Counted from the first letter of the stretch, positions 1 to 64,000 are shown. The stretch: 64,000 bases of DNA from Candidatus Oxydemutatoraceae bacterium (GCA_965218975.1 OZ244717.1:288001-352000), one strand, 5' to 3'. Program-made: numbers and translations. The notes: generated from the letters alone by a model not told the origin.

Positions 1-2014
1 TCGGGTAGTGTGCGGAGTTCGTCAGGGTAAATACCACTCCGGCGGACTGATCGATAATTTCCTCGCAGCCCGTAATTTCATCGTGTGTCAGGAACAGAAT
101 CAGTTGCGCGCTTTCACGTACGGATGTGTGCAGGACCGAGCGCTTCACAAAGCCACTCGTCATGCCGAGCGGTGTGTCAATCACGTTCGGCGCTTCAACC
201 TCGCTCACTTTCGTTAGGGCGAGGATGAATGCGAGCGTCAGCGCGCGGCGAGATGCGCCGTTTAGGTCGCGGTCGGGGTTGAGTGTCCTGTCATTCGGGC
301 CGTAGGCGATGATGTCAAATTCCCGGCTGATCTCAGCGCGCTGGATAATCGCGCCCTGTTTCGGGTCCGCGCCGATCATTTCCAGGAATATGTTGTTCAT
401 TAAATCGCTGACCTTCCGCAATTCCTTGTTGGTGATTCGCTCATACGCGCTTTGCAGCACCTTCCTGACGTCTTGCGTGACTTCAAGTTCGGCCCGAACC
501 CGCGCTCCACTTTTCTGTTTGCGCAAGAGGCGGTCGCGCTCGGTTTCTAACTTTATGCGATCGCGGTGCAGCTCGGTGAGCTGGGTTTTGATGGCCGACT
601 GTTCCGACAGGTAGTGGTCACGCCGGTCATTGAACTGGCGGCGCGCTTTGCGCAGACCCTGGATATCCGTGTTGGGAAGCGAGTCGAGTTGCAATTCCAG
701 CGCACGCAACTTCCGACCTTCTTCGTTGCGCAGGGTTCCGAGATCGTCGCGCCGCTCGGCGACTTTCTTGTAGTCCTCAAGCCATCCACTTGACCCGGCG
801 TCACCGCTGGTCTGTAAGGGCTTCGCGTAGTACAACAGTTCGGCGACGACCTCCTGGATTTCTTCGGGATGCCGGCTGTCGTTGATCAGCTTCTGAATAC
901 GTGCGCGGCGCTTGTCGCCGCCGGGACCGTCGGGTTCCAACGTTTCGCCGCAGATGCAGATTTCCGCTGAGAGACATCCCTCAAGCACCGGGATCGTTAT
1001 GTACGGGATCTTGCCCTGCTCGCGCAGCTCTTCGAGTTTGTCGAATGCCTGACCGAGCATCGGCGCAAGCAGGTCGGTTGCAACGGACCGGCTGCGAAAC
1101 AGTGCTGAGTGTTCCTCGTTCGCCACCTTGACCCGTCTGTCGAGCTGACGGATCATGTTCTTCGCATATTCGAGGTCCTTGCGCAGCTTTTCCTTGTCAC
1201 CTTTCTGGAGGGCCGCGTCAATCTCGCGGTCTCTCTTATTGACGTATTCATCGAACGTCCTGAACTGTTGTTTGGCGTCCGCAAGAGCGTCTTCGGATTT
1301 CTTGCAGTCGTTCTCTAGCGTTTCGAGGCGCGAGGCGGTCTTGTTCAGCTCACTGCCGGACCCGAGTTGCTTTGCTTGCTTATTCACTTCCGCCGCCGAT
1401 TTGCCCACATGCTTGATCGCGTCGTTGATTACTTCGAGTCCCAGAAGAGAACATATCGCCTGTTCCACGCGGTCGCGTTTGGTGGATAGGATAACATCCG
1501 CTTCGATGAAGCTTAGCGCGCGGTCACCATCTGTGAAAAAGACCTCCCTTAGCTGCGGTGGCAGGTTTTCGTTGATGAACGCTTCTGGGGTGCTCATGGG
1601 ACTTGCGCCGGTATCGTTCAGCTGAAGCAGGTCCACGGTCGAGGCGGAACGACGGGCCTGGCTGTCTATATCCTCGAACGCCGAGCGTACGAGGCGATAG
1701 TGCCGGCGGGTTTCGCGCCATTCCTCGCCGACTCGTCGGTGGGTCGTCAGCTCGAATTCAACCACGGCCATGATCGGGACCCGCTTCCCATCGCTCGCGA
1801 CCCAGTCAATGGGATGCAGCCGAAATCCCTCGCCCTTGTCGGGCAGCGCCCCGTCGCCGTAAAGTGCCCATTGAAGGCCGTGCAGGATCGTGGTTTTCCC
1901 GGATTCGTTCGCGGCGCGGATAACGGTTAGTTTTTTGTCGGGGTCGGTGGAGAATTCCAGCTCCAGATCGCGGAGCAGCCGGAAGTTCTTAAATTCGGCG
2001 CGGAGCAGCTTCAT
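1..2014 (-). CDS. DndD/PbeC-like SMC-type (AAA_23) ATPase, 3' end beyond window
   Basis: Not in the ORF track. Hand translation of both ends: from ATG 2014, MKLLRAEFKNFRLLRDLEL...IRAANESGKTT (Walker A)...VFFTDGDR; near the window edge, LNGASRRAL (ABC signature-like) and NVIDTPLG (Walker B). The middle was not fully checked for stops. Start overlaps the upstream stop (ATGA). Confidence 0.8.
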   Translation of the reverse strand, partial: MKLLRAEFKNFRLLRDLELEFSTDPDKKLTVIRAANESGKTTILHGLQWALYGDGALPDKGEGFRLHPIDWVASDGKRVPIMAVVEFELTTHRRVGEEWRETRRHYRLVRSAFEDIDSQARRSASTVDLLQLNDTGASPMSTPEAFINENLPPQLREVFFTDGDRALSFIEADVILSTKRDRVEQAICSLLGLEVINDAIKHVGKSAAEVNKQAKQLGSGSELNKTASRLETLENDCKKSEDALADAKQQFRTFDEYVNKRDREIDAALQKGDKEKLRKDLEYAKNMIRQLDRRVKVANEEHSALFRSRSVATDLLAPMLGQAFDKLEELREQGKIPYITIPVLEGCLSAEICICGETLEPDGPGGDKRRARIQKLINDSRHPEEIQEVVAELLYYAKPLQTSGDAGSSGWLEDYKKVAERRDDLGTLRNEEGRKLRALELQLDSLPNTDIQGLRKARRQFNDRRDHYLSEQSAIKTQLTELHRDRIKLETERDRLLRKQKSGARVRAELEVTQDVRKVLQSAYERITNKELRKVSDLMNNIFLEMIGADPKQGAIIQRAEISREFDIIAYGPNDRTLNPDRDLNGASRRALTLAFILALTKVSEVEAPNVIDTPLGMTSGFVKRSVLHTSVRESAQLILFLTHDEITGCEEIIDQSAGVVFTLTNSAHYP

Positions 2015-2256
2015 GAGTCCGGTTTCTCTGTTCCCGCGTCTTGACCGCGTTGAGACGCGAGGAACCGTGCAGCGGCATTGCACTTGTTGTTTATCTTCTG
2101 TTGTATGTTTGTCGCTGAGATGCGATGCTCTCGTTCATATTCCCGAATATCGTTAATCACTTTGAAGATCTCTTTCCTATAGCCCTCACACCGTTCCTCT
2201 ATCCCGGTGCACTCCTCAAGGATGATCGAGATTATCTTTTTGTCGTTTAGCGGCAT
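2011..2256 (-). CDS. small helical protein, PbeB-like by position (81 aa)
   Basis: ATG 2256 with GGAGG RBS; MPLNDKKIISIILEEC...; lies between the helicase and the SMC ATPase and is coupled to the latter. Confidence 0.6.
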   Translation of the reverse strand: MPLNDKKIISIILEECTGIEERCEGYRKEIFKVINDIREYEREHRISATNIQQKINNKCNAAARFLASQRGQDAGTEKPDS

Positions 2257-2272
2257 TTGTCCTCCCTCTCCT

Positions 2273-4441
2273 TTACAAGTACGCGGCGTCAACCATTCTG
2301 TCAATCGTCGCCAGCGGCCCGTCCGTCCGGCCCGCGTTTTTCGCTAGCCGGGCAAACTCCTGCGCCCGATGCAATTCTGAACGTACAAGGCTACGTGCAT
2401 CAGGGTCAAGCTCCTCTTCCATCTTCGGCGGCAAAGCTAGTAAATCGTGAATAATGCTGTGCGTTTTGCCAATATTACTACAAGTGCGTAAAAGGCGTCC
2501 GCGCCGTTGCACCCATTGCCGTTCGACCGTCGTGCTCGCGAGAATGAACGCCTTGCATATCTGCGGGATATTCACTCCTTCGTCGAGCACGCGCTTTGCC
2601 GTCAGCATCTGAATTTCCCCGTCCTGGAAGGACTTGATGATCCGCTTAGTCTGCTCGCGGTTCGCCGTCTCTTCGGCGGTGAGCTGGTGGAATAAGATAT
2701 TCCGGTCGCGCAGCAACCGATTCACGTCGTCGAGCTGATCCGGTCCCTTGTCGGAGGTGTAAACGAGCGTGTGCCGCAGGTTGCCGGTATCCTCTTTATC
2801 AAGCAGAGTCCTCAGCATCGAAACCTTGCCGGAGGCGGTTTCCAGCAACGCGCGCCGATCCCGCAAAAGCTTGGCGAGGTACTCGTCCGGCTTATCTCCG
2901 TCGCTGCGCCAAGCATTCCGCTTGATTTTGCCCGTCAGCTCGAACCAGTCGTCCATTTCGGTGTCTGTCAGGGACACGGGATGGACGTAGTAATCGTATT
3001 CGACAAGACAGCGGCCGATGGCCTCTTCTAGTGCGAAACGGAAAACAATGGGTCCGAAGAATCCGAATAGCGCTTTTGTCCCTTCCTCGTCATACTGACG
3101 TATCGGTGTGGCCGAGAGACCGAGACGATGTTCAAAGAATTCCGGCGGATTCCTGACAAACGAGGCGCGGCCTAGATTGTGAGCTTCATCAGCAATGAGT
3201 AGGCGGTCGCAATCAAACTTCTCAACTGCGACGAGAAATTCTGGAGTGCACAACGTATCGTGACTGACGACGATGACTTCAACATCCGACAGATTGGTAC
3301 GCAGTCGCCGTTTCAGTTTTTGCAGCTCGCGCGCACGCTTCGCCGCACCGCCAGCTGTCGTGAGATTGACCGGCTTTATCCCGAACGGAACGATTTCATT
3401 GCACCACTGTTCAATCAATGGTACATAGGGCGCGGCGACGACGATGAATAGCGGTCTGCGCTCTTCGTAGAGACGGTGTGCGCTGATCATTGAAGTGATT
3501 GTCTTCCCTGAGCCGGTCGCCATTTCCAGAATGCCTCGATACCGGGTCTCGCACCATGCATTGACTGCCTTTCCCTCGTGTTTGAATGGCCCGTCTTCGT
3601 ATCGAAGCCAGCTTGGTATTACGAATTCCGTCTTCGGGACCGGAACGGGCTCGTACAATGCGGGCTCTTCCGCAATGCCGGTTGCGCGCACGTAGAGAGC
3701 ACGCAGATCATCTTCGGTCGGAGGCGATTCGGAGCCGTAGGTGCGCAAGAGACGCTGTCTGATGGCATCTGGCATCGCGATAACGATACAGTTGTCGTCC
3801 TTGTTTTCCCACAGTCGGCGGAACTCGTAATGAAGCTTATCGGTGATGTAATGTTGATTCGAGTCCTGCCATGACCTTGATATGGTGGTCTGTTCGATGT
3901 TCTTCCGAATGCCTGCAAAGGTTACGTTGCTCGAACCGTGCGCCGCGACGACATCGCTACCGTTCTCGAAGAGCCAAACCTTGGGATGAAAGAGAGCATC
4001 TTTCATCAGGGCGGTCCTGATTTCGATTCGGTGCTTCCGAACCAGCCACGTAAGGCATTTTAGCGTGTAGCGTTGTAGTAGGTCTTCGGTGACGATCAGC
4101 TCTTCTAGAATCTTGTCGGCGACCTCTTCGGCTGACTTCAACCCGTCCTCAATTGCGGCTTTATCCTCGGCACGGAGCAGGGGACTCACAACAAGCCGGA
4201 AACTATTTTGCGACCCTGCGATGTAGGTCGCTAGACCCGGGGCAAGCGAAGCTAGTACTTCGCTTGAAAAGAAACCGGTCATGCAATCTACGCTATCCGC
4301 TGCCCGGAATCCCGGAATCAACACTTCCTCGGCAAATGGGTCTGCCGGCAGCATGTAAAGCGGACGGGCCGACCCCAGCGACCGAAGCGTTTGTGTCACC
4401 ACAGTCGCAGTTTTGTCCTGTATTGCCGTATCATGCACCAC
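2273..4441 (-). CDS. PLD-nuclease/SF2 (DEAH) helicase fusion, PbeA / phosphorothioation-associated restriction type
   Basis: PLD HKD-type motif HPKVWLFE...HGSSN; Walker A ATGSGKT; DEAH; motif III SAT; motif VI QRRGRLLR; GGAGG RBS. Confidence 0.8.
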   Translation of the reverse strand: MVHDTAIQDKTATVVTQTLRSLGSARPLYMLPADPFAEEVLIPGFRAADSVDCMTGFFSSEVLASLAPGLATYIAGSQNSFRLVVSPLLRAEDKAAIEDGLKSAEEVADKILEELIVTEDLLQRYTLKCLTWLVRKHRIEIRTALMKDALFHPKVWLFENGSDVVAAHGSSNVTFAGIRKNIEQTTISRSWQDSNQHYITDKLHYEFRRLWENKDDNCIVIAMPDAIRQRLLRTYGSESPPTEDDLRALYVRATGIAEEPALYEPVPVPKTEFVIPSWLRYEDGPFKHEGKAVNAWCETRYRGILEMATGSGKTITSMISAHRLYEERRPLFIVVAAPYVPLIEQWCNEIVPFGIKPVNLTTAGGAAKRARELQKLKRRLRTNLSDVEVIVVSHDTLCTPEFLVAVEKFDCDRLLIADEAHNLGRASFVRNPPEFFEHRLGLSATPIRQYDEEGTKALFGFFGPIVFRFALEEAIGRCLVEYDYYVHPVSLTDTEMDDWFELTGKIKRNAWRSDGDKPDEYLAKLLRDRRALLETASGKVSMLRTLLDKEDTGNLRHTLVYTSDKGPDQLDDVNRLLRDRNILFHQLTAEETANREQTKRIIKSFQDGEIQMLTAKRVLDEGVNIPQICKAFILASTTVERQWVQRRGRLLRTCSNIGKTHSIIHDLLALPPKMEEELDPDARSLVRSELHRAQEFARLAKNAGRTDGPLATIDRMVDAAYL

Positions 4442-4953
4442 ACGTTCCTCCTGTTTTTCTAGTTGCCTAGAGATTCCGACCCGGGCCGATACAATGGGAA
4501 ATTAACCACGATGCCGTTGCAGTGCCGGTCCAAGAATTTCGCGACAACACGCCAGATCATCGGGTTGCCGACGGTTCGAATCCGGTGGCGAGGTATGTTG
4601 GTTCCTTGCGCACTCCTTCGTTGATGGTCTACAGAGAAGCGAACACCACATCTCTCGGGCTTTGAATACAGCAAGTTCCTTCACTCCTCTTGAAACTTAC
4701 CTTTTCGAGTCGTATCGTGAGTCCAATATGTATCCGGCACTATACATTACATTGTTATCCGGTAGTAGGCAATAAGATGTACATGCCATTAGTACGGAGC
4801 ACAGAAATTAATCGGCGCCCTTATCTACATTGGGATATAAAGCTAGACTCAAAATATATTAGAATGGCAGTTTGTTTGAGAGGTTGATAGTCATAAAATG
4901 TGCAACTCTCGAAAGTTTGTGAAACGATGATTAACACGGAGGAGGTATAAGTA

Positions 4954-6216
4954 ATGGCGAATAAACATCATGATACGCCCATGCTTGACGAACTGGAGAA
5001 TGGCCCTTGGCCAAGTTTTATCTCCGGAATTAAACGGTTGAGAGATGAGCATCCTGATCAACGTGTCAGCGGTGTTGCCGACGATTTACTTGGGCAACTT
5101 GAACACTCCTATGAAACACGTAAAGGTTATTGGAAGGGTGGTACGGTTAGCGTATTTAGGTATGGCAGCGGTATCATTCCGCGGTTTTCGGAAGTAGGTC
5201 ATGCTTTCCCAAAATCCAAAGAATTTCATACTCTGCGTGTACAACCTCCTGCAGGAAATTATTACACAACAGACATGTTGCGTAACCTTGCCGAAAGCTG
5301 GGAGAAATGGGGTTCGGGGCTAGTAACTTTTCATGGTCAGACCGGCAATATTATGTTTATCGGCGCAAATACTGAAAACACCCAACACTTTTTTGATGAA
5401 ATCAATGATTATGGTTGGGACTTGGGCGGTGCGGGCCCTTGTGTGCGGACGGGTCAGTCGTGTGTGGGTTCGGCGCGTTGCGAGCAGTCCAACATTGATG
5501 AAATGAGAATTCATCGCACTTTGCTGAATAACTTTACCGATGATGTGCATCGTCCTTCTCTCCCGTATAAATTCAAGTTCAAAGTTTCAGGTTGCAGCAA
5601 TGATTGTATGAACTCGATTGAGCGTGCCGATTTCTCGATCATCGGAACTTGGTGCGATGATATGAAAGTAGATCAGAACGAGGTAAAAGCTTTCCTTAAG
5701 AAGAAAGGGCATCAGTATATGATTGACAACGTGATTACACGCTGCCCGACAAAAGCTTTGTCGCTGAGCGATGATGACGAACTAAAAGTTGATAACCGAA
5801 ACTGCGTGCGATGTATGCACTGCTTGAACGTTATGCCGAAAGCTTTGTCGCCGGGCGATGATAAGGGTATTACCGTCCTGATCGGAGGAAAGCGCACGCT
5901 TAAAATCGGCGACATGATGGGAACGGTGATTATGCCGTTTATGAAGCTGAAAACAGAGGAAGATTACGAGAAGCTTGTTGAGCTTGCTGAGGAGACGATT
6001 GATTTCTGGGCTGAAAACGGTTTGGAACATGAGCGTTGCGGCGAGATGATCGAACGAATCGGTTTGGTTAACTTCCTAGAGGGTATCGGTGTTGAAGTTG
6101 ATCCGAATATGATTACCGACCCGCGTACCAGTTCCTATGTGCGCACCGACGGCTGGGATGAAGAAGCGATCAAATGGCTACAGCGTAAAGCCGAGAATAA
6201 GCAAGCAGTTGCTTAG
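4954..6216 (+). CDS. dsrA: dissimilatory sulfite reductase alpha subunit (reverse type)
   Basis: TPMLDELENGPWPSF, HSYETRKGYWKGG, siroheme/FeS cysteines, KFKFKVSGC; GGAGG RBS. Confidence 0.97.
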   Translation: MANKHHDTPMLDELENGPWPSFISGIKRLRDEHPDQRVSGVADDLLGQLEHSYETRKGYWKGGTVSVFRYGSGIIPRFSEVGHAFPKSKEFHTLRVQPPAGNYYTTDMLRNLAESWEKWGSGLVTFHGQTGNIMFIGANTENTQHFFDEINDYGWDLGGAGPCVRTGQSCVGSARCEQSNIDEMRIHRTLLNNFTDDVHRPSLPYKFKFKVSGCSNDCMNSIERADFSIIGTWCDDMKVDQNEVKAFLKKKGHQYMIDNVITRCPTKALSLSDDDELKVDNRNCVRCMHCLNVMPKALSPGDDKGITVLIGGKRTLKIGDMMGTVIMPFMKLKTEEDYEKLVELAEETIDFWAENGLEHERCGEMIERIGLVNFLEGIGVEVDPNMITDPRTSSYVRTDGWDEEAIKWLQRKAENKQAVA

Positions 6217-6262
6217 GCGCAATCGCGGTACTACAATCAATAATTCATAAGGATACTTAAGA

Positions 6263-7339
6263 ATGCCAACACAACAACATCGTGAACCTATTGAATCCGG
6301 TTGCCCCGACGGGTTTCAGTACATGCATCCCGTGATGCGTAAGAATTATGGGAACTGGGCATACCATGAAGACCCGCGCCCGGGTGTTTTGCGTCACGTT
6401 TCTAAAGACGGCGATGCGATTTGGACAGTACGTGTCGGTACACAGCGGATTCTTGACGTTTTTACTTTACGCAAGCTATGTGACATCGGCGACAAATATG
6501 CCGAAGGCTATGTACGTTTTACGATTCGCAGCAATATCGAATACATGGTCGCAGACGGCACGAAAGTCGAGCCTTTAATTGTAGCGCTGGAAGCCGAAGG
6601 ATTTGTCGTCGGCGGAACGAAAAACTCGGTAGCGATGATTTCTCATACTCAAGGGTGGTTGCATTGTGATATTCCCGGAACGGATGCTTCGGGTGTGGTA
6701 AAAGCAATGATGGATGAGTTAATCGAAGAATTCAAGGGCTGGAACATGCCGAACCGCGTGCATATAACGACTTCATGCTGCCAGATTAATTGCGGTGGAC
6801 AAGGTGATATCGCAATCAATGTGCAGCACACTAAGCCGCCTAAAATCAATCATGATCTGGTTTCTAACGTTTGTGAGCGCCCGTCGGTGGTCGCGCGCTG
6901 TCCGGTTGCGGCGATTCGTCCGGCAATGGTTAACGGCAAACCCTCGTTAGAGGTGGATGAGAAGAAATGCATTTGTTGCGGTGCTTGTTATCCGCCGTGC
7001 CCCCCGATGCAAATTAACGATCCCGAACATACCAAACTTGCGATCTGGGTCGGCGGGAATCATTCCAATGCACGCGGCAAGCCTACGTTTCAGAAGTTGG
7101 TTGCCGCCGGGATTCCGAATAACCCTCCGCGCTGGCCGGAAGCGACTGCAATTGTTAAAAGTATTTTGCAAGTGTATCGTGAAGATGCCAAAGATTGGGA
7201 ACGGATAAATGATTGGATCGAACGAATTGGTTGGCCGCGTTTCTTTGAATTGACCGAGCTGCCGTTTACTAAATTTCATATTGATAATTGGTTGGGCGCA
7301 CGTCAAAGTCTGAATGCTTCAGCCCACATTCGTTTCTAA
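6263..7339 (+). CDS. dsrB: dissimilatory sulfite reductase beta subunit
   Basis: HTQGWLHCDIP, CCQINCG, CICCGACYPPCP; follows dsrA. Confidence 0.97.
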   Translation: MPTQQHREPIESGCPDGFQYMHPVMRKNYGNWAYHEDPRPGVLRHVSKDGDAIWTVRVGTQRILDVFTLRKLCDIGDKYAEGYVRFTIRSNIEYMVADGTKVEPLIVALEAEGFVVGGTKNSVAMISHTQGWLHCDIPGTDASGVVKAMMDELIEEFKGWNMPNRVHITTSCCQINCGGQGDIAINVQHTKPPKINHDLVSNVCERPSVVARCPVAAIRPAMVNGKPSLEVDEKKCICCGACYPPCPPMQINDPEHTKLAIWVGGNHSNARGKPTFQKLVAAGIPNNPPRWPEATAIVKSILQVYREDAKDWERINDWIERIGWPRFFELTELPFTKFHIDNWLGARQSLNASAHIRF

Positions 7340-7367
7340 AATTAATCGTTAGTTGAAGGAATGAAGT

Positions 7368-7760
7368 ATGAAGTTTGGCGTTTTAGTCAACGAAGGACCT
7401 TATACACACCAAGCTACGGATACCGCCTACCACTTCGTTAAAGCAGCATTGGAAAAAGGACACGAAATATTTCGGGTCTTTTTTTATCACGACGGCGTTA
7501 ATAACGGCACCCGTTTGATGGTGCCGCCTCAAGACGAACGCAATATCACGCAGCTTTGGAGCGAACTTGCTGAGAAGCATCAGCTGGATTTGGTCTTGTG
7601 CGTCGCCGCGGCACAAAGGCGCGGTATGCTGGATGCCGACGAAGCAAAGCGACATGGTAAAGATACGGATAACATCGCCCCCGGGTTTCGCATTTCCGGT
7701 TTGGGGCAGCTGATTGAAGCCGGGATACAATCCGATCGGCTAATCGTGTTCGGAGATTGA
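7368..7760 (+). CDS. dsrE: sulfurtransferase DsrE (TusD family)
   Basis: VFFYHDGV, LCVAAAQRRG active Cys, GFRISGLGQL. Confidence 0.95.
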   Translation: MKFGVLVNEGPYTHQATDTAYHFVKAALEKGHEIFRVFFYHDGVNNGTRLMVPPQDERNITQLWSELAEKHQLDLVLCVAAAQRRGMLDADEAKRHGKDTDNIAPGFRISGLGQLIEAGIQSDRLIVFGD

Positions 7761-7765
7761 CCCGA

Positions 7766-8182
7766 ATGCCCGCAAGCGGCCAAGTCAAGAAGTTCCTATA
7801 CGTAAATCGGAAAGCGCCGTACGGAACAATTTATGCTTTGGAATCGCTTGAAGTTGTACTGACCGGTGCTGCGTTTGAGCAGGACGTTAGCCTTGCCTTT
7901 ATTGATGACGGCGTTTATCAGTTAAAAAAGAATCAAAACACGCAAGGCATCAACATGAAGAATTTTTCACCGACCTATAACGCTTTAGGCGATTACGATG
8001 TCCGTAAGGTGTACGTAGAAAAAGAGTCGCTGGAAATGCGTGGTCTAACCAAAAGTGATTTACTAGACCTAAAATACGAGGATGAAGATGACGATTGGAC
8101 GGAAAAAGACTCTATCCGTATCGTCGATAAAGAAGAGCTCGCCGGCATTATGGATGGTCAGGACGTGGTGTTGAGTTTCTAA
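7766..8182 (+). CDS. dsrF: DsrF (TusC family)
   Basis: RKAPYGTIYALESLE, FIDDGVYQL; ATG 7766 preferred over TTG 7757. Confidence 0.95.
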   Translation: MPASGQVKKFLYVNRKAPYGTIYALESLEVVLTGAAFEQDVSLAFIDDGVYQLKKNQNTQGINMKNFSPTYNALGDYDVRKVYVEKESLEMRGLTKSDLLDLKYEDEDDDWTEKDSIRIVDKEELAGIMDGQDVVLSF

Positions 8183-8183
8183 C

Positions 8184-8492
8184 ATGTCAGTGTTGCACAC
8201 CGTCAATAAGTCCCCTTTTGAGCGCAATACTGCCGCTTCGTGCTTGCGTCTGGCAAAGCTCGGTAGCGCTATTTTGTTTATTGAAGATGGAGTCACTGCC
8301 GCATTAAAAGAGACCAAGTTTGCGCAAAAAATAATTGTTGCCGATAACCGTTTCAAATTTTATGTGCTTGTTTCGGATTTAATAGCGCGTGGTTTTGATG
8401 AAAGCAATATAATAACGGGAGTAACGGCTGTCGATTATGGCGGTTTTGTTGACTTGGTTGCCGAGTATGACAGTGTTCACGCTTGGCTGTAA
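8184..8492 (+). CDS. dsrH: DsrH (TusB family)
   Basis: LHTVNKSPFE, LFIEDGV, VDYGGFVDLV. Confidence 0.95.
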   Translation: MSVLHTVNKSPFERNTAASCLRLAKLGSAILFIEDGVTAALKETKFAQKIIVADNRFKFYVLVSDLIARGFDESNIITGVTAVDYGGFVDLVAEYDSVHAWL

Positions 8493-8536
8493 AGTGAATT
8501 ATTTATTTCTTTAATTTAATATAGGAGAACGAAATC

Positions 8537-8869
8537 ATGGCTCTGGAAGTAGATGGTAAAAGCTATGAGACCGACGAAGAAGGATATCTCGCCAACCTCA
8601 GCGATTGGAGACCTGAGTTGGCTACGGCAATGGCAAAAGCCGATAATGCCGAACTAAGTGAGAATCACTGGAAAGTAATTAACTTTTTGCGCGAGTACTA
8701 TGAAGAATATCAAATCGCGCCGGCAGTTCGTGTTTTAACTAAGGCAATCGGCAAGCGGCTGGGTAAAGATAAAGGGAATAGCAAATACTTGTACGAATTG
8801 TTTCCGTACGGTCCGGCAAAGCAGGCTTGCAAATATGCGGGTCTGCCTAAGCCGACAGGTTGCGTTTAG
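8537..8869 (+). CDS. dsrC: DsrC sulfur carrier
   Basis: C-terminus CKYAGLPKPTGCV retains both conserved cysteines. Confidence 0.96.
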   Translation: MALEVDGKSYETDEEGYLANLSDWRPELATAMAKADNAELSENHWKVINFLREYYEEYQIAPAVRVLTKAIGKRLGKDKGNSKYLYELFPYGPAKQACKYAGLPKPTGCV

Positions 8870-8932
8870 TTATCGATATTCGATTATTACAGTGGTGCTC
8901 TCAGTTTTGAGAGCGGTGAGTTGAGAGGAAGC

Positions 8933-9670
8933 ATGTCGGTTATGACGGTTGTGTACACGGCGCTTTTTTACATTGCGACTGCGGTGTTAGTGTTCGGTAG
9001 CGGGTGGAAAATTTGGTGCTACATGCGTATCCCCGCACCTCTGATAATTCCCACGACACCCGCGCCGACAAGTCGACGAGGAGTTGTTTTTAGAATTTTC
9101 AAAGAAGTGGTTATGTTTGAGAGTTTGTTTAAATCAAACAAATGGATTTGGTTATTCGGTTGGTTGTTTCATTTCGGTTTATTTCTTGTTCTGCTACGTC
9201 ACCTGCGTTATTTTACCGAACCGGTTTGGTTTTGGGTTGAGTGGCTGCAGCCATTCGGCAAGTACGCCTCGTTTATGCTTATAGCCGGTCTTGTCGGATT
9301 GTGGTTGCGTCGTCTGGTTGTAGATCGGGTGAGGTATATTTCTTCTCCCTCCGACCACTTAATGTTGTTATTGCTGTTTGCGATCGGCGTCAGTGGGATG
9401 ATGATGACTTTCGCTTTCAAAGTCGACATCGTTGCGACCAAAGCGTTTTTTGTCGGTTTAATGCGGTTCGACTTGCATCCTTTGCCTACCGACGGATGGA
9501 TGATTTTTCATATTACTTTGGTTGCTTTGCTGATGATGGTGTTTCCGATAAGCAAGCTTTTGCATGCACCGGGGCTGTTTTTTAGCCCGACACATAATCA
9601 AGTTGATAATCCGCGTGAGAAGCGTCATGTTACTGCGTGGGCATTAAAGCTTGAATCAAAGGCAAAATGA
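8933..9670 (+). CDS. dsrM: DsrM membrane b-type cytochrome (NarI-like)
   Basis: Several hydrophobic helices, PTTPAP, FHFG...RHLRYF, SKLLH; operon position. Confidence 0.93.
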   Translation: MSVMTVVYTALFYIATAVLVFGSGWKIWCYMRIPAPLIIPTTPAPTSRRGVVFRIFKEVVMFESLFKSNKWIWLFGWLFHFGLFLVLLRHLRYFTEPVWFWVEWLQPFGKYASFMLIAGLVGLWLRRLVVDRVRYISSPSDHLMLLLLFAIGVSGMMMTFAFKVDIVATKAFFVGLMRFDLHPLPTDGWMIFHITLVALLMMVFPISKLLHAPGLFFSPTHNQVDNPREKRHVTAWALKLESKAK

Positions 9671-9682
9671 TAAGGAGAATTC

Positions 9683-11236
9683 GTGGCTAATACAGAGTTT
9701 CAAACCCCCGAGTTTCGTGAATATCGCATCATTCCTAAATTACGGAAAAATGTGATGCGCCACAGCGCTCCATACACCGCCAAGCCGGAATTTCAAAAAC
9801 CGCTTGGTTTCCCGGGTGAGTTGGTTGATAACTGGGAGGAAGTCGCGGTTACCAAGCTTGGCGAAATGACGCAAAAATATCGCTCGCTTAAGGTATTTCT
9901 TGATTCGTGCGTAAAATGCGGCGCTTGCACGGATAAATGCCATTATTACTTGGGCACGGCTGATCCCAACAATATGCCGGTTGCGCGCCAAGATCTGTTG
10001 CGCAAAGTATACCGGCGTTATTACACTTTCAGCGGCAAGTATTTTCCGAAGCTAGTCGGTGCGGAGGATATGACAAAAAAAGTTTTGGACGAATGGTGGA
10101 CCTATTTTCATCAGTGTTCACAATGTCGGCGTTGTTCGGTTTATTGTCCGTATGGAATCGATACCGCAGAGATTTCTATGGCGGCACGTGAGATTATGGA
10201 TCATGTTGGGAAAGGGCAGAAATACTGCAATGAGATTATCGGGAAAGTACATGCGATCGGCAATAATCTCGGGTTACCCGAACCGGCTTTGCGCGATACT
10301 CTTGAAGGGCTTGAAGAAGAAGTGCTTGAGGATACCGGGGCGAATGTTCGTTTCCCGCTGGATGAAAAAGGCGCCGACGTTTTATTGGTAACACCGTCGG
10401 CAGATTTTTTTGCCGAACCGCATGTGGACGGTTTAATCGGTTACGCCAAAGTATTTCATCAGGCACGGATTCGTTGGACGCTAAGTTCGTATGCCAGCGA
10501 GGCGGCGAATTTTGGTATGTTTATCGGCAGTTATGAAAATATGCGTAGTTTGGCGTTACGTATCCGAGAGGCTGCTTTGAAATTGGGAGTCAAACGAATT
10601 GTTTTCGGCGAGTGCGGTCATGCGTGGCGAGTTGCGTATAGTTTTCTAAATACTTTAGCGGGACCTTTTGATTTTCTTGATCCGGACTATCCGGTGCCGC
10701 AGCATATTTGCGAAGTAACGTACGATTTGATACGGCAAGACAAATTAACACTTGATCCTTCGCAGAATGACGACATGGTGTTGACTTACCATGATTCGTG
10801 TAATGTGGCACGTGCTTCACGGATGGGAAAGACTCCCGGCGGACAATTTGAAATCCCGCGTGAAATTATCAGAGCGTGTTGCAATCACTTTTATGATATG
10901 CCTGCGGATACGGTTCGCGAGGGGACTTATTGTTGCGGCGGCGGCGGTGGTTTGCTGACTGATGATTTGGTTGAATTGCGAGTTAAGGGGGCTTTGCCGC
11001 GGATGGAAGCGCTGAAAGAAGTTGTTGATGAGTATCGGGTGACCCATATGGCGGCAATTTGCGCAATTTGTAAAAGCCAATTCTCAAAAGTTTTGCCGTA
11101 TTATGGCTTTGAAATGGATCAAATCGTTAGCGTTCATCAGTTGGTGAGTAACGCCATTGTTTTAGAACCGGATGCCGGTTCGGCTGTCGCGGCGGCGGCA
11201 GCAGAAAGCGAGCAATTGCCGGAAGAAGTGGCGTAG
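9683..11236 (+). CDS. dsrK: DsrK Fe-S protein (HdrD-like)
   Basis: CVKCGAC, CSQCRRC, YHDSC, CCGGGGG (CCG domain). Confidence 0.95.
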   Translation: MANTEFQTPEFREYRIIPKLRKNVMRHSAPYTAKPEFQKPLGFPGELVDNWEEVAVTKLGEMTQKYRSLKVFLDSCVKCGACTDKCHYYLGTADPNNMPVARQDLLRKVYRRYYTFSGKYFPKLVGAEDMTKKVLDEWWTYFHQCSQCRRCSVYCPYGIDTAEISMAAREIMDHVGKGQKYCNEIIGKVHAIGNNLGLPEPALRDTLEGLEEEVLEDTGANVRFPLDEKGADVLLVTPSADFFAEPHVDGLIGYAKVFHQARIRWTLSSYASEAANFGMFIGSYENMRSLALRIREAALKLGVKRIVFGECGHAWRVAYSFLNTLAGPFDFLDPDYPVPQHICEVTYDLIRQDKLTLDPSQNDDMVLTYHDSCNVARASRMGKTPGGQFEIPREIIRACCNHFYDMPADTVREGTYCCGGGGGLLTDDLVELRVKGALPRMEALKEVVDEYRVTHMAAICAICKSQFSKVLPYYGFEMDQIVSVHQLVSNAIVLEPDAGSAVAAAAAESEQLPEEVA

Positions 11237-11321
11237 TGTCATATCGTAAAAAGTTTATATTAAGAAGCATTGAGCCAATGAATAGGATCAATCCTAAAAT
11301 TACTTTAGCAGGAGCATTAAG

Positions 11322-13280
11322 ATGCTAGTGAATAATGCGGCGCAAAAAATTGAGCAGAAACTTACTTTTAGAAAATTTAAAGATGGTGAAAACAAGTGGG
11401 AGAGTTTAAACGAACAGATTTTCAAGGCAGACCGCTCGCATAAGTGTCCGACATACGTACACCGCACTCCGCCATGTCAAGGCAGCTGTCCGTCCGGCGA
11501 AGATATTCGCGGCTGGTTGTCGATTGTGCGTGGGATCGAGAAACCCGGCGAAGGTGCTTCAATGCAGGAATATGCGTTTCAGCGTTCGACTGCGGCTAAT
11601 CCTTTTCCGTCCATGATGGGACGTGTATGTCCGGCACCGTGTCAGGTCGGCTGTAACCGCAATCATGTTGAGGATTTTGTCGGGATTAATGCGGTTGAAC
11701 AATATATAGGTGATTACGCCTATAAAAATGGGTATGAATTCAAAGACATTTCCGCGGTAGGCGATAAGAGAGTGGCGATTATCGGAGGCGGTCCCGCCGG
11801 CTTGTCCGCGGCATATCATTTGCGTCGCAAAGGTCATGCAAGTGTCATTTTTGAACTTCAAGAGGAGCTCGGCGGAATGATGTATTACGGTATCCCGGGA
11901 TACCGGACACCGCGCGGGATACTTAAACATGAGATTCAACGGATTCTGAATATGGGGAATATCGAGGTGCATACATCGGTGCAAGTAGGTAAGGATATTC
12001 AGGTGAGTGATATTGAAAAAGAGTACGATGCGATTATTTGGTGCATTGGCTGCCAGTCGGGACGTGCTTTGCCGATACCGGGCGGCGACGCGCCAAACTG
12101 TGTTTCGGGTGTGAAATTTCTTGAAGCCTTTAACAAAGGCATTTTGCAGGTTGCGTCAAATCGCGTCGCTTGCGTGGGCGGGGGTGATACGTCAATTGAT
12201 GTGGTATCGGTTGCCAGACGCTTGGGCAAGATTGAATCTTTGGACAAAAAAATGTATCCCGAGCATGTGGTCGGCGGGTATGTTGCGCATGATGCCGCTT
12301 TTGCTGCCGCCCGTGAGGGTGCGCAAGTAACTCTGACTTCATTATTTTCCCGCGAGGAAATGACTGCCAGTGAAGCAGAAGTGCAAGATGCTTTAAAGGA
12401 AGGCGTCAAAATTATTAATGGGGTCATGCCGGTAGAAGTTGTACTCGATGGCGCCGGACGAGCTACGGCATTGCGAATGACAAAATGTAAAATGATTGAG
12501 GGCAAGCCGGTTGCAGAAGAAGGTGGCGAAATTGAGATTCCCTGCGATCTGTTGGTTTCGGCCATCGGACAAGGCGGTAACTTAAACGGTTTAACCGAGT
12601 TTAATAACGGACGCGGTCTGATGGATGTAGATAAATTCTATGCGATTCCGGAGCATCAGGGGCATTTTGCCGCCGGCGATATTATTCGCCCGCATTTATT
12701 AACGACTGCTATCGGACAAGGTTCGATTGCGGCAGACAGCGTCGATTTTTACCTGCGTGAGACTGAAGCCGGCAAACGACCTAAGGTTGATGTGCATCAC
12801 TTTAATCTACTTGATAAATTAAAAGAACATAATCTTGAACCTGATAAATTTGAAGGTGGCGGTCAATGGGGAACTTGCGCCGCTGATTTTTCATTACATA
12901 ATTACGAAGATCGATCCGGCCAGGAAATCATCCCTCCCGAGAAATTATTTTTAGGTCATTTTAGTTATGTCGAGCAGAAGGAACGTGAAGGTTGCGGGCC
13001 CGGTTTGGACCAAGTATTGGGACATTTTGAAGAACGGGTAATGGGGCTTGATGATAACGATGCGGTTGAAGAAGCCAACCGGTGTATGAGTTGCGGGATG
13101 TGTTTTGAATGCGATAACTGTGTCATTTTCTGTCCGCAGGATGCGGTTTTTCGTGTTGATAAGAATAAAAGTACTACCGGACGCTATGTTGATACCAATT
13201 ATGATCGCTGTATCGGTTGCCACATATGTGCGGATGTATGTCCGACCGGCTATATCGATATGGCATTGGGTGATCATTAA
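11322..13280 (+). CDS. dsrL: DsrL iron-sulfur flavoprotein
   Basis: SHKCPTY, GGGPAG FAD motif, GGGDTSIDV, C-terminal ferredoxin motifs CMSCGMCFECDNC and CIGCHICADVCP. Confidence 0.95.
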   Translation: MLVNNAAQKIEQKLTFRKFKDGENKWESLNEQIFKADRSHKCPTYVHRTPPCQGSCPSGEDIRGWLSIVRGIEKPGEGASMQEYAFQRSTAANPFPSMMGRVCPAPCQVGCNRNHVEDFVGINAVEQYIGDYAYKNGYEFKDISAVGDKRVAIIGGGPAGLSAAYHLRRKGHASVIFELQEELGGMMYYGIPGYRTPRGILKHEIQRILNMGNIEVHTSVQVGKDIQVSDIEKEYDAIIWCIGCQSGRALPIPGGDAPNCVSGVKFLEAFNKGILQVASNRVACVGGGDTSIDVVSVARRLGKIESLDKKMYPEHVVGGYVAHDAAFAAAREGAQVTLTSLFSREEMTASEAEVQDALKEGVKIINGVMPVEVVLDGAGRATALRMTKCKMIEGKPVAEEGGEIEIPCDLLVSAIGQGGNLNGLTEFNNGRGLMDVDKFYAIPEHQGHFAAGDIIRPHLLTTAIGQGSIAADSVDFYLRETEAGKRPKVDVHHFNLLDKLKEHNLEPDKFEGGGQWGTCAADFSLHNYEDRSGQEIIPPEKLFLGHFSYVEQKEREGCGPGLDQVLGHFEERVMGLDDNDAVEEANRCMSCGMCFECDNCVIFCPQDAVFRVDKNKSTTGRYVDTNYDRCIGCHICADVCPTGYIDMALGDH

Positions 13281-13295
13281 GCGTGATTGATATTG

Positions 13296-13757
13296 ATGCG
13301 CCATGTGCTGATTTTTTCTATTGTATCGATGGTGGTTTTTGCCGCTTTGCTCGGAGGCATTACTTTCGCCGATTCCGAACGTAGCAGTCTGCTACCGAAA
13401 TTACCTCTTGCAAAAGGCGAGCGGTGTGTTGAGCCGACCGAAATAATGCGTCGCCGACACATGGACTTTCTTTTGCATCAACGTGACCTCACTGTCGTAA
13501 AAGGGATTCGTACTGAAAAATATCGGTTTGTGAATTGCCTTAATTGCCATGTGCTGCCTGATGCGGAGGGTCGCTACGCGCGACATACCGATACTGAACA
13601 TTTCTGTACCGGATGCCATCAATTCAGCGCGGTGAAGATAGATTGCTTCCAATGTCATGCCGACAGACCGGAAGAAGCCTTTGCAGCAAAAGTCGTCCGG
13701 CCATCATTAAATGATGAAATGACAGATGCTTTACGGCATCGTTCGCAGTCGCAATGA
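13296..13757 (+). CDS. dsrJ: DsrJ triheme cytochrome c
   Basis: N-terminal anchor; three CxxCH motifs (CLNCH, CTGCH, CFQCH); MRRRHMD. Confidence 0.93.
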   Translation: MRHVLIFSIVSMVVFAALLGGITFADSERSSLLPKLPLAKGERCVEPTEIMRRRHMDFLLHQRDLTVVKGIRTEKYRFVNCLNCHVLPDAEGRYARHTDTEHFCTGCHQFSAVKIDCFQCHADRPEEAFAAKVVRPSLNDEMTDALRHRSQSQ

Positions 13758-14515
13758 AAGATACCGTATCACTTCAACCGTCTGATCGCAGTCGCCGTAG
13801 TTTTTTGAAAAGCGGGGCTGCTTTTGCCGGTAGCGCCGCTATCGCTCCCGGTGTTTTTCTCTATAGCGTGAGTCAAGCAAGGCCCTTGGATAAAGCAGTT
13901 ACCGATTCTGTGCGGTGGGGGATGTTGGTTGATACCAATCGTTGCGCCGAAGGCTGTAGCGAGTGCGTTACAGCGTGTAACGAAGAGCACGGATTAAACG
14001 GGACGAATCGTCCGTCAACCGATGCGCAATGGATACGCAAGCTCACTATCCGTGATAAAAAAGCCGGATTCAAGAAGTCGTTTCCGGTCATGTGCCAGCA
14101 TTGCGAGTCTCCTCCTTGTGTGGATGTTTGTCCGACCGGCGCCTCTTTTAAGCGTGCCGACGGCATTGTGTTGGTCGACAAGCACACCTGTATTGGTTGC
14201 CGTTATTGCATGATGGCTTGTCCTTACAAAGCGCGTTCATTCATTCACGAAACATTGCACGATCAGTTGCCCCATGCGCCGAGAGGGAAAGGCACAGTCG
14301 AGAGTTGCACTTTCTGTGTTCACAAGCTGGATCGCAACGAAGGTACCACTGCTTGTGTTCAGGCTTGTGAACATGCCGGGCACCGAGCTTTGATATTCGG
14401 TGATTTGAATGATCCGAAAAGTGAAATATCGTCGCGCTTGAAAGAGTATGGCGCGATGCAGATTCGATCGGATCTCGGTTTGAATACCGGAGTACGTTAT
14501 CAGGGGCTGCTATGA
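13754..14515 (+). CDS. dsrO: DsrO periplasmic Fe-S protein
   Basis: Tat motif SRRSFLK; CQHCESPPCVDVCP, CIGCRYCMMACPY. Confidence 0.94.
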   Translation: MKDTVSLQPSDRSRRSFLKSGAAFAGSAAIAPGVFLYSVSQARPLDKAVTDSVRWGMLVDTNRCAEGCSECVTACNEEHGLNGTNRPSTDAQWIRKLTIRDKKAGFKKSFPVMCQHCESPPCVDVCPTGASFKRADGIVLVDKHTCIGCRYCMMACPYKARSFIHETLHDQLPHAPRGKGTVESCTFCVHKLDRNEGTTACVQACEHAGHRALIFGDLNDPKSEISSRLKEYGAMQIRSDLGLNTGVRYQGLL

Positions 14516-15720
14516 GACCGGTACGTTTTGCCGCGCTTTCAGCGGATAACATCGGTTACTACTTGTGGCTCAGCGGCTTCGGATTGCTCTCTATGATAGG
14601 AGTCGCAGCGGCTTGGTACATGGAACACCACGGGCATTATGTGACGAATATGAATAATCAGATTGTTTGGGGCGCTCCGCATGTATTCGCAATTTTTCTG
14701 ATAGTGATTGCTTCCGGAGTGTTGAATGTGGCATCCATAGCCTCTGTTTTCGGAAAAATAGATTACAAACCTTTAGCCCGGCTGTCGGCGCTGCTTGCCA
14801 TAGTATTTTTAGCAGGTGGTCTCGCAGTGTTGGTACTGGACTTAGGCCGCCCCGACCGCTTGATTATTGCAATGACTTATTATAACTTTAAGTCGATATT
14901 CGCTTGGAATATTATTCTTTATACCGGATTTTTTGCCGTTGTGATCATTTACCTTTGGACGATGTTTGAGCGACGAATGCATCGATATGCAAAGTTCGGC
15001 GGAACAGTCGCATTAATTTGGCGCTTGATTCTAACCACAGGCACCGGGGCTATTTTTGGCTTTTTGGTTGCACGCCAAGCATATGATGCTGCTATTATGG
15101 CGCCATTGTTTATTGCGATGTCATTTTCATCGGGTTTGGCAGCTTTCATTTTGGTGTTAATGACGACATTTTACCTGTCAAACCGCGTACTCGGCGATTA
15201 TATTTTGCTTAAATTGCGTAATCTTTTAGGCGTGTTTGTTGCGACTGTTTTATATTTTACATTGGTATACAACCTGACCAATCTTTATGCGACGGAACAC
15301 CACGGCATTGAAATATTCCTGCTTAAAGAGGGGGGAATTTATCCGTTACTATTTTGGGTCGGGCAAATTGGCATCGGGAGCGTCATTCCGCTGATTTTGT
15401 TTTATTCGTTTCCGTTCGGAAACTGCCGTTTGACGACAATGTTTGGGAGTGTTTTAGTACTGGTCGGAATACTTCTACAAGTTTATGTTATTGTAATCGG
15501 CGGTCAGGCATATCCGTTGGTTCTGTTCCCCGGACTGGAGGAGAGCAGTAGCTTTTTTGATGGCGCCATCACTTCTTATACACCTAGCTTGCCGGAGGTT
15601 CTACTAGGGATCGGCGGGATTGGTATTGCACTCGCGCTGCTGGTGTTTATGCTCGGAGTATTAGACTTTTTACCGGAGAATCTTTCCGACGCGCAATTTG
15701 ATATACCGGCGGCCGGCTAA
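14512..15720 (+). CDS. dsrP: DsrP NrfD-family membrane protein
   Basis: Polytopic membrane protein; LDLGRPDRL; follows dsrO. Confidence 0.93.
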   Translation: MRPVRFAALSADNIGYYLWLSGFGLLSMIGVAAAWYMEHHGHYVTNMNNQIVWGAPHVFAIFLIVIASGVLNVASIASVFGKIDYKPLARLSALLAIVFLAGGLAVLVLDLGRPDRLIIAMTYYNFKSIFAWNIILYTGFFAVVIIYLWTMFERRMHRYAKFGGTVALIWRLILTTGTGAIFGFLVARQAYDAAIMAPLFIAMSFSSGLAAFILVLMTTFYLSNRVLGDYILLKLRNLLGVFVATVLYFTLVYNLTNLYATEHHGIEIFLLKEGGIYPLLFWVGQIGIGSVIPLILFYSFPFGNCRLTTMFGSVLVLVGILLQVYVIVIGGQAYPLVLFPGLEESSSFFDGAITSYTPSLPEVLLGIGGIGIALALLVFMLGVLDFLPENLSDAQFDIPAAG

Positions 15721-15764
15721 AGATCCTCGGCGGCAGCTAGAATTGACGGTTGTGGAGAACAGCA

Positions 15765-17186
15765 ATGAAGCTACTTGTCAGCGCAACGCGTAAATCGTCG
15801 GGTAAAACTGCTTTTTGCGTCGGTTTTTTGGCGGCATTACGCCGGCGTGGTATTCCGGTTCAGCCGTTTAAGAAGGGCCCCGATTATATTGATCCGCAGT
15901 GGTTGTCGCTTGCCGCTGATAAGCCATGTTACAACCTTGATTTTCATGTCCAAACCGATAATGAAATAACAACATTCTTTGACCGTAGAAGGCAAGATGC
16001 TTTCGCAGTTGTTGAAGCCAACAAAGGTTTGTATGATGGGGTGTCATCGGATGGCTGTGATAGTAACGCAGCGTTGGCGTATTTATTGAATCTTCCGGTT
16101 TTATTGGTGCTTGATTGCAACGGTACGACACGTGGTATCGCGCCATTATTACAGGGCTATTTAAATTTTGATAATCGGATAAAGATTATCGGTGTGGTAT
16201 TAAATAAAGTTGGTGGCGACCGTCATCGGAACAAACTGGAAACAATCATTCGCATGCATGTCGGAATACCGGTGAAGGGAGCTATTATGCGTGATACGCG
16301 TATGGAATTACTTGAACGACATTTAGGTTTGGTGCCGGAAAATGAGAGGGGAGATGCGGCGACAATTGTCGAAAAAATGCGGGCTGCGGTTGAAGAACAA
16401 GTCAATTGCGGTGAAGTGTTGGGGTTGGCATTTCATTCGGACAAAAAAGACAAAGGAAGCATGACTTCGCAAAGAAATAAAGTCATACTCTCATTGAGCG
16501 ACACTGAGCGAGTCAGTGTTTTGCCGCAAAGCCGATTCCGGCTAGGAATATTCCGCGATCAAGCGTTTGGATTTTATTATCCGGATGATTTGGAATCTTT
16601 ACAACAACATGGCGCAGAGCTGGTTTTCATTGACAGCTTACATGACATCAATTTGCCGCCGGTGGACGGACTTTTAATCGGCGGCGGATTTCCTGAGACT
16701 CAAGCGAGTTTGTTACAGGCAAACTGTAGTTTACGTGAGCAAGTCAAACAAGCGATTGAAGCGGGTCTACCGGTATATGCCGAGTGCGGCGGGCTAATGT
16801 ATTTGACGAGAAGTATCACATGGCAAGGGCAAAAGTACGCGATGTCCGATGTACTACCGGCAGATACTATTATGCATGATACGCCGCAAGGCAGGGGCTA
16901 TACTCGGGTATATGAAACCGAAGCGATGCTCTGGGGCTCGGTTCAGGAAGGAGAAAGCAATATGATTTGCGGACATGAATTTCACTACTCTGAGATTATT
17001 GATTTACCGCAGTCCACATCAATGGCATTTGATATGTTGCGCGGCGGAGGGATTGCCAACGGTAAAGACGGCATTGTTTACAAGAACCTGCTTGCAACCT
17101 ACTTGCATCAACGGTCAACGCAGGCTAATCCGTGGACGAAGCGGTTTGCTGAATTTATTCTAGCGTGTAAATCGGGTAATGATTGA
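15765..17186 (+). CDS. dsrN: DsrN siroheme amidase (CbiA/CobB family)
   Basis: KSSGKT, FKKGPDYIDP, AECGGLMYL glutamine amidotransferase Cys, HEFHYS. Confidence 0.9.
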   Translation: MKLLVSATRKSSGKTAFCVGFLAALRRRGIPVQPFKKGPDYIDPQWLSLAADKPCYNLDFHVQTDNEITTFFDRRRQDAFAVVEANKGLYDGVSSDGCDSNAALAYLLNLPVLLVLDCNGTTRGIAPLLQGYLNFDNRIKIIGVVLNKVGGDRHRNKLETIIRMHVGIPVKGAIMRDTRMELLERHLGLVPENERGDAATIVEKMRAAVEEQVNCGEVLGLAFHSDKKDKGSMTSQRNKVILSLSDTERVSVLPQSRFRLGIFRDQAFGFYYPDDLESLQQHGAELVFIDSLHDINLPPVDGLLIGGGFPETQASLLQANCSLREQVKQAIEAGLPVYAECGGLMYLTRSITWQGQKYAMSDVLPADTIMHDTPQGRGYTRVYETEAMLWGSVQEGESNMICGHEFHYSEIIDLPQSTSMAFDMLRGGGIANGKDGIVYKNLLATYLHQRSTQANPWTKRFAEFILACKSGND

Positions 17187-17194
17187 AAGCGGGT

Positions 17195-18427
17195 ATGAGC
17201 ACGACATTCAGTGAGAATCATCTCGGTAAAAGAATTCGCTCTCGCGACAATGCCTTAGTAAGGTCTTTGATTCGGCAAGGGTGTAGAACGGAATACGACC
17301 ATGGCATATTGTATTTGATTGATACGTTTTGGACTTCGCGTCAGAGACAAGGGCATAGTTTGCATGAAATTAGCTATCGCGCTTGCTTTAAGCCACAGCT
17401 GCCGGAATTCTTTATTAATCGCCTTACGACAGAAAGCGATAGAGTATTTGATCCGTTTATGGGACGCGGTACGACTCCGGTCCAAGCCGCATTGATGCGA
17501 AGACAGCCTGTAGGAAGCGATCAAAACCCATTATGCGTCATGCTGACGCGCCCGCGGTTATGTCCGCCGACGCCTGTAGCGATTAAGGAACGCTTATCAC
17601 GGATTGATCTGACAACAGCATTGGTTGACGACGTGAAGGATGATTTAACAGAGTTTTATCACCCCGAAACATTGGTGCAGATTCAGTCCTTAAAAAATTA
17701 TCTGTTAGAAAGAGACAGTCAAGGATCATTGGATTCGGTAGACGATTGGATTCGGATGGTTGCGATTAACCGCCTGACGGGACATTCGCCGGGATTTTTC
17801 TCAGTGCGGACAATGCCGCCGAATCAAGCGGTATCTATTGCATCGCAGAGAAAAATAAATCGTAAATCCGAAGTCATGCCGGCTGCTAAAAATATCCGAA
17901 TGATTATTTTAAATAAAACCAAAAGCTTGTTGCGTTCAGGTATACCGCAAGACTTTGGTCGAAACGAAAGCCGTGGTTTGTTACGTTGTTCCGCCGCCGA
18001 TAATTTATCGTTCCTTGCGACTGCAAGCGTTACTTTAGTTGTTACTTCTCCTCCGTTTTTGAATGCGGTGGATTACCGCAAAGACAATTGGCTGCGTTGT
18101 TGGTTTGCCGGGATTGACAGTCCGGCACTTCCTTTGTCACTGCACATCTCTGTTGAACGCTGGAAGATATTTATCCGCGATACTTTCAAAGCGCTAGTCA
18201 GGGTCGTGCAGCCCGGCGGCTATGTTATTTTCGAAGTCGGCGAGGTGAACAAAGGTTCCGTATTACTCGACCAAGTTGTGAAGGATGCCATTGCAGGATT
18301 GCCGTTGCACATCCATGCGGTGATGATTAACGATCAACGCTTCACTAAAACTTCCAACTGTTGGGGCATCACGAATAATCAAATCGGTACCAACACGAAC
18401 CGAATACTCATCACACAGCGAGCGTGA
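17195..18427 (+). CDS. orphan amino-DNA methyltransferase (N4mC/N6mA type)
   Basis: Motif I DPFMGRGTT precedes motif IV VTSPPF; no adjacent restriction nuclease seen. Confidence 0.8.
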   Translation: MSTTFSENHLGKRIRSRDNALVRSLIRQGCRTEYDHGILYLIDTFWTSRQRQGHSLHEISYRACFKPQLPEFFINRLTTESDRVFDPFMGRGTTPVQAALMRRQPVGSDQNPLCVMLTRPRLCPPTPVAIKERLSRIDLTTALVDDVKDDLTEFYHPETLVQIQSLKNYLLERDSQGSLDSVDDWIRMVAINRLTGHSPGFFSVRTMPPNQAVSIASQRKINRKSEVMPAAKNIRMIILNKTKSLLRSGIPQDFGRNESRGLLRCSAADNLSFLATASVTLVVTSPPFLNAVDYRKDNWLRCWFAGIDSPALPLSLHISVERWKIFIRDTFKALVRVVQPGGYVIFEVGEVNKGSVLLDQVVKDAIAGLPLHIHAVMINDQRFTKTSNCWGITNNQIGTNTNRILITQRA

Positions 18428-18678
18428 AGATTTGATAGACTGTTCTTTGTATGTGTATGCCACATAATTTTTAACGATGTTTTTAATGCGTGCCGGAAAC
18501 GAGGTTTGTCTTGTTTGGTTTTTGTTGTATCAGGGAGAACAAATAATGAAAGCCGGTTACTACAAAAGCAAATCGGACGTTAAAAGAGACGGTAACGGAG
18601 TAACGAAGTAATACCTGTGCTCTATAGACATGGTGAAAGGCATTTTTCAATCGCTGGAACTTCTTACTACGGCTTGCT

Positions 18679-19344
18679 TTAACCGATGGTATCTTTTTCT
18701 TTGTTCGCGCGCATTTCTAGCGTTTTTCCATGATCGCATAAATCCCGGATCAGGCATTTACGACATCGCGGTTTACGTGCAACGCACACGTAACGTCCGT
18801 GCAGTATCAGCCAATGATGAGCATGCCGCTTAAATTTATCGGGCACATATTTCAGCAAATTTTTTTCAACCTGCAAAGGGGTTTTACCCGGCGCAATGCC
18901 GGTAAGATTTGATACGCGAAAGATATGTGTATCAACAGCAATGGTTGATTCGCCGAAGGCAGTATTCAAAATCACGTTGGCGGTTTTACGGCCGACACCG
19001 GGAAGTTCTTCCAATGCGCAGCGGGTACGGGGAACTCTACCGCCATGCCGGTCGCATAATTGTTTGCAGGTTTTCATAATATTGGCAGACTTGGTATTAA
19101 ATAAGCCAATGTTTTTGATATAGGTTTTGAACTGCGTCTCGCCTAATGCCAACATTTTTTTCGGCGTGTTGGCAACTTTATATAATGCTTTGGTTGCCTT
19201 GTTGACGCTGATATCGGTTGCCTGTGCCGATAGAATCACGGCAATCAACAATTCAAAGTTTGATTTATAGCGTAATTCGGTTATCGGTTTCGGGTTCATT
19301 TTCTGAAATCGCTGAAAAATTTTGTTGCGAGTGTGACGGTCCAT
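18679..19344 (-). CDS. nth: endonuclease III
   Basis: LSAQATD, HhH LPGVGRKTA, VDTH, CxxxxxxCxxCxxxxxC Fe-S motif. Confidence 0.96.
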   Translation of the reverse strand: MDRHTRNKIFQRFQKMNPKPITELRYKSNFELLIAVILSAQATDISVNKATKALYKVANTPKKMLALGETQFKTYIKNIGLFNTKSANIMKTCKQLCDRHGGRVPRTRCALEELPGVGRKTANVILNTAFGESTIAVDTHIFRVSNLTGIAPGKTPLQVEKNLLKYVPDKFKRHAHHWLILHGRYVCVARKPRCRKCLIRDLCDHGKTLEMRANKEKDTIG

Positions 19345-19994
19345 TATTTTTTATTCAAAGCCTTGTGTATGGTGATCAACAAAGCGCAAGAAAAAAATGC
19401 GCCTGCAGGCAGTAGTGCGGGGATGAACCCCGGGTAGCCGGGCAAAGCGATGCGCAGCGCGTCGGCCGTTAATCCGAACAATAGTCCCAATCCGTCAAAT
19501 AATCTGCCGCTACCAAACAATTCACGTATCGTACCTAGTGCGATTAGGGTGATTAAAAAGCCGATACCTGTCAGTAATCCGTCTAATGCGGCCGGTATGA
19601 CGTCGTGTTTGCTTGCAAATGATTCGGCGCGGGCGATGATAATACAATTCGTTACAATCAACGGAATAAATAGACCGATCGTATGATGTGCATCATAGAA
19701 ATAAGTTTCCAACAATAAATCGATTATACCTACCCATCCGCCGATGATTACCATAAAAACCGGCAACCGCACTTCGCTCGGGATAACATTGCGTAACAAT
19801 GAAACAAAAGTTCCGCTTAACGATACGACAAACAAGCTTGCAAGTCCAAGTATCAGACCGTTTGCGACGGTGTTGGTTACCGCAAGCAGCGGGCATAAAC
19901 CAAGTAACTGTACCAGTCCGACATTATCGGCCCAAACGCTTTTAAGCTGTTGCGCAAAGCTTGGTTGTATGTAAGAGTCTGCTGCTTGTTGCAT
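19344..19994 (-). CDS. rnfE: Rnf/Rsx complex subunit E
   Basis: LGLCPLLAVT, FIPLIVTNC. Confidence 0.93.
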   Translation of the reverse strand: MQQAADSYIQPSFAQQLKSVWADNVGLVQLLGLCPLLAVTNTVANGLILGLASLFVVSLSGTFVSLLRNVIPSEVRLPVFMVIIGGWVGIIDLLLETYFYDAHHTIGLFIPLIVTNCIIIARAESFASKHDVIPAALDGLLTGIGFLITLIALGTIRELFGSGRLFDGLGLLFGLTADALRIALPGYPGFIPALLPAGAFFSCALLITIHKALNKK

Positions 19995-20047
19995 TGATAA
20001 AAAAAACCGTTGTCAGTTTTATCACCGGAGCTTTACCGTCGGATGTT

Positions 20048-20644
20048 TCATTGTAAAACATCCAAGTATGGCTGTAACTCCGACATTGTATCCCGCATAA
20101 CGTTTAAGACTGCTTTTGCGGTGACAGTTGCTCCGGTTAAATGGTTAAAATCTCCGTTTTCAAATTGGCCGCGCAAACGCCAAGCATTAGGTTCGGATTC
20201 TATGGATAGACCGATTAACCCCCTTAGCCAATCACTTTTGCGTCGTTCAATGCGATCGCCAAGTCCGGGTGTTTCGTGGTGTTCGATGACACGGACATTA
20301 GATATTTTGCCTTGCGCATCAATTCCCGCAAGGAGTCGAATATCGTCGTTATAGCCGTCGGGGGCGATTACTTCAATGACGACACCATGATAAACACCGG
20401 ATAAATTAATTGGGTAAATTGCTTGTAATCTTGCATTCGTATCAGGTTGATATGCAGTCGCTTGCCAAGCATGAGCTTCCGGCACCGCGTACGGTGCGAC
20501 CGAATTCAATATCCGGGTGAAGCGTATTTGCGCTTCGCGATCACGCTTTTCCGCAGTTATCTCTGCGATTGACATCAAAATACCGATTACTATCGCGGCA
20601 AAAATTGTCAGGCGAAGTGCAGGCTGTAGAAAGTTTCGTTTCAT
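20048..20644 (-). CDS. rnfG: Rnf/Rsx complex subunit G
   Basis: APDGYN, HHETPGLGD, FMN-attachment motif TGAT. Confidence 0.93.
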   Translation of the reverse strand: MKRNFLQPALRLTIFAAIVIGILMSIAEITAEKRDREAQIRFTRILNSVAPYAVPEAHAWQATAYQPDTNARLQAIYPINLSGVYHGVVIEVIAPDGYNDDIRLLAGIDAQGKISNVRVIEHHETPGLGDRIERRKSDWLRGLIGLSIESEPNAWRLRGQFENGDFNHLTGATVTAKAVLNVMRDTMSELQPYLDVLQ

Positions 20645-21576
20645 TATGGTTTTGAATAGCGGTTTAGCAAGGGAGTGAGCATGTTCATTATTAGTACTGC
20701 AAATGCCAGACCGTCGATCGCGTTGCCGTAAGAGCGGAAAATAAGTAATAAAAATCCGACTCCCGCGCCAAAAATTATCATTGCGGATTTTGCTTTGGGC
20801 GCAGTTACCGGATCGGTGATGATGAAAAAAGCTCCGATCATAGTGGCGCCGTTTAACCAGTGAAAGATTGGTGTCGGATAATCGGTATCAACTAAATGCA
20901 ATAGCATAGAGCCGGCCCCGAGCGCAAAAAGAAATCCGACCGGCAAATACCATTGAATGATGCGTTGTTGCAATAACCATATACCACCGAGTAAAAAAGC
21001 GAGGTTGGGGAAAAGCCATTGCGATTTCGTCGTATCGGCGGTGATGGCAAGCTGAAATCGTGCGGCGCTAAGCGGGGTTGCACCGCTAATCACATCGGGG
21101 TGTCGCTCGCCGACTATGCAGCGTAGTGTAGCGGGCCAGTCAAACCGCATTGCCGGGTCTATGTTTTGCCAGTTGGCAATAAATAATGGAAAAGCGACAA
21201 TTACGATAGCATAACCGACCATCGCAGGATTAAAAATATTGTTGCCCAGCCCGCCATATAACTGCTTACCAATAATGATAGCGCCACCGGAAGCAATCGC
21301 TATCGTCCACCACGGAACACAGGGCGGCACTGCCAATGCAATCAGCCAAGCAGTGAGCAATGCGCTGTTGTCGCAAACGAACGGTCGGACAGCAGAATGG
21401 CGCAAACGCAGTAGCAAAGCTTCGCCGACGATTGCGATCGTTGCGGCAATGATCAGATTGACAACAACACCTAGTCCGAATTGCCAGACGAGTACTGCGG
21501 TTGCAGGCAGTAACGCGTAACAGACCTTTCGCATTAACACCGCGACAGTGAGATTTTGGTGTAGCGGCGCAAACAT
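20644..21576 (-). CDS. rnfD: Rnf/Rsx complex subunit D
   Basis: KQLYGGLGNNIFNPAM, SGATPL (FMN Thr), FFIITDPVT. Confidence 0.93.
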   Translation of the reverse strand: MFAPLHQNLTVAVLMRKVCYALLPATAVLVWQFGLGVVVNLIIAATIAIVGEALLLRLRHSAVRPFVCDNSALLTAWLIALAVPPCVPWWTIAIASGGAIIIGKQLYGGLGNNIFNPAMVGYAIVIVAFPLFIANWQNIDPAMRFDWPATLRCIVGERHPDVISGATPLSAARFQLAITADTTKSQWLFPNLAFLLGGIWLLQQRIIQWYLPVGFLFALGAGSMLLHLVDTDYPTPIFHWLNGATMIGAFFIITDPVTAPKAKSAMIIFGAGVGFLLLIFRSYGNAIDGLAFAVLIMNMLTPLLNRYSKP

Positions 21577-21583
21577 TGCAGGC

Positions 21584-22489
21584 TCAGCAGCGATCGGATC
21601 GGTATAATTGCATTTTCAAAGAGTTGCGCTGCTTGTTCCAGAACTCCTGCTGCTTTGTTTCTTGATCTTTCTGACGCTTTTGTTTGTTTTCATAACGCTC
21701 CCGATTGTACCGAGCTTGTTTTCTGGCGTTGTGTTGATAATTATGTAAGCGTTTCCCGAATTGATAATAACCGAGTAAGGGAATATGGCTTGGACAACTG
21801 GCCTCGCACAAACCACATTCAATACACTGGGTGACGAGCTCAAGGGAATCGGTATCGCATTGATTGCCTTGTTTAATTTTGTGATAAAGGGTTTGTGCGG
21901 GTAACCGCACCGGGCAAACCGTGCTGCAACGGTTGCACCGGATACAGGGAAGTGCGGTGGTATCGGATGTTATTTGTAATATCGGCACGGGGGGATGTGT
22001 CGGCACCGGAACCATTTGAATGCAATCAACCGGACAAGGTGCGACACACAGTTCGCAACCTGTACAATCAGCATTGATTACGGTATGCATATAATCAGGC
22101 GCGCCAATGATCGCATCCACCGGACATGCCGGTAAACAGAGTGCACATCCGATACACTTCGCTTCATTGATTACCGCAAGCTGTGCGGGTTTTTCAGTAC
22201 CGAATCGCGAATCCGGCGGCGTAACCGGATTATTGAGCAACTTGGCAAGCGATGTAATGACTATTGTGCCGCCGGGAGGGCATTGGTTGATTTCGGCCTC
22301 GCCTTTAACGATTGCTTGAGCGTATGGCCGGCAACCGGCATACCCGCATTGGCCGCACTGCATTCCCGGTAAAGCAAGGTTTATCCGATCAACCAAACTA
22401 TCGCGATCGGAATCAAGTCGTTGAGCGATAAAACTCAATCCGAGACCGATAATCAAAATCAGTCCGATAATGATACTAAAGCCAAGCAT
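21584..22489 (-). CDS. rnfB: RnfB fused to the RnfC C-terminal 2x[4Fe-4S] and coiled-coil region
   Basis: LPGMQCGQCGYAGCRPYA, CPPGG and two ferredoxin motifs (RnfB), followed by CIRCNRCSTVCP...CIECGLCEASCPSHIPL and a charged helix typical of RnfC. Confidence 0.88.
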   Translation of the reverse strand: MLGFSIIIGLILIIGLGLSFIAQRLDSDRDSLVDRINLALPGMQCGQCGYAGCRPYAQAIVKGEAEINQCPPGGTIVITSLAKLLNNPVTPPDSRFGTEKPAQLAVINEAKCIGCALCLPACPVDAIIGAPDYMHTVINADCTGCELCVAPCPVDCIQMVPVPTHPPVPILQITSDTTALPCIRCNRCSTVCPVRLPAQTLYHKIKQGNQCDTDSLELVTQCIECGLCEASCPSHIPLLGYYQFGKRLHNYQHNARKQARYNRERYENKQKRQKDQETKQQEFWNKQRNSLKMQLYRSDRC

Positions 22490-22492
22490 CTG

Positions 22493-23074
22493 TTAGCGGG
22501 CAGCAAGCCCTTCAAATCCGATGAAAGCAAGCGACATAATGCCGGCGGTGATCATCGCAATTCCAGTGCCACGCAAAGGCACGGGTACCGCAGAATCTTC
22601 CAGTGTATGGCGTAGCTCGGAAAAAACAACCAATACAAAAGCGAAACCGATTGCGCTGCCTAAACCGGTTAAAAGCGCTTCGATAAAATTTTCAGCTTGT
22701 TCGATATTGATCAATGCGACACCTAAGACTGCACAGTTGGTAGTAATCAGCGGAAGAAAAATCCCCAGCATACTATGTAACAAAGGATTGGTTGCGCGCA
22801 AAATAATTTCGGTGAGTTGAACAAAGGATGCAATAACAACAATGAAAGTCAGCGCTTTCAAATAGGTAAGTTCAAAAGGGATTAACAAGTAACGGTGCAA
22901 TAAATAGCTGATTCCTGCGCTGGCGGTTAGTACAAACATTGTCGCCAAAGCCATGCCTGCCGCAGTTTCAATCCTTTGTGACGTGCCGAAGAAAGGACAT
23001 AAACCCAAAAACTTTGTTAACACAAGATTGTTGATGAGAGCGGTGCCAATTAGGATGAGCAGATAATCAGACAT
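22493..23074 (-). CDS. rnfA: Rnf/Rsx complex subunit A
   Basis: KFLGLCPFFG, FLPLITTNCAVLG; start MSDYLLIL at 23074 preferred. Confidence 0.94.
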   Translation of the reverse strand: MSDYLLILIGTALINNLVLTKFLGLCPFFGTSQRIETAAGMALATMFVLTASAGISYLLHRYLLIPFELTYLKALTFIVVIASFVQLTEIILRATNPLLHSMLGIFLPLITTNCAVLGVALINIEQAENFIEALLTGLGSAIGFAFVLVVFSELRHTLEDSAVPVPLRGTGIAMITAGIMSLAFIGFEGLAAR

Positions 23075-23275
23075 GTTACAAACGGAAAAATTGTTTATTT
23101 GCTTATTATACAGACGCTCGGTATTCATTTACTCTTGAGCAATCGAAGAAGTATTTCTTAATCTCGCCTAATTCCACAATATTATATATCTTATATAAAG
23201 ATAATATTTATAATTACATATATTAAAAATACATAAACATGGATTTTTAATAAAAACTGAAAAAGGAGGCCGAAT

Positions 23276-24086
23276 ATGCGGCAGATCATTTCCACAGCAT
23301 TAATTTCATGTATGTTTTTTACCGGTGCGACTACTGCACAGACAGAGACATTTGATGAGGAAAACTTCAGCGCCACCGTATGGTTTACGAGTGATTATGT
23401 TTTCCGCGGCGCTTCGCTATCCGACGAAGACGCGGCAGTTCAAGCGAGTCTGGATTGGACCTATCACAATTTTTATGCGGGTATTTAGGGAACAAATCCG
23501 GATTTGACCGGGTTCGACGAAAACGGCGCTGAAAACGGAACTTCCAGCATTGAATATGACTTGTATGTCGGCTATGCCGATTCGCTAGGTCCGATTGATT
23601 ATGACTTTTCTTTGGTTTACTACTGGTTCCCGAATGATAACGGCAACTTGGAAGCGGATGTCTTAGAGTTCTGGGTGGGGCTGAGTCATACATTTGCGGA
23701 AGTGAAACTATCTCCGACGATCGGTCTATTAACTGTCTATTCACCTGATGCGACACTTGAAGATGGCGATTATATTTATGTTAAAAGCTCGCTGGAATTA
23801 GTATTAACAGAGACAATCGGATTTGATTTTGCCGCTGGGGTTGTCGATGTAAAAGGTGACAAAGCTACGGATGAAGGTGGTGCGTTTTGTAATTCCGCTG
23901 CGGATTTGCTGTGCGATGGTTATGGTTATACGCACTGGGAATTAGGTTTGACCAAAACGGCAAAAGGTTTTGATTTCGACCTGGCGTTACCACGATACCA
24001 ATCAACAAGCGAGTTATACGGCATTTTGGAGAGGTGATGACCCCATAAGCGACCGTGTTGTTTTTACCGTTTCACGTAGTTTCTGA
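23276..24086 (+). pseudogene. TorF/TIGR02001-like outer-membrane porin, disrupted
   Basis: Signal peptide and TSDYVFRGAS; in-frame TAG at 23486-23488 where GIWG is expected; one extra base near 23984. Removing it gives DLRYHDT...VVFTVSRSF* with a terminal Phe. Confidence 0.8.
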
Positions 24087-24095
24087 TGCGAGCAA

Positions 24096-26120
24096 TTATT
24101 TAATTGTCATGCCGGCGACGGCACCTGCGTCAGGTTTTAGCAGGAATATTTTGTCCTTGCCTGCGGCAAGGATCATTCCTTCCGATATGCCAAACCGCAT
24201 CTTTTTCGGTTTCAGATTGGCAACCAACACGACCTGCCGTCCGGTAAGCTGTTCGGGAGTATATGAAGATTTAATGCCAGCCAATACGCTACGGGTCGTA
24301 TCGCCGTCGTTTAATTTTAAGCGCAAGAGTTTATCCGCACCGTCAACCGGTTCCGCTGTTAGAATAGTTGCGACTCGTAGATCTAGTTTGGCAAAATCGG
24401 CATAATCAATCATCGGTTTTTTCTCCTGCGCTATTTTAAGCGCGTCGGATTCGGATTTTGGTACTGTGGTTAACTTTCGAACGACAGTTTCCTCAATACG
24501 TTGCATCAATGGCATAAACGGTTTAATCCGATGACGAGTGGTTTGCGGTCGAAATAACGGCGCGTCCCAGCGGTTCAGCTTCAGATTTAAGAATTGCTCA
24601 ACTTTTTCACTGGTACGTGGCAAGACCGGGGCGAGTAATCGGATGATGTAAGCGAATAGGACCAATCCCACGCTACATACTTCGTTCAGGTGATTGTGTT
24701 GTGTTTCTTCTTTGGCAATTCGCCACGGCTTTTCTTGATCGATATACTGATTCGCCATATCCGCAATCTGCATAATCTTGCGCATTGCGCAGGCATACCG
24801 ACGTGTTTCATACGCATCGGCAATGCTGGGCGTGATATCAATTACGGCTTGAACAGCCGGATGTTTGGTAACGGCCTCGTCGCATCTCATTTCACCGCCA
24901 AAATACTTATCAATAAAACCGGCGCAACGACCGGCAATGTTGATAACTTTGCCGACCAGATTGCTATTGATGCGCAGGATGAAGTCATGCAAATTCAAAT
25001 CGATATCTTCGATTCCGTCCGTTAACTTAGCGGCAAAGTAGTAGCGCAAATATTCGGCATTGAGGTTTTCCAAATAGTTACGTGCGGTAATAAAAGTACC
25101 GCGCGATTTAGACATCTTTTCTTTATTGATAGTAACAAATCCGTGGCAATAGACTCCGGTCGGCTTTCTAAAACCCGCACCCTCCAGAATCGCCGGCCAA
25201 AACAGCATGTGGAAATAAGCGATGTCCTTGCCTATAAAGTGATACAGTTCGGTGGCACTGTCTTTTTTCCAGTAGGAATCGAAGTTCAGCCCAATACGCT
25301 TGCACAATTGTTTGAAACTCGCCATATAGCCGATCGGAGCATCCAACCAGACATAGAAATATTTTTTCGGATGATCGGGAATTTTAAAGCCGAAGTAAGG
25401 CGCATCGCGCGATATGTCCCAGTCAAGCAGCTTGTTTTCAAACCATTCATTCAGTTTGTTGCGTATTTCCGGTTGGACTTGTTCGTTGGCGAGCCATTGT
25501 TTCAAAGCCGACTCAAATTTCGATAATGAAAAAAAATAATGCTCGGATTCGCGGGTGCTAGGTGGTTCCCCGGAAAGTACCGATACTGCATTATTCAGCT
25601 CGGTCGGGGTATATGTCGCGCCGCAACATTCGCAACAATCACCGTATTGATCGGGTGCGTGACAGCGAGGGCAGTCGCCTTTGATGAAACGATCGGGTAA
25701 AAACATTTCGGCTTTGTTATCGTATGCTTGAGTAATATTGCGGGTGAATATGAGGTCGGCCGCTTTTAGTTTTTCGTAGATTTCTTTGGCAAAAGCGTAG
25801 TTTTCTTCGGAATGTGTCGAATGATAATTATCAAAGCTGATTAGGAAATCAGAAAAGTCTTTTGTGTGGCTTCGTTTGACTTTCTCAATGAGCTGTTCGG
25901 CCGTTATATTCAGTTCACGCGCTTTTAGCATAATCGGAGTGCCGTGCGCATCGTCGGCGCAAACATAGTAGCAAGTATGTCCTAGCAGTCGTTGAAAGCG
26001 TACCCAGATATCGGTTTGGATATATTCCAGCAAATGCCCTAAGTGAATCGGGCCGTTAGCGTAAGGCAGTGCGCTCGTAACAAGAATTTCGCGTTTCACT
26101 TGTTTTGCCGGAAGTACCAA
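24096..26120 (-). CDS. metG: methionyl-tRNA synthetase
   Basis: [13 protein letters not shown], Zn knuckle, KMSKS, C-terminal tRNA-binding domain. Confidence 0.98.
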
Positions 26121-26167
26121 AATATCATGGATAGTGAACTGCCATTATATATTTATGGGACGGTAAT

Positions 26168-27307
26168 ATGCTTAAAACTATGAATAAGCTTCCGGAAAAG
26201 GCGCGGCAACGTTTGGATTTCTTGTTCCATACATTGCGAGAAAATGAAGCCTCCCAAGTCGGTTATCCCTGTAATCAGACGTTTGTATATAAGGATCTGA
26301 TGAGATTTTTTGAATATTGTCTGAATAATGTGGGAGATCCTTTTCATAACAGTAACTACTGGAGCAATACGCATGAAATTGAATGCGAAGTGATTTATGA
26401 GTTTGCTCGGTTAATGCATTCGGAAGAAAAGGAATGTTGGGGTTATGTGACATCCGGGGGCACTGAAGGCAATATGTATGGCCTATATCTGGCACGTGAG
26501 TTACATCCGAACGGGTTAGTTTATTTTTCCGAAGATACTCATTATAGCGTCCTGAAAAATATGCATGTGTTGAATACTCGAAATATCATGATAAAGAGTC
26601 AGGGGAATGGTGAAATAGATTACGAAGACCTATATGAGACTGTACGGATTCATCGTGATGTGCCGGCCATTGTATTGGCAAATATCGGCACGACCATGAA
26701 AGGAGCGATTGATGATGTGGCTAAAGTGCGGAGTATCTTTGCGGATTTAGCGGTGACCAATTTTTATATTCATGCCGATGCGGCGTTGTACGGGATGATT
26801 TTGCCTTTTATTGACAACCCGCCGCCGTACGGTTTTGATGCCGGTTATGATAGTGTTTCAATTAGCGGGCACAAATTGATTGGTGCGCCGTTTCCCTGCG
26901 GCATCGTGCTGGCGAAGCAAGATTATGTCATGCGTGTTGCCCGCGCCATCGAATATGTCGGTGTGTTGGACACGACCCTATCAGGTTCGCGCAATGGGGT
27001 AGCGCCGCTAATGCTTTGGTACGCGTTGCAGAATTATGGCAGATCAGGGTTTCAAAAAACGGTTCATGAGATGTTGGCAAATGCAGAATATGCGGTCAAT
27101 CGTTTCAATGAGCACGGTGTGCCGGCTTGGCGCAATCCTAATTCTCCGATTGCCGTCTTTCCGAGACCTGATGAAGAAATGTTGCAAAAATGGCAGATAG
27201 CCGTATATAAGGACATCGGACATTTAATTACGATGCCGCATGTGACATGCGAGATCATTGATCGCGTCGTCGGCGATTATGTGGCGGGAGAAAATAGCCG
27301 GAAATGA
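26168..27307 (+). CDS. hdc: PLP-dependent group II decarboxylase, histidine decarboxylase-like
   Basis: GYVTSGGTEGNMYGLY, HADAAL, SISGHK (PLP Lys), GSRNG. Confidence 0.82.
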   Translation: MLKTMNKLPEKARQRLDFLFHTLRENEASQVGYPCNQTFVYKDLMRFFEYCLNNVGDPFHNSNYWSNTHEIECEVIYEFARLMHSEEKECWGYVTSGGTEGNMYGLYLARELHPNGLVYFSEDTHYSVLKNMHVLNTRNIMIKSQGNGEIDYEDLYETVRIHRDVPAIVLANIGTTMKGAIDDVAKVRSIFADLAVTNFYIHADAALYGMILPFIDNPPPYGFDAGYDSVSISGHKLIGAPFPCGIVLAKQDYVMRVARAIEYVGVLDTTLSGSRNGVAPLMLWYALQNYGRSGFQKTVHEMLANAEYAVNRFNEHGVPAWRNPNSPIAVFPRPDEEMLQKWQIAVYKDIGHLITMPHVTCEIIDRVVGDYVAGENSRK

Positions 27308-27696
27308 AGCGAATTACTATCATAGCGGATAACCGGGCGGGCATGCTTGCCGACATTAGCAGTGTGTTGGCAGATAACGATATTAATATTGATGGGCTGG
27401 ATGCCGAATCGGCGGATGAATACGGTGTGATTCATTTGGCGACCGACTACTGCGATCAGGCGCTACAAGTGTTAAAGACTGCCGGATTTCAAGCAGTAAC
27501 GGATGATACATTGGTTATCCGGCTTAAAGACGAGCCCGGCGCTTTGGCAAAGGTTGCCAAACGTTTCAAGCTCAGTAGAGTCAACATCCGCAGTATCCAC
27601 ATTATCCGGCGCGACAAGGGCTACTCCACCGTGGTCTTGACGGTAGATGAGCGCGAGCAAGCTCAAGAGTTACTTGAAGATGTACTAATTACTTAA
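27304..27696 (+). CDS. tandem ACT-domain protein
   Basis: DNRAGMLA...INI and DEPGALA...VNI repeats; ATGA overlap with the decarboxylase. Confidence 0.85.
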   Translation: MKRITIIADNRAGMLADISSVLADNDINIDGLDAESADEYGVIHLATDYCDQALQVLKTAGFQAVTDDTLVIRLKDEPGALAKVAKRFKLSRVNIRSIHIIRRDKGYSTVVLTVDEREQAQELLEDVLIT

Positions 27697-27737
27697 TCAA
27701 GTGTCGGTGCGCGAGCCAAAATGGCGGTGACGTGTGG

Positions 27738-27879
27738 TGTATAGTGCCGGATACATGCTAATATAAATGCCTAACTGGTAAAAGGAACTGATTGCGCTGA
27801 TATTGCGTGCCGGTCCCATTTTTATTGATATCCAAGAATCCGGTATGGTTTTTGGATATACACATTTTGGATATACACA
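27738..27879. mobile_element. internally deleted IS481-family remnant (MITE-like)
   Basis: Begins TGTATAGTGCCGGATACAT (compare TGTATAATGCCGGATACAT at 30786). 27795-27864 resembles the IS end at about 38723-38792. The terminal 15-mer TTTTGGATATACACA is tandemly duplicated. Confidence 0.7.
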
Positions 27880-28000
27880 TCAGTAACATATATAATCCGC
27901 CCGCATATCGGTTTGATTATTTTTCTATCTCTATGAGTTCCTGTATTGCGTCCATGTCTTACTACCGGGTACCAGATGCCGACTAGTAGCAGAACCGGGC

Positions 28001-29368
28001 GTGCCCGTAAGGCAGCATAGCGTGTTTTCTGTTCGCCGCGCAATCCACTACCTCGGCATCGCCGTCCTGCTGCTGTTCGGGTTTTATCTGCTGCACTATC
28101 TGGGTAACCAACTGCCGCAGCAGCGCGCTTTTGAGGTGGTGCGAGAGGCGTTTGAGACACATAACCTGAAGCCTAAGGCTGTTATGCCCGAGCACTCGAA
28201 GTCAATCCGAAGCCTGATCGGCATAAACCTGTTTGCGGATTGCGAGATGCTCAACAGTATGATTGCCGCGCCTTCCGGACGCATTGAGGATGCGATCGTT
28301 CCCAAGCGCTTGTTTGCGAAGCGCGGACATGAGAGAGGCGGCCCCTGCGGGGAGTTGCATCGCATCGTCATGCAGGAACAAAAACACTATACCTGGCACA
28401 TGAAGTCGCGCTACCGGCACGGCGCCAAGGCGCTTATCGCAATCGCGTTGCGCTGGCAGGCGTTGGACCTGTTTCAGATCAATGCCGGCATCAAAGCTCT
28501 GACGTACTTCGCGTATCTGTTGCTTGCACTGGTTGCTCTGGCGCACTCGACCCGCCTATTGCTGATATTGAGCCCGTTGATCTTCCTGGGCTTTTTCTTT
28601 TCGGGTATTCCGTACTACGGAGGATTTGCCCGTTCGCTGCCCTACCTGTTTGCGCTCGCAGCCTTGATCGCATTGGTACTACTGCTGCGCGCCCAAGCCC
28701 GCCCGCACACCGTGAGGCTGTTTTTCTTTGCTACGGGCATGGTCTCGGCTTATCTGTTTTTGTTGTCGGGGCATCTGCTGTTGCTGTTGCCGGCGGCGGT
28801 AGTGATCTTGTACTTCGGGCGCACAGGCGTTCCTGAGCTCCGCCGCCGGCTGATTGATGTCGCCTGCTGCATGGGGTCGTTTGCAGCCGGATTTGTCTGT
28901 TCCTACGGTGCCGACCAGCTTGCCAAAGCCTACTATCTCGGTATGCACATGCTGTATCGCGCCGGTGATCAGCTGGCCTGGCGCATGAGCGACGGTCGGT
29001 CGGATGGTGTGTTACATACGCTGAATGTACTATTTCAGCACGCTTATCAAACCGTCGGCCTGATGGGCAACGAAACCCTGTACGCCCTGATCGTGTTCGC
29101 CTCATCCGCAGCGCTGATTACGGCGGTCATCGTCGGCACGCTCAGAGCGTATGGCGCAAAAAGCATCGCGGCCGCGGCCGGCGTCATCGTGATACTGGCG
29201 GCAATAGCAATGGTGCTTGTGCGTCTGGGTCTGTTCCCGCAGCATAGTATGCAGCACAATCTTCTCATCGGACGCTACATGTTCGTGCCGATCGCATTGG
29301 CATGGTCGGCGCTGATCGTCGCGCTGTGCGAAACGGACCGGTACCGGTTGCGAATACGTGGCGGTTGA
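28001..29368 (+). CDS. polytopic membrane protein, putative GT-C/GtrC-like glycosyltransferase
   Basis: N-terminal TM, a large loop, then many hydrophobic helices; overlaps the GT2 gene. Function inferred from context only. Confidence 0.55.
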   Translation: MPVRQHSVFSVRRAIHYLGIAVLLLFGFYLLHYLGNQLPQQRAFEVVREAFETHNLKPKAVMPEHSKSIRSLIGINLFADCEMLNSMIAAPSGRIEDAIVPKRLFAKRGHERGGPCGELHRIVMQEQKHYTWHMKSRYRHGAKALIAIALRWQALDLFQINAGIKALTYFAYLLLALVALAHSTRLLLILSPLIFLGFFFSGIPYYGGFARSLPYLFALAALIALVLLLRAQARPHTVRLFFFATGMVSAYLFLLSGHLLLLLPAAVVILYFGRTGVPELRRRLIDVACCMGSFAAGFVCSYGADQLAKAYYLGMHMLYRAGDQLAWRMSDGRSDGVLHTLNVLFQHAYQTVGLMGNETLYALIVFASSAALITAVIVGTLRAYGAKSIAAAAGVIVILAAIAMVLVRLGLFPQHSMQHNLLIGRYMFVPIALAWSALIVALCETDRYRLRIRGG

Positions 29369-30323
29369 AGAACACAGCATAATATCCCAGCCAACCCCGC
29401 AGAACGGGACACACCTTCCCTACGACTCACTGCTGGTTATCATTCCGGCTTTTAACGAGGAGAAATCTGTCCCGCAGGTGGTGGCACGGGTTCGCCGGTG
29501 TGCCGGACGATTGTCTGGGCTCGGTCTTCGTCTTCAAGTCTGCGTGATTAACGACGGCTCTACCGACAACACCGGGGCGGTAGCCAGACAGGCAGGAGCC
29601 GATCACATCCTCACCCACAAGCTTAACCGGGGTTTGGGGGCAGCAGTGCGCAGCGGCCTGATCTACGGGCGCAATCACGGATTTAGCATAGTCGTCAAGC
29701 TGGATGCCGATGCTCAGCATGATCCGTCGGACATACCTGCGCTGATTACCCCAATCCTCAATGATCAGGCCGATGTCGTCTACGGCAACCGATTCCCGCA
29801 GCTGAATTACCGGATGCCTTTTATTCGACGTGTGGGAAATACAGCCTTCCGATTGCTTATGCGATGGTTGACGTCTTGGGACATTGAGGATTCGCAACCA
29901 GGAATTTTTGCTGTAAGCGATGCCTATCTGAAGGTTTTTTTCATCCCGGGCGACTACAACTATACTCAACAAATCCTACTTGACTCCTACCACAAAGGAA
30001 TGCGGTTTGACCAAGTTCCGGTTGGCTTCAAACAAAGACGGGCCGGCAGCTCATTCATTTCACTCAGGTATCCATTAGTAACATTACCGCAGATACTGCT
30101 GTTGTTACTGCTGATTAAGCCTCTGAGAATTTTTCTGCCGGTTGCAGCGTTTTTCATTATCGCTGCCATCACTTTGTTTGGCGTTGAATTCGCCATGTGG
30201 TTATCGGGCAACGCAGAGAAACCGGTTGAGCATGTTAACTTAGTGCTGGGACTGGCAGTTTTTGGCCTGAATACCGGTTACTTCGGGTTGCTGGCCGAGG
30301 TGATTGTGCGCCGCAAGCCATAA
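29358..30323 (+). CDS. GT2 polyprenol-phosphate glycosyltransferase (GtrB/DPM1-like)
   Basis: IIPAFNEE, INDGSTD, LDADAQHDP, two C-terminal TM helices. Confidence 0.9.
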   Translation: MAVEEHSIISQPTPQNGTHLPYDSLLVIIPAFNEEKSVPQVVARVRRCAGRLSGLGLRLQVCVINDGSTDNTGAVARQAGADHILTHKLNRGLGAAVRSGLIYGRNHGFSIVVKLDADAQHDPSDIPALITPILNDQADVVYGNRFPQLNYRMPFIRRVGNTAFRLLMRWLTSWDIEDSQPGIFAVSDAYLKVFFIPGDYNYTQQILLDSYHKGMRFDQVPVGFKQRRAGSSFISLRYPLVTLPQILLLLLLIKPLRIFLPVAAFFIIAAITLFGVEFAMWLSGNAEKPVEHVNLVLGLAVFGLNTGYFGLLAEVIVRRKP

Positions 30324-30326
30324 TCA

Positions 30327-30695
30327 ATGCTTGACCAGGTCGGGCGTTACGTTCTCACCGGAATAGCCGGACTTGCGGTAAGCCTCGGAGTAACGGCACT
30401 GATGCACGAGGTTGCGGGTTTTTCCGTCGGAGCATCATTTGCTGCCGCCCTGGTTGTAGTTTTTATATTCCACTTTGTCGCAAACGTGCGTTTTGTGTTC
30501 CGCTCCGGCGCGGGCAGCCGTGCTTTTTTGCGCTATACAGGTTCTGCACTGGCATTTCGAGCGCTCGACTTCCTGTTGTTCAAGGGCATTATGGAATTGA
30601 CGTCACTCTACTATGTTGGAGTCGTGTTGGCCGTTAGTGTCTCTAATGCCGTCAAGTTTCTGGTCTATAAGTACTTAGTCTTTATCGGGCGTTAA
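30327..30695 (+). CDS. GtrA-family membrane protein
   Basis: 122 aa, four TM helices, RFVF and YKYLVF motifs; follows the GT2. Confidence 0.8.
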   Translation: MLDQVGRYVLTGIAGLAVSLGVTALMHEVAGFSVGASFAAALVVVFIFHFVANVRFVFRSGAGSRAFLRYTGSALAFRALDFLLFKGIMELTSLYYVGVVLAVSVSNAVKFLVYKYLVFIGR

Positions 30696-31062
30696 CACTT
30701 GAACGAGCCAATACATTCCGCGCCTTTATACGGTCGGCGTTCGTGCCGCTTCATGCGGCCGGAAACACTCGTCGCCAAACGTATTTGTATAATGCCGGAT
30801 ACATATGGAATTCACGGCACGACTCGAAAAGGTGACCGACATGCAATATCAGCACATCGACCACCGCATCAAAGGTTTCTATATGAGCCTGTTTAGCCTC
30901 AAAGATGGAGGCTCATGAGCGCTCTAAGCTTCAACGGAAATATGATGCCCTATTATTTTGGGAGGGTTGTAACTCCCGAACACATTCAAGGTCAGTCGCA
31001 GCACTTTTGTACCGCTGGCGCCGACGTTATCGTCGCACTGGGCTCAGCGCCTTGTATGACCG

Positions 31063-31181
31063 CGGCAAAGCGCCTGTCGTCCGTGACGAGATTTCGTTCT
31101 GCGAATGAACGCCAGCCTCCGACATCCTTGTCGGGTCGTTTGCCACTGAAAACCGATCGGTTTTCCGGGCGCGTCTCACCC
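31063..31181 (+). repeat. 98-bp modular element, copy A (partial leader + 1 unit)
   Basis: Diverged unit starting at 31082, ending GTCTCACCC|TG. Confidence 0.8.
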
Positions 31182-31392
31182 TGACGGACGGCGGGAGCGA
31201 GTTTCAAGGACAGTTTGCCCGGCTCATCCGGGAATCACCCGCGATTGAACAGTGGCTGACCTATCCCAAGTGTCCAAAAATGAACGCGCACATCAAGCGC
31301 TTCAACCGCACCGTCCAAGAAGATTGTATTGATCATGCAGAAGACCTGCTATTTACCGATACGGAAGCATTCAATGATCGGTTATGGAACCG

Positions 31393-31740
31393 TTTTGTGT
31401 TTGTTGGCGGATTGTCGGCGGATGTTTAGCGCAGGGCCTGTCATCCATGACGCGACTGGATTCTGTCAACAAGCCCCAGCCCCCACATCCTTGTCGGGTC
31501 GTTCGCCGCTGAAAACCAATTGGTTTTCCGGGCGTGTCTCACCCATGACGCGACTGGGTTCTGTCAACAAGCCCCAGCCCCGACGTCCTTGTCGGGTCGT
31601 TCGCCGCTGAAAACCAATTGGTTTTCCGGGCGCGTCTCACCCATGACGCGACTGGGTTCTGTCAACAAGCCCCTGCCCCGACATCCTTGTCGGGTCGTTT
31701 GCCACTGAAAACCGATCGGTTTTCCGGGCGCGTCTCACCC
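31393..31740 (+). repeat. 98-bp modular element, copy B (leader + 3 units)
   Basis: Units start at 31446, 31544 and 31642 (period 98). Confidence 0.92.
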
Positions 31741-31951
31741 TGACGGACGGCGGGAGTGAGTTTCAAGGACAGTTTGCCCGGCTCATCCGGGAATCACCCG
31801 CGATTGAGCAGTGGCTGACCTATCCCAAGTGTCTAAAAATGAACGCGCACATCGAGCGCTTCAACCGCACCGTCCAAGAAGATTGTATCGATCATGCGGA
31901 AGACCTGCTATTCGCCGATACGGAAGCATTCAATGACCAGTTATGAAACCG

Positions 31952-32210
31952 TTTTGTTTTATTGGTGGATTTTCGGCGGATTGTGCCGGATGTTTAGCGC
32001 AGGGCCTGTCATCCATGACGAGACTTGGTTCTGTCAACAAGCCCCAGCCCCGACGTCCTTGTCGGGTCGTTCGCCGCTGAAAACCAATTGGTTTTCCGGG
32101 CGCGTCTCACCCATGACGCGACTTGGTTCTGTCAACAAGCCCCAGCCCCGACGTCCTTGTCGGGTCGTTCGTCGCTGAAAACCAATTGGTTTTCCGGGCG
32201 CGTCTCACCC
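31952..32210 (+). repeat. 98-bp modular element, copy C (leader + 2 units)
   Basis: Units start at 32014 and 32112. Confidence 0.92.
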
Positions 32211-32360
32211 TGCACCGCCCTCATATCGGCAACGGACAGAAAGCACCGACCCGAATGTTACTGCCGAACGCTTCCTCCGAAGCTCTTCAAAAATCCCATT
32301 TAGGGTGGCATCGTACAGGACCTATACAAACCCTTGTAGTTGTGCCAGAATAGCGCTTTA

Positions 32361-33359
32361 ATGACATCGTGTTTCACTGCAACGCCTCCAGTCTCTTCTC
32401 CGCTACTTCCATTTGACGAGCACGGAAACCTAAAGCATTTTCTGACAATTGAAGGATTGTCCGAAGCACAATTCATCAATGTGCTAAATACAGCGGAGTC
32501 TTTTATCGCCGATGACAATCGTAGCGTTAGAAAAATACCTTTATTGCGAGGTAAAACCATTATTAATACCTTCTTTGAAGCCAGTACTCGTACTCGTTCC
32601 GCCTTCGAGCTCGCTGCAAAAAGGTTATCTGCCGATGTCATGAATTTTCATATCGATATGGCATCTTTACAAAAAGGTGAATCATTGTTGGATACATTAA
32701 AAAATATCCATGCAATGGGAGTTGATATGTTTATTATCAGACATCCCAATAGCGGCGCTACCGAGTTTATTGCCCGACATCTTGGCGATAAAGTTTCTAT
32801 TGTTAATGCCGGAGACGGAAGCCATGCACATCCGACCCAAGCTTTGCTTGACATGCTGACTATTAAAAAGATGAAACAGGATTTTAGGCACTTAAAAGTT
32901 GCTATTGTCGGAGATATTCTACATTCGCGAGTTGCGCGTTCTGAAATTACCGCTTTGACGTTGATGGGCGTAGAAGAAATACGTTTGATTGCACCGCAAA
33001 CTTTACTGCCGACAGGTATTGATACGGAAAATATCCGGTTATATAACGATCTTGACGAAGGTTTGCGAAATGTTGATGTTGTTATTATTTTGCGTTTGCA
33101 AAAAGAGCGGATGACTAGCGCTTTTTTGCCTAGCGAAAGAGAATATTATTTATGTTACGGAGTAACGACGAAGCGTCTTTGCCATGCAAAGCCTGACGTC
33201 ATGGTAATGCATCCGGGGCCGATTAATCGCGGAGTAGAGATTAGTTCCGAGGTTGCCGATGGTCTTTATTCTGTTCTCTTAAAACAAGTCGGATTAGGGG
33301 TTGTGGCAAGGATGGCGGTGATGTCTTTGATTCTGGGTAGGCATGCCGATGACGGTTAA
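32361..33359 (+). CDS. pyrB: aspartate carbamoyltransferase catalytic subunit
   Basis: FFEASTRTR, HPTQALLD, MHPGP. Confidence 0.96.
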   Translation: MTSCFTATPPVSSPLLPFDEHGNLKHFLTIEGLSEAQFINVLNTAESFIADDNRSVRKIPLLRGKTIINTFFEASTRTRSAFELAAKRLSADVMNFHIDMASLQKGESLLDTLKNIHAMGVDMFIIRHPNSGATEFIARHLGDKVSIVNAGDGSHAHPTQALLDMLTIKKMKQDFRHLKVAIVGDILHSRVARSEITALTLMGVEEIRLIAPQTLLPTGIDTENIRLYNDLDEGLRNVDVVIILRLQKERMTSAFLPSEREYYLCYGVTTKRLCHAKPDVMVMHPGPINRGVEISSEVADGLYSVLLKQVGLGVVARMAVMSLILGRHADDG

Positions 33360-34626
33360 GGTAGTGATACGTCAAGGAACAATCGTTGGTCCTAGTACTG
33401 GGGGAAGCGGGGTTCGTGATTTATTTATTCAAAACGGACGGATAGATCTTTCCGGTAATTTACAATCTTATGCCGATGCTAAGGTGATTAATGCTAAGGG
33501 GCGTTTGGTGTTATCCGGGCTAGTTGATTTGGCAACACATTTACGTGAACCCGGGCTTGAACATAAAGCGACCATCGCTTCAGAGTTGCGCGCAGCGATC
33601 GCTTGCGGAATCACAACATTATGCTGTTTACCCGCCACCAGTCCGCCAATTACTTCGCCATCTGATGTACAGTTGGTACAGCAACGCGCGCGGCAACAAA
33701 AGTTTGATAATGTACTTGTGATTGGCGGGATAACGGCTGATTTGAAAGGCGAGGCTTTGGCGGAGATGGCAGCATTAAAATCATCCGGCTGTGTTGCGGT
33801 GAGCAATGTTTTGAATCCTTGGGCAGATACCGGCGTTTTGAAAAGAGCGCTTGAATATGCTATGGGACTTGATTTGTTGGTTATGTTGTACCCGATGGAC
33901 TGTGCATTGAGCAAAAATGGTTGCGCACATCAGGGGAGGGTTTCCGCTCAATTAGGTTTGTCAGCTATACCGGTATCCGCGGAGACCAGCGCATTAGCAC
34001 AATATCTAGCTTTAATTGAGGATGTAGGTACGCGAGTGCACTTTTGTCGATTGTCTTGCGCACGTTCGGTAGAAATGATTGCCCAAGCGCACAAAGCAGG
34101 CCTGCCGGTTACGGCGGATGTTGCGGCGCATCAACTATTTTTATGTGATGAAGATGTACGCGGCTTTGATTCGGGGTATCATGTTTTGCCGCCATTGCGT
34201 AGTCGCGAGGACCGCGATGCTTTGAGATGGGGTTTGAGTCAAGATGTGATCAGTGCGGTTTGTTCTGATCATCAGCCGCATGATGCCAATGCCAAGCTGG
34301 CACCGTTCCCATCTTCAGAACCAGGGATTTCTTCACTGGAAACTTTATTACCCTTGATGTTTGAGCTGGTTGATGAAAGCGTCATTTCTTTAACTAAAGC
34401 GGTTGCGCTGGTAACTACAAACCCGGCACAAATATTAGGTATTGATCGAGGCCGCCTCGATGAAATGGCAATTGCCGATATTTGCATTGTTGATCCGTCT
34501 CAGCAATGGACTCTTACTAAAGAAGCCATGCTTAGCGCCGGTAAGAATACTCCGTTTCTAGGTAAGCAATTTAGTCATCGAGTCACACATACCATTATTA
34601 ATGGTGTTATTGCCTATGGTGAATAG
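33343..34626 (+). CDS. pyrC: dihydroorotase-like protein, probably inactive PyrC'
   Basis: Amidohydrolase fold (LREPG, SDHQPH), but several metal-binding His are replaced (DLATH, LYPMD, FCRLS). Confidence 0.85.
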   Translation: MPMTVKVVIRQGTIVGPSTGGSGVRDLFIQNGRIDLSGNLQSYADAKVINAKGRLVLSGLVDLATHLREPGLEHKATIASELRAAIACGITTLCCLPATSPPITSPSDVQLVQQRARQQKFDNVLVIGGITADLKGEALAEMAALKSSGCVAVSNVLNPWADTGVLKRALEYAMGLDLLVMLYPMDCALSKNGCAHQGRVSAQLGLSAIPVSAETSALAQYLALIEDVGTRVHFCRLSCARSVEMIAQAHKAGLPVTADVAAHQLFLCDEDVRGFDSGYHVLPPLRSREDRDALRWGLSQDVISAVCSDHQPHDANAKLAPFPSSEPGISSLETLLPLMFELVDESVISLTKAVALVTTNPAQILGIDRGRLDEMAIADICIVDPSQQWTLTKEAMLSAGKNTPFLGKQFSHRVTHTIINGVIAYGE

Positions 34627-34631
34627 GGAAT

Positions 34632-35513
34632 ATGAAAATGGGGCCGAAACAGAAAATTCTTGTTGAGGATGCGTATATTATGGCGCATCATGCTTATGCG
34701 CAAGGACAATATATTATGCGCCTATCAATGCCACAATGCGCTCAACTCGCCAAGCCCGGTCAATTTATTCATTTGCAATGTTCCAAAGAACTCCCACTCC
34801 GCCGGCCATATTCAATTTTGAATGCCTGTCCGCGAGAAGGCTGGGTTGATTTTATGTATCGGGTAGTCGGTCAAGGGAGCAGTTTTTTGGCAAGAAAAAA
34901 AAAGGGTAATCGCTTAAATAGCATGGGACCGATCGGTAAACCGTTTTGTATAGCATCATCCGAAGTTAAACCTTTACTACTAGGTGGCGGATTGGGAATT
35001 CCGCCGATACTATTTTTGGCGCATTATCTAAATGATATGGATATCCGACCGGTTGCTTTTCTTGCTTCGGAAAGACCGCTTCCTTTTGATGTCAGTCAGT
35101 CCTCTCATGCGCAAGGGATTTTTAAAGATTTAGAAGTACGAGCGACACTGACCATGCTGGAGAAGCGAGGAATAGTCGCACGTTTATGTAGCCGGAAAGA
35201 TTATCCCGGCTACTTTAGAGGGCGTATTGATCATTTGACGGATTTTTGGCTGGCTAACCTCAGTCGAATGGAACAACGGCAAACAGAAATTTTTGCATGC
35301 GGCCCCCCTGCAATGTTGAAAAACATTGCGCTGCTCGCCAAAAGGTACCAAATCGCATGTCAAGTATGTGTTGAAGAGTATATGGCATGTGGTGTGGGCG
35401 GTTGCGCCGGGTGTACTGTTCAAGCCATCGTTGACGGTAAACCGATAATGAAGCGTGTTTGTGTTGACGGGCCGGTTTTTTGCGCCGATGAATTGTATGG
35501 GTGCGATAAATAA
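34632..35513 (+). CDS. pyrK: dihydroorotate dehydrogenase electron-transfer subunit
   Basis: LRRPYS, GGGLGIPP, ACGP, MACGVGGCAGC...VCVDGPVF. Confidence 0.88.
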   Translation: MKMGPKQKILVEDAYIMAHHAYAQGQYIMRLSMPQCAQLAKPGQFIHLQCSKELPLRRPYSILNACPREGWVDFMYRVVGQGSSFLARKKKGNRLNSMGPIGKPFCIASSEVKPLLLGGGLGIPPILFLAHYLNDMDIRPVAFLASERPLPFDVSQSSHAQGIFKDLEVRATLTMLEKRGIVARLCSRKDYPGYFRGRIDHLTDFWLANLSRMEQRQTEIFACGPPAMLKNIALLAKRYQIACQVCVEEYMACGVGGCAGCTVQAIVDGKPIMKRVCVDGPVFCADELYGCDK

Positions 35514-36198
35514 ACAGACAATCGGACGTAACCTGCCTGCGGTATTATCACGCATTCGCCGATATGAGAAAAAATACAGTCGATCTGAAAATAGCGTACA
35601 ACTTTTAGCAATCAGTAAGACTAGACCAGTACAAATGATTACCGAAGGGTTTACACTTGGGCAGTGCCAATTTGGTGAAAACTATGTACAAGAAGCTGAG
35701 AAAAAGATTAATCTATTGCATAAATTAAACATAGTCTGGCATTTTACCGGCCCGATTCAAAGCAATAAAGCGAAAAAAATCGCTGCATTGTTTTCTTGGG
35801 TACACAGCGTTGACCGTATATCGGTGGCAAAAAAATTATCGGATAACAGACCGCTTACCACTCAACCGTTGAATGTATGTGTGCAGGTTAATCTCAGTGG
35901 TGAAAGCGCTAAATCCGGGGTTCCCGTTGACTCTGTTTATTCGATTGCGGATTCAGTCAAGGCGTTACCCCAGCTACGTTTGCGTGGACTTATGGCAATT
36001 CCGGCGCCGCAAAAAGACTTTGCTTTGCAACGTCGAGTATTTTCAGTACTACGTTCAATATACGAGAACATGAAGGAGGATTATTGTTTAGACACTTTAT
36101 CAATGGGAATGAGTGATGATTTTGAATCGGCGATTGCAGAGGGTGCGACGATGGTGCGGTTGGGTACGGCGATCTTTGGTCCGCGTAATACTGCCTGA
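35497..36198 (+). CDS. yggS: PLP homeostasis protein YggS
   Basis: LLAISKT, FGENYVQE, WHFTGPIQSNK, LSMGMSDD. Confidence 0.94.
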   Translation: MGAINKQTIGRNLPAVLSRIRRYEKKYSRSENSVQLLAISKTRPVQMITEGFTLGQCQFGENYVQEAEKKINLLHKLNIVWHFTGPIQSNKAKKIAALFSWVHSVDRISVAKKLSDNRPLTTQPLNVCVQVNLSGESAKSGVPVDSVYSIADSVKALPQLRLRGLMAIPAPQKDFALQRRVFSVLRSIYENMKEDYCLDTLSMGMSDDFESAIAEGATMVRLGTAIFGPRNTA

Positions 36199-36430
36199 GC
36201 GTTTTGATTTTGAATAGATGCTATAAACTATTTACGTTATTTGTCGTGATGTATTGTACAAGTTCGAGAACATACCGCATCATTTACTGCTCGAACAAAG
36301 ACAATGCAATATCAGCTATTAGCCGCCGTGTCGAACCGCTTTATACATTGTGTTAAAAGAATAGACGGTTGCTAACGATAGGTACTTTGCGATAGGTGTG
36401 GGCGGCTTAGCAATTCTCTAAGAGGGATTA

Positions 36431-37177
36431 TCACGGTATGCGGCGGTGTAAGTGTTTTCGCAACGCTTGCAGCGAATGTCTGAACAGACAATAAAGCGAC
36501 ATGATTAGCGATAACCCCTGTGTATCTCTACACATTCTATAAGTCAAATATTTGGCTAGTAGAAGCTGCGAAGAAAGTGAATTACTCCGTTTTATCCAAT
36601 ACGTCATAGGCTGACGTATTCCCAACGCTGAATCACATTGTCGCAGTATATTTAACCAAGTCGCGAAATCTTCCGACATACTTAACGTGGGCATATAGAC
36701 TTTACCGAACGCCAAAGTATCATAAACCACTGTTGAAGTGCCGATGATATTTCCTCTTAGCAGGCGTTTGTAGTTCACTTTCTCCGGCACGTTTATCAAC
36801 ACTTTGCCTTTTTGTGATTTGATTATATAACTTGTATATGAAAAGCTCGCTGCTTTCCTTTGCATTTTGCCGATTTGTACTGACAATTTATGCGGCAACC
36901 AATAATCATCCGAATCAAGGAAAGCGATATATCGGCCTGTTGCTGCGTATATAGCTGAATTTCGCGCAGCGGCAGCCCCGCCATTCTTCGTGCGCTTTAT
37001 CAGTTTGATACGCGGGTCGTTTATTTTTTGAACTGTAGCACAAGTGTCGTCGGTCGACGAGTCGTCTGCAATTATCACTTCCAGGTTGTCGTATGTCTGG
37101 TTTAATACAGACTCAATGGCGCGCACTATGTAGGATGAGGAGTTATAGCTCGGTATGACGACAGATACTTTTTCCAT
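36431..37177 (-). CDS. glycosyltransferase family 2 (TuaG-like)
   Basis: VIPSYN, DDSSTD, FLDSDDYW, ED motif; AT-rich and next to an IS end. Confidence 0.9.
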   Translation of the reverse strand: MEKVSVVIPSYNSSSYIVRAIESVLNQTYDNLEVIIADDSSTDDTCATVQKINDPRIKLIKRTKNGGAAAARNSAIYAATGRYIAFLDSDDYWLPHKLSVQIGKMQRKAASFSYTSYIIKSQKGKVLINVPEKVNYKRLLRGNIIGTSTVVYDTLAFGKVYMPTLSMSEDFATWLNILRQCDSALGIRQPMTYWIKRSNSLSSQLLLAKYLTYRMCRDTQGLSLIMSLYCLFRHSLQALRKHLHRRIP

Positions 37178-37321
37178 ATTAAGGGACTATATAGCTTAAG
37201 AGACGTATCCCTTTATCCGGACGGTAAAGCTTGGTCTATAAGCAGGTTATTAGCCTAATTCGCATCGGGCTGCCACAATCAATCGTAGTAAATCATGTCA
37301 GGAGTCTGTTCGTCAAGTGTT

Positions 37322-38792
37322 TGTACGTGTCCAATACATTCCGGACAAATGAGGCCCGGGTAAATAGAGCGGCTGCCGGACAATGCCTTGATAGAGGGTC
37401 ATGTCGTTTAATCTCCGGTGGGGGCGCTCGCCGTTGTAGCGTTGTAGGTAATCGATCATCTGCCGGTTAAACGCACCGATGTCTTCAAGCAGTAATGCTT
37501 CCCGATAGCCGATAAACTCTTCCTGAACCGTACGGTTGAAGCTGAAGCGCTCGTTATAAGCATTCATTTTGGGGTACCCGGGCAAGTATAGCAGTGGCGG
37601 ATCTTTCGTTGCCGAATGTATTGATCGAATGCGCCTTGAAGCTCGTTGCCGTTGTCGGTCAATACTTGCTCGATTTTGCCCGGCAAGACTGTTTGCACCA
37701 AGGCGACAAACCGAGTCGCTTGGGTGCTATTGCCGCGAGGCACTGCCGCCGAAGGCAAAGCGGCTTGAATGATCCGTTGCGGTCGGAATATAGCGTCGGC
37801 TGCCTTCGATAAAACGGATAATAGTATCGAAAGCAACACAGTGTCCGACATGCTTGGCACCGGCTTTGCGATCTAGACGCGGGCGCGGCGGCTTACGTCG
37901 CAACGGTTTAGCTTGACCTTTGCGGTCCAAGTGCTGCGGTGAGAAACGCATCCGATCCGAGGCATCTGAAATCAAGCATCCGATCGTCGCCGCACTCGGA
38001 CACAACAACCATGCTTGCGGCACCACGGCAAGAGCAACACATAAACCTTGTCCCGTCCCTAGTGGGGTATCTTAGGCGCAGACGACGGATTTCCCGGGTC
38101 AGAGTTTGCGGCCAGACCTGCCGGCGGCGTTTACGCGGCGTTCTGCTGCAGTCGTGCAAACTGCTCAACCCTCCCTTTTGTGTTTGTTGGCGGATTGTCG
38201 GCGGATTGTGCCGGATTGTGCCGGATTGTCGGCAAAGTGCCTGTCATCCATGACGCGACTGGGTTCTGTCAATAAGCCCCAGCCCCGACGTCCTTGTCGG
38301 GTCGTTCACCGCTGAAAACCGGTCGGTTTTCCGGGCGCATCTCACCCATGACGCGACTGGGTTCTGTCAACAAGCCCCAGCCCCGACGTCCTTGTCGGGT
38401 CGTTCACCGCTGAAAACCGGTCGGTTTTCCGGGCGCGTCTCACCCATGACGCGACTGGGTTCTGTCAATGAGCGCCAGCCCCGACGTCCTTGTCGGGTCG
38501 TTCGCCGCTGAAAACCGGTCGGTTTTCCGGGCGCGTCTCACCCTGCCGATAGGCCAGGGGCGCCATACATACAGGGTCGAACGACTGACCTTGAATGCGT
38601 TCGGGAGTTACAACTATCCCAAAATGAGGGCATCATATTTCTGTTGAAGCTTAGAGTGCTCATGAGCCTCTATTTTTGAAGCAAAATTGGCTCATATAGA
38701 AACCTTTGATGCGGTGGCCGATGTGCTGGTATTGCATGCCGGTCACCTTTTTATTGACGTCCAAGAATCCAGTATGTATCTGGGCACGTACA
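37322..38792 (-). mobile_element. decayed IS481-family element (copy 2)
   Basis: Inverted ends TGTACGTGTCCAATACAT / TGTACGTGCCCAGATACAT. Frameshifted transposase from ATG 38737: MQYQHIGHRIKG, HCVAFDT, LTDNGNE, PKMNAYNERF...YNGERPH. Confidence 0.85.
38176..38543 (+). repeat. 98-bp modular element, copy D (leader + 3 units)
   Basis: Units start at 38249, 38347 and 38445; leader has repeated (G/C)CGGATTGT; flanked by CCCT on both sides. Confidence 0.92.
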
Positions 38793-38871
38793 ATCCAAGA
38801 GTCTTTCCTTTCGGTTTGACCGGAACTCTTCGGCATAAGCGATAAAGCCGCTAAAACGGTACAATATCGAC

Positions 38872-39390
38872 ATGGCGGGTTATCTCAAACCGATTAAAGC
38901 GGACATTACCACACTCGCGGTTGACGCCGTCGTCAACGCTGCTAATTCCACTTTACTCGGCGGTGGCGGAGTTGACGGTGCCATCCATGCCGCCGCCGGT
39001 AATCAACTACGTGAAGCATGTCACAAACTCGGCGGGTGCGCGACCGGCGAAGCCAAAATCACGTCAGGGTTTCAATTGCCTGCCCGCTATGTAATCCACA
39101 CTGTCGGCCCTGTCTGGCGCGACGGCAAACATCGTGAGGCGGAAGCGCTAGCGCAATGTTACTATCACGCATTAACTCTTGCGCGACAACATTCGCTGGT
39201 TAGCATTGCCTTCCCGGCAATCAGTTGCGGCGCGTACGGATATCCCCGCGATGCTGCCGTACTTTTGGCAGTGCAAACAACCGCCCGCTGGCTGAAACAA
39301 ACCGCTTACAACTTGGATGTCTTATTTGTCAACGTCAATGAAACGCTTCATCAGCTATATCAAAATGCCTGCAATCGTTATCAACCCTAA
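38872..39390 (+). CDS. macro-domain O-acetyl-ADP-ribose deacetylase (YmdB-like)
   Basis: ADIT, VNAAN, GGGGVDGAIH, IHTVGP, FPAISCGAYGYP. Confidence 0.92.
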   Translation: MAGYLKPIKADITTLAVDAVVNAANSTLLGGGGVDGAIHAAAGNQLREACHKLGGCATGEAKITSGFQLPARYVIHTVGPVWRDGKHREAEALAQCYYHALTLARQHSLVSIAFPAISCGAYGYPRDAAVLLAVQTTARWLKQTAYNLDVLFVNVNETLHQLYQNACNRYQP

Positions 39391-39940
39391 TACGCATCGC
39401 GTCACGACGGCAAAATACATCACTTCACCCAATGCCGACACGCGTCCGGCGGAAGTGAACTTAAACTTAATCGTAATACATTCTATCAGCGTGCCGCCCG
39501 GCGAATACGGAGGGAATGGTATTCAACAATTGTTTACGAATACACTTAATCCGAACGTACATCCATATTACCGCGATATCATGGACCTAAGAGTTTCAGC
39601 CCATATCGTGATTCGCCGCAATAGCAACTTGTTGCAGTTCGTTCCGTTCAACCGGCGCGCTTGGCATGCCGGAGAATCCCGCTACCAAGGACGTGAACAC
39701 TGTAATGATTTCTCTATCGGAATTGAATTGGAAGGCCGTGATGATCAACCGTTTGAAACGGGACAGTATCGGCAATTGGCAAAATTGGTACATGCGTTAT
39801 TGCTCGCTTATCCCAGCTTATCTGCCAAACATATTGCTTGCCACTCCGACATTGCACCGGGACGTAAAACTGACCCTGGAATTTACTTTGAGCGCAATTT
39901 TTTATCAAAATATCCTCAAAATGGCGAAACCAAACCATGA
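39365..39940 (+). CDS. ampD: anhydro-N-acetylmuramyl-L-alanine amidase
   Basis: SPNAD, IHSISVPP, VSAH, AWHAG, CNDFSIGIELEG, HSDIAPGRKTDPG. Confidence 0.94.
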   Translation: MPAIVINPNTHRVTTAKYITSPNADTRPAEVNLNLIVIHSISVPPGEYGGNGIQQLFTNTLNPNVHPYYRDIMDLRVSAHIVIRRNSNLLQFVPFNRRAWHAGESRYQGREHCNDFSIGIELEGRDDQPFETGQYRQLAKLVHALLLAYPSLSAKHIACHSDIAPGRKTDPGIYFERNFLSKYPQNGETKP

Positions 39941-41520
39941 ATACCGAACAATTAGTACAAAGACTAGCGGATCAAACGAACAAAGCGGTGGTCGCCGAAG
40001 GACATCAAATCGGTATTGAAAAAGAATCTTTACGCGTTGACACACACGGCGCGTTAGCTTACACACCGCATCCGGCGGCGCTAGGCGCAGCGCTAACTCA
40101 TCCCTATGTCACGACCGATTATTCCGAAATGCTACTTGAAATAATCGTGCCGCCGCAAAAGGATAATATCAATGCCGTTACATTCCTAAATAACTTGCAC
40201 ATTTATACCCATCACCATCTGGATAATGAAATTTTGTGGTCAAACAGCATGCCCTGCGTCACAAAAAATGATGTAACTATCCCATTGGCACAATATGGTT
40301 GCTCAAACATCGGCAGGATGAAAACCATTTATCGCAGCGGGCTCGGTCATCGTTACGGACGTTCAATGCAAACTATTTCCGGCATTCATTTCAACTATTC
40401 TTTTAATCCGCAACTTTGGTCTTGTCTTGCCGAAATCTTCGGTCGCGATACCGCACCCGAAACATTGCGTTCCGAATACTCAATGGGAGTCATCCGCAAT
40501 TTGATGCGCATTAGCTGGCTCATCACTTATTTGTTCGGCGCATCTCCCGCAGTTTGCAAGAGCTTTGTCGGTTCGGCACGAAATTTACAAGTTTTCGACG
40601 ACTGCTCCTTATACGGACCGTATGCGACTTCTCTGCGAATGGGAGATATCGGCTACCAAAATAATCTTGAGGCGAAAATGGATATCACGCCCTCGTACGA
40701 CTCGTTGGAAGAATATATTACATCGCTACGCCGTGCCGTAACCACGCCTTGCGAACAGTATAAAAAAATCGGCGTTTTGGTTAACGGCGAATATCGTCAA
40801 CTCAATGCCAATATTCTACAAATTGAAAACGAACATTACGCGACGGTACGGCCGAAATGTGTTGCGCGAAAAAACGAAATGCGCTTGCTCGGTTTGCACC
40901 GAGCCGGAGTCGAGTATATTGAGCTGCGTGCGCTAGACTTGAATGCATTCGACCCGGTCGGCCTTGATGTACGGCAATTGGATTTCCTTGAAGCCCTGTT
41001 CTGGCTGGCTTTACTTCAACCGAGTCCGCCGATGAATGCCGATGAGCAAAAAGAAGTTCACTATAACGAAATGTTAGTCGCTCACCAAGGACGCAAACCG
41101 GGGCTACGGCTGTTACACAACACAGCCGGAAGAAATCTGGCCGAGTGGGGCGATACAATTTGCAAGACAATTCAACCAATTGTCGAGTTACTTGATACGG
41201 CGCGCGGCGGCAATCGTTATCGCGCTGCGCTCGCTACGCAACAATACTTATTTGCCGAACCTGATGCCACCCCATCGGCAAGAGTGCTTGATGAGATGCG
41301 CACCAACCATGAAAGCTTTGCTGCAATGACGCTACGCAAGTCACATGAATTCCACCGTGACTTTTTAGCACAGTCGCTACCGGATGAACAATTAAAGCAA
41401 TGGCGTCGGCTGGTAGATGAATCTATTGCTCAGCAACAAGCGACGGAGCAACGGGAGACCCTGCCGCTGGATGACTTTATCAAAAATTACTTTGCGCAAT
41501 TAAATACGCTGCCGCAATGA
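39937..41520 (+). CDS. gshA: glutamate--cysteine ligase
   Basis: GIEKESLRV, TTDYSE, MQTISGIHFN, ATSLRM, LQIENE. Confidence 0.95.
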   Translation: MNTEQLVQRLADQTNKAVVAEGHQIGIEKESLRVDTHGALAYTPHPAALGAALTHPYVTTDYSEMLLEIIVPPQKDNINAVTFLNNLHIYTHHHLDNEILWSNSMPCVTKNDVTIPLAQYGCSNIGRMKTIYRSGLGHRYGRSMQTISGIHFNYSFNPQLWSCLAEIFGRDTAPETLRSEYSMGVIRNLMRISWLITYLFGASPAVCKSFVGSARNLQVFDDCSLYGPYATSLRMGDIGYQNNLEAKMDITPSYDSLEEYITSLRRAVTTPCEQYKKIGVLVNGEYRQLNANILQIENEHYATVRPKCVARKNEMRLLGLHRAGVEYIELRALDLNAFDPVGLDVRQLDFLEALFWLALLQPSPPMNADEQKEVHYNEMLVAHQGRKPGLRLLHNTAGRNLAEWGDTICKTIQPIVELLDTARGGNRYRAALATQQYLFAEPDATPSARVLDEMRTNHESFAAMTLRKSHEFHRDFLAQSLPDEQLKQWRRLVDESIAQQQATEQRETLPLDDFIKNYFAQLNTLPQ

Positions 41521-41909
41521 GTTTTCGCACTCTGGAATTACCCACCGTCACAATCGAGAAGGTTTGCCGGAACGATGATTGCCTGACGCTCAAGTTCCAC
41601 GGGGAAATCATCAAAACGATGGAAGGAGCCGATCAACGCACTCGTTGGCAACAGTCCGGTTCACTGATTATGCATGCCGTTCAAATCCAATCTGAGCCCA
41701 CGCTAACGCTACCTGTCGTATTAACCGGCGGTGATCTTATTGACAATATTTATGTCTACCGCAATATAATCCGATTGCCGCTGCACAGCTTCGGGAACGT
41801 CGGTTTTCGCTTGCAGCTAAAAAACAGCACAACGGATTTCGCGGCGGATGGCAGTGAAATCGAGGTTGTTTTGGATGGCGAACCCAAATACATCTGCCAC
41901 TTAGATTGA
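41517..41909 (+). CDS. hypothetical protein
   Basis: 130-aa ORF with ATGA overlap to gshA, filling the gap to pyrF; no motif recognised. Confidence 0.65.
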   Translation: MSFRTLELPTVTIEKVCRNDDCLTLKFHGEIIKTMEGADQRTRWQQSGSLIMHAVQIQSEPTLTLPVVLTGGDLIDNIYVYRNIIRLPLHSFGNVGFRLQLKNSTTDFAADGSEIEVVLDGEPKYICHLD

Positions 41910-41925
41910 CGACAAATACTATAAA

Positions 41926-42693
41926 GTGATGCCGAAGCCCACCGCTATTGCCACGCAAGACCGCTTGATTGTCGCATTAGATTTTCCCGATGCAAAACAA
42001 GCGCAGCAAATGGTTGATCAGCTCGGTTCGACAGTGTGCTTTTACAAAATTGGCTTGGAACTGTTCATGTCAGGCGACGGATTCACCTTGCTTGAGCAGT
42101 TATTGAATCAGGATAAAAAAGTATTTGTCGATCTGAAATTTTTTGACGTCCCGCAAACCGTCGCTGCCGCAGTGCGTCAACTACGCAACCGCGGCGTTAG
42201 CTTCGCAACAGTGCACGGCAATGATGCCATGCTCGCGGCAGCAGTAGCAGAAAAAAGCGCACATTTGAAATTACTTGCAGTTACCGCTTTGACAAGCCTT
42301 GACCGCGGCGATTTGAACGACTTAGGTTTTAATTGCGATATCGAAGCGCTGGTGCTGTCACGAGCAAAGCGCGCTCTAGCAATCGGTTGCGACGGCGTTG
42401 TCGCATCGGGTCTTGAAGCCCCCGGATTAAAAAAAGAATTCGCCGATCAACTGCTGATTGTTATCCCCGGGATTCGTCCGGTAGACAATGATGACGACCA
42501 AAAAAGAACTGTGGATGTAACGCAGGCATTTTGTAATGGTGCCGATTATATTGTCATCGGACGCCCGATCACTTTGGCCGACTCGCCCCTTGACGCTGCC
42601 ATGCGAATTGCAGACACTATCACACGATTCTTCGCCGAATCTGCCGAGTTAAAACAGACAGATTTTAATTATTCAACAGATAGCAAAGCATAA
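41926..42693 (+). CDS. pyrF: orotidine-5'-phosphate decarboxylase
   Basis: LIVALD, DLKFFDVPQT, PGIRP, DDQKR, VIGRPI. Confidence 0.96.
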   Translation: MMPKPTAIATQDRLIVALDFPDAKQAQQMVDQLGSTVCFYKIGLELFMSGDGFTLLEQLLNQDKKVFVDLKFFDVPQTVAAAVRQLRNRGVSFATVHGNDAMLAAAVAEKSAHLKLLAVTALTSLDRGDLNDLGFNCDIEALVLSRAKRALAIGCDGVVASGLEAPGLKKEFADQLLIVIPGIRPVDNDDDQKRTVDVTQAFCNGADYIVIGRPITLADSPLDAAMRIADTITRFFAESAELKQTDFNYSTDSKA

Positions 42694-42716
42694 TAAAAAT
42701 TAAATATAATCACGAG

Positions 42717-42911
42717 ATGGTGCAATTGCCAGCGACTGCCGAAATGCTGAAAAACGAAGTGATCCATGCGCTTCAGCGACAAAAATATACAGTTAAGCAC
42801 GATACTTTTATTGATTTCATAGAATCTTTTACTTCCGAAGCCAAAAAATTTATGCGCGATAGCTCTGAGTCGGATATATTAAAAATCAAACCCAAGTTAA
42901 TGCATGCATAA
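42717..42911 (+). pseudogene. short gene fragment at the CRISPR island border
   Basis: 64-aa AT-rich ORF; only a loose resemblance, from memory, to a DUF4338/DruA N-terminus. Confidence 0.25.
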
Positions 42912-42920
42912 GCTCAGAAA

Positions 42921-43008
42921 CATTTGGCATGTATATACTTACCGGAACATGAAAGATAGTTTTGAGAAAGATTTCAAAGAGCTGACAGAGTTTTCTTTGT
43001 TTGAGTGA
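42921..43008 (+). repeat. duplicated 5' end of the second cas3 (remnant MKDSFEKDFKELTEFSLFE*)
   Basis: 42949-42988 is identical to 51433-51472 (40 nt); the upstream sequences are also similar. Confidence 0.9.
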
Positions 43009-43091
43009 CCATTTCACCGAGAACGATACTTCTTTTGCGCTCAGCATTTGCGCAAATCTCGGCAAAACTTCGGATAGAATAAAGTATTCCT

Positions 43092-46000
43092 ATGAATGAA
43101 TATGCCCACTTCTTTACCAAAGTCAGCAAGCATGACAAGGCGCATTCGTGGCAGAAAAAACTTGCGGATTCACAAAACTGCGGCAACCGACTAATTCGTA
43201 TTCCGACGGGTTTCGGAAAGACTCTGGGCGTGCTTACAACTTGGATATGGCATCGCTTACAGCAGCGCAATGAAAAGTGGCCGCGCCGCCTAGTCTGGTG
43301 TCTGCCTATGCGCGTACTCGTCGAACAAACAGGAAACGAAGCCCGCAAGATCCTCGAAAGTGAGGATATCGATGCACTGTGGGACGGACAAGAAGGCACA
43401 CACGACGGCAAGGTAGGTGTTCACTTGCTTATGGGGGGCACCGATACAGGTCAGTGGTACCTATATCCCGAATACGACGCGGTGCTGATCGGCACGCAGG
43501 ACATGCTACTTTCCCGCGCCATGAATCGTGGCTATGCCTGTCCCAGAGCGCGTTGGCCTATGGAGTTCGGGTTACTGAATCAAGACACTCTGTGGGTGAT
43601 GGACGAAGTGCAGCTAATGGATGTGGGCTTGGCTACTTCGGGGCAGCTTCAGGCGTTTCGAAGCAAAGACCGAAATGACGGGAAGTCGCTGCGACCCTGT
43701 TTCACATGGTGGATGAGCGCGACATTGCAGCAAGCCTGGTTGGAGAAGAGTCCGGACACGGCCGATTTGACCGAAGAGCTGGCTGGGAATAAGCACTGCA
43801 TCGGATCCGAGGATCGGGTAGGACATCTATGGAATAACGTTACCAAAACTCTGAAAATCAATCAGTTTTCCGATCAGAAGAAACTCGCTCAGACCGTTAT
43901 TGAACAACACAAGGAAGGATTAACGTTGGTCGTGCTCAATACGGTGGAGCGAGCCGTCGGAGCCTGGAAGGTGCTTCGGCAAGACAAGACGCTGAAGGAC
44001 GCAAGTACGGACATTCGTTTGATTCATAGTCGATTCCGCCCCGCCGAGCGACGGGCTTGGCGTGAAGAATTTCTCAACCGCGAAGCTTGTGGCCCGGGCA
44101 CGAATCGCATTATCGTTTCTACGCAGGTGGTGGAAGCCGGTGTGGATATCTCGGCATCTCTTCTGATTACCGAGCTTGCCCCATGGCCAAGCTTGATTCA
44201 GAGATTCGGTCGTTGCGCGCGATGGGGTGGTACAGGCCAAGTCATCGTCGCAGATTTCGGGTACGACAGTGACGAGAAAGCCGCTCCCTACTCAAAGGAT
44301 GAACTCGATGCCTCGCGCGATGCCTGCCAGGCATTACCGGATGCCGGGCCGAACCATCTCGAACAATTCGAAGAAAAGAATGGCGCATTACTGCCGCGCC
44401 TCTATCCCTATGAACCCGCTCATCTGTTACTACGCCACGAATTGGATGAATTATTCGATACCTCACCTGATTTGTCGGGAGCGGATATCGACATCAGCCG
44501 CTTTATTCGGTCAGGTAACGAACGCGACGTGCAAGTATTTTGGGCCGAGGTTGCCGACGATGATCCGCCGTCGAACATGAAGCCAACAAGAGATGAACTC
44601 TGTAGTATTCCTTTCCTAAAGACTCGTGACTGGTTGTGCAAACCAAAATCAGAGAATCTGAAACCAGGCGTCCAAGCATGGGTTTGGGATTGGCTGGATC
44701 GCAAATGGCGTAAAGTCAGCCGCCGCGACATCTATCCCGGACAGACGGTGCTGATCGAGAGTACCGTCGGAGGTTATCGCAACGATCGCGGATGGGACCC
44801 GGAGTCCGAGGAACGGGTTAAGCCCATACAGTCGGACTACGCAATCCGGCACAAGAAGAAACTCTGCTGGAAACGACGTAACGGTGGTTGGCAACCTGGC
44901 GAAACCCGGCGGCTCATTCGTGTACCTAAGTCGGAAAATGATGCAAACGCCGCTGAAGCCGATGAATTCCTCAAGCCGGAAGATGATGCGGACGCCGCCG
45001 AAGATGATGAATCCCTGAGCATCACCGATAATTGGCAAACCATTGCCAGTCATGGCTTGGAGGTCGGCAAAAAGGTCCAATGTATCGCAGAGCAAATGCA
45101 GGTTGAGCCGAACTTCGCTAGGCTGCTACATCTTGCCGGGCGTTGGCACGATCTCGGTAAAGCTCATCCTGCGTTCCAGAGTTCCATTCAGGCAGATACC
45201 CGCCCCGAGCGGGAAGACATTGCCAAAGCTCCCGATATCGCCTGGCCGTGCAGCTTCAATAATTTGTACCGTATCAACGCCGGTGATCAACGACGCGGTT
45301 TCCGCCATGAGCTGGCGAGCACGCTCGGCTTGTTCGGCGTGCTGCAACGGCACAATCCCGAACACCAAGCTTTACTTGGCCCTTGGCGCAAGTGGTTTGA
45401 TGCAATGAATGAAGTCAATCAAAACGCTATTGAATCGTCGGATGAGTCTGTCAATGGTAATGACATTTCCGAGCCTACGGCCATTGAACAGGAAATACTC
45501 AATCTTACTGCTCAAGAGTTTGATTTGCTTGCCTATCTGATTTGTTCCCATCACGGTAAAGTGCGCATGGCCTGGCATGCAAGTTCTTCCGACCAGAAAG
45601 CCGATGATAGCCGAGTGCGTATTCGTGGCATCCGGGAAGGCGATATTTTGCCTCCTGTGCAGCTGGCTGCTGTTGATGGCAGTTTTCATCAGTTGCCGGC
45701 TACCGAACTTGACCTGGCACCGTCAGAAATGGGTTTGAGCCTCCGAACCGGCAGGAGCTGGTCCGAGCGCGTATTAAGTCTTGTTGAACGCTTCGGGCCG
45801 TTCAATCTGGCTTGGCTGGAAGCTGCGTTGCGCTCAGCTGATATGCGTGCCTCGCGACAGGTGGCTACGGAAGATCCATTATTGCAAAAGCAGGAGAATT
45901 ACCACGCGAAGCATCAGTTGGATATAGATTCGGAAACGGTTCGGGTGCCGTATTCGGCCACCCGCTACGTTAAGACTTCTATCGGCATCCTGAGCCACCA

Positions 46001-46411
46001 AAAACTTGTTTCACTGCTGACTGAACGGATTGCCGATATCGAACAGGCTATTGCTAAGCGAGCGCTTGCGGGGCTGCGCATCTATGATCTCTTGCCGGAG
46101 CTGCACCGACGCATTTGCGCTAACTTGACTCCGAATATCGCCGGGCATTGGCGTTCTCGGGATGTTCGTGCCGGCAAACGCAAAGCGCCGACGTATTCGC
46201 GGATCCCAACGTTGATGCGCGACTATACCAACGATCTTGAAGCGCGTTGGAACGGTAACAATGGCAAACTTGATAAGGAACGGATTGATAGGAGCTTCGC
46301 TTTCACCGAAAATCAACTCCGCTACATTCACCCTTTCGAAGAATTCAACGACCACGTTACTCATCTGTTCCTCATTGAGATTAGGCGCCGCTTCGCGCAG
46401 AGAGGCCTGCA

Positions 46412-46415
<4 letters not shown>
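43092..46415 (+). CDS. cas3: type I-G Cas3 (helicase then HD) with C-terminal Fic-like domain
   Basis: IPTGFGKT, DEVQ, STQVVEAGVD, QRFGRCAR, WHDLGK, FRHELAS, SHHGK; C-terminal LHRRIC...WRSRDV...IHPFEEFNDH. Confidence 0.92.
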
Positions 46416-49674
<3,259 letters not shown>

Positions 49675-49679
49675 GGTGC

Positions 49680-51389
49680 ATGTCGGTATCTCTTGCTTTT
49701 CGTTTCCTTGCCGGGCGTTATCACGCGACGCCCTACGGCCACCACGTCAACGAAGGCTTGATTGAGTGGCCACCCTCTCCGTGGCGGCTGTTGCGTGCGC
49801 TGATCTCGGTCGGCTACACATCCGGCGTGTGGAATGGTACCGGCTTGTTGCCTGAGGCTCGCAGCTTGATTGAAAATCTGTCCGCCGAGCTGCCGCGCTA
49901 CTTTATCCCACCTATGGTTGGCACTCACAGCCGTCATTACATGCCGATTGGTGCACTGGATGAGAAGAAAATCGAAAAGACGACCCTGGTGTTCGACACC
50001 TGGGCGCGGGTTAAAGACCAAGATTTGGTTGTTACTTGGTCCAACGTGCCTCTGGACGATGATGAACGTAACATGTTGGGCGTTCTGATGGAGCGGCTGA
50101 ATTACTTAGGGCGCTCGGAGAGCTGGGTCCAAGGCCGGGTAATAGGAGAAGGTGAACAGATTCCGGAAGCCAATTGTTTTCCCGAAGAATACAGAGATAA
50201 CCCCGGACACGGCTGGGAGCAGATTACCCTTCTTGCACCTAATAGCGCGTCCGATTTCAAGACTTGGCGGGAGGCACAGATCAAAGAGGCGCTGGCCAAA
50301 TTGCCTTTGCCGGAAGGAAAAAAGCCAACAAAAAAGCTGCGCAAGGATCAGGATAAAGCTAAGGCAGCTTATCCTGACGATCTGCTTGACTGCTTGCAGA
50401 AAGATACGACATGGGTGCGCTCTCACGGTTGGAATCGGCCGCCCGGCAGTCGGCGTGTCTTCTATTGGCGACCATCCAATGCCATATCGGTTGGTGCCCC
50501 GAAGGCAAGAACAGCAGCTCGACGCCAGCCACGGGTTGAAGCCATGCTTCTATCTCTCACGAATACCAGCCGCAACGACCACGCGTTGCCGCCGGTGACC
50601 AGAACTTTGCCACAGGCAGAATTGCTGCATCGCAATCTCGTCGGTATTGCAGCTAAGATGCTGAAAGCTCAGCAACAAGAAAAGCATGAGGAATTGCTAT
50701 CACCTGAACTGACCGGGCGCGACGACAACCGCCGACCGCTTCGAGGACCGCATGAACACGCACACATCAATCCTCTTGATCTCGACGGCGACGGGCACCT
50801 GGACCACATTCTCGTCTGGGCGCCGGGGGGACTCGGTGCCGAAGCCCAGGCGGCCATTCGCGCGGCACGGACAACTTACACCAAGGGCAGCGGCGAACCG
50901 CTGCGCCTGGCACCGGCCGTAACAGGTGACCTGCAAAATTTGGCTCGGTTGCCTCTGGAATACGGACAACGTGTCATCCGTCTTGTTTCCCGTTCGGTTT
51001 CTTCGGATGGCGCGACGGTTTGGGAATCCCTGACGCCCTTCGTTCCTCCAAGGTATCTCAAACTGCGTGGCAAAAACACATTGGAAGGACAAATACACGC
51101 CGAGCTTCAATCGAGAGGATATCCTGAACCAGCCTCGGTGCATCCATTCGCGCCAATGTTCCGGAATCAAAATGATGCCGTGTCGGCAGGTAGCGCTGCC
51201 GGCGAACGAAGCAAAACGACCTGGAGCCGTTTCCGCCATTTCAAGATCATGCGTCAACGCGGACCGACGCCACCGGTCGTATGCTGGTTTGGCATCCGGC
51301 TGGAGTTTGATCGTCCGGTCCGAGGTCCCATAGCGCTTGGATACGCCTCGCATTTTGGTCTAGGGCTGTTCACTGCTGTTGACCCATAA
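49680..51389 (+). CDS. csb2: type I-G Csb2 (Cas5-Cas6 fusion), module 1
   Basis: GRYHATP, EWPPSPWRLLRAL, YLGRSESW, C-terminal GPIALGYASHFGLGLF. Confidence 0.9.
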   Translation: MSVSLAFRFLAGRYHATPYGHHVNEGLIEWPPSPWRLLRALISVGYTSGVWNGTGLLPEARSLIENLSAELPRYFIPPMVGTHSRHYMPIGALDEKKIEKTTLVFDTWARVKDQDLVVTWSNVPLDDDERNMLGVLMERLNYLGRSESWVQGRVIGEGEQIPEANCFPEEYRDNPGHGWEQITLLAPNSASDFKTWREAQIKEALAKLPLPEGKKPTKKLRKDQDKAKAAYPDDLLDCLQKDTTWVRSHGWNRPPGSRRVFYWRPSNAISVGAPKARTAARRQPRVEAMLLSLTNTSRNDHALPPVTRTLPQAELLHRNLVGIAAKMLKAQQQEKHEELLSPELTGRDDNRRPLRGPHEHAHINPLDLDGDGHLDHILVWAPGGLGAEAQAAIRAARTTYTKGSGEPLRLAPAVTGDLQNLARLPLEYGQRVIRLVSRSVSSDGATVWESLTPFVPPRYLKLRGKNTLEGQIHAELQSRGYPEPASVHPFAPMFRNQNDAVSAGSAAGERSKTTWSRFRHFKIMRQRGPTPPVVCWFGIRLEFDRPVRGPIALGYASHFGLGLFTAVDP

Positions 51390-51432
51390 ACAGCAGCGTT
51401 GAATAGCATTTGACGTATATACTTATCGGAAT

Positions 51433-54185
51433 ATGAAAGATAGTTTTGAGAAAGATTTCAAAGAGCTGACAGGATTTCCTCCGTTCAAATGGCAGAAACG
51501 CCTTTTCTATGAGCGTTTCGCCAAAGGTGATATTCCTTCTGCGCTCGACATCCCGACAGGTCTCGGCAAGACTTCGGTGATGGTAATCTGGTATTTGGCC
51601 CGGAAGGCCAAAGCTGCATTGCCCCGGCGTTTAGTTTATGTGGTTGATAGACGGGCAGTCGTTGATCAGGCGACAACTGTGGCCGATGAAATTAAAAAGA
51701 AATCAAAGGACGATACATTGCGGGTGAGCACGCTGCGCGGTCAACATGTGGATAATCGGGAATGGCTTGCGGACCCAGTTGCGCCGGCCATTATTGTCGG
51801 CACCGTTGATATGATCGGCTCACGGCTGTTGTTCTCGGGTTACGGCGTATCACGCAAGATGCGCCCCTATCATGCGGGTCTGCTCGGAGCGGATACGCTC
51901 GTCGTGCTTGACGAAGCGCATTTGGTTCCACCGTTTGAAAAACTTCTCGAAAAGATTGCGAAGATTGTGAACGGAGCCAACGTATTCGGTCCGCGCGAGC
52001 AAGAGGACCGAAGAATAACGCCGCCCCTCAAGTTGCTTTCGCTGTCGGCTACAGGACGTGAAAATGATCAAAGCAGAAAAGGAGGATTCTCGCTTCTTCG
52101 CGAAGACTGGGAAGATGAAGTTGTTAAGAAGCGTCTGGAAGCACGAAAACGACTTACGATCCAAGTGCTCAATGATGCAGAAAAGCTGGCACAGGAGCTG
52201 GCCGAGCGGGCATGGAAACTTGGAGAGAAGCCGGCACGTGTGCTCGTTTATTGCGATCGCAGAAAAGATGCTGTGGAAGTAAAGAATAAAATTGATAAGA
52301 AGTTTGAGAAAGGAACCCCCGAACCTGTTTCCGAACTTTTGGTCGGCGGGCGGCGTGTGTTTGAGCGGCAAACGCTTTCTGACTGGTTGAAAGAGTACGG
52401 TTTCTTTGGCGATGCCAAAGGATCGCCAAAGCAGCCGACTTTTCTGATTGCGACCTCAGCCGGTGAAGTAGGCGTTGATCTTGATGCGGACCACATGGTG
52501 TGCGATTTGGTCGAGTGGGAGCGCATGGTGCAGCGCCTTGGCCGTGTGAATCGGCGCGGCAACGGGGATGCCCGTATTGAGGTCGTTGCCGCGCCCCGCA
52601 CGGAAAAGCCCAGCAATCAAAAAAAGGCCAAAGAGTGGGAGAAACTCTTGGCCTGTTTCCGCAAGCCGCTGGACAGCCTGCGTTGTGTCGGCGTACAGGA
52701 CGAACGGGACGCGAGCCCGGGTGCGCTCCTGGAACTCAAAGAACGCGCGGAAAATCATTCGGAACTACGAAACGCGATTGAAGCGGCAACAACACCGGTC
52801 CCGTTGCGGCCGGCATTGACTCGTGCCCTCGTTGATGCGTGGTCTATGACCTCGTTGGACGAGCATACGGGGCGACCGGACGATATTCAGCCGTGGCTGC
52901 GCGGATGGGAGGAAGATCCACAACCGCAAACTACGGTTGTCTGGCGCAAGTATCTGCCGGTACGCGCAAATGGGACCGAGACGGAGGCAACGAAGAAAGA
53001 AATTGAAGCATTTTTTGAAGCAGCGCCTCCGCATACGAGCGAGAAACTTGAAATCGAGACTGGTAAAATTGTTGGATGGTTTTCCGAACGTGCCGAGAAA
53101 CAATTCCAAATAAAGAAAACCGTCGACTCGGCGGCAGAACCAAGCGAATCCGACGACAACTCCATCGCAGATATTCAACCGTTACTGAAGAAAGATATTT
53201 GTGCCTATGTCCTGTCGCCTGCTCACGATTTGCTCTCTATACTTAAAGGGCATGACTGCGATAATAATACGAAGGTTAAAGAATACATTCTTCCCGGTTC
53301 CACGCTCATAGTGGACGCGCGCTTTGGTGGTCTTTCAGAAGAAGGGATGCTTGCAGAAGAGGGGATGCTTGATGAGAATGCTAGCGGTCCGCCGCGCACG
53401 ATTGACGACGATGAAAATTGGCTGCCTGACGATGGAGAGGGCAAGCCAACCATAAGGTTCCGTGTGCGACACGTTACTGGCGTTACTGAAAGTGACAGCA
53501 CCGAGTCAAAACCAGACTCAGGTTGGCGGGAGCGGCTGAGGTTTGATCTTAAACGTAGCGAGGAAGGCGAAGCTACCAAGTGGCTGCTCGTTGAGAAATG
53601 GCGCGACGACTCCGAAACCGGGGACGACCGTTCCATAGGTAGGTTGCAAGAATTGTGTGAGCATCACGCCTGGACGGAAGCCAAGGCGCGTAAAATAGCC
53701 AACGCTTTAGATCTGCCTGACTCCCACATTGAATTGCTAGCCGTTGCGGCACGACTGCACGATAAAGGAAAGCAACACTCATTGTGGCAACGGGCTGCCA
53801 AGGCCCCGCAGGACGGTAAAATTTATGCAAAGACGGATAAACGGATGAATGTTAATTTGCTGAATAAATATCGTCATGAATTCGGCTCGCTTCCGTTCGC
53901 TAAAGAAGATGCAGATTTTAAGGCTTTGCCTGCTGACTTGCAGGAACTTTCTCTGCATTTGATCGCGACACATCACGGTTATGCGCGGCCTGTCATTTCT
54001 ACTAGCGGTTGCGACGACCCTCCTTCTGTTCTTGAAAAACGCGCCCGCGATGTTGCACTACGATTCGCCCAAATGCAGAAGCGATGGGGGCCTTGGGGAT
54101 TGGCCTGGTGGGAATCATTGTTGCGCGCCGCAGACCAACAAGCCTCACGCGATAATGATGACCCCAATCGAAAGAAGGATAACTA

Positions 54186-54186
<1 letters not shown>
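51433..54186 (+). CDS. cas3: second type I-G Cas3 (helicase then HD)
   Basis: IPTGLGKT, VVDRR, DEAH, TSAGEVGVD, QRLGRVNR, LHDKGK, YRHEFGS, HHGYARP. Confidence 0.93.
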
Positions 54187-56160
<1,974 letters not shown>

Positions 56161-56192
56161 CAAGAATCTCATTTAAGTTTCTTGAGTTAACT

Positions 56193-58382
56193 ATGAATCG
56201 GACACTTCTCCTCTCGGCTTATTTTCATGACGGTCGCTATCACGGTGAATGTGGGCATGGCAGCAGCGAGTGGCCTCCAGCACCGGCGAGACTATTTCAG
56301 GCGCTGGTTGCCGGTGCCGCAAGAGGTGCCGAATTAGCTGGCAGGGACGAAACGGCGCTTGAATGGCTTGAGAAGCTTGGAGCACCGGTGATTGCCGCAC
56401 CAACCGTTCGCCGGGGCCAACTCTACAAAATCTATGTGCCGAATAACGATCTCGACGCGGTCGGCGGTGACCCGAGGAAAATCAACCAGATTCGAGTCGG
56501 GAAGTACGTACATCCACATATTTTCGATGCGAGAATACCACTACTCTTCGTCTGGACATTCAATAGCGGTGCATTCAGCGAAGATCATGCTCAAGCCGTC
56601 TGCCAAATCGCGGAGCAACTCTATCAATTGGGGCGAGGCATTGACATGGCTTGGGCTTCGGCAGAGCTTCTGGACGCAGGCGAAGTTGAAACACGCCTCA
56701 ATCGTCATGGCGGTGTTGTGTATCGGCCGAGCAAAGCTGGAGTCGGCAAGATGTTGTTGTTCTGTCCAAAGAAAGGATCATTTGCGAGCCTCAAAGAGCG
56801 ATACGATGCGAACAGGAAACGCTTCACCTATATAAGAAAGGGTAGGGGGTTTCAGCAACTTTTCTCTCAGCCACCTAAGCCACGGTTTGCCAGGGTCGCG
56901 TATAACGCTCCACCTCAGCGTTTTCTATTTGAGCTACGTGCAGCTACGCACAATGAATCTTTTGTGACATGGCCATCCGCTCGAACGGTTGAGCTCGTTG
57001 TAGCTTTGCGGGATAAAGCAGCTGATAAATTGAAAGACAAACTACCCGAAGAGGCTGGAAAGATTGACCGCGTATTTATAGGCTGTGAGGCAACGGAGGC
57101 AGACAAAGCTGCCCGGATACGGATTTTACCGCTTCCTTCTATTGGTCATATCCATGCGGATCGTGCGATTCGCCGGGTACTGGTTGAAGTACCGCCAAAT
57201 TGCCCGCTACGCTCGGATGACGTAGCTTGGACATTTTCCGGCCTTCCTGAGGTTGACCGAACGACCAGAGAAATCCTATGGAATCTTGTGCAGACACAAG
57301 AACGGATGATGCTCAAACACTATGGAATTAATAGCAGTAAACAACAGAGCTTCCGTGTCTGGCATACGGTTACTCCCGCGGCTCTGCCGGTCATGCGGAC
57401 AGGACGCAGAAATTCCGGAGCCAAACGTGTTGCAAGGGAAGCGAAAGTAACTCGCGCTGTTATGCAAGCGCTACGTCATGCCGGAGTGACAGAACCGGTA
57501 GAGTCTGTTCGCGTGCAACGCGAACCGTTTGATCGCAATGGTTCCCGGGCAGAAGAGTTTGCGATACCCGAGCGATTTGTCGCACGTGGTCTACATCACG
57601 TGGAGATTACTTTTGCGCGAGCCATACGCGGTCCTCTTATTATCGGGAACGGCCGCTATCTTGGGCTAGGGCTGATGGCGCCGCGAGAGATCGTCGTGCG
57701 TGACGCGCTGGCTTTTCCAATAACGCCAAATATCGCTGTCGCCGATACTGCGCTGTTGTTACGTTCGGTCAGGCGCGCATTGATGGCATTGTCGCGAGAC
57801 GGTGCTAATGGGCATGTCCCTCGACTTTTCTCCGGGCATGAGCCCGATGGCGCACCGGCAAAATCCGGTGGACATGATCATATTTTTCTTGCCGCGGATG
57901 ACGTTGACAGAGACGGACTCATTGAGCGGTTGATTGTTGCTGCGCCATGGGTTTGCGACCACACCACCAAGGAAACTCTTAAGGATCGCACTTGCTTTGA
58001 TAGAGTATCCAGGCAGTTAACCAACGTTCGAGCCGGCAGACTCGGCATTCTTACTATTGGTCCCGCACAGACTCTGACGGTCGGCGACCCACTTGTCGGG
58101 CCTGCCTGCGTATGGGAAAGTCGTAGCCCTTATCGCCCGACACGCCATGCCGGGCGAGGCAAAGATTTAGATGCTGCTGTCGCACGCGACATAATCGCCG
58201 AATGCGAACGTCGCGGCTTGCCTAAGCCTGAAGTCGAATTGTTAGAGCTCAACGCCGGTCCAAACGGCGGCAATCTAACTGCTCGCGCACGTCTTCGTTT
58301 TGCTGTAGCAGTTACGAAACCGATCATGCTCGGATGTGACAGCCACAGAGGCGGAGGCCTTTTTTCCGCCGTGAGCGGATAA
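56193..58382 (+). CDS. csb2: extended type I-G Csb2, module 2
   Basis: HDGRYHG, EWPPAPARLFQALVAG, YVPNND, LGRGIDMA; two G-rich loops (GNGRYLGLGL and GCDSHRGGGLF). Confidence 0.88.
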   Translation: MNRTLLLSAYFHDGRYHGECGHGSSEWPPAPARLFQALVAGAARGAELAGRDETALEWLEKLGAPVIAAPTVRRGQLYKIYVPNNDLDAVGGDPRKINQIRVGKYVHPHIFDARIPLLFVWTFNSGAFSEDHAQAVCQIAEQLYQLGRGIDMAWASAELLDAGEVETRLNRHGGVVYRPSKAGVGKMLLFCPKKGSFASLKERYDANRKRFTYIRKGRGFQQLFSQPPKPRFARVAYNAPPQRFLFELRAATHNESFVTWPSARTVELVVALRDKAADKLKDKLPEEAGKIDRVFIGCEATEADKAARIRILPLPSIGHIHADRAIRRVLVEVPPNCPLRSDDVAWTFSGLPEVDRTTREILWNLVQTQERMMLKHYGINSSKQQSFRVWHTVTPAALPVMRTGRRNSGAKRVAREAKVTRAVMQALRHAGVTEPVESVRVQREPFDRNGSRAEEFAIPERFVARGLHHVEITFARAIRGPLIIGNGRYLGLGLMAPREIVVRDALAFPITPNIAVADTALLLRSVRRALMALSRDGANGHVPRLFSGHEPDGAPAKSGGHDHIFLAADDVDRDGLIERLIVAAPWVCDHTTKETLKDRTCFDRVSRQLTNVRAGRLGILTIGPAQTLTVGDPLVGPACVWESRSPYRPTRHAGRGKDLDAAVARDIIAECERRGLPKPEVELLELNAGPNGGNLTARARLRFAVAVTKPIMLGCDSHRGGGLFSAVSG

Positions 58383-58867
58383 GCGCATAGAACTGTTGCC
58401 GAGACGAGCGTGTGAACACCTGCTATGGTGGCGCCCTAATTTGATTTTCCCTTTACAGGTTCCAAAACCCCTTTTGGCTATAATAGATACTATTATTAAC
58501 GTATTAACGGCATCCTCGCGAGGACGATTATGGTCGGAGCTATCAAGCTCGGATCAGTTGGTTATGGACGCAACCAAGTAAACCGGAGTGTTTTTGTCGT
58601 TTGCCACCGAAACAGACTGATCATTGGACAACAATCGGAAAATCTGGTGAAAAAATATTGATTTACCAACAGGATATTGTGAAATATATACTAATTAGAT
58701 TAGAAGAGGGGAATTTCGGCAATTCTTATCTAGTATCGGCTCGGGCGAAAATGATTCAGAGCGATGTCTTTTACGGAGTAATGAAAAGCCTTGCGAGAAA
58801 GAAAAAAGGTTGCCGGTCACGCTATCGTGATTGGTCGAAATAAAACCCGTCGATTGCGCTTAGCGCA

Positions 58868-60589
58868 ATGCTCATGCCAAGACAAGTGATCCAACAGGAA
58901 TTACCCCTGCCTTTTCCAAAGCTTGGCGCAGACATGCCATTATTGCCGGCGCGTATGGTGAATGAGTACGAATATTGCCCGCGTCTCGCTTATCTGGAGT
59001 GGGTACAAAAAGAATGGGCAGATTCGTCGGATACCGTCGAGGGCAAGTATCGGCATCGTCGCGTCGATAGATTCGGGGGCAATTTGCCGGACCCGGAGCA
59101 GGTGGCGGCAGACGAAACATTTCACGCGCGTTCGATTACTTTGTCCTCGAATCAACTCGGGGTTATTGCAAAACTTGATTTGGTGGAAGGGGAAGGCAAT
59201 GCCGTTATCCCTGTAGATTATAAAAAGGGGAAACGCCCCCATGTGGCACGAGGTGCATACGATCCCGAACGTGTTCAACTATGCCTGCAGGGCATGTTGT
59301 TGGAAGAGCACGGTTATGAATGTGCGGAGGGGATCTTGTATTACGCGGAATCGAAGGAACGGATACGTGTGATCTTTGATAAAGAATTGAAAAACAAAAC
59401 CCTGTCCGCAGTCTCTAGCCTGCGCCTCATGGCTGCCGGCAAAAAAATGCCGCCGCCTTTGGAAGACAGCCCTAAATGCCCGCGTTGTTCTTTGGTTGGC
59501 ATCTGCCTTCCGGATGAAGTTAACTTTTTGAAGTATATGAAAACACCGCCGAGACCTCTAAGTGTCGCGCAGGACGACAGCCTTCCGGTATATGTGCAGG
59601 CCAACCGCGCCTCTGTCAAAAAGGCAGGAGAGACTCTGGAAATCCTGGTTGAGGATAAGTTAGTCAAGAAAGCCCGTTTGCCGGAGGTTTCGCAAGTAGT
59701 CTTAATGGGCAATGTATATCTCACCACTCCCGCTTTGTGCGAACTCATGCGCCGGGAAATTCCGATCACTTGGCATTCCTTTGGCGGCTGGTTTCTGGGG
59801 CATACCATTGGCACCGGACACAAAAATGTCGAGCTGCGCACGGCACAGTTCAAGGCCAGTTTTGATGAACAGGTGTGTCTGACTTTGTCTAAAGGGTTCG
59901 TGCGCGCCAAGATTCAGAATTGTCGCATCATGATGCGGAGAAACTGGAAGCTGAAAGATAAGCCTGCCAGACTGTACCGTGCATTTCACCAAGATGCTAA
60001 CCGGTCTGACCGTGTGTCTTCAATAACCGAATTATTGGGTGTGGAGGGTAATGCGGCAGCGCGATATTTCGGTGAATTTCAAAATTTGATCAAGCGGGAA
60101 AAGGACACGGATCAATTTATTTTTGAGTTTGAGAAGCGCAACCGTCGTCCGCCGGCAGACCCAGTCAATGCTTTATTGTCATACGCTTATAGCCTTTTAA
60201 CACGTACCTGGACGGTTACCCTTACTGCGGTAGGGTTTGATGCATACCGTGGATTTTTTCATCAGCCCCGCTATGGCCGTCCGGCGCTGGCGCTGGATAT
60301 GATGGAACCCTTTCGTCCTTTGGTTGCCGATTCCACAGTGTTGATGGCAATTAACAACGGTGAAGTTCGTCCGGGCGATTTCATATCTGCGGCTGGTAGC
60401 TTCAATCTGACGCCTGCAGGAAGAAAACGGTTTATCGGAACATTTGAACGGCGACTGAGTCAGGAAATTATTCACCCGCTGTTCGGCTATAAAATCAGTT
60501 ACCGCCGCCTGTTTGAGGTGCAAGCCAGACTGTTGGCTCGATTCCTTCTTGGCGAGTTGATTGAGTTTCCCCAATTTACCACGCGGTGA
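58868..60589 (+). CDS. cas1: Cas4-Cas1 fusion
   Basis: Cas4 motifs YCPR, KLDLVE...DYKKG and CPRCSLVGIC; Cas1 motifs LGVEGNAA, RNRRPP.DPVNALLS, LALDMMEPFR. Confidence 0.95.
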   Translation: MLMPRQVIQQELPLPFPKLGADMPLLPARMVNEYEYCPRLAYLEWVQKEWADSSDTVEGKYRHRRVDRFGGNLPDPEQVAADETFHARSITLSSNQLGVIAKLDLVEGEGNAVIPVDYKKGKRPHVARGAYDPERVQLCLQGMLLEEHGYECAEGILYYAESKERIRVIFDKELKNKTLSAVSSLRLMAAGKKMPPPLEDSPKCPRCSLVGICLPDEVNFLKYMKTPPRPLSVAQDDSLPVYVQANRASVKKAGETLEILVEDKLVKKARLPEVSQVVLMGNVYLTTPALCELMRREIPITWHSFGGWFLGHTIGTGHKNVELRTAQFKASFDEQVCLTLSKGFVRAKIQNCRIMMRRNWKLKDKPARLYRAFHQDANRSDRVSSITELLGVEGNAAARYFGEFQNLIKREKDTDQFIFEFEKRNRRPPADPVNALLSYAYSLLTRTWTVTLTAVGFDAYRGFFHQPRYGRPALALDMMEPFRPLVADSTVLMAINNGEVRPGDFISAAGSFNLTPAGRKRFIGTFERRLSQEIIHPLFGYKISYRRLFEVQARLLARFLLGELIEFPQFTTR

Positions 60590-60593
60590 GACA

Positions 60594-60884
60594 TTGGAAG
60601 AACATCTTTATGTCATTGCTTATGACATTTCCGATCAAGCAAGGGGGCGCCTGATATTCAAACTGCTGCATGGTTATGGGGAATGGTTGCAAATGTCTGT
60701 CTTTCAATGCCGGCTATCCCGTCGTCGTCATGCGGAATTGATTGCCATGCTGGACGAAATTATCCACCACACGGAAGATCATGTTATGCTGATGGACCTG
60801 GGATTAGCGGATTCGGTTAAACCGAAAATTGTAAGTCTAGGCAAAGGTTTTCAACCGGTGGAAAGGGAACCGATTATTGTCTGA
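60594..60884 (+). CDS. cas2: Cas2
   Basis: YVIAYDISD, YGEWLQMSVFQC; TTG 60594 start preferred. Confidence 0.93.
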   Translation: MEEHLYVIAYDISDQARGRLIFKLLHGYGEWLQMSVFQCRLSRRRHAELIAMLDEIIHHTEDHVMLMDLGLADSVKPKIVSLGKGFQPVEREPIIV

Positions 60885-61095
60885 TGTTCTTCCGTTCTTC
60901 ATAACTCCCGCGAGAGCCTAGGTGATGAACGTTTGTCCGGGCAGTGCTCGCATAAAAATGTTCTTTGACAATCAGTATCTTACAGGTGACATCTTGCAAA
61001 AAAAATACAAGAAACACGACAGTGTTATGATGCATTTAGACCTCTCGAAATGGCTTTCTATAATCTTTGCCAAACAATAGGTTATGGGATGTGCT
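60885..61095 (+). promoter_or_regulatory. CRISPR leader
   Basis: AT-rich non-coding stretch between cas2 and the first repeat; includes a GCGAG...CTCGC inverted pair. Confidence 0.75.
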
Positions 61096-64000
61096 GTATT
61101 CCGTAGCTATATGCTACGGCCTCATTGAAGCATCTCCATTTTATACGCGGCAGAATTACCGCGTGATGTATTCCGTAGCTATATGCTACGGCCTCATTGA
61201 AGCGATATGGCCACATTCGGCGATGAGGACGATGACATCAGTATTCCGTAGCTATATGCTACGGCCTCATTGAAGCTAGAAGTAGTGGTTTTATACCTTG
61301 ATAGAAGTTTTGTTGTATTCCGTAGCTATATGCTACGGCCTCATTGAAGCCGACACTGTATGTGATCGCGAGCTACTCTGTGACACGTATTCCGTAGCTA
61401 TATGCTACGGCCTCATTGAAGCGAGAATAATGAAAAGTAAGATGAAAACACCTGCTTATGTATTCCGTAGCTATATGCTACGGCCTCATTGAAGCTTTTG
61501 CAGCAAGCTGCTAAAATTATGATAACAGATTGTATTCCGTAGCTATATGCTACGGCCTCATTGAAGCTTCTAAGTTCGGCTTCCATCATTTGTTGAGCAC
61601 CTGGTATTCCGTAGCTATATGCTACGGCCTCATTGAAGCATCTACAAGTCGCTCGCATCTCCGCACGTCATCGGCGTATTCCGTAGCTATATGCTACGGC
61701 CTCATTGAAGCAGCACCGGTAGTTTCTGTTGAAGAACTTGCTATGAAGTATTCCGTAGCTATATGCTACGGCCTCATTGAAGCCAATGCCAAAGACCTAA
61801 TGCACCATGTCATTAGATGTATTCCGTAGCTATATGCTACGGCCTCATTGAAGCATCGACCAGCCGCTCGCATTTCTGCACGTCATCGGCGTATTCCGTA
61901 GCTATATGCTACGGCCTCATTGAAGCGAGATAACCGTCAGTAATTCCGCAAAGAATTTTGTGGTATTCCGTAGCTATATGCTACGGCCTCATTGAAGCGA
62001 TTACTTGGGCACAAGAAACGAAAGCAGCATATCGTATTCCGTAGCTATATGCTACGGCCTCATTGAAGCGAATTTTCAAGCGTTTGCGTGTACCAGATAT
62101 GCCGGGTATTCCGTAGCTATATGCTACGGCCTCATTGAAGCCGTACAGGCAGTCACGCATCGGAGATCGGCATCGCGGTATTCCGTAGCTATATGCTACG
62201 GCCTCATTGAAGCGAGAGGTTAGCTGCACCTGCCGACTGGAAAGAATCAAGTATTCCGTAGCTATATGCTACGGCCTCATTGAAGCTCGAGTTATCTTCG
62301 CGTTAGTCGGGTCAAAAAATAGTATTCCGTAGCTATATGCTACGGCCTCATTGAAGCCTGCAATTCAACCTGCAAACCGTTTTTTACAATGCGGTATTCC
62401 GTAGCTATATGCTACGGCCTCATTGAAGCTGCCGCAAGTGTCGGGTTGCCGAAGTCGTTAAATGCGTATTCCGTAGCTATATGCTACGGCCTCATTGAAG
62501 CTTTACCCCGCTCCACAATGGCCATGATTGCTGCGTAGTATTCCGTAGCTATATGCTACGGCCTCATTGAAGCTGCGGGTCGCCGACGCAAGAAAAAAGG
62601 TTGCATTAGGTATTCCGTAGCTATATGCTACGGCCTCATTGAAGCTTGGCGGGACGCAACTAAGTCGACCGAAGGGTTAGGTATTCCGTAGCTATATGCT
62701 ACGGCCTCATTGAAGCTGGGCTGTACCCTGACGACTCCTGCGAATTTGATGATGTATTCCGTAGCTATATGCTACGGCCTCATTGAAGCGCGGTAAACGC
62801 TAACTCCATGTTCAGCTAATCGGCTGCGTATTCCGTAGCTATATGCTACGGCCTCATTGAAGCCTCACTGCCTTCGTTTCCTTCCAGCATAATTACAGCG
62901 TATTCCGTAGCTATATGCTACGGCCTCATTGAAGCTATATTTTTTTTCTACATCTTCCATGTTTTATCTCCGTATTCCGTAGCTATATGCTACGGCCTCA
63001 TTGAAGCCCACGATTATCTTTGTGTTGCGAATGATTGCCGAGGTATTCCGTAGCTATATGCTACGGCCTCATTGAAGCCGGTGTAAAATCATCCATCAAA
63101 ATAACGGTCTTGCTGTATTCCGTAGCTATATGCTACGGCCTCATTGAAGCAAGAAATTGAACATCGGCTACAGCTATGATACCTGACGTATTCCGTAGCT
63201 ATATGCTACGGCCTCATTGAAGCTGTTTTGTAGTAGTGCATTGTTAGCAGTTCGTTTGTGTATTCCGTAGCTATATGCTACGGCCTCATTGAAGCTTCTC
63301 CAATAACTGTTGGGTCAGGCACAAGGCCTGCGTATTCCGTAGCTATATGCTACGGCCTCATTGAAGCTAGTAAGATCATTAGTTCTGCTGTTTTGAGATT
63401 CCGGTATTCCGTAGCTATATGCTACGGCCTCATTGAAGCTGCAAGAGCTAATTGAAGGTGGAAAAAATGGCAGGTGTATTCCGTAGCTATATGCTACGGC
63501 CTCATTGAAGCAACGTTACACAGAATTAGTTGTATAGACTTATTAGGGTATTCCGTAGCTATATGCTACGGCCTCATTGAAGCCCACGATTATCTTTGTG
63601 TTGCGAATGATTGCCGAGGTATTCCGTAGCTATATGCTACGGCCTCATTGAAGCCGGTGTAAAATCATCCATCAAAATAACGGTCTTGCTGTATTCCGTA
63701 GCTATATGCTACGGCCTCATTGAAGCTCATTGACTCGGGATATGGACGTCCTCGATTCTTTAGTATTCCGTAGCTATATGCTACGGCCTCATTGAAGCTA
63801 TGCAAAAGATACCGAAGAATACAATAATTTGAAGTATTCCGTAGCTATATGCTACGGCCTCATTGAAGCTTTGAAGATCAATATGTATTCAATCGTTAAG
63901 TTGGGGTATTCCGTAGCTATATGCTACGGCCTCATTGAAGCACATTGGATAGTGCTGCGATTGAGCCTTTTATGAGAGGTATTCCGTAGCTATATGCTAC
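61096..64000 (+). CRISPR. type I-G CRISPR array, 36-bp repeat GTATTCCGTAGCTATATGCTACGGCCTCATTGAAGC, continues beyond window
   Basis: Counted 40 complete repeats plus a partial 41st; spacers are 35-38 nt; stem CCGTAGC/GCTACGG; 3' end ATTGAAGC. Confidence 0.99.

Follow-up and report, generated by a model that had tools for sequence, protein, structure and literature searches.

A composite type I-G CRISPR-Cas locus with two diverged effector modules ahead of one adaptation module and one array

The window analysed here, a stretch of 64,000 nucleotides from one strand of a Candidatus Oxydemutatoraceae bacterium genome (GCA_965218975.1, OZ244717.1:288001-352000), carries between positions 43092 and 60884 a Cas3g with a degenerate Fic tail, Cas8g1/Csx17, Csb1 and Csb2 (module A), followed by another Cas3g, Cas8g2, Csb1 and a long Csb2 (module B), and then by a single Cas4g/Cas1g-Cas2 pair with a single array of 73 repeats on its 3' side (Table 1). 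As the first-pass annotation had claimed, these are two complete type I-G effector modules in one locus: each of the ten genes has an open frame at its stated position, all match NCBIfam type I-G models, and csb2A, which ends at 51389, is separated by 43 bp from cas3B, which starts at 51433. The two Cas3g proteins are the only ones above the TIGR02621 cut-off genome-wide, both Csb1/Cas7g copies exceed the cut-offs of two libraries (TIGR02570 and PF09617), and the Cas7 motifs quoted in that annotation are present. The components by which type I-G is recognised are all found, namely Cas3g, Csb2, Csb1/Cas7g, a Cas8g large subunit, a Cas4-Cas1 fusion with Cas2, and a 36-nt hairpin repeat. Since modules A and B lie on the same strand, 43 bp apart, and no terminator-like site is listed in the gap between csb2A and cas3B, they are probably co-transcribed.

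Table 1. Features of the type I-G locus, with positions counted from the first nucleotide of the window.
Feature	Position	Strand	Details
Direct repeat, copy 1: ribosome-site region and cas3B codons 1-13 (MKDSFEKDFKELT)	42931..42988	+	56/58 bases match 51415-51472
Decayed cas3B 5' relic (codons 1 to ~49)	42931..43075	+	alignment and tblastn
Cas3g, module A, 1107 aa, helicase and HD nuclease	43092..46415	+	TIGR02621 760 bits (cut-off 400), residues 3-922; 2 conservative deviations/230 conserved columns
Fic-like C-terminal tail of Cas3A, degenerate and truncated	residues ~1000-1107, nt ~46089-46415	+	Fic (PF02661) 19.4 and 23.1 bits, under the Pfam gathering threshold of 24
Cas8g1/Csx17 large subunit, 763 aa	46412..48703	+	TIGR04113 620 bits (cut-off 150); 0 deviations/92 conserved columns
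Csb1/Cas7g, module A, 322 aa	48706..49674	+	TIGR02570 84.5 bits (cut-off 38), PF09617 131 bits; 0 deviations/113 conserved columns
Csb2, module A (Cas5-Cas6 fusion), 569 aa	49680..51389	+	TIGR02165 174.6 bits (cut-off 45); 0 deviations/97 conserved columns
Direct repeat, copy 2, overlapping the true cas3B start	51415..51472	+	56/58 bases match copy 1
Cas3g, module B, 917 aa	51433..54186	+	TIGR02621 619 bits (cut-off 400); 2 conservative deviations/149 conserved columns
Cas8g2 (GSU0052-type small 'large subunit'), 306 aa	54186..55106	+	TIGR04106 125.3 bits (cut-off 125), borderline
Csb1/Cas7g, module B, 366 aa as longest ORF	55060..56160	+	TIGR02570 139.6 bits (cut-off 38); 0 deviations/90 conserved columns
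Csb2, module B, long form, 741 aa	56157..58382	+	TIGR02165 360.5 bits (cut-off 45), residues 16-509
Cas4g/Cas1g fusion, 573 aa	58868..60589	+	NF049935 817 bits (cut-off 560)
Cas2, 107 aa	60561..60884	+	TIGR01573 35.5 bits (cut-off 24.5)
Leader	60885..61095	+	region's best sigma-70-like site at 61035-61064 (10/12 matches); number of such sites across the whole region at chance level
CRISPR array, 36-nt repeat GTATTCCGTAGCTATATGCTACGGCCTCATTGAAGC, 35-38-nt spacers	61096..64000, on to C1:354327	+	73 repeats, 72 spacers

Comparison of the paralogues supports the view that the modules belong to two separate I-G lineages and speaks against a recent duplication: Cas3A and Cas3B are 26% identical, a value that no paralogue pair exceeds, the two Cas7 proteins have no significant similarity by BLASTP, the Csb2 proteins resemble each other in patches (~25% identity), and no similarity was detected between Cas8g1 and Cas8g2. 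Set against their own families, module A proteins deviate at 0-2 of the 92-230 columns conserved there, and module B proteins at 0-8 of 41-149.

The window's Cas8g1/Csx17 occupies the gene position expected from its relatives, homologues of it occur across many phyla at 60-77% identity, and Csb2A retains the family-conserved histidines, including H558 ahead of the glycine-rich loop. The tail of Cas3A falls short of a Fic/Doc assignment (Table 1). The Fic/Doc motif has the form HxFx(D/E)GNGRxxR, and the three homologous Cas3 Fic tails tested (42-46 bits) carry HPFEDFNGRV(S/T)R, which is canonical save for F instead of G at position 6; where homologues have HPFEDFNGRVSR, the window has HPFEEFNDHVTH, and its C-terminus is ~45 residues shorter than theirs. 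Because the motif is degenerate, without its NGR..R part, and the domain is truncated, without its C-terminal end, the earlier suggestion of a division of labour involving a Fic-linked response is weakened. The Cas3g-Fic fusion itself marks a whole clade (28 of 80 Cas8g1 loci), with Fic intact in most relatives, and constitutes an uncharacterised link from a type I nuclease-helicase to a protein-modifying domain.

Judged by gene content and order, module B with the adaptation genes and the array is an ordinary, self-sufficient, stand-alone Cas8g2-type I-G locus. We fetched 80 metagenome loci of the B type and mapped the 56 of at least 6 kb; the order Cas3B-Cas8g2-Csb1B-long Csb2B-Cas4/1-Cas2-array recurs among them, and Cas8g1 lies beside module B in none of the 56. 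The window's Cas8g2 (4 deviations at 41 conserved columns) has 51 homologues, 29-44% identical, at the equivalent gene position in stand-alone loci. Alignments of Csb1B homologues start at residues 5-28, mostly 12-25, and translation of csb1B probably begins with the ATG at 55108 (residue M17), directly past the cas8g2 stop. Csb2B has an extra C-terminal Cas6-like domain (~residues 560-741), of which residues 571-739 align with residues 356-567 of Csb2A, and this long form is the norm among the 44 Csb2B homologues. With 8 deviations at 137 conserved columns, or 5 in a leave-one-out comparison (family median 3, maximum 12), Csb2B is no outlier.

The array, in which 72 of the 73 repeats are exact and one has a single mismatch, runs on beyond the end of the window; a search for protospacers of its spacers found none. 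The genome is closed, a single 2.08-Mb contig that is 99.4% complete with 0.08% contamination, and its second CRISPR locus, 1.29 Mb away, is of type II (split cas9, type II cas1, cas2, and 7 repeats of a different kind with 30-nt spacers). The single I-G adaptation module and single I-G array first seen in the window are thus the only ones in the whole genome. A second array elsewhere that serves one of the I-G modules was considered and rejected, as the only other array and Cas1 are those of the type II locus.

Both I-G effector lineages share one repeat family (…GGCCTCATTGAAGC): the consensus of A-type arrays (28 distinct repeats, 28 arrays) and that of B-type arrays (23 distinct repeats, 30 arrays) agree in a stem-loop followed by GGCC(T)CATTGAAGC, and the window repeat, a 36-nt hairpin with a ...ATTGAAGC handle, fits both. 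An identical 36-nt repeat is found in an A-type (L053) and a B-type (L146) locus, which have 3.3 kb in common (94.7% nucleotide identity), beginning upstream of cas4/1 and running through the leader into the array. The effector genes of the two loci are not related; at the level of sequence this pair shows a natural swap of effectors on the same adaptation-leader-repeat block. In the Cas4/1 tree (63 tips) the two effector types are interleaved, with at least 12 switches between A and B, and the nearest relatives of the window Cas4/1 include both. In light of the common repeat family and the near-identical Cas4/1-Cas2-leader-repeat block in A- and B-type loci, it is plausible that one crRNA set is common to both Cascades. 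The proposal that the pair widens PAM tolerance has, on the other hand, lost ground, because a single Cas4/1 family serves both effector types, which would argue for one PAM.

Tandem I-G modules do occur elsewhere and are rare: of the 80 Cas8g1 loci, one has a canonical B module next to module A, and a second I-G-like module was seen in 5 of the 28 Cas3-Fic-clade loci compared to none of the 52 others. In a second genome with both modules (L045/L098), the order is Cas3A-Fic, Cas8g1, Csb1A, Csb2A, 3 kb, Cas3B, Cas8g2 (208 bits), Csb1B, long Csb2B, 2 kb and the start of Cas4/1; in a third genome (L051/L180), module A is followed by another I-G variant and then by a single Cas4g/Cas1g-Cas2 with an array whose repeat belongs to the same family. 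Among ten genomes searched in which the module A cassette has no adjacent adaptation gene, eight hold two to six above-cut-off Cas3g proteins, and an above-cut-off Cas4g/Cas1g is present in eight, never more than once. By distance to the window, L045 ranks 14-27 of 67-77 in three module A trees and second of 67 in the Csb2A tree, and L098 ranks 21 of 45 in module B; the window does not pair with L045 as a sister lineage in module A or in module B, and the trees therefore do not demonstrate long-term joint inheritance of A and B.

A 58-bp direct repeat brackets module A; its two copies differ at two bases and share an exact stretch of 40 bp. The upstream copy opens a decayed relic of cas3B that is interrupted by stops, has a deletion of 20 nt, retains a remnant of Walker A (43057-43073) and ends 17 bp 5' of the cas3A ATG. 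Comparable B-type cas3 fragments of 60-61 codons, 67-75% identical to the N-terminus of the window Cas3B, end in a stop codon ~20 bp 5' of cas3A in L025 and L027, and with the fragmented relic before cas3A in L019 the feature is present in three other genomes. Bracketing repeat and recurrent relic suggest that module A is a cassette without adaptation genes that entered by recombination at the cas3B start. The cassette lineage carries a B-type cas3 5' fragment ahead of its own cas3 and would have recombined with a resident locus through cas3B homology; a Campbell-type single crossover would duplicate the cas3B start and would account for the direct repeats around module A, the relic before cas3A and the intact cas3B. 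It is conceivable, and we offer this tentatively at less than even odds, that module A is a mobile, adaptation-less effector cassette whose B-type cas3 piece is a homology arm for homing into resident I-G loci, the arrays of which it would then use, with effector replacement or a two-effector locus as the outcome; type I-G would thus evolve by exchange of whole cassettes on a constant adaptation-plus-array chassis, with genomes gathering several I-G effectors on one array.

Taken as a whole, we read the window as a real composite I-G locus, a Cas8g2-type system with a recombined Cas8g1 cassette, both working from one array, and put the probability of this reading at about 0.6. Less likely, but with a sizeable chance of being correct, the tandem is a snapshot of effector replacement, in which the Cas8g1 cassette has arrived, the Cas8g2 module is still to be lost, and the pairing brings no benefit. 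Finished swaps of this kind are known from L146 and L053; L019 and L025 have relic, module A and Cas4/1-Cas2-array without module B, which fits replacement better than lasting coexistence; and both the repeated changes of effector type in the Cas4/1 tree and the rarity of tandems point the same way. G+C content falls from 53.8% in module A to 51.8% in module B, 49.7% in the adaptation genes and 47.7% genome-wide, which would suit module A as the newer arrival, and the flanking 58-bp repeats would ease its loss. However, neither module has decayed at family-conserved positions, the heavy decay of the relic beyond its first 58 bp indicates that the arrangement is not brand new, and at least two other genomes retain module A next to another complete I-G module. 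The multiple Cas3g with at most one Cas4g/Cas1g in eight of the ten genomes searched further suggest that multiplicity is tolerated or favoured.

We consider it improbable that one module alone interferes through this array while the other is silent, otherwise employed (in regulation or a toxin-linked response) or incompatible with the repeat. The degenerate and truncated Fic of Cas3A indicates that module A has lost at least one function that was once maintained, and Csb2B and Cas8g2 show the deviations given above; but conserved columns are kept in both Cas3 proteins (helicase and HD), both Cas7 and both Csb2, the deviations of Csb2B remain inside the family range, the repeat agrees with the A-type and the B-type consensus alike, and no other I-G array exists in the genome. 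Very improbable, finally, is an assembly artefact by which a separate A cassette, for example circular or from another strain, was mis-joined into a B locus through the 58-bp repeats. The 40-bp exact stretch does exceed the word length of short-read contigs, the four short-read runs hold several strains, and their Logan contigs stop inside the repeat (X1 record 4 at 51462, X4 record 27 at 51444), as would be compatible with the integrated form or with an excised circle plus an empty site. Against this, the genome is a single contig of high completeness and low contamination, the contig leaving csb2A has the downstream copy's version of the repeat with zero differences, the relic-plus-cassette layout recurs in independent assemblies, and the A+B order is also found on a single contig of another genome.

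For the composite locus, the most likely working model is one of two Cascades on one array, because A-type and B-type loci natively draw on one repeat family and one Cas4/1 family. Cas4g/Cas1g-Cas2 would fill the array, either Csb2 would cut pre-crRNA at the common handle, and two biochemically distinct Cascades, each with its own Cas3, would have their spacers and PAM in common; the resulting redundancy, for instance against inhibitors or mutations that knock out one effector, may be the benefit. If both are loaded from the array, the locus is a natural test bed for redundancy against anti-CRISPR proteins or effector loss, and would show whether Cas8g1 and the minimal Cas8g2 read one PAM and whether subunits of related Cascades stay apart within one cell. 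New here are the recognition of module A as a bracketed cassette with a cas3B relic, the repeat family common to both lineages, the stand-alone nature of the module B locus, the count of second I-G-like modules inside and outside the Cas3-Fic clade, and the degenerate state of the window's Fic motif; direct repeat and relic offer a concrete, checkable route for swapping whole interference cassettes among CRISPR loci.

Array sharing among effectors is known mainly between different CRISPR types, for example type III systems that use type I arrays and provide back-up immunity. As in those cases, several effector complexes could draw on a single adaptation module and array; but whereas they pair different types with different targets, the window places two deeply diverged effectors of one subtype, both type I and DNA-targeting and each with its own Cas3, behind one adaptation module in one operon-like locus. 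A literature search found no description of dual I-G loci, and the portion of Shangguan et al. (2022, NAR, PMC9638904) available to us mentions three Cas8g size variants and not their co-occurrence. As described there for Thioalkalivibrio sulfidiphilus, Csb2 is the pre-crRNA nuclease by virtue of a C-terminal Cas6-like domain, the 36-nt repeat yields an 8-nt 5' handle, and Cas8g keeps Cas3 stably in the effector. Module A consists of the four effector genes of that system (Cas3, Cas8g1/Csx17, Cas7 and Csb2) and departs from it in lacking its own adaptation genes and array, in its degenerate Fic tail, and in preceding a different I-G effector. Together with the adaptation genes, module B reproduces the gene order of the Geobacter sulfurreducens I-U/I-G system of the Cas8u2 type (cas3, cas8u2, cas7, cas5/6, cas4/1, cas2), which has a fused Cas4-Cas1, spacers of 36 bp, a repeat that ends in AGC, and a TTN PAM selected at adaptation and required for interference (Almendros et al., 2019, NAR, PMC6547450); the window's Csb2B, in contrast, is the long form with an additional Cas6-like domain. 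Zhang, Doak and Ye (2013, NAR, PMC3936711) reported Fic/Doc toxin genes inside type I cas loci that contain Cas3, among them one in G. sulfurreducens. Those are separate genes of ~256 aa; in the Cas3g-Fic clade the domain forms the C-terminal end of Cas3g itself, and in the window it has degenerated.

The first-pass annotation had read this locus as two complete type I-G effector modules of distinct lineages, and both parts of that reading held when the gene products were compared with NCBIfam models and with each other. All ten frames are open; module A (cas3A-cas8g1-csb1A-csb2A) carries Cas8g1/Csx17 as its large subunit and module B (cas3B-cas8g2-csb1B-long csb2B) carries Cas8g2, the only cas product not to exceed its cut-off by a wide margin. 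Cas3A and Cas3B are 26% identical and the two Csb2 proteins share only patches of about 25% identity, while no significant BLASTP likeness was found between Csb1A and Csb1B (Cas7) and no similarity between Cas8g1 and Cas8g2. The paralogues are thus so far apart that the modules represent different I-G lineages. Housekeeping genes (macro domain, amidase, gshA, pyrF) lie upstream of the cas locus. A sigma-70/terminator scan returned numbers at chance (15 promoter-like sites vs 15.6 expected, 27 terminator-like sites vs 22.5 expected).

Coordinates of the features discussed (window nucleotides unless another record is named; gene names from NCBIfam models)
Feature	Position	Strand	Size	Remark
cas locus	43092-60884	+	ten open frames	none interrupted
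Cas3A (Cas3g)	first in locus	+	1107 aa	NCBIfam
Fic tail of Cas3A	46089-46415
Cas8g1/Csx17	second	+	763 aa	NCBIfam
Csb1A (Csb1/Cas7g)	third	+	322 aa	NCBIfam
Csb2A (Csb2)	fourth	+	569 aa	NCBIfam
Gap	between csb2A and cas3B		43 bp
Cas3B (Cas3g)	fifth	+	917 aa	NCBIfam
Cas8g2	sixth	+	306 aa	NCBIfam, 125.3 bits vs cut-off 125
Csb1B (Csb1/Cas7g)	seventh	+	366 aa	NCBIfam; longest ORF (55060) likely begins too early, homologue alignments start near M17 (55108), directly after the cas8g2 stop
Csb2B (Csb2)	eighth	+	741 aa	NCBIfam; longest ORF (56157) likely begins too early, homologue alignments start near M13 (56193)
Gap	between csb2B and Cas4g/Cas1g		485 bp
Cas4g/Cas1g	ninth	+	573 aa	NCBIfam
Cas2	tenth	+	107 aa	NCBIfam
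Direct repeat, copy 1	42931-42988		58 bp
Direct repeat, copy 2	51415-51472		58 bp
Walker A remnant of the relic	43057-43073
CRISPR array	61096 to C1:354327		73 repeats	72 spacers of 35-38 nt
Two-spacer block	62972-63150 and 63548-63726			exact duplicate
98-bp unit	31441-31745, 32009-32250, 38244-38543		2-3 copies per run	94-97% alike
Type II locus	G000:C1:1639893-1645651 (L017 11892-17651)			cas9 ORFs of 714 and 437 aa, ~600 bp apart
Third I-G layout	L180 2280-9071 (G044:C1:3430279-3437070)			Csb1 425, Csb2 563, Cas3g 962, NF049934 protein 325 aa
Block common to L053 and L146	L053 14819-18088, L146 4559-7834		3.3 kb

To assess integrity, each protein was aligned with its homologues from the retrieved loci and the columns conserved at 95% or more were counted. 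Cas8g1, Csb1A, Csb2A and Csb1B deviate at none of these (0/92, 0/113, 0/97 and 0/90, respectively), Cas3A at 2/230, both conservatively, Cas3B at 2/149, Cas8g2 at 4/41 and Csb2B at 8/137. Relaxed selection on Csb2B was considered and rejected, as its five deviations in a leave-one-out comparison (family median 3, maximum 12) do not make it an outlier. Neither module resembles a decaying copy, with the exception of the C-terminal tail of Cas3A. A Fic tail is present on Cas3 in 28 loci (L018-L091) out of the 80 with Cas8g1. Among 26 full-length tails aligned with that of the window, most bear the motif HPFEDFNGRV(S/T)R and all extend some 45 residues beyond the end of the window's Cas3A, and three homologous tails that were scored reached 42-46 bits against a Pfam threshold of 24. 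The window tail reads HPFEEFNDHVTH at the motif, stops early and scores 23.1 bits in Pfam Fic, below that threshold; on account of this degenerate motif, early stop and score, its Fic domain is probably inactive. In L051, another locus with such a tail, the Fic catalytic histidine is replaced by tyrosine. Histidines of the two Csb2 proteins are named here as family-conserved positions; with phmmer, neither Csb2A nor Csb2B had a match among PDB sequences through which the catalytic histidine of the Thioalkalivibrio sulfidiphilus enzyme could have been mapped.

Two scans of relatives indicate what each half of the locus is. Scanning genome contigs with a Cas8g1 alignment gave 329 relatives, the best 80 of which commonly show the layout Cas3-Cas8g1-Csb1-Csb2, often followed by Cas4/1 (the Cas4g/Cas1g fusion), Cas2 and an array. 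Scanning metagenome contigs with a Csb1B alignment gave 256, and among the best 80 of these the 56 loci of at least 6 kb that were mapped have the layout Cas3-Cas8g2-Csb1-long Csb2-Cas4/1-Cas2-array. Judged by these layouts, the downstream half of the window is a complete, ordinary Cas8g2-type locus and the upstream half a set of Cas8g1-type effector genes that lacks an adaptation part. In the module B lineage the long Csb2, which has a second Cas6-like domain, is the usual form: at least 80% of its 741 aa are matched by 44 homologues. The Cas8g1 module clearly moves horizontally. Conservation of Cas8g1 between distant phyla is unusually high, with 60-77% identity across records titled Vicinamibacterales, Nitrospirales, cyanobacteria, Alpha- and Gammaproteobacteria and Latescibacterota (L018-L028), and a 58% identical protein occurs in an archaeal MAG (L038, titled Nitrosopumilaceae archaeon MAG). 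By tblastn, neither the 72,556 plasmid records nor the 50,697 phage records searched contain anything that matches Cas8g1. None of 40 genomes of the window's family or order carries Cas8g1, which makes a close comparison with relatives impossible.

A trace of how module A arrived may be preserved at its upstream border. The two copies of a 58-bp direct repeat are identical at 56 positions; the downstream copy comprises the 18 bases before the cas3B ATG and the first 13 cas3B codons, and the upstream copy runs on as a decayed cas3B 5' end with stops and a 20-nt deletion, a relic in which a Walker A remnant is still recognisable and which ends 17 bp before the cas3A ATG. Similar fragments precede cas3A in other members of the Cas3-Fic clade (Cas8g1 loci with the Fic tail on Cas3g), to which the window, L019, L025 and L027 all belong: L025 and L027 have 60-61 codons of a B-type cas3 there, 67-75% identical to the window's Cas3B and with a terminal stop about 20 bp ahead of cas3A, and in L019 the fragment is present in pieces. 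We infer that the cassette lineage of module A itself carries a B-type cas3 fragment and that, in the window, the cassette recombined with the resident cas3B by way of this homology. One crossover of this kind would put a cas3B start on either side of module A and keep cas3B itself intact, which matches the observed layout. The G+C content (module A 53.8%, module B 51.8%, adaptation genes 49.7%, genome 47.7%) weakly fits a later arrival of module A. Descent of the window and of L045, a locus of the same architecture, from one composite ancestor was considered and found no support in the trees; since the two are not sisters in either module, the tandem of A and B probably arose more than once.

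The observation of the first-pass annotation that a single adaptation module and a single repeat type are visible was borne out genome-wide for type I-G. The genome, a single 2.081-Mb contig that is 99.4% complete, holds exactly two Cas3g genes over cut-off and two Cas1 genes, the second of which is type II and lies beside cas2, a split and hence apparently broken cas9, and a 7-repeat array with another repeat and 30-nt spacers. No further CRISPR-like array emerged when the whole genome was scanned for repeats; together with the type II nature of the second locus, this leaves no hidden I-G array for either module. The 98-bp unit, which stands in short tandem runs and to which some 25 further genome sites are related, is without spacers and thus not CRISPR. 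No protospacer match was found for the whole array in 50,697 phage records, for two spacer patterns in IMG/VR (0 matches each) or for the spacers in the genome itself outside the array, and these searches yielded no PAM. Within the array nine spacers are present in two or three copies each, and a single target sequence underlies spacers 8 and 11 as variants; contigs of co-occurring strains bear at least two spacers for which this genome has no counterpart.

The repeats of 28 A-type (Cas8g1) and 30 B-type (Cas8g2) arrays are alike, with about 4 nt, a G+C-rich stem of 5-7 bp, a loop of about 6 nt and GGCC(T/C)CATTGAAGC, and the window repeat is consistent with both consensus sequences. L053 (A-type, Thauera aminoaromatica S2 record) and L146 (B-type metagenome contig) have an identical repeat. 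At 94.7% nucleotide identity the two also share a block that begins about 500 bp ahead of cas4/1 and extends past cas2 and the leader into the array, whereas their effector genes show no DNA similarity: a clean natural effector swap. A Cas4/1 tree built from 33 A-type loci and 30 B-type ones requires 12 changes of effector type (shuffled labels: mean 21.3, minimum 15), a count that may be blurred by the different collections from which the two types come, and the Cas4/1 proteins closest to that of the window come from loci of both types. G. sulfurreducens has a Cas8u2-type system that takes 36-bp spacers and for which TTN is both selected and required (PMC6547450); T. sulfidiphilus has a Cas8g1-type one in which cleavage of the 36-nt repeat by Csb2 leaves a handle of 8 nt (PMC9638904). 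crRNAs of the present array would bear an 8-nt handle derived from ATTGAAGC. Taken together, the repeats, the swap, the tree and the published PAM and handle are read most economically as pointing to crRNAs and a PAM that the two modules would have in common.

A survey for tandem I-G modules, as the first-pass annotation had proposed, identified pieces of a further I-G-like module in the 10-kb flanks of 5 of the 80 Cas8g1 loci and Cas8g1 beside none of the 56 mapped B-type loci. The five fall among the 28 loci of the Cas3-Fic clade, compared with 0 of the 52 others, although these genomes are related and not independent. L045/L098 (one genome) has the window's architecture with a true Cas8g2 at 208 bits; L051/L180 (one genome) has module A, then Csb1-Csb2-Cas3g and an NF049934 'Cas3-extension' protein, followed by a single Cas4g/Cas1g-Cas2 and by an array whose repeat is of the same family; L026 and L027 have distant Csb1/Cas3 genes (27-30% identical) and L039 a Csb1-like piece only. 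The third layout, in L180, has no recognisable Cas8g; its neighbours on the two sides are a DUF4143 ATPase gene and a pair of AAA-ATPase/PD-(D/E)XK genes. Ten genomes were searched in which the flank of the Cas3-Fic cassette is free of adaptation genes: Cas4g/Cas1g is over cut-off in eight and never more than once, 2 to 6 Cas3g genes are over cut-off in eight, and the repeat end occurs in 45 to 239 copies in all five genomes tested (G047, G048, G049, G051, G054). In G047 and G049, where positions are available for most of the copies, these form an array near Cas4g/Cas1g; G048 is represented by five positions, G051 and G054 by none. G047, G048, G049 (the genome of L033), G053 and G054 have three to six Cas3g over cut-off and one Cas4g/Cas1g; three of the Cas3g genes in G049 are no more than 35 kb away from its adaptation genes and from an array that has 162 repeat-end copies. 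These counts and the second-module loci show that several I-G effectors per adaptation module are a recurring state in the Cas3-Fic clade, of which the window is the most compact form.

We favour, with a probability of roughly 0.6, recombination of a Cas8g1-type cassette into the cas3 start of a Cas8g2-type system already in place, with both effectors kept intact and probably supplied by the same array under a common PAM, from which redundancy would follow. The main rival, to which we give about a quarter of the probability, holds that the tandem is only a passing stage of effector replacement; the L053/L146 pair is an instance of such an exchange, and the conserved columns of both modules speak against this rival. 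That one module is silent or re-purposed appears unlikely. An assembly artefact at the 58-bp repeat is very improbable: contigs of four DNA runs from one study confirm the locus piecewise, and those that reach the A/B junction end inside the repeat and so fit either arrangement, but the closed genome, the two diagnostic mismatches between the repeat copies and the recurrence in other genomes all favour a real join.

The freely accessible main texts that were searched contain no description of tandem or dual I-G modules, of a Cas3-Fic fusion or of the relic-and-repeat signature of cassette integration; Shangguan et al. (PMC9638904), in the text available, note three Cas8g variants and do not mention co-occurrence. 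The components all belong to known families, and the elements not found described are the I-G tandem on one adaptation module, the integration signature and the Cas3g-Fic clade.
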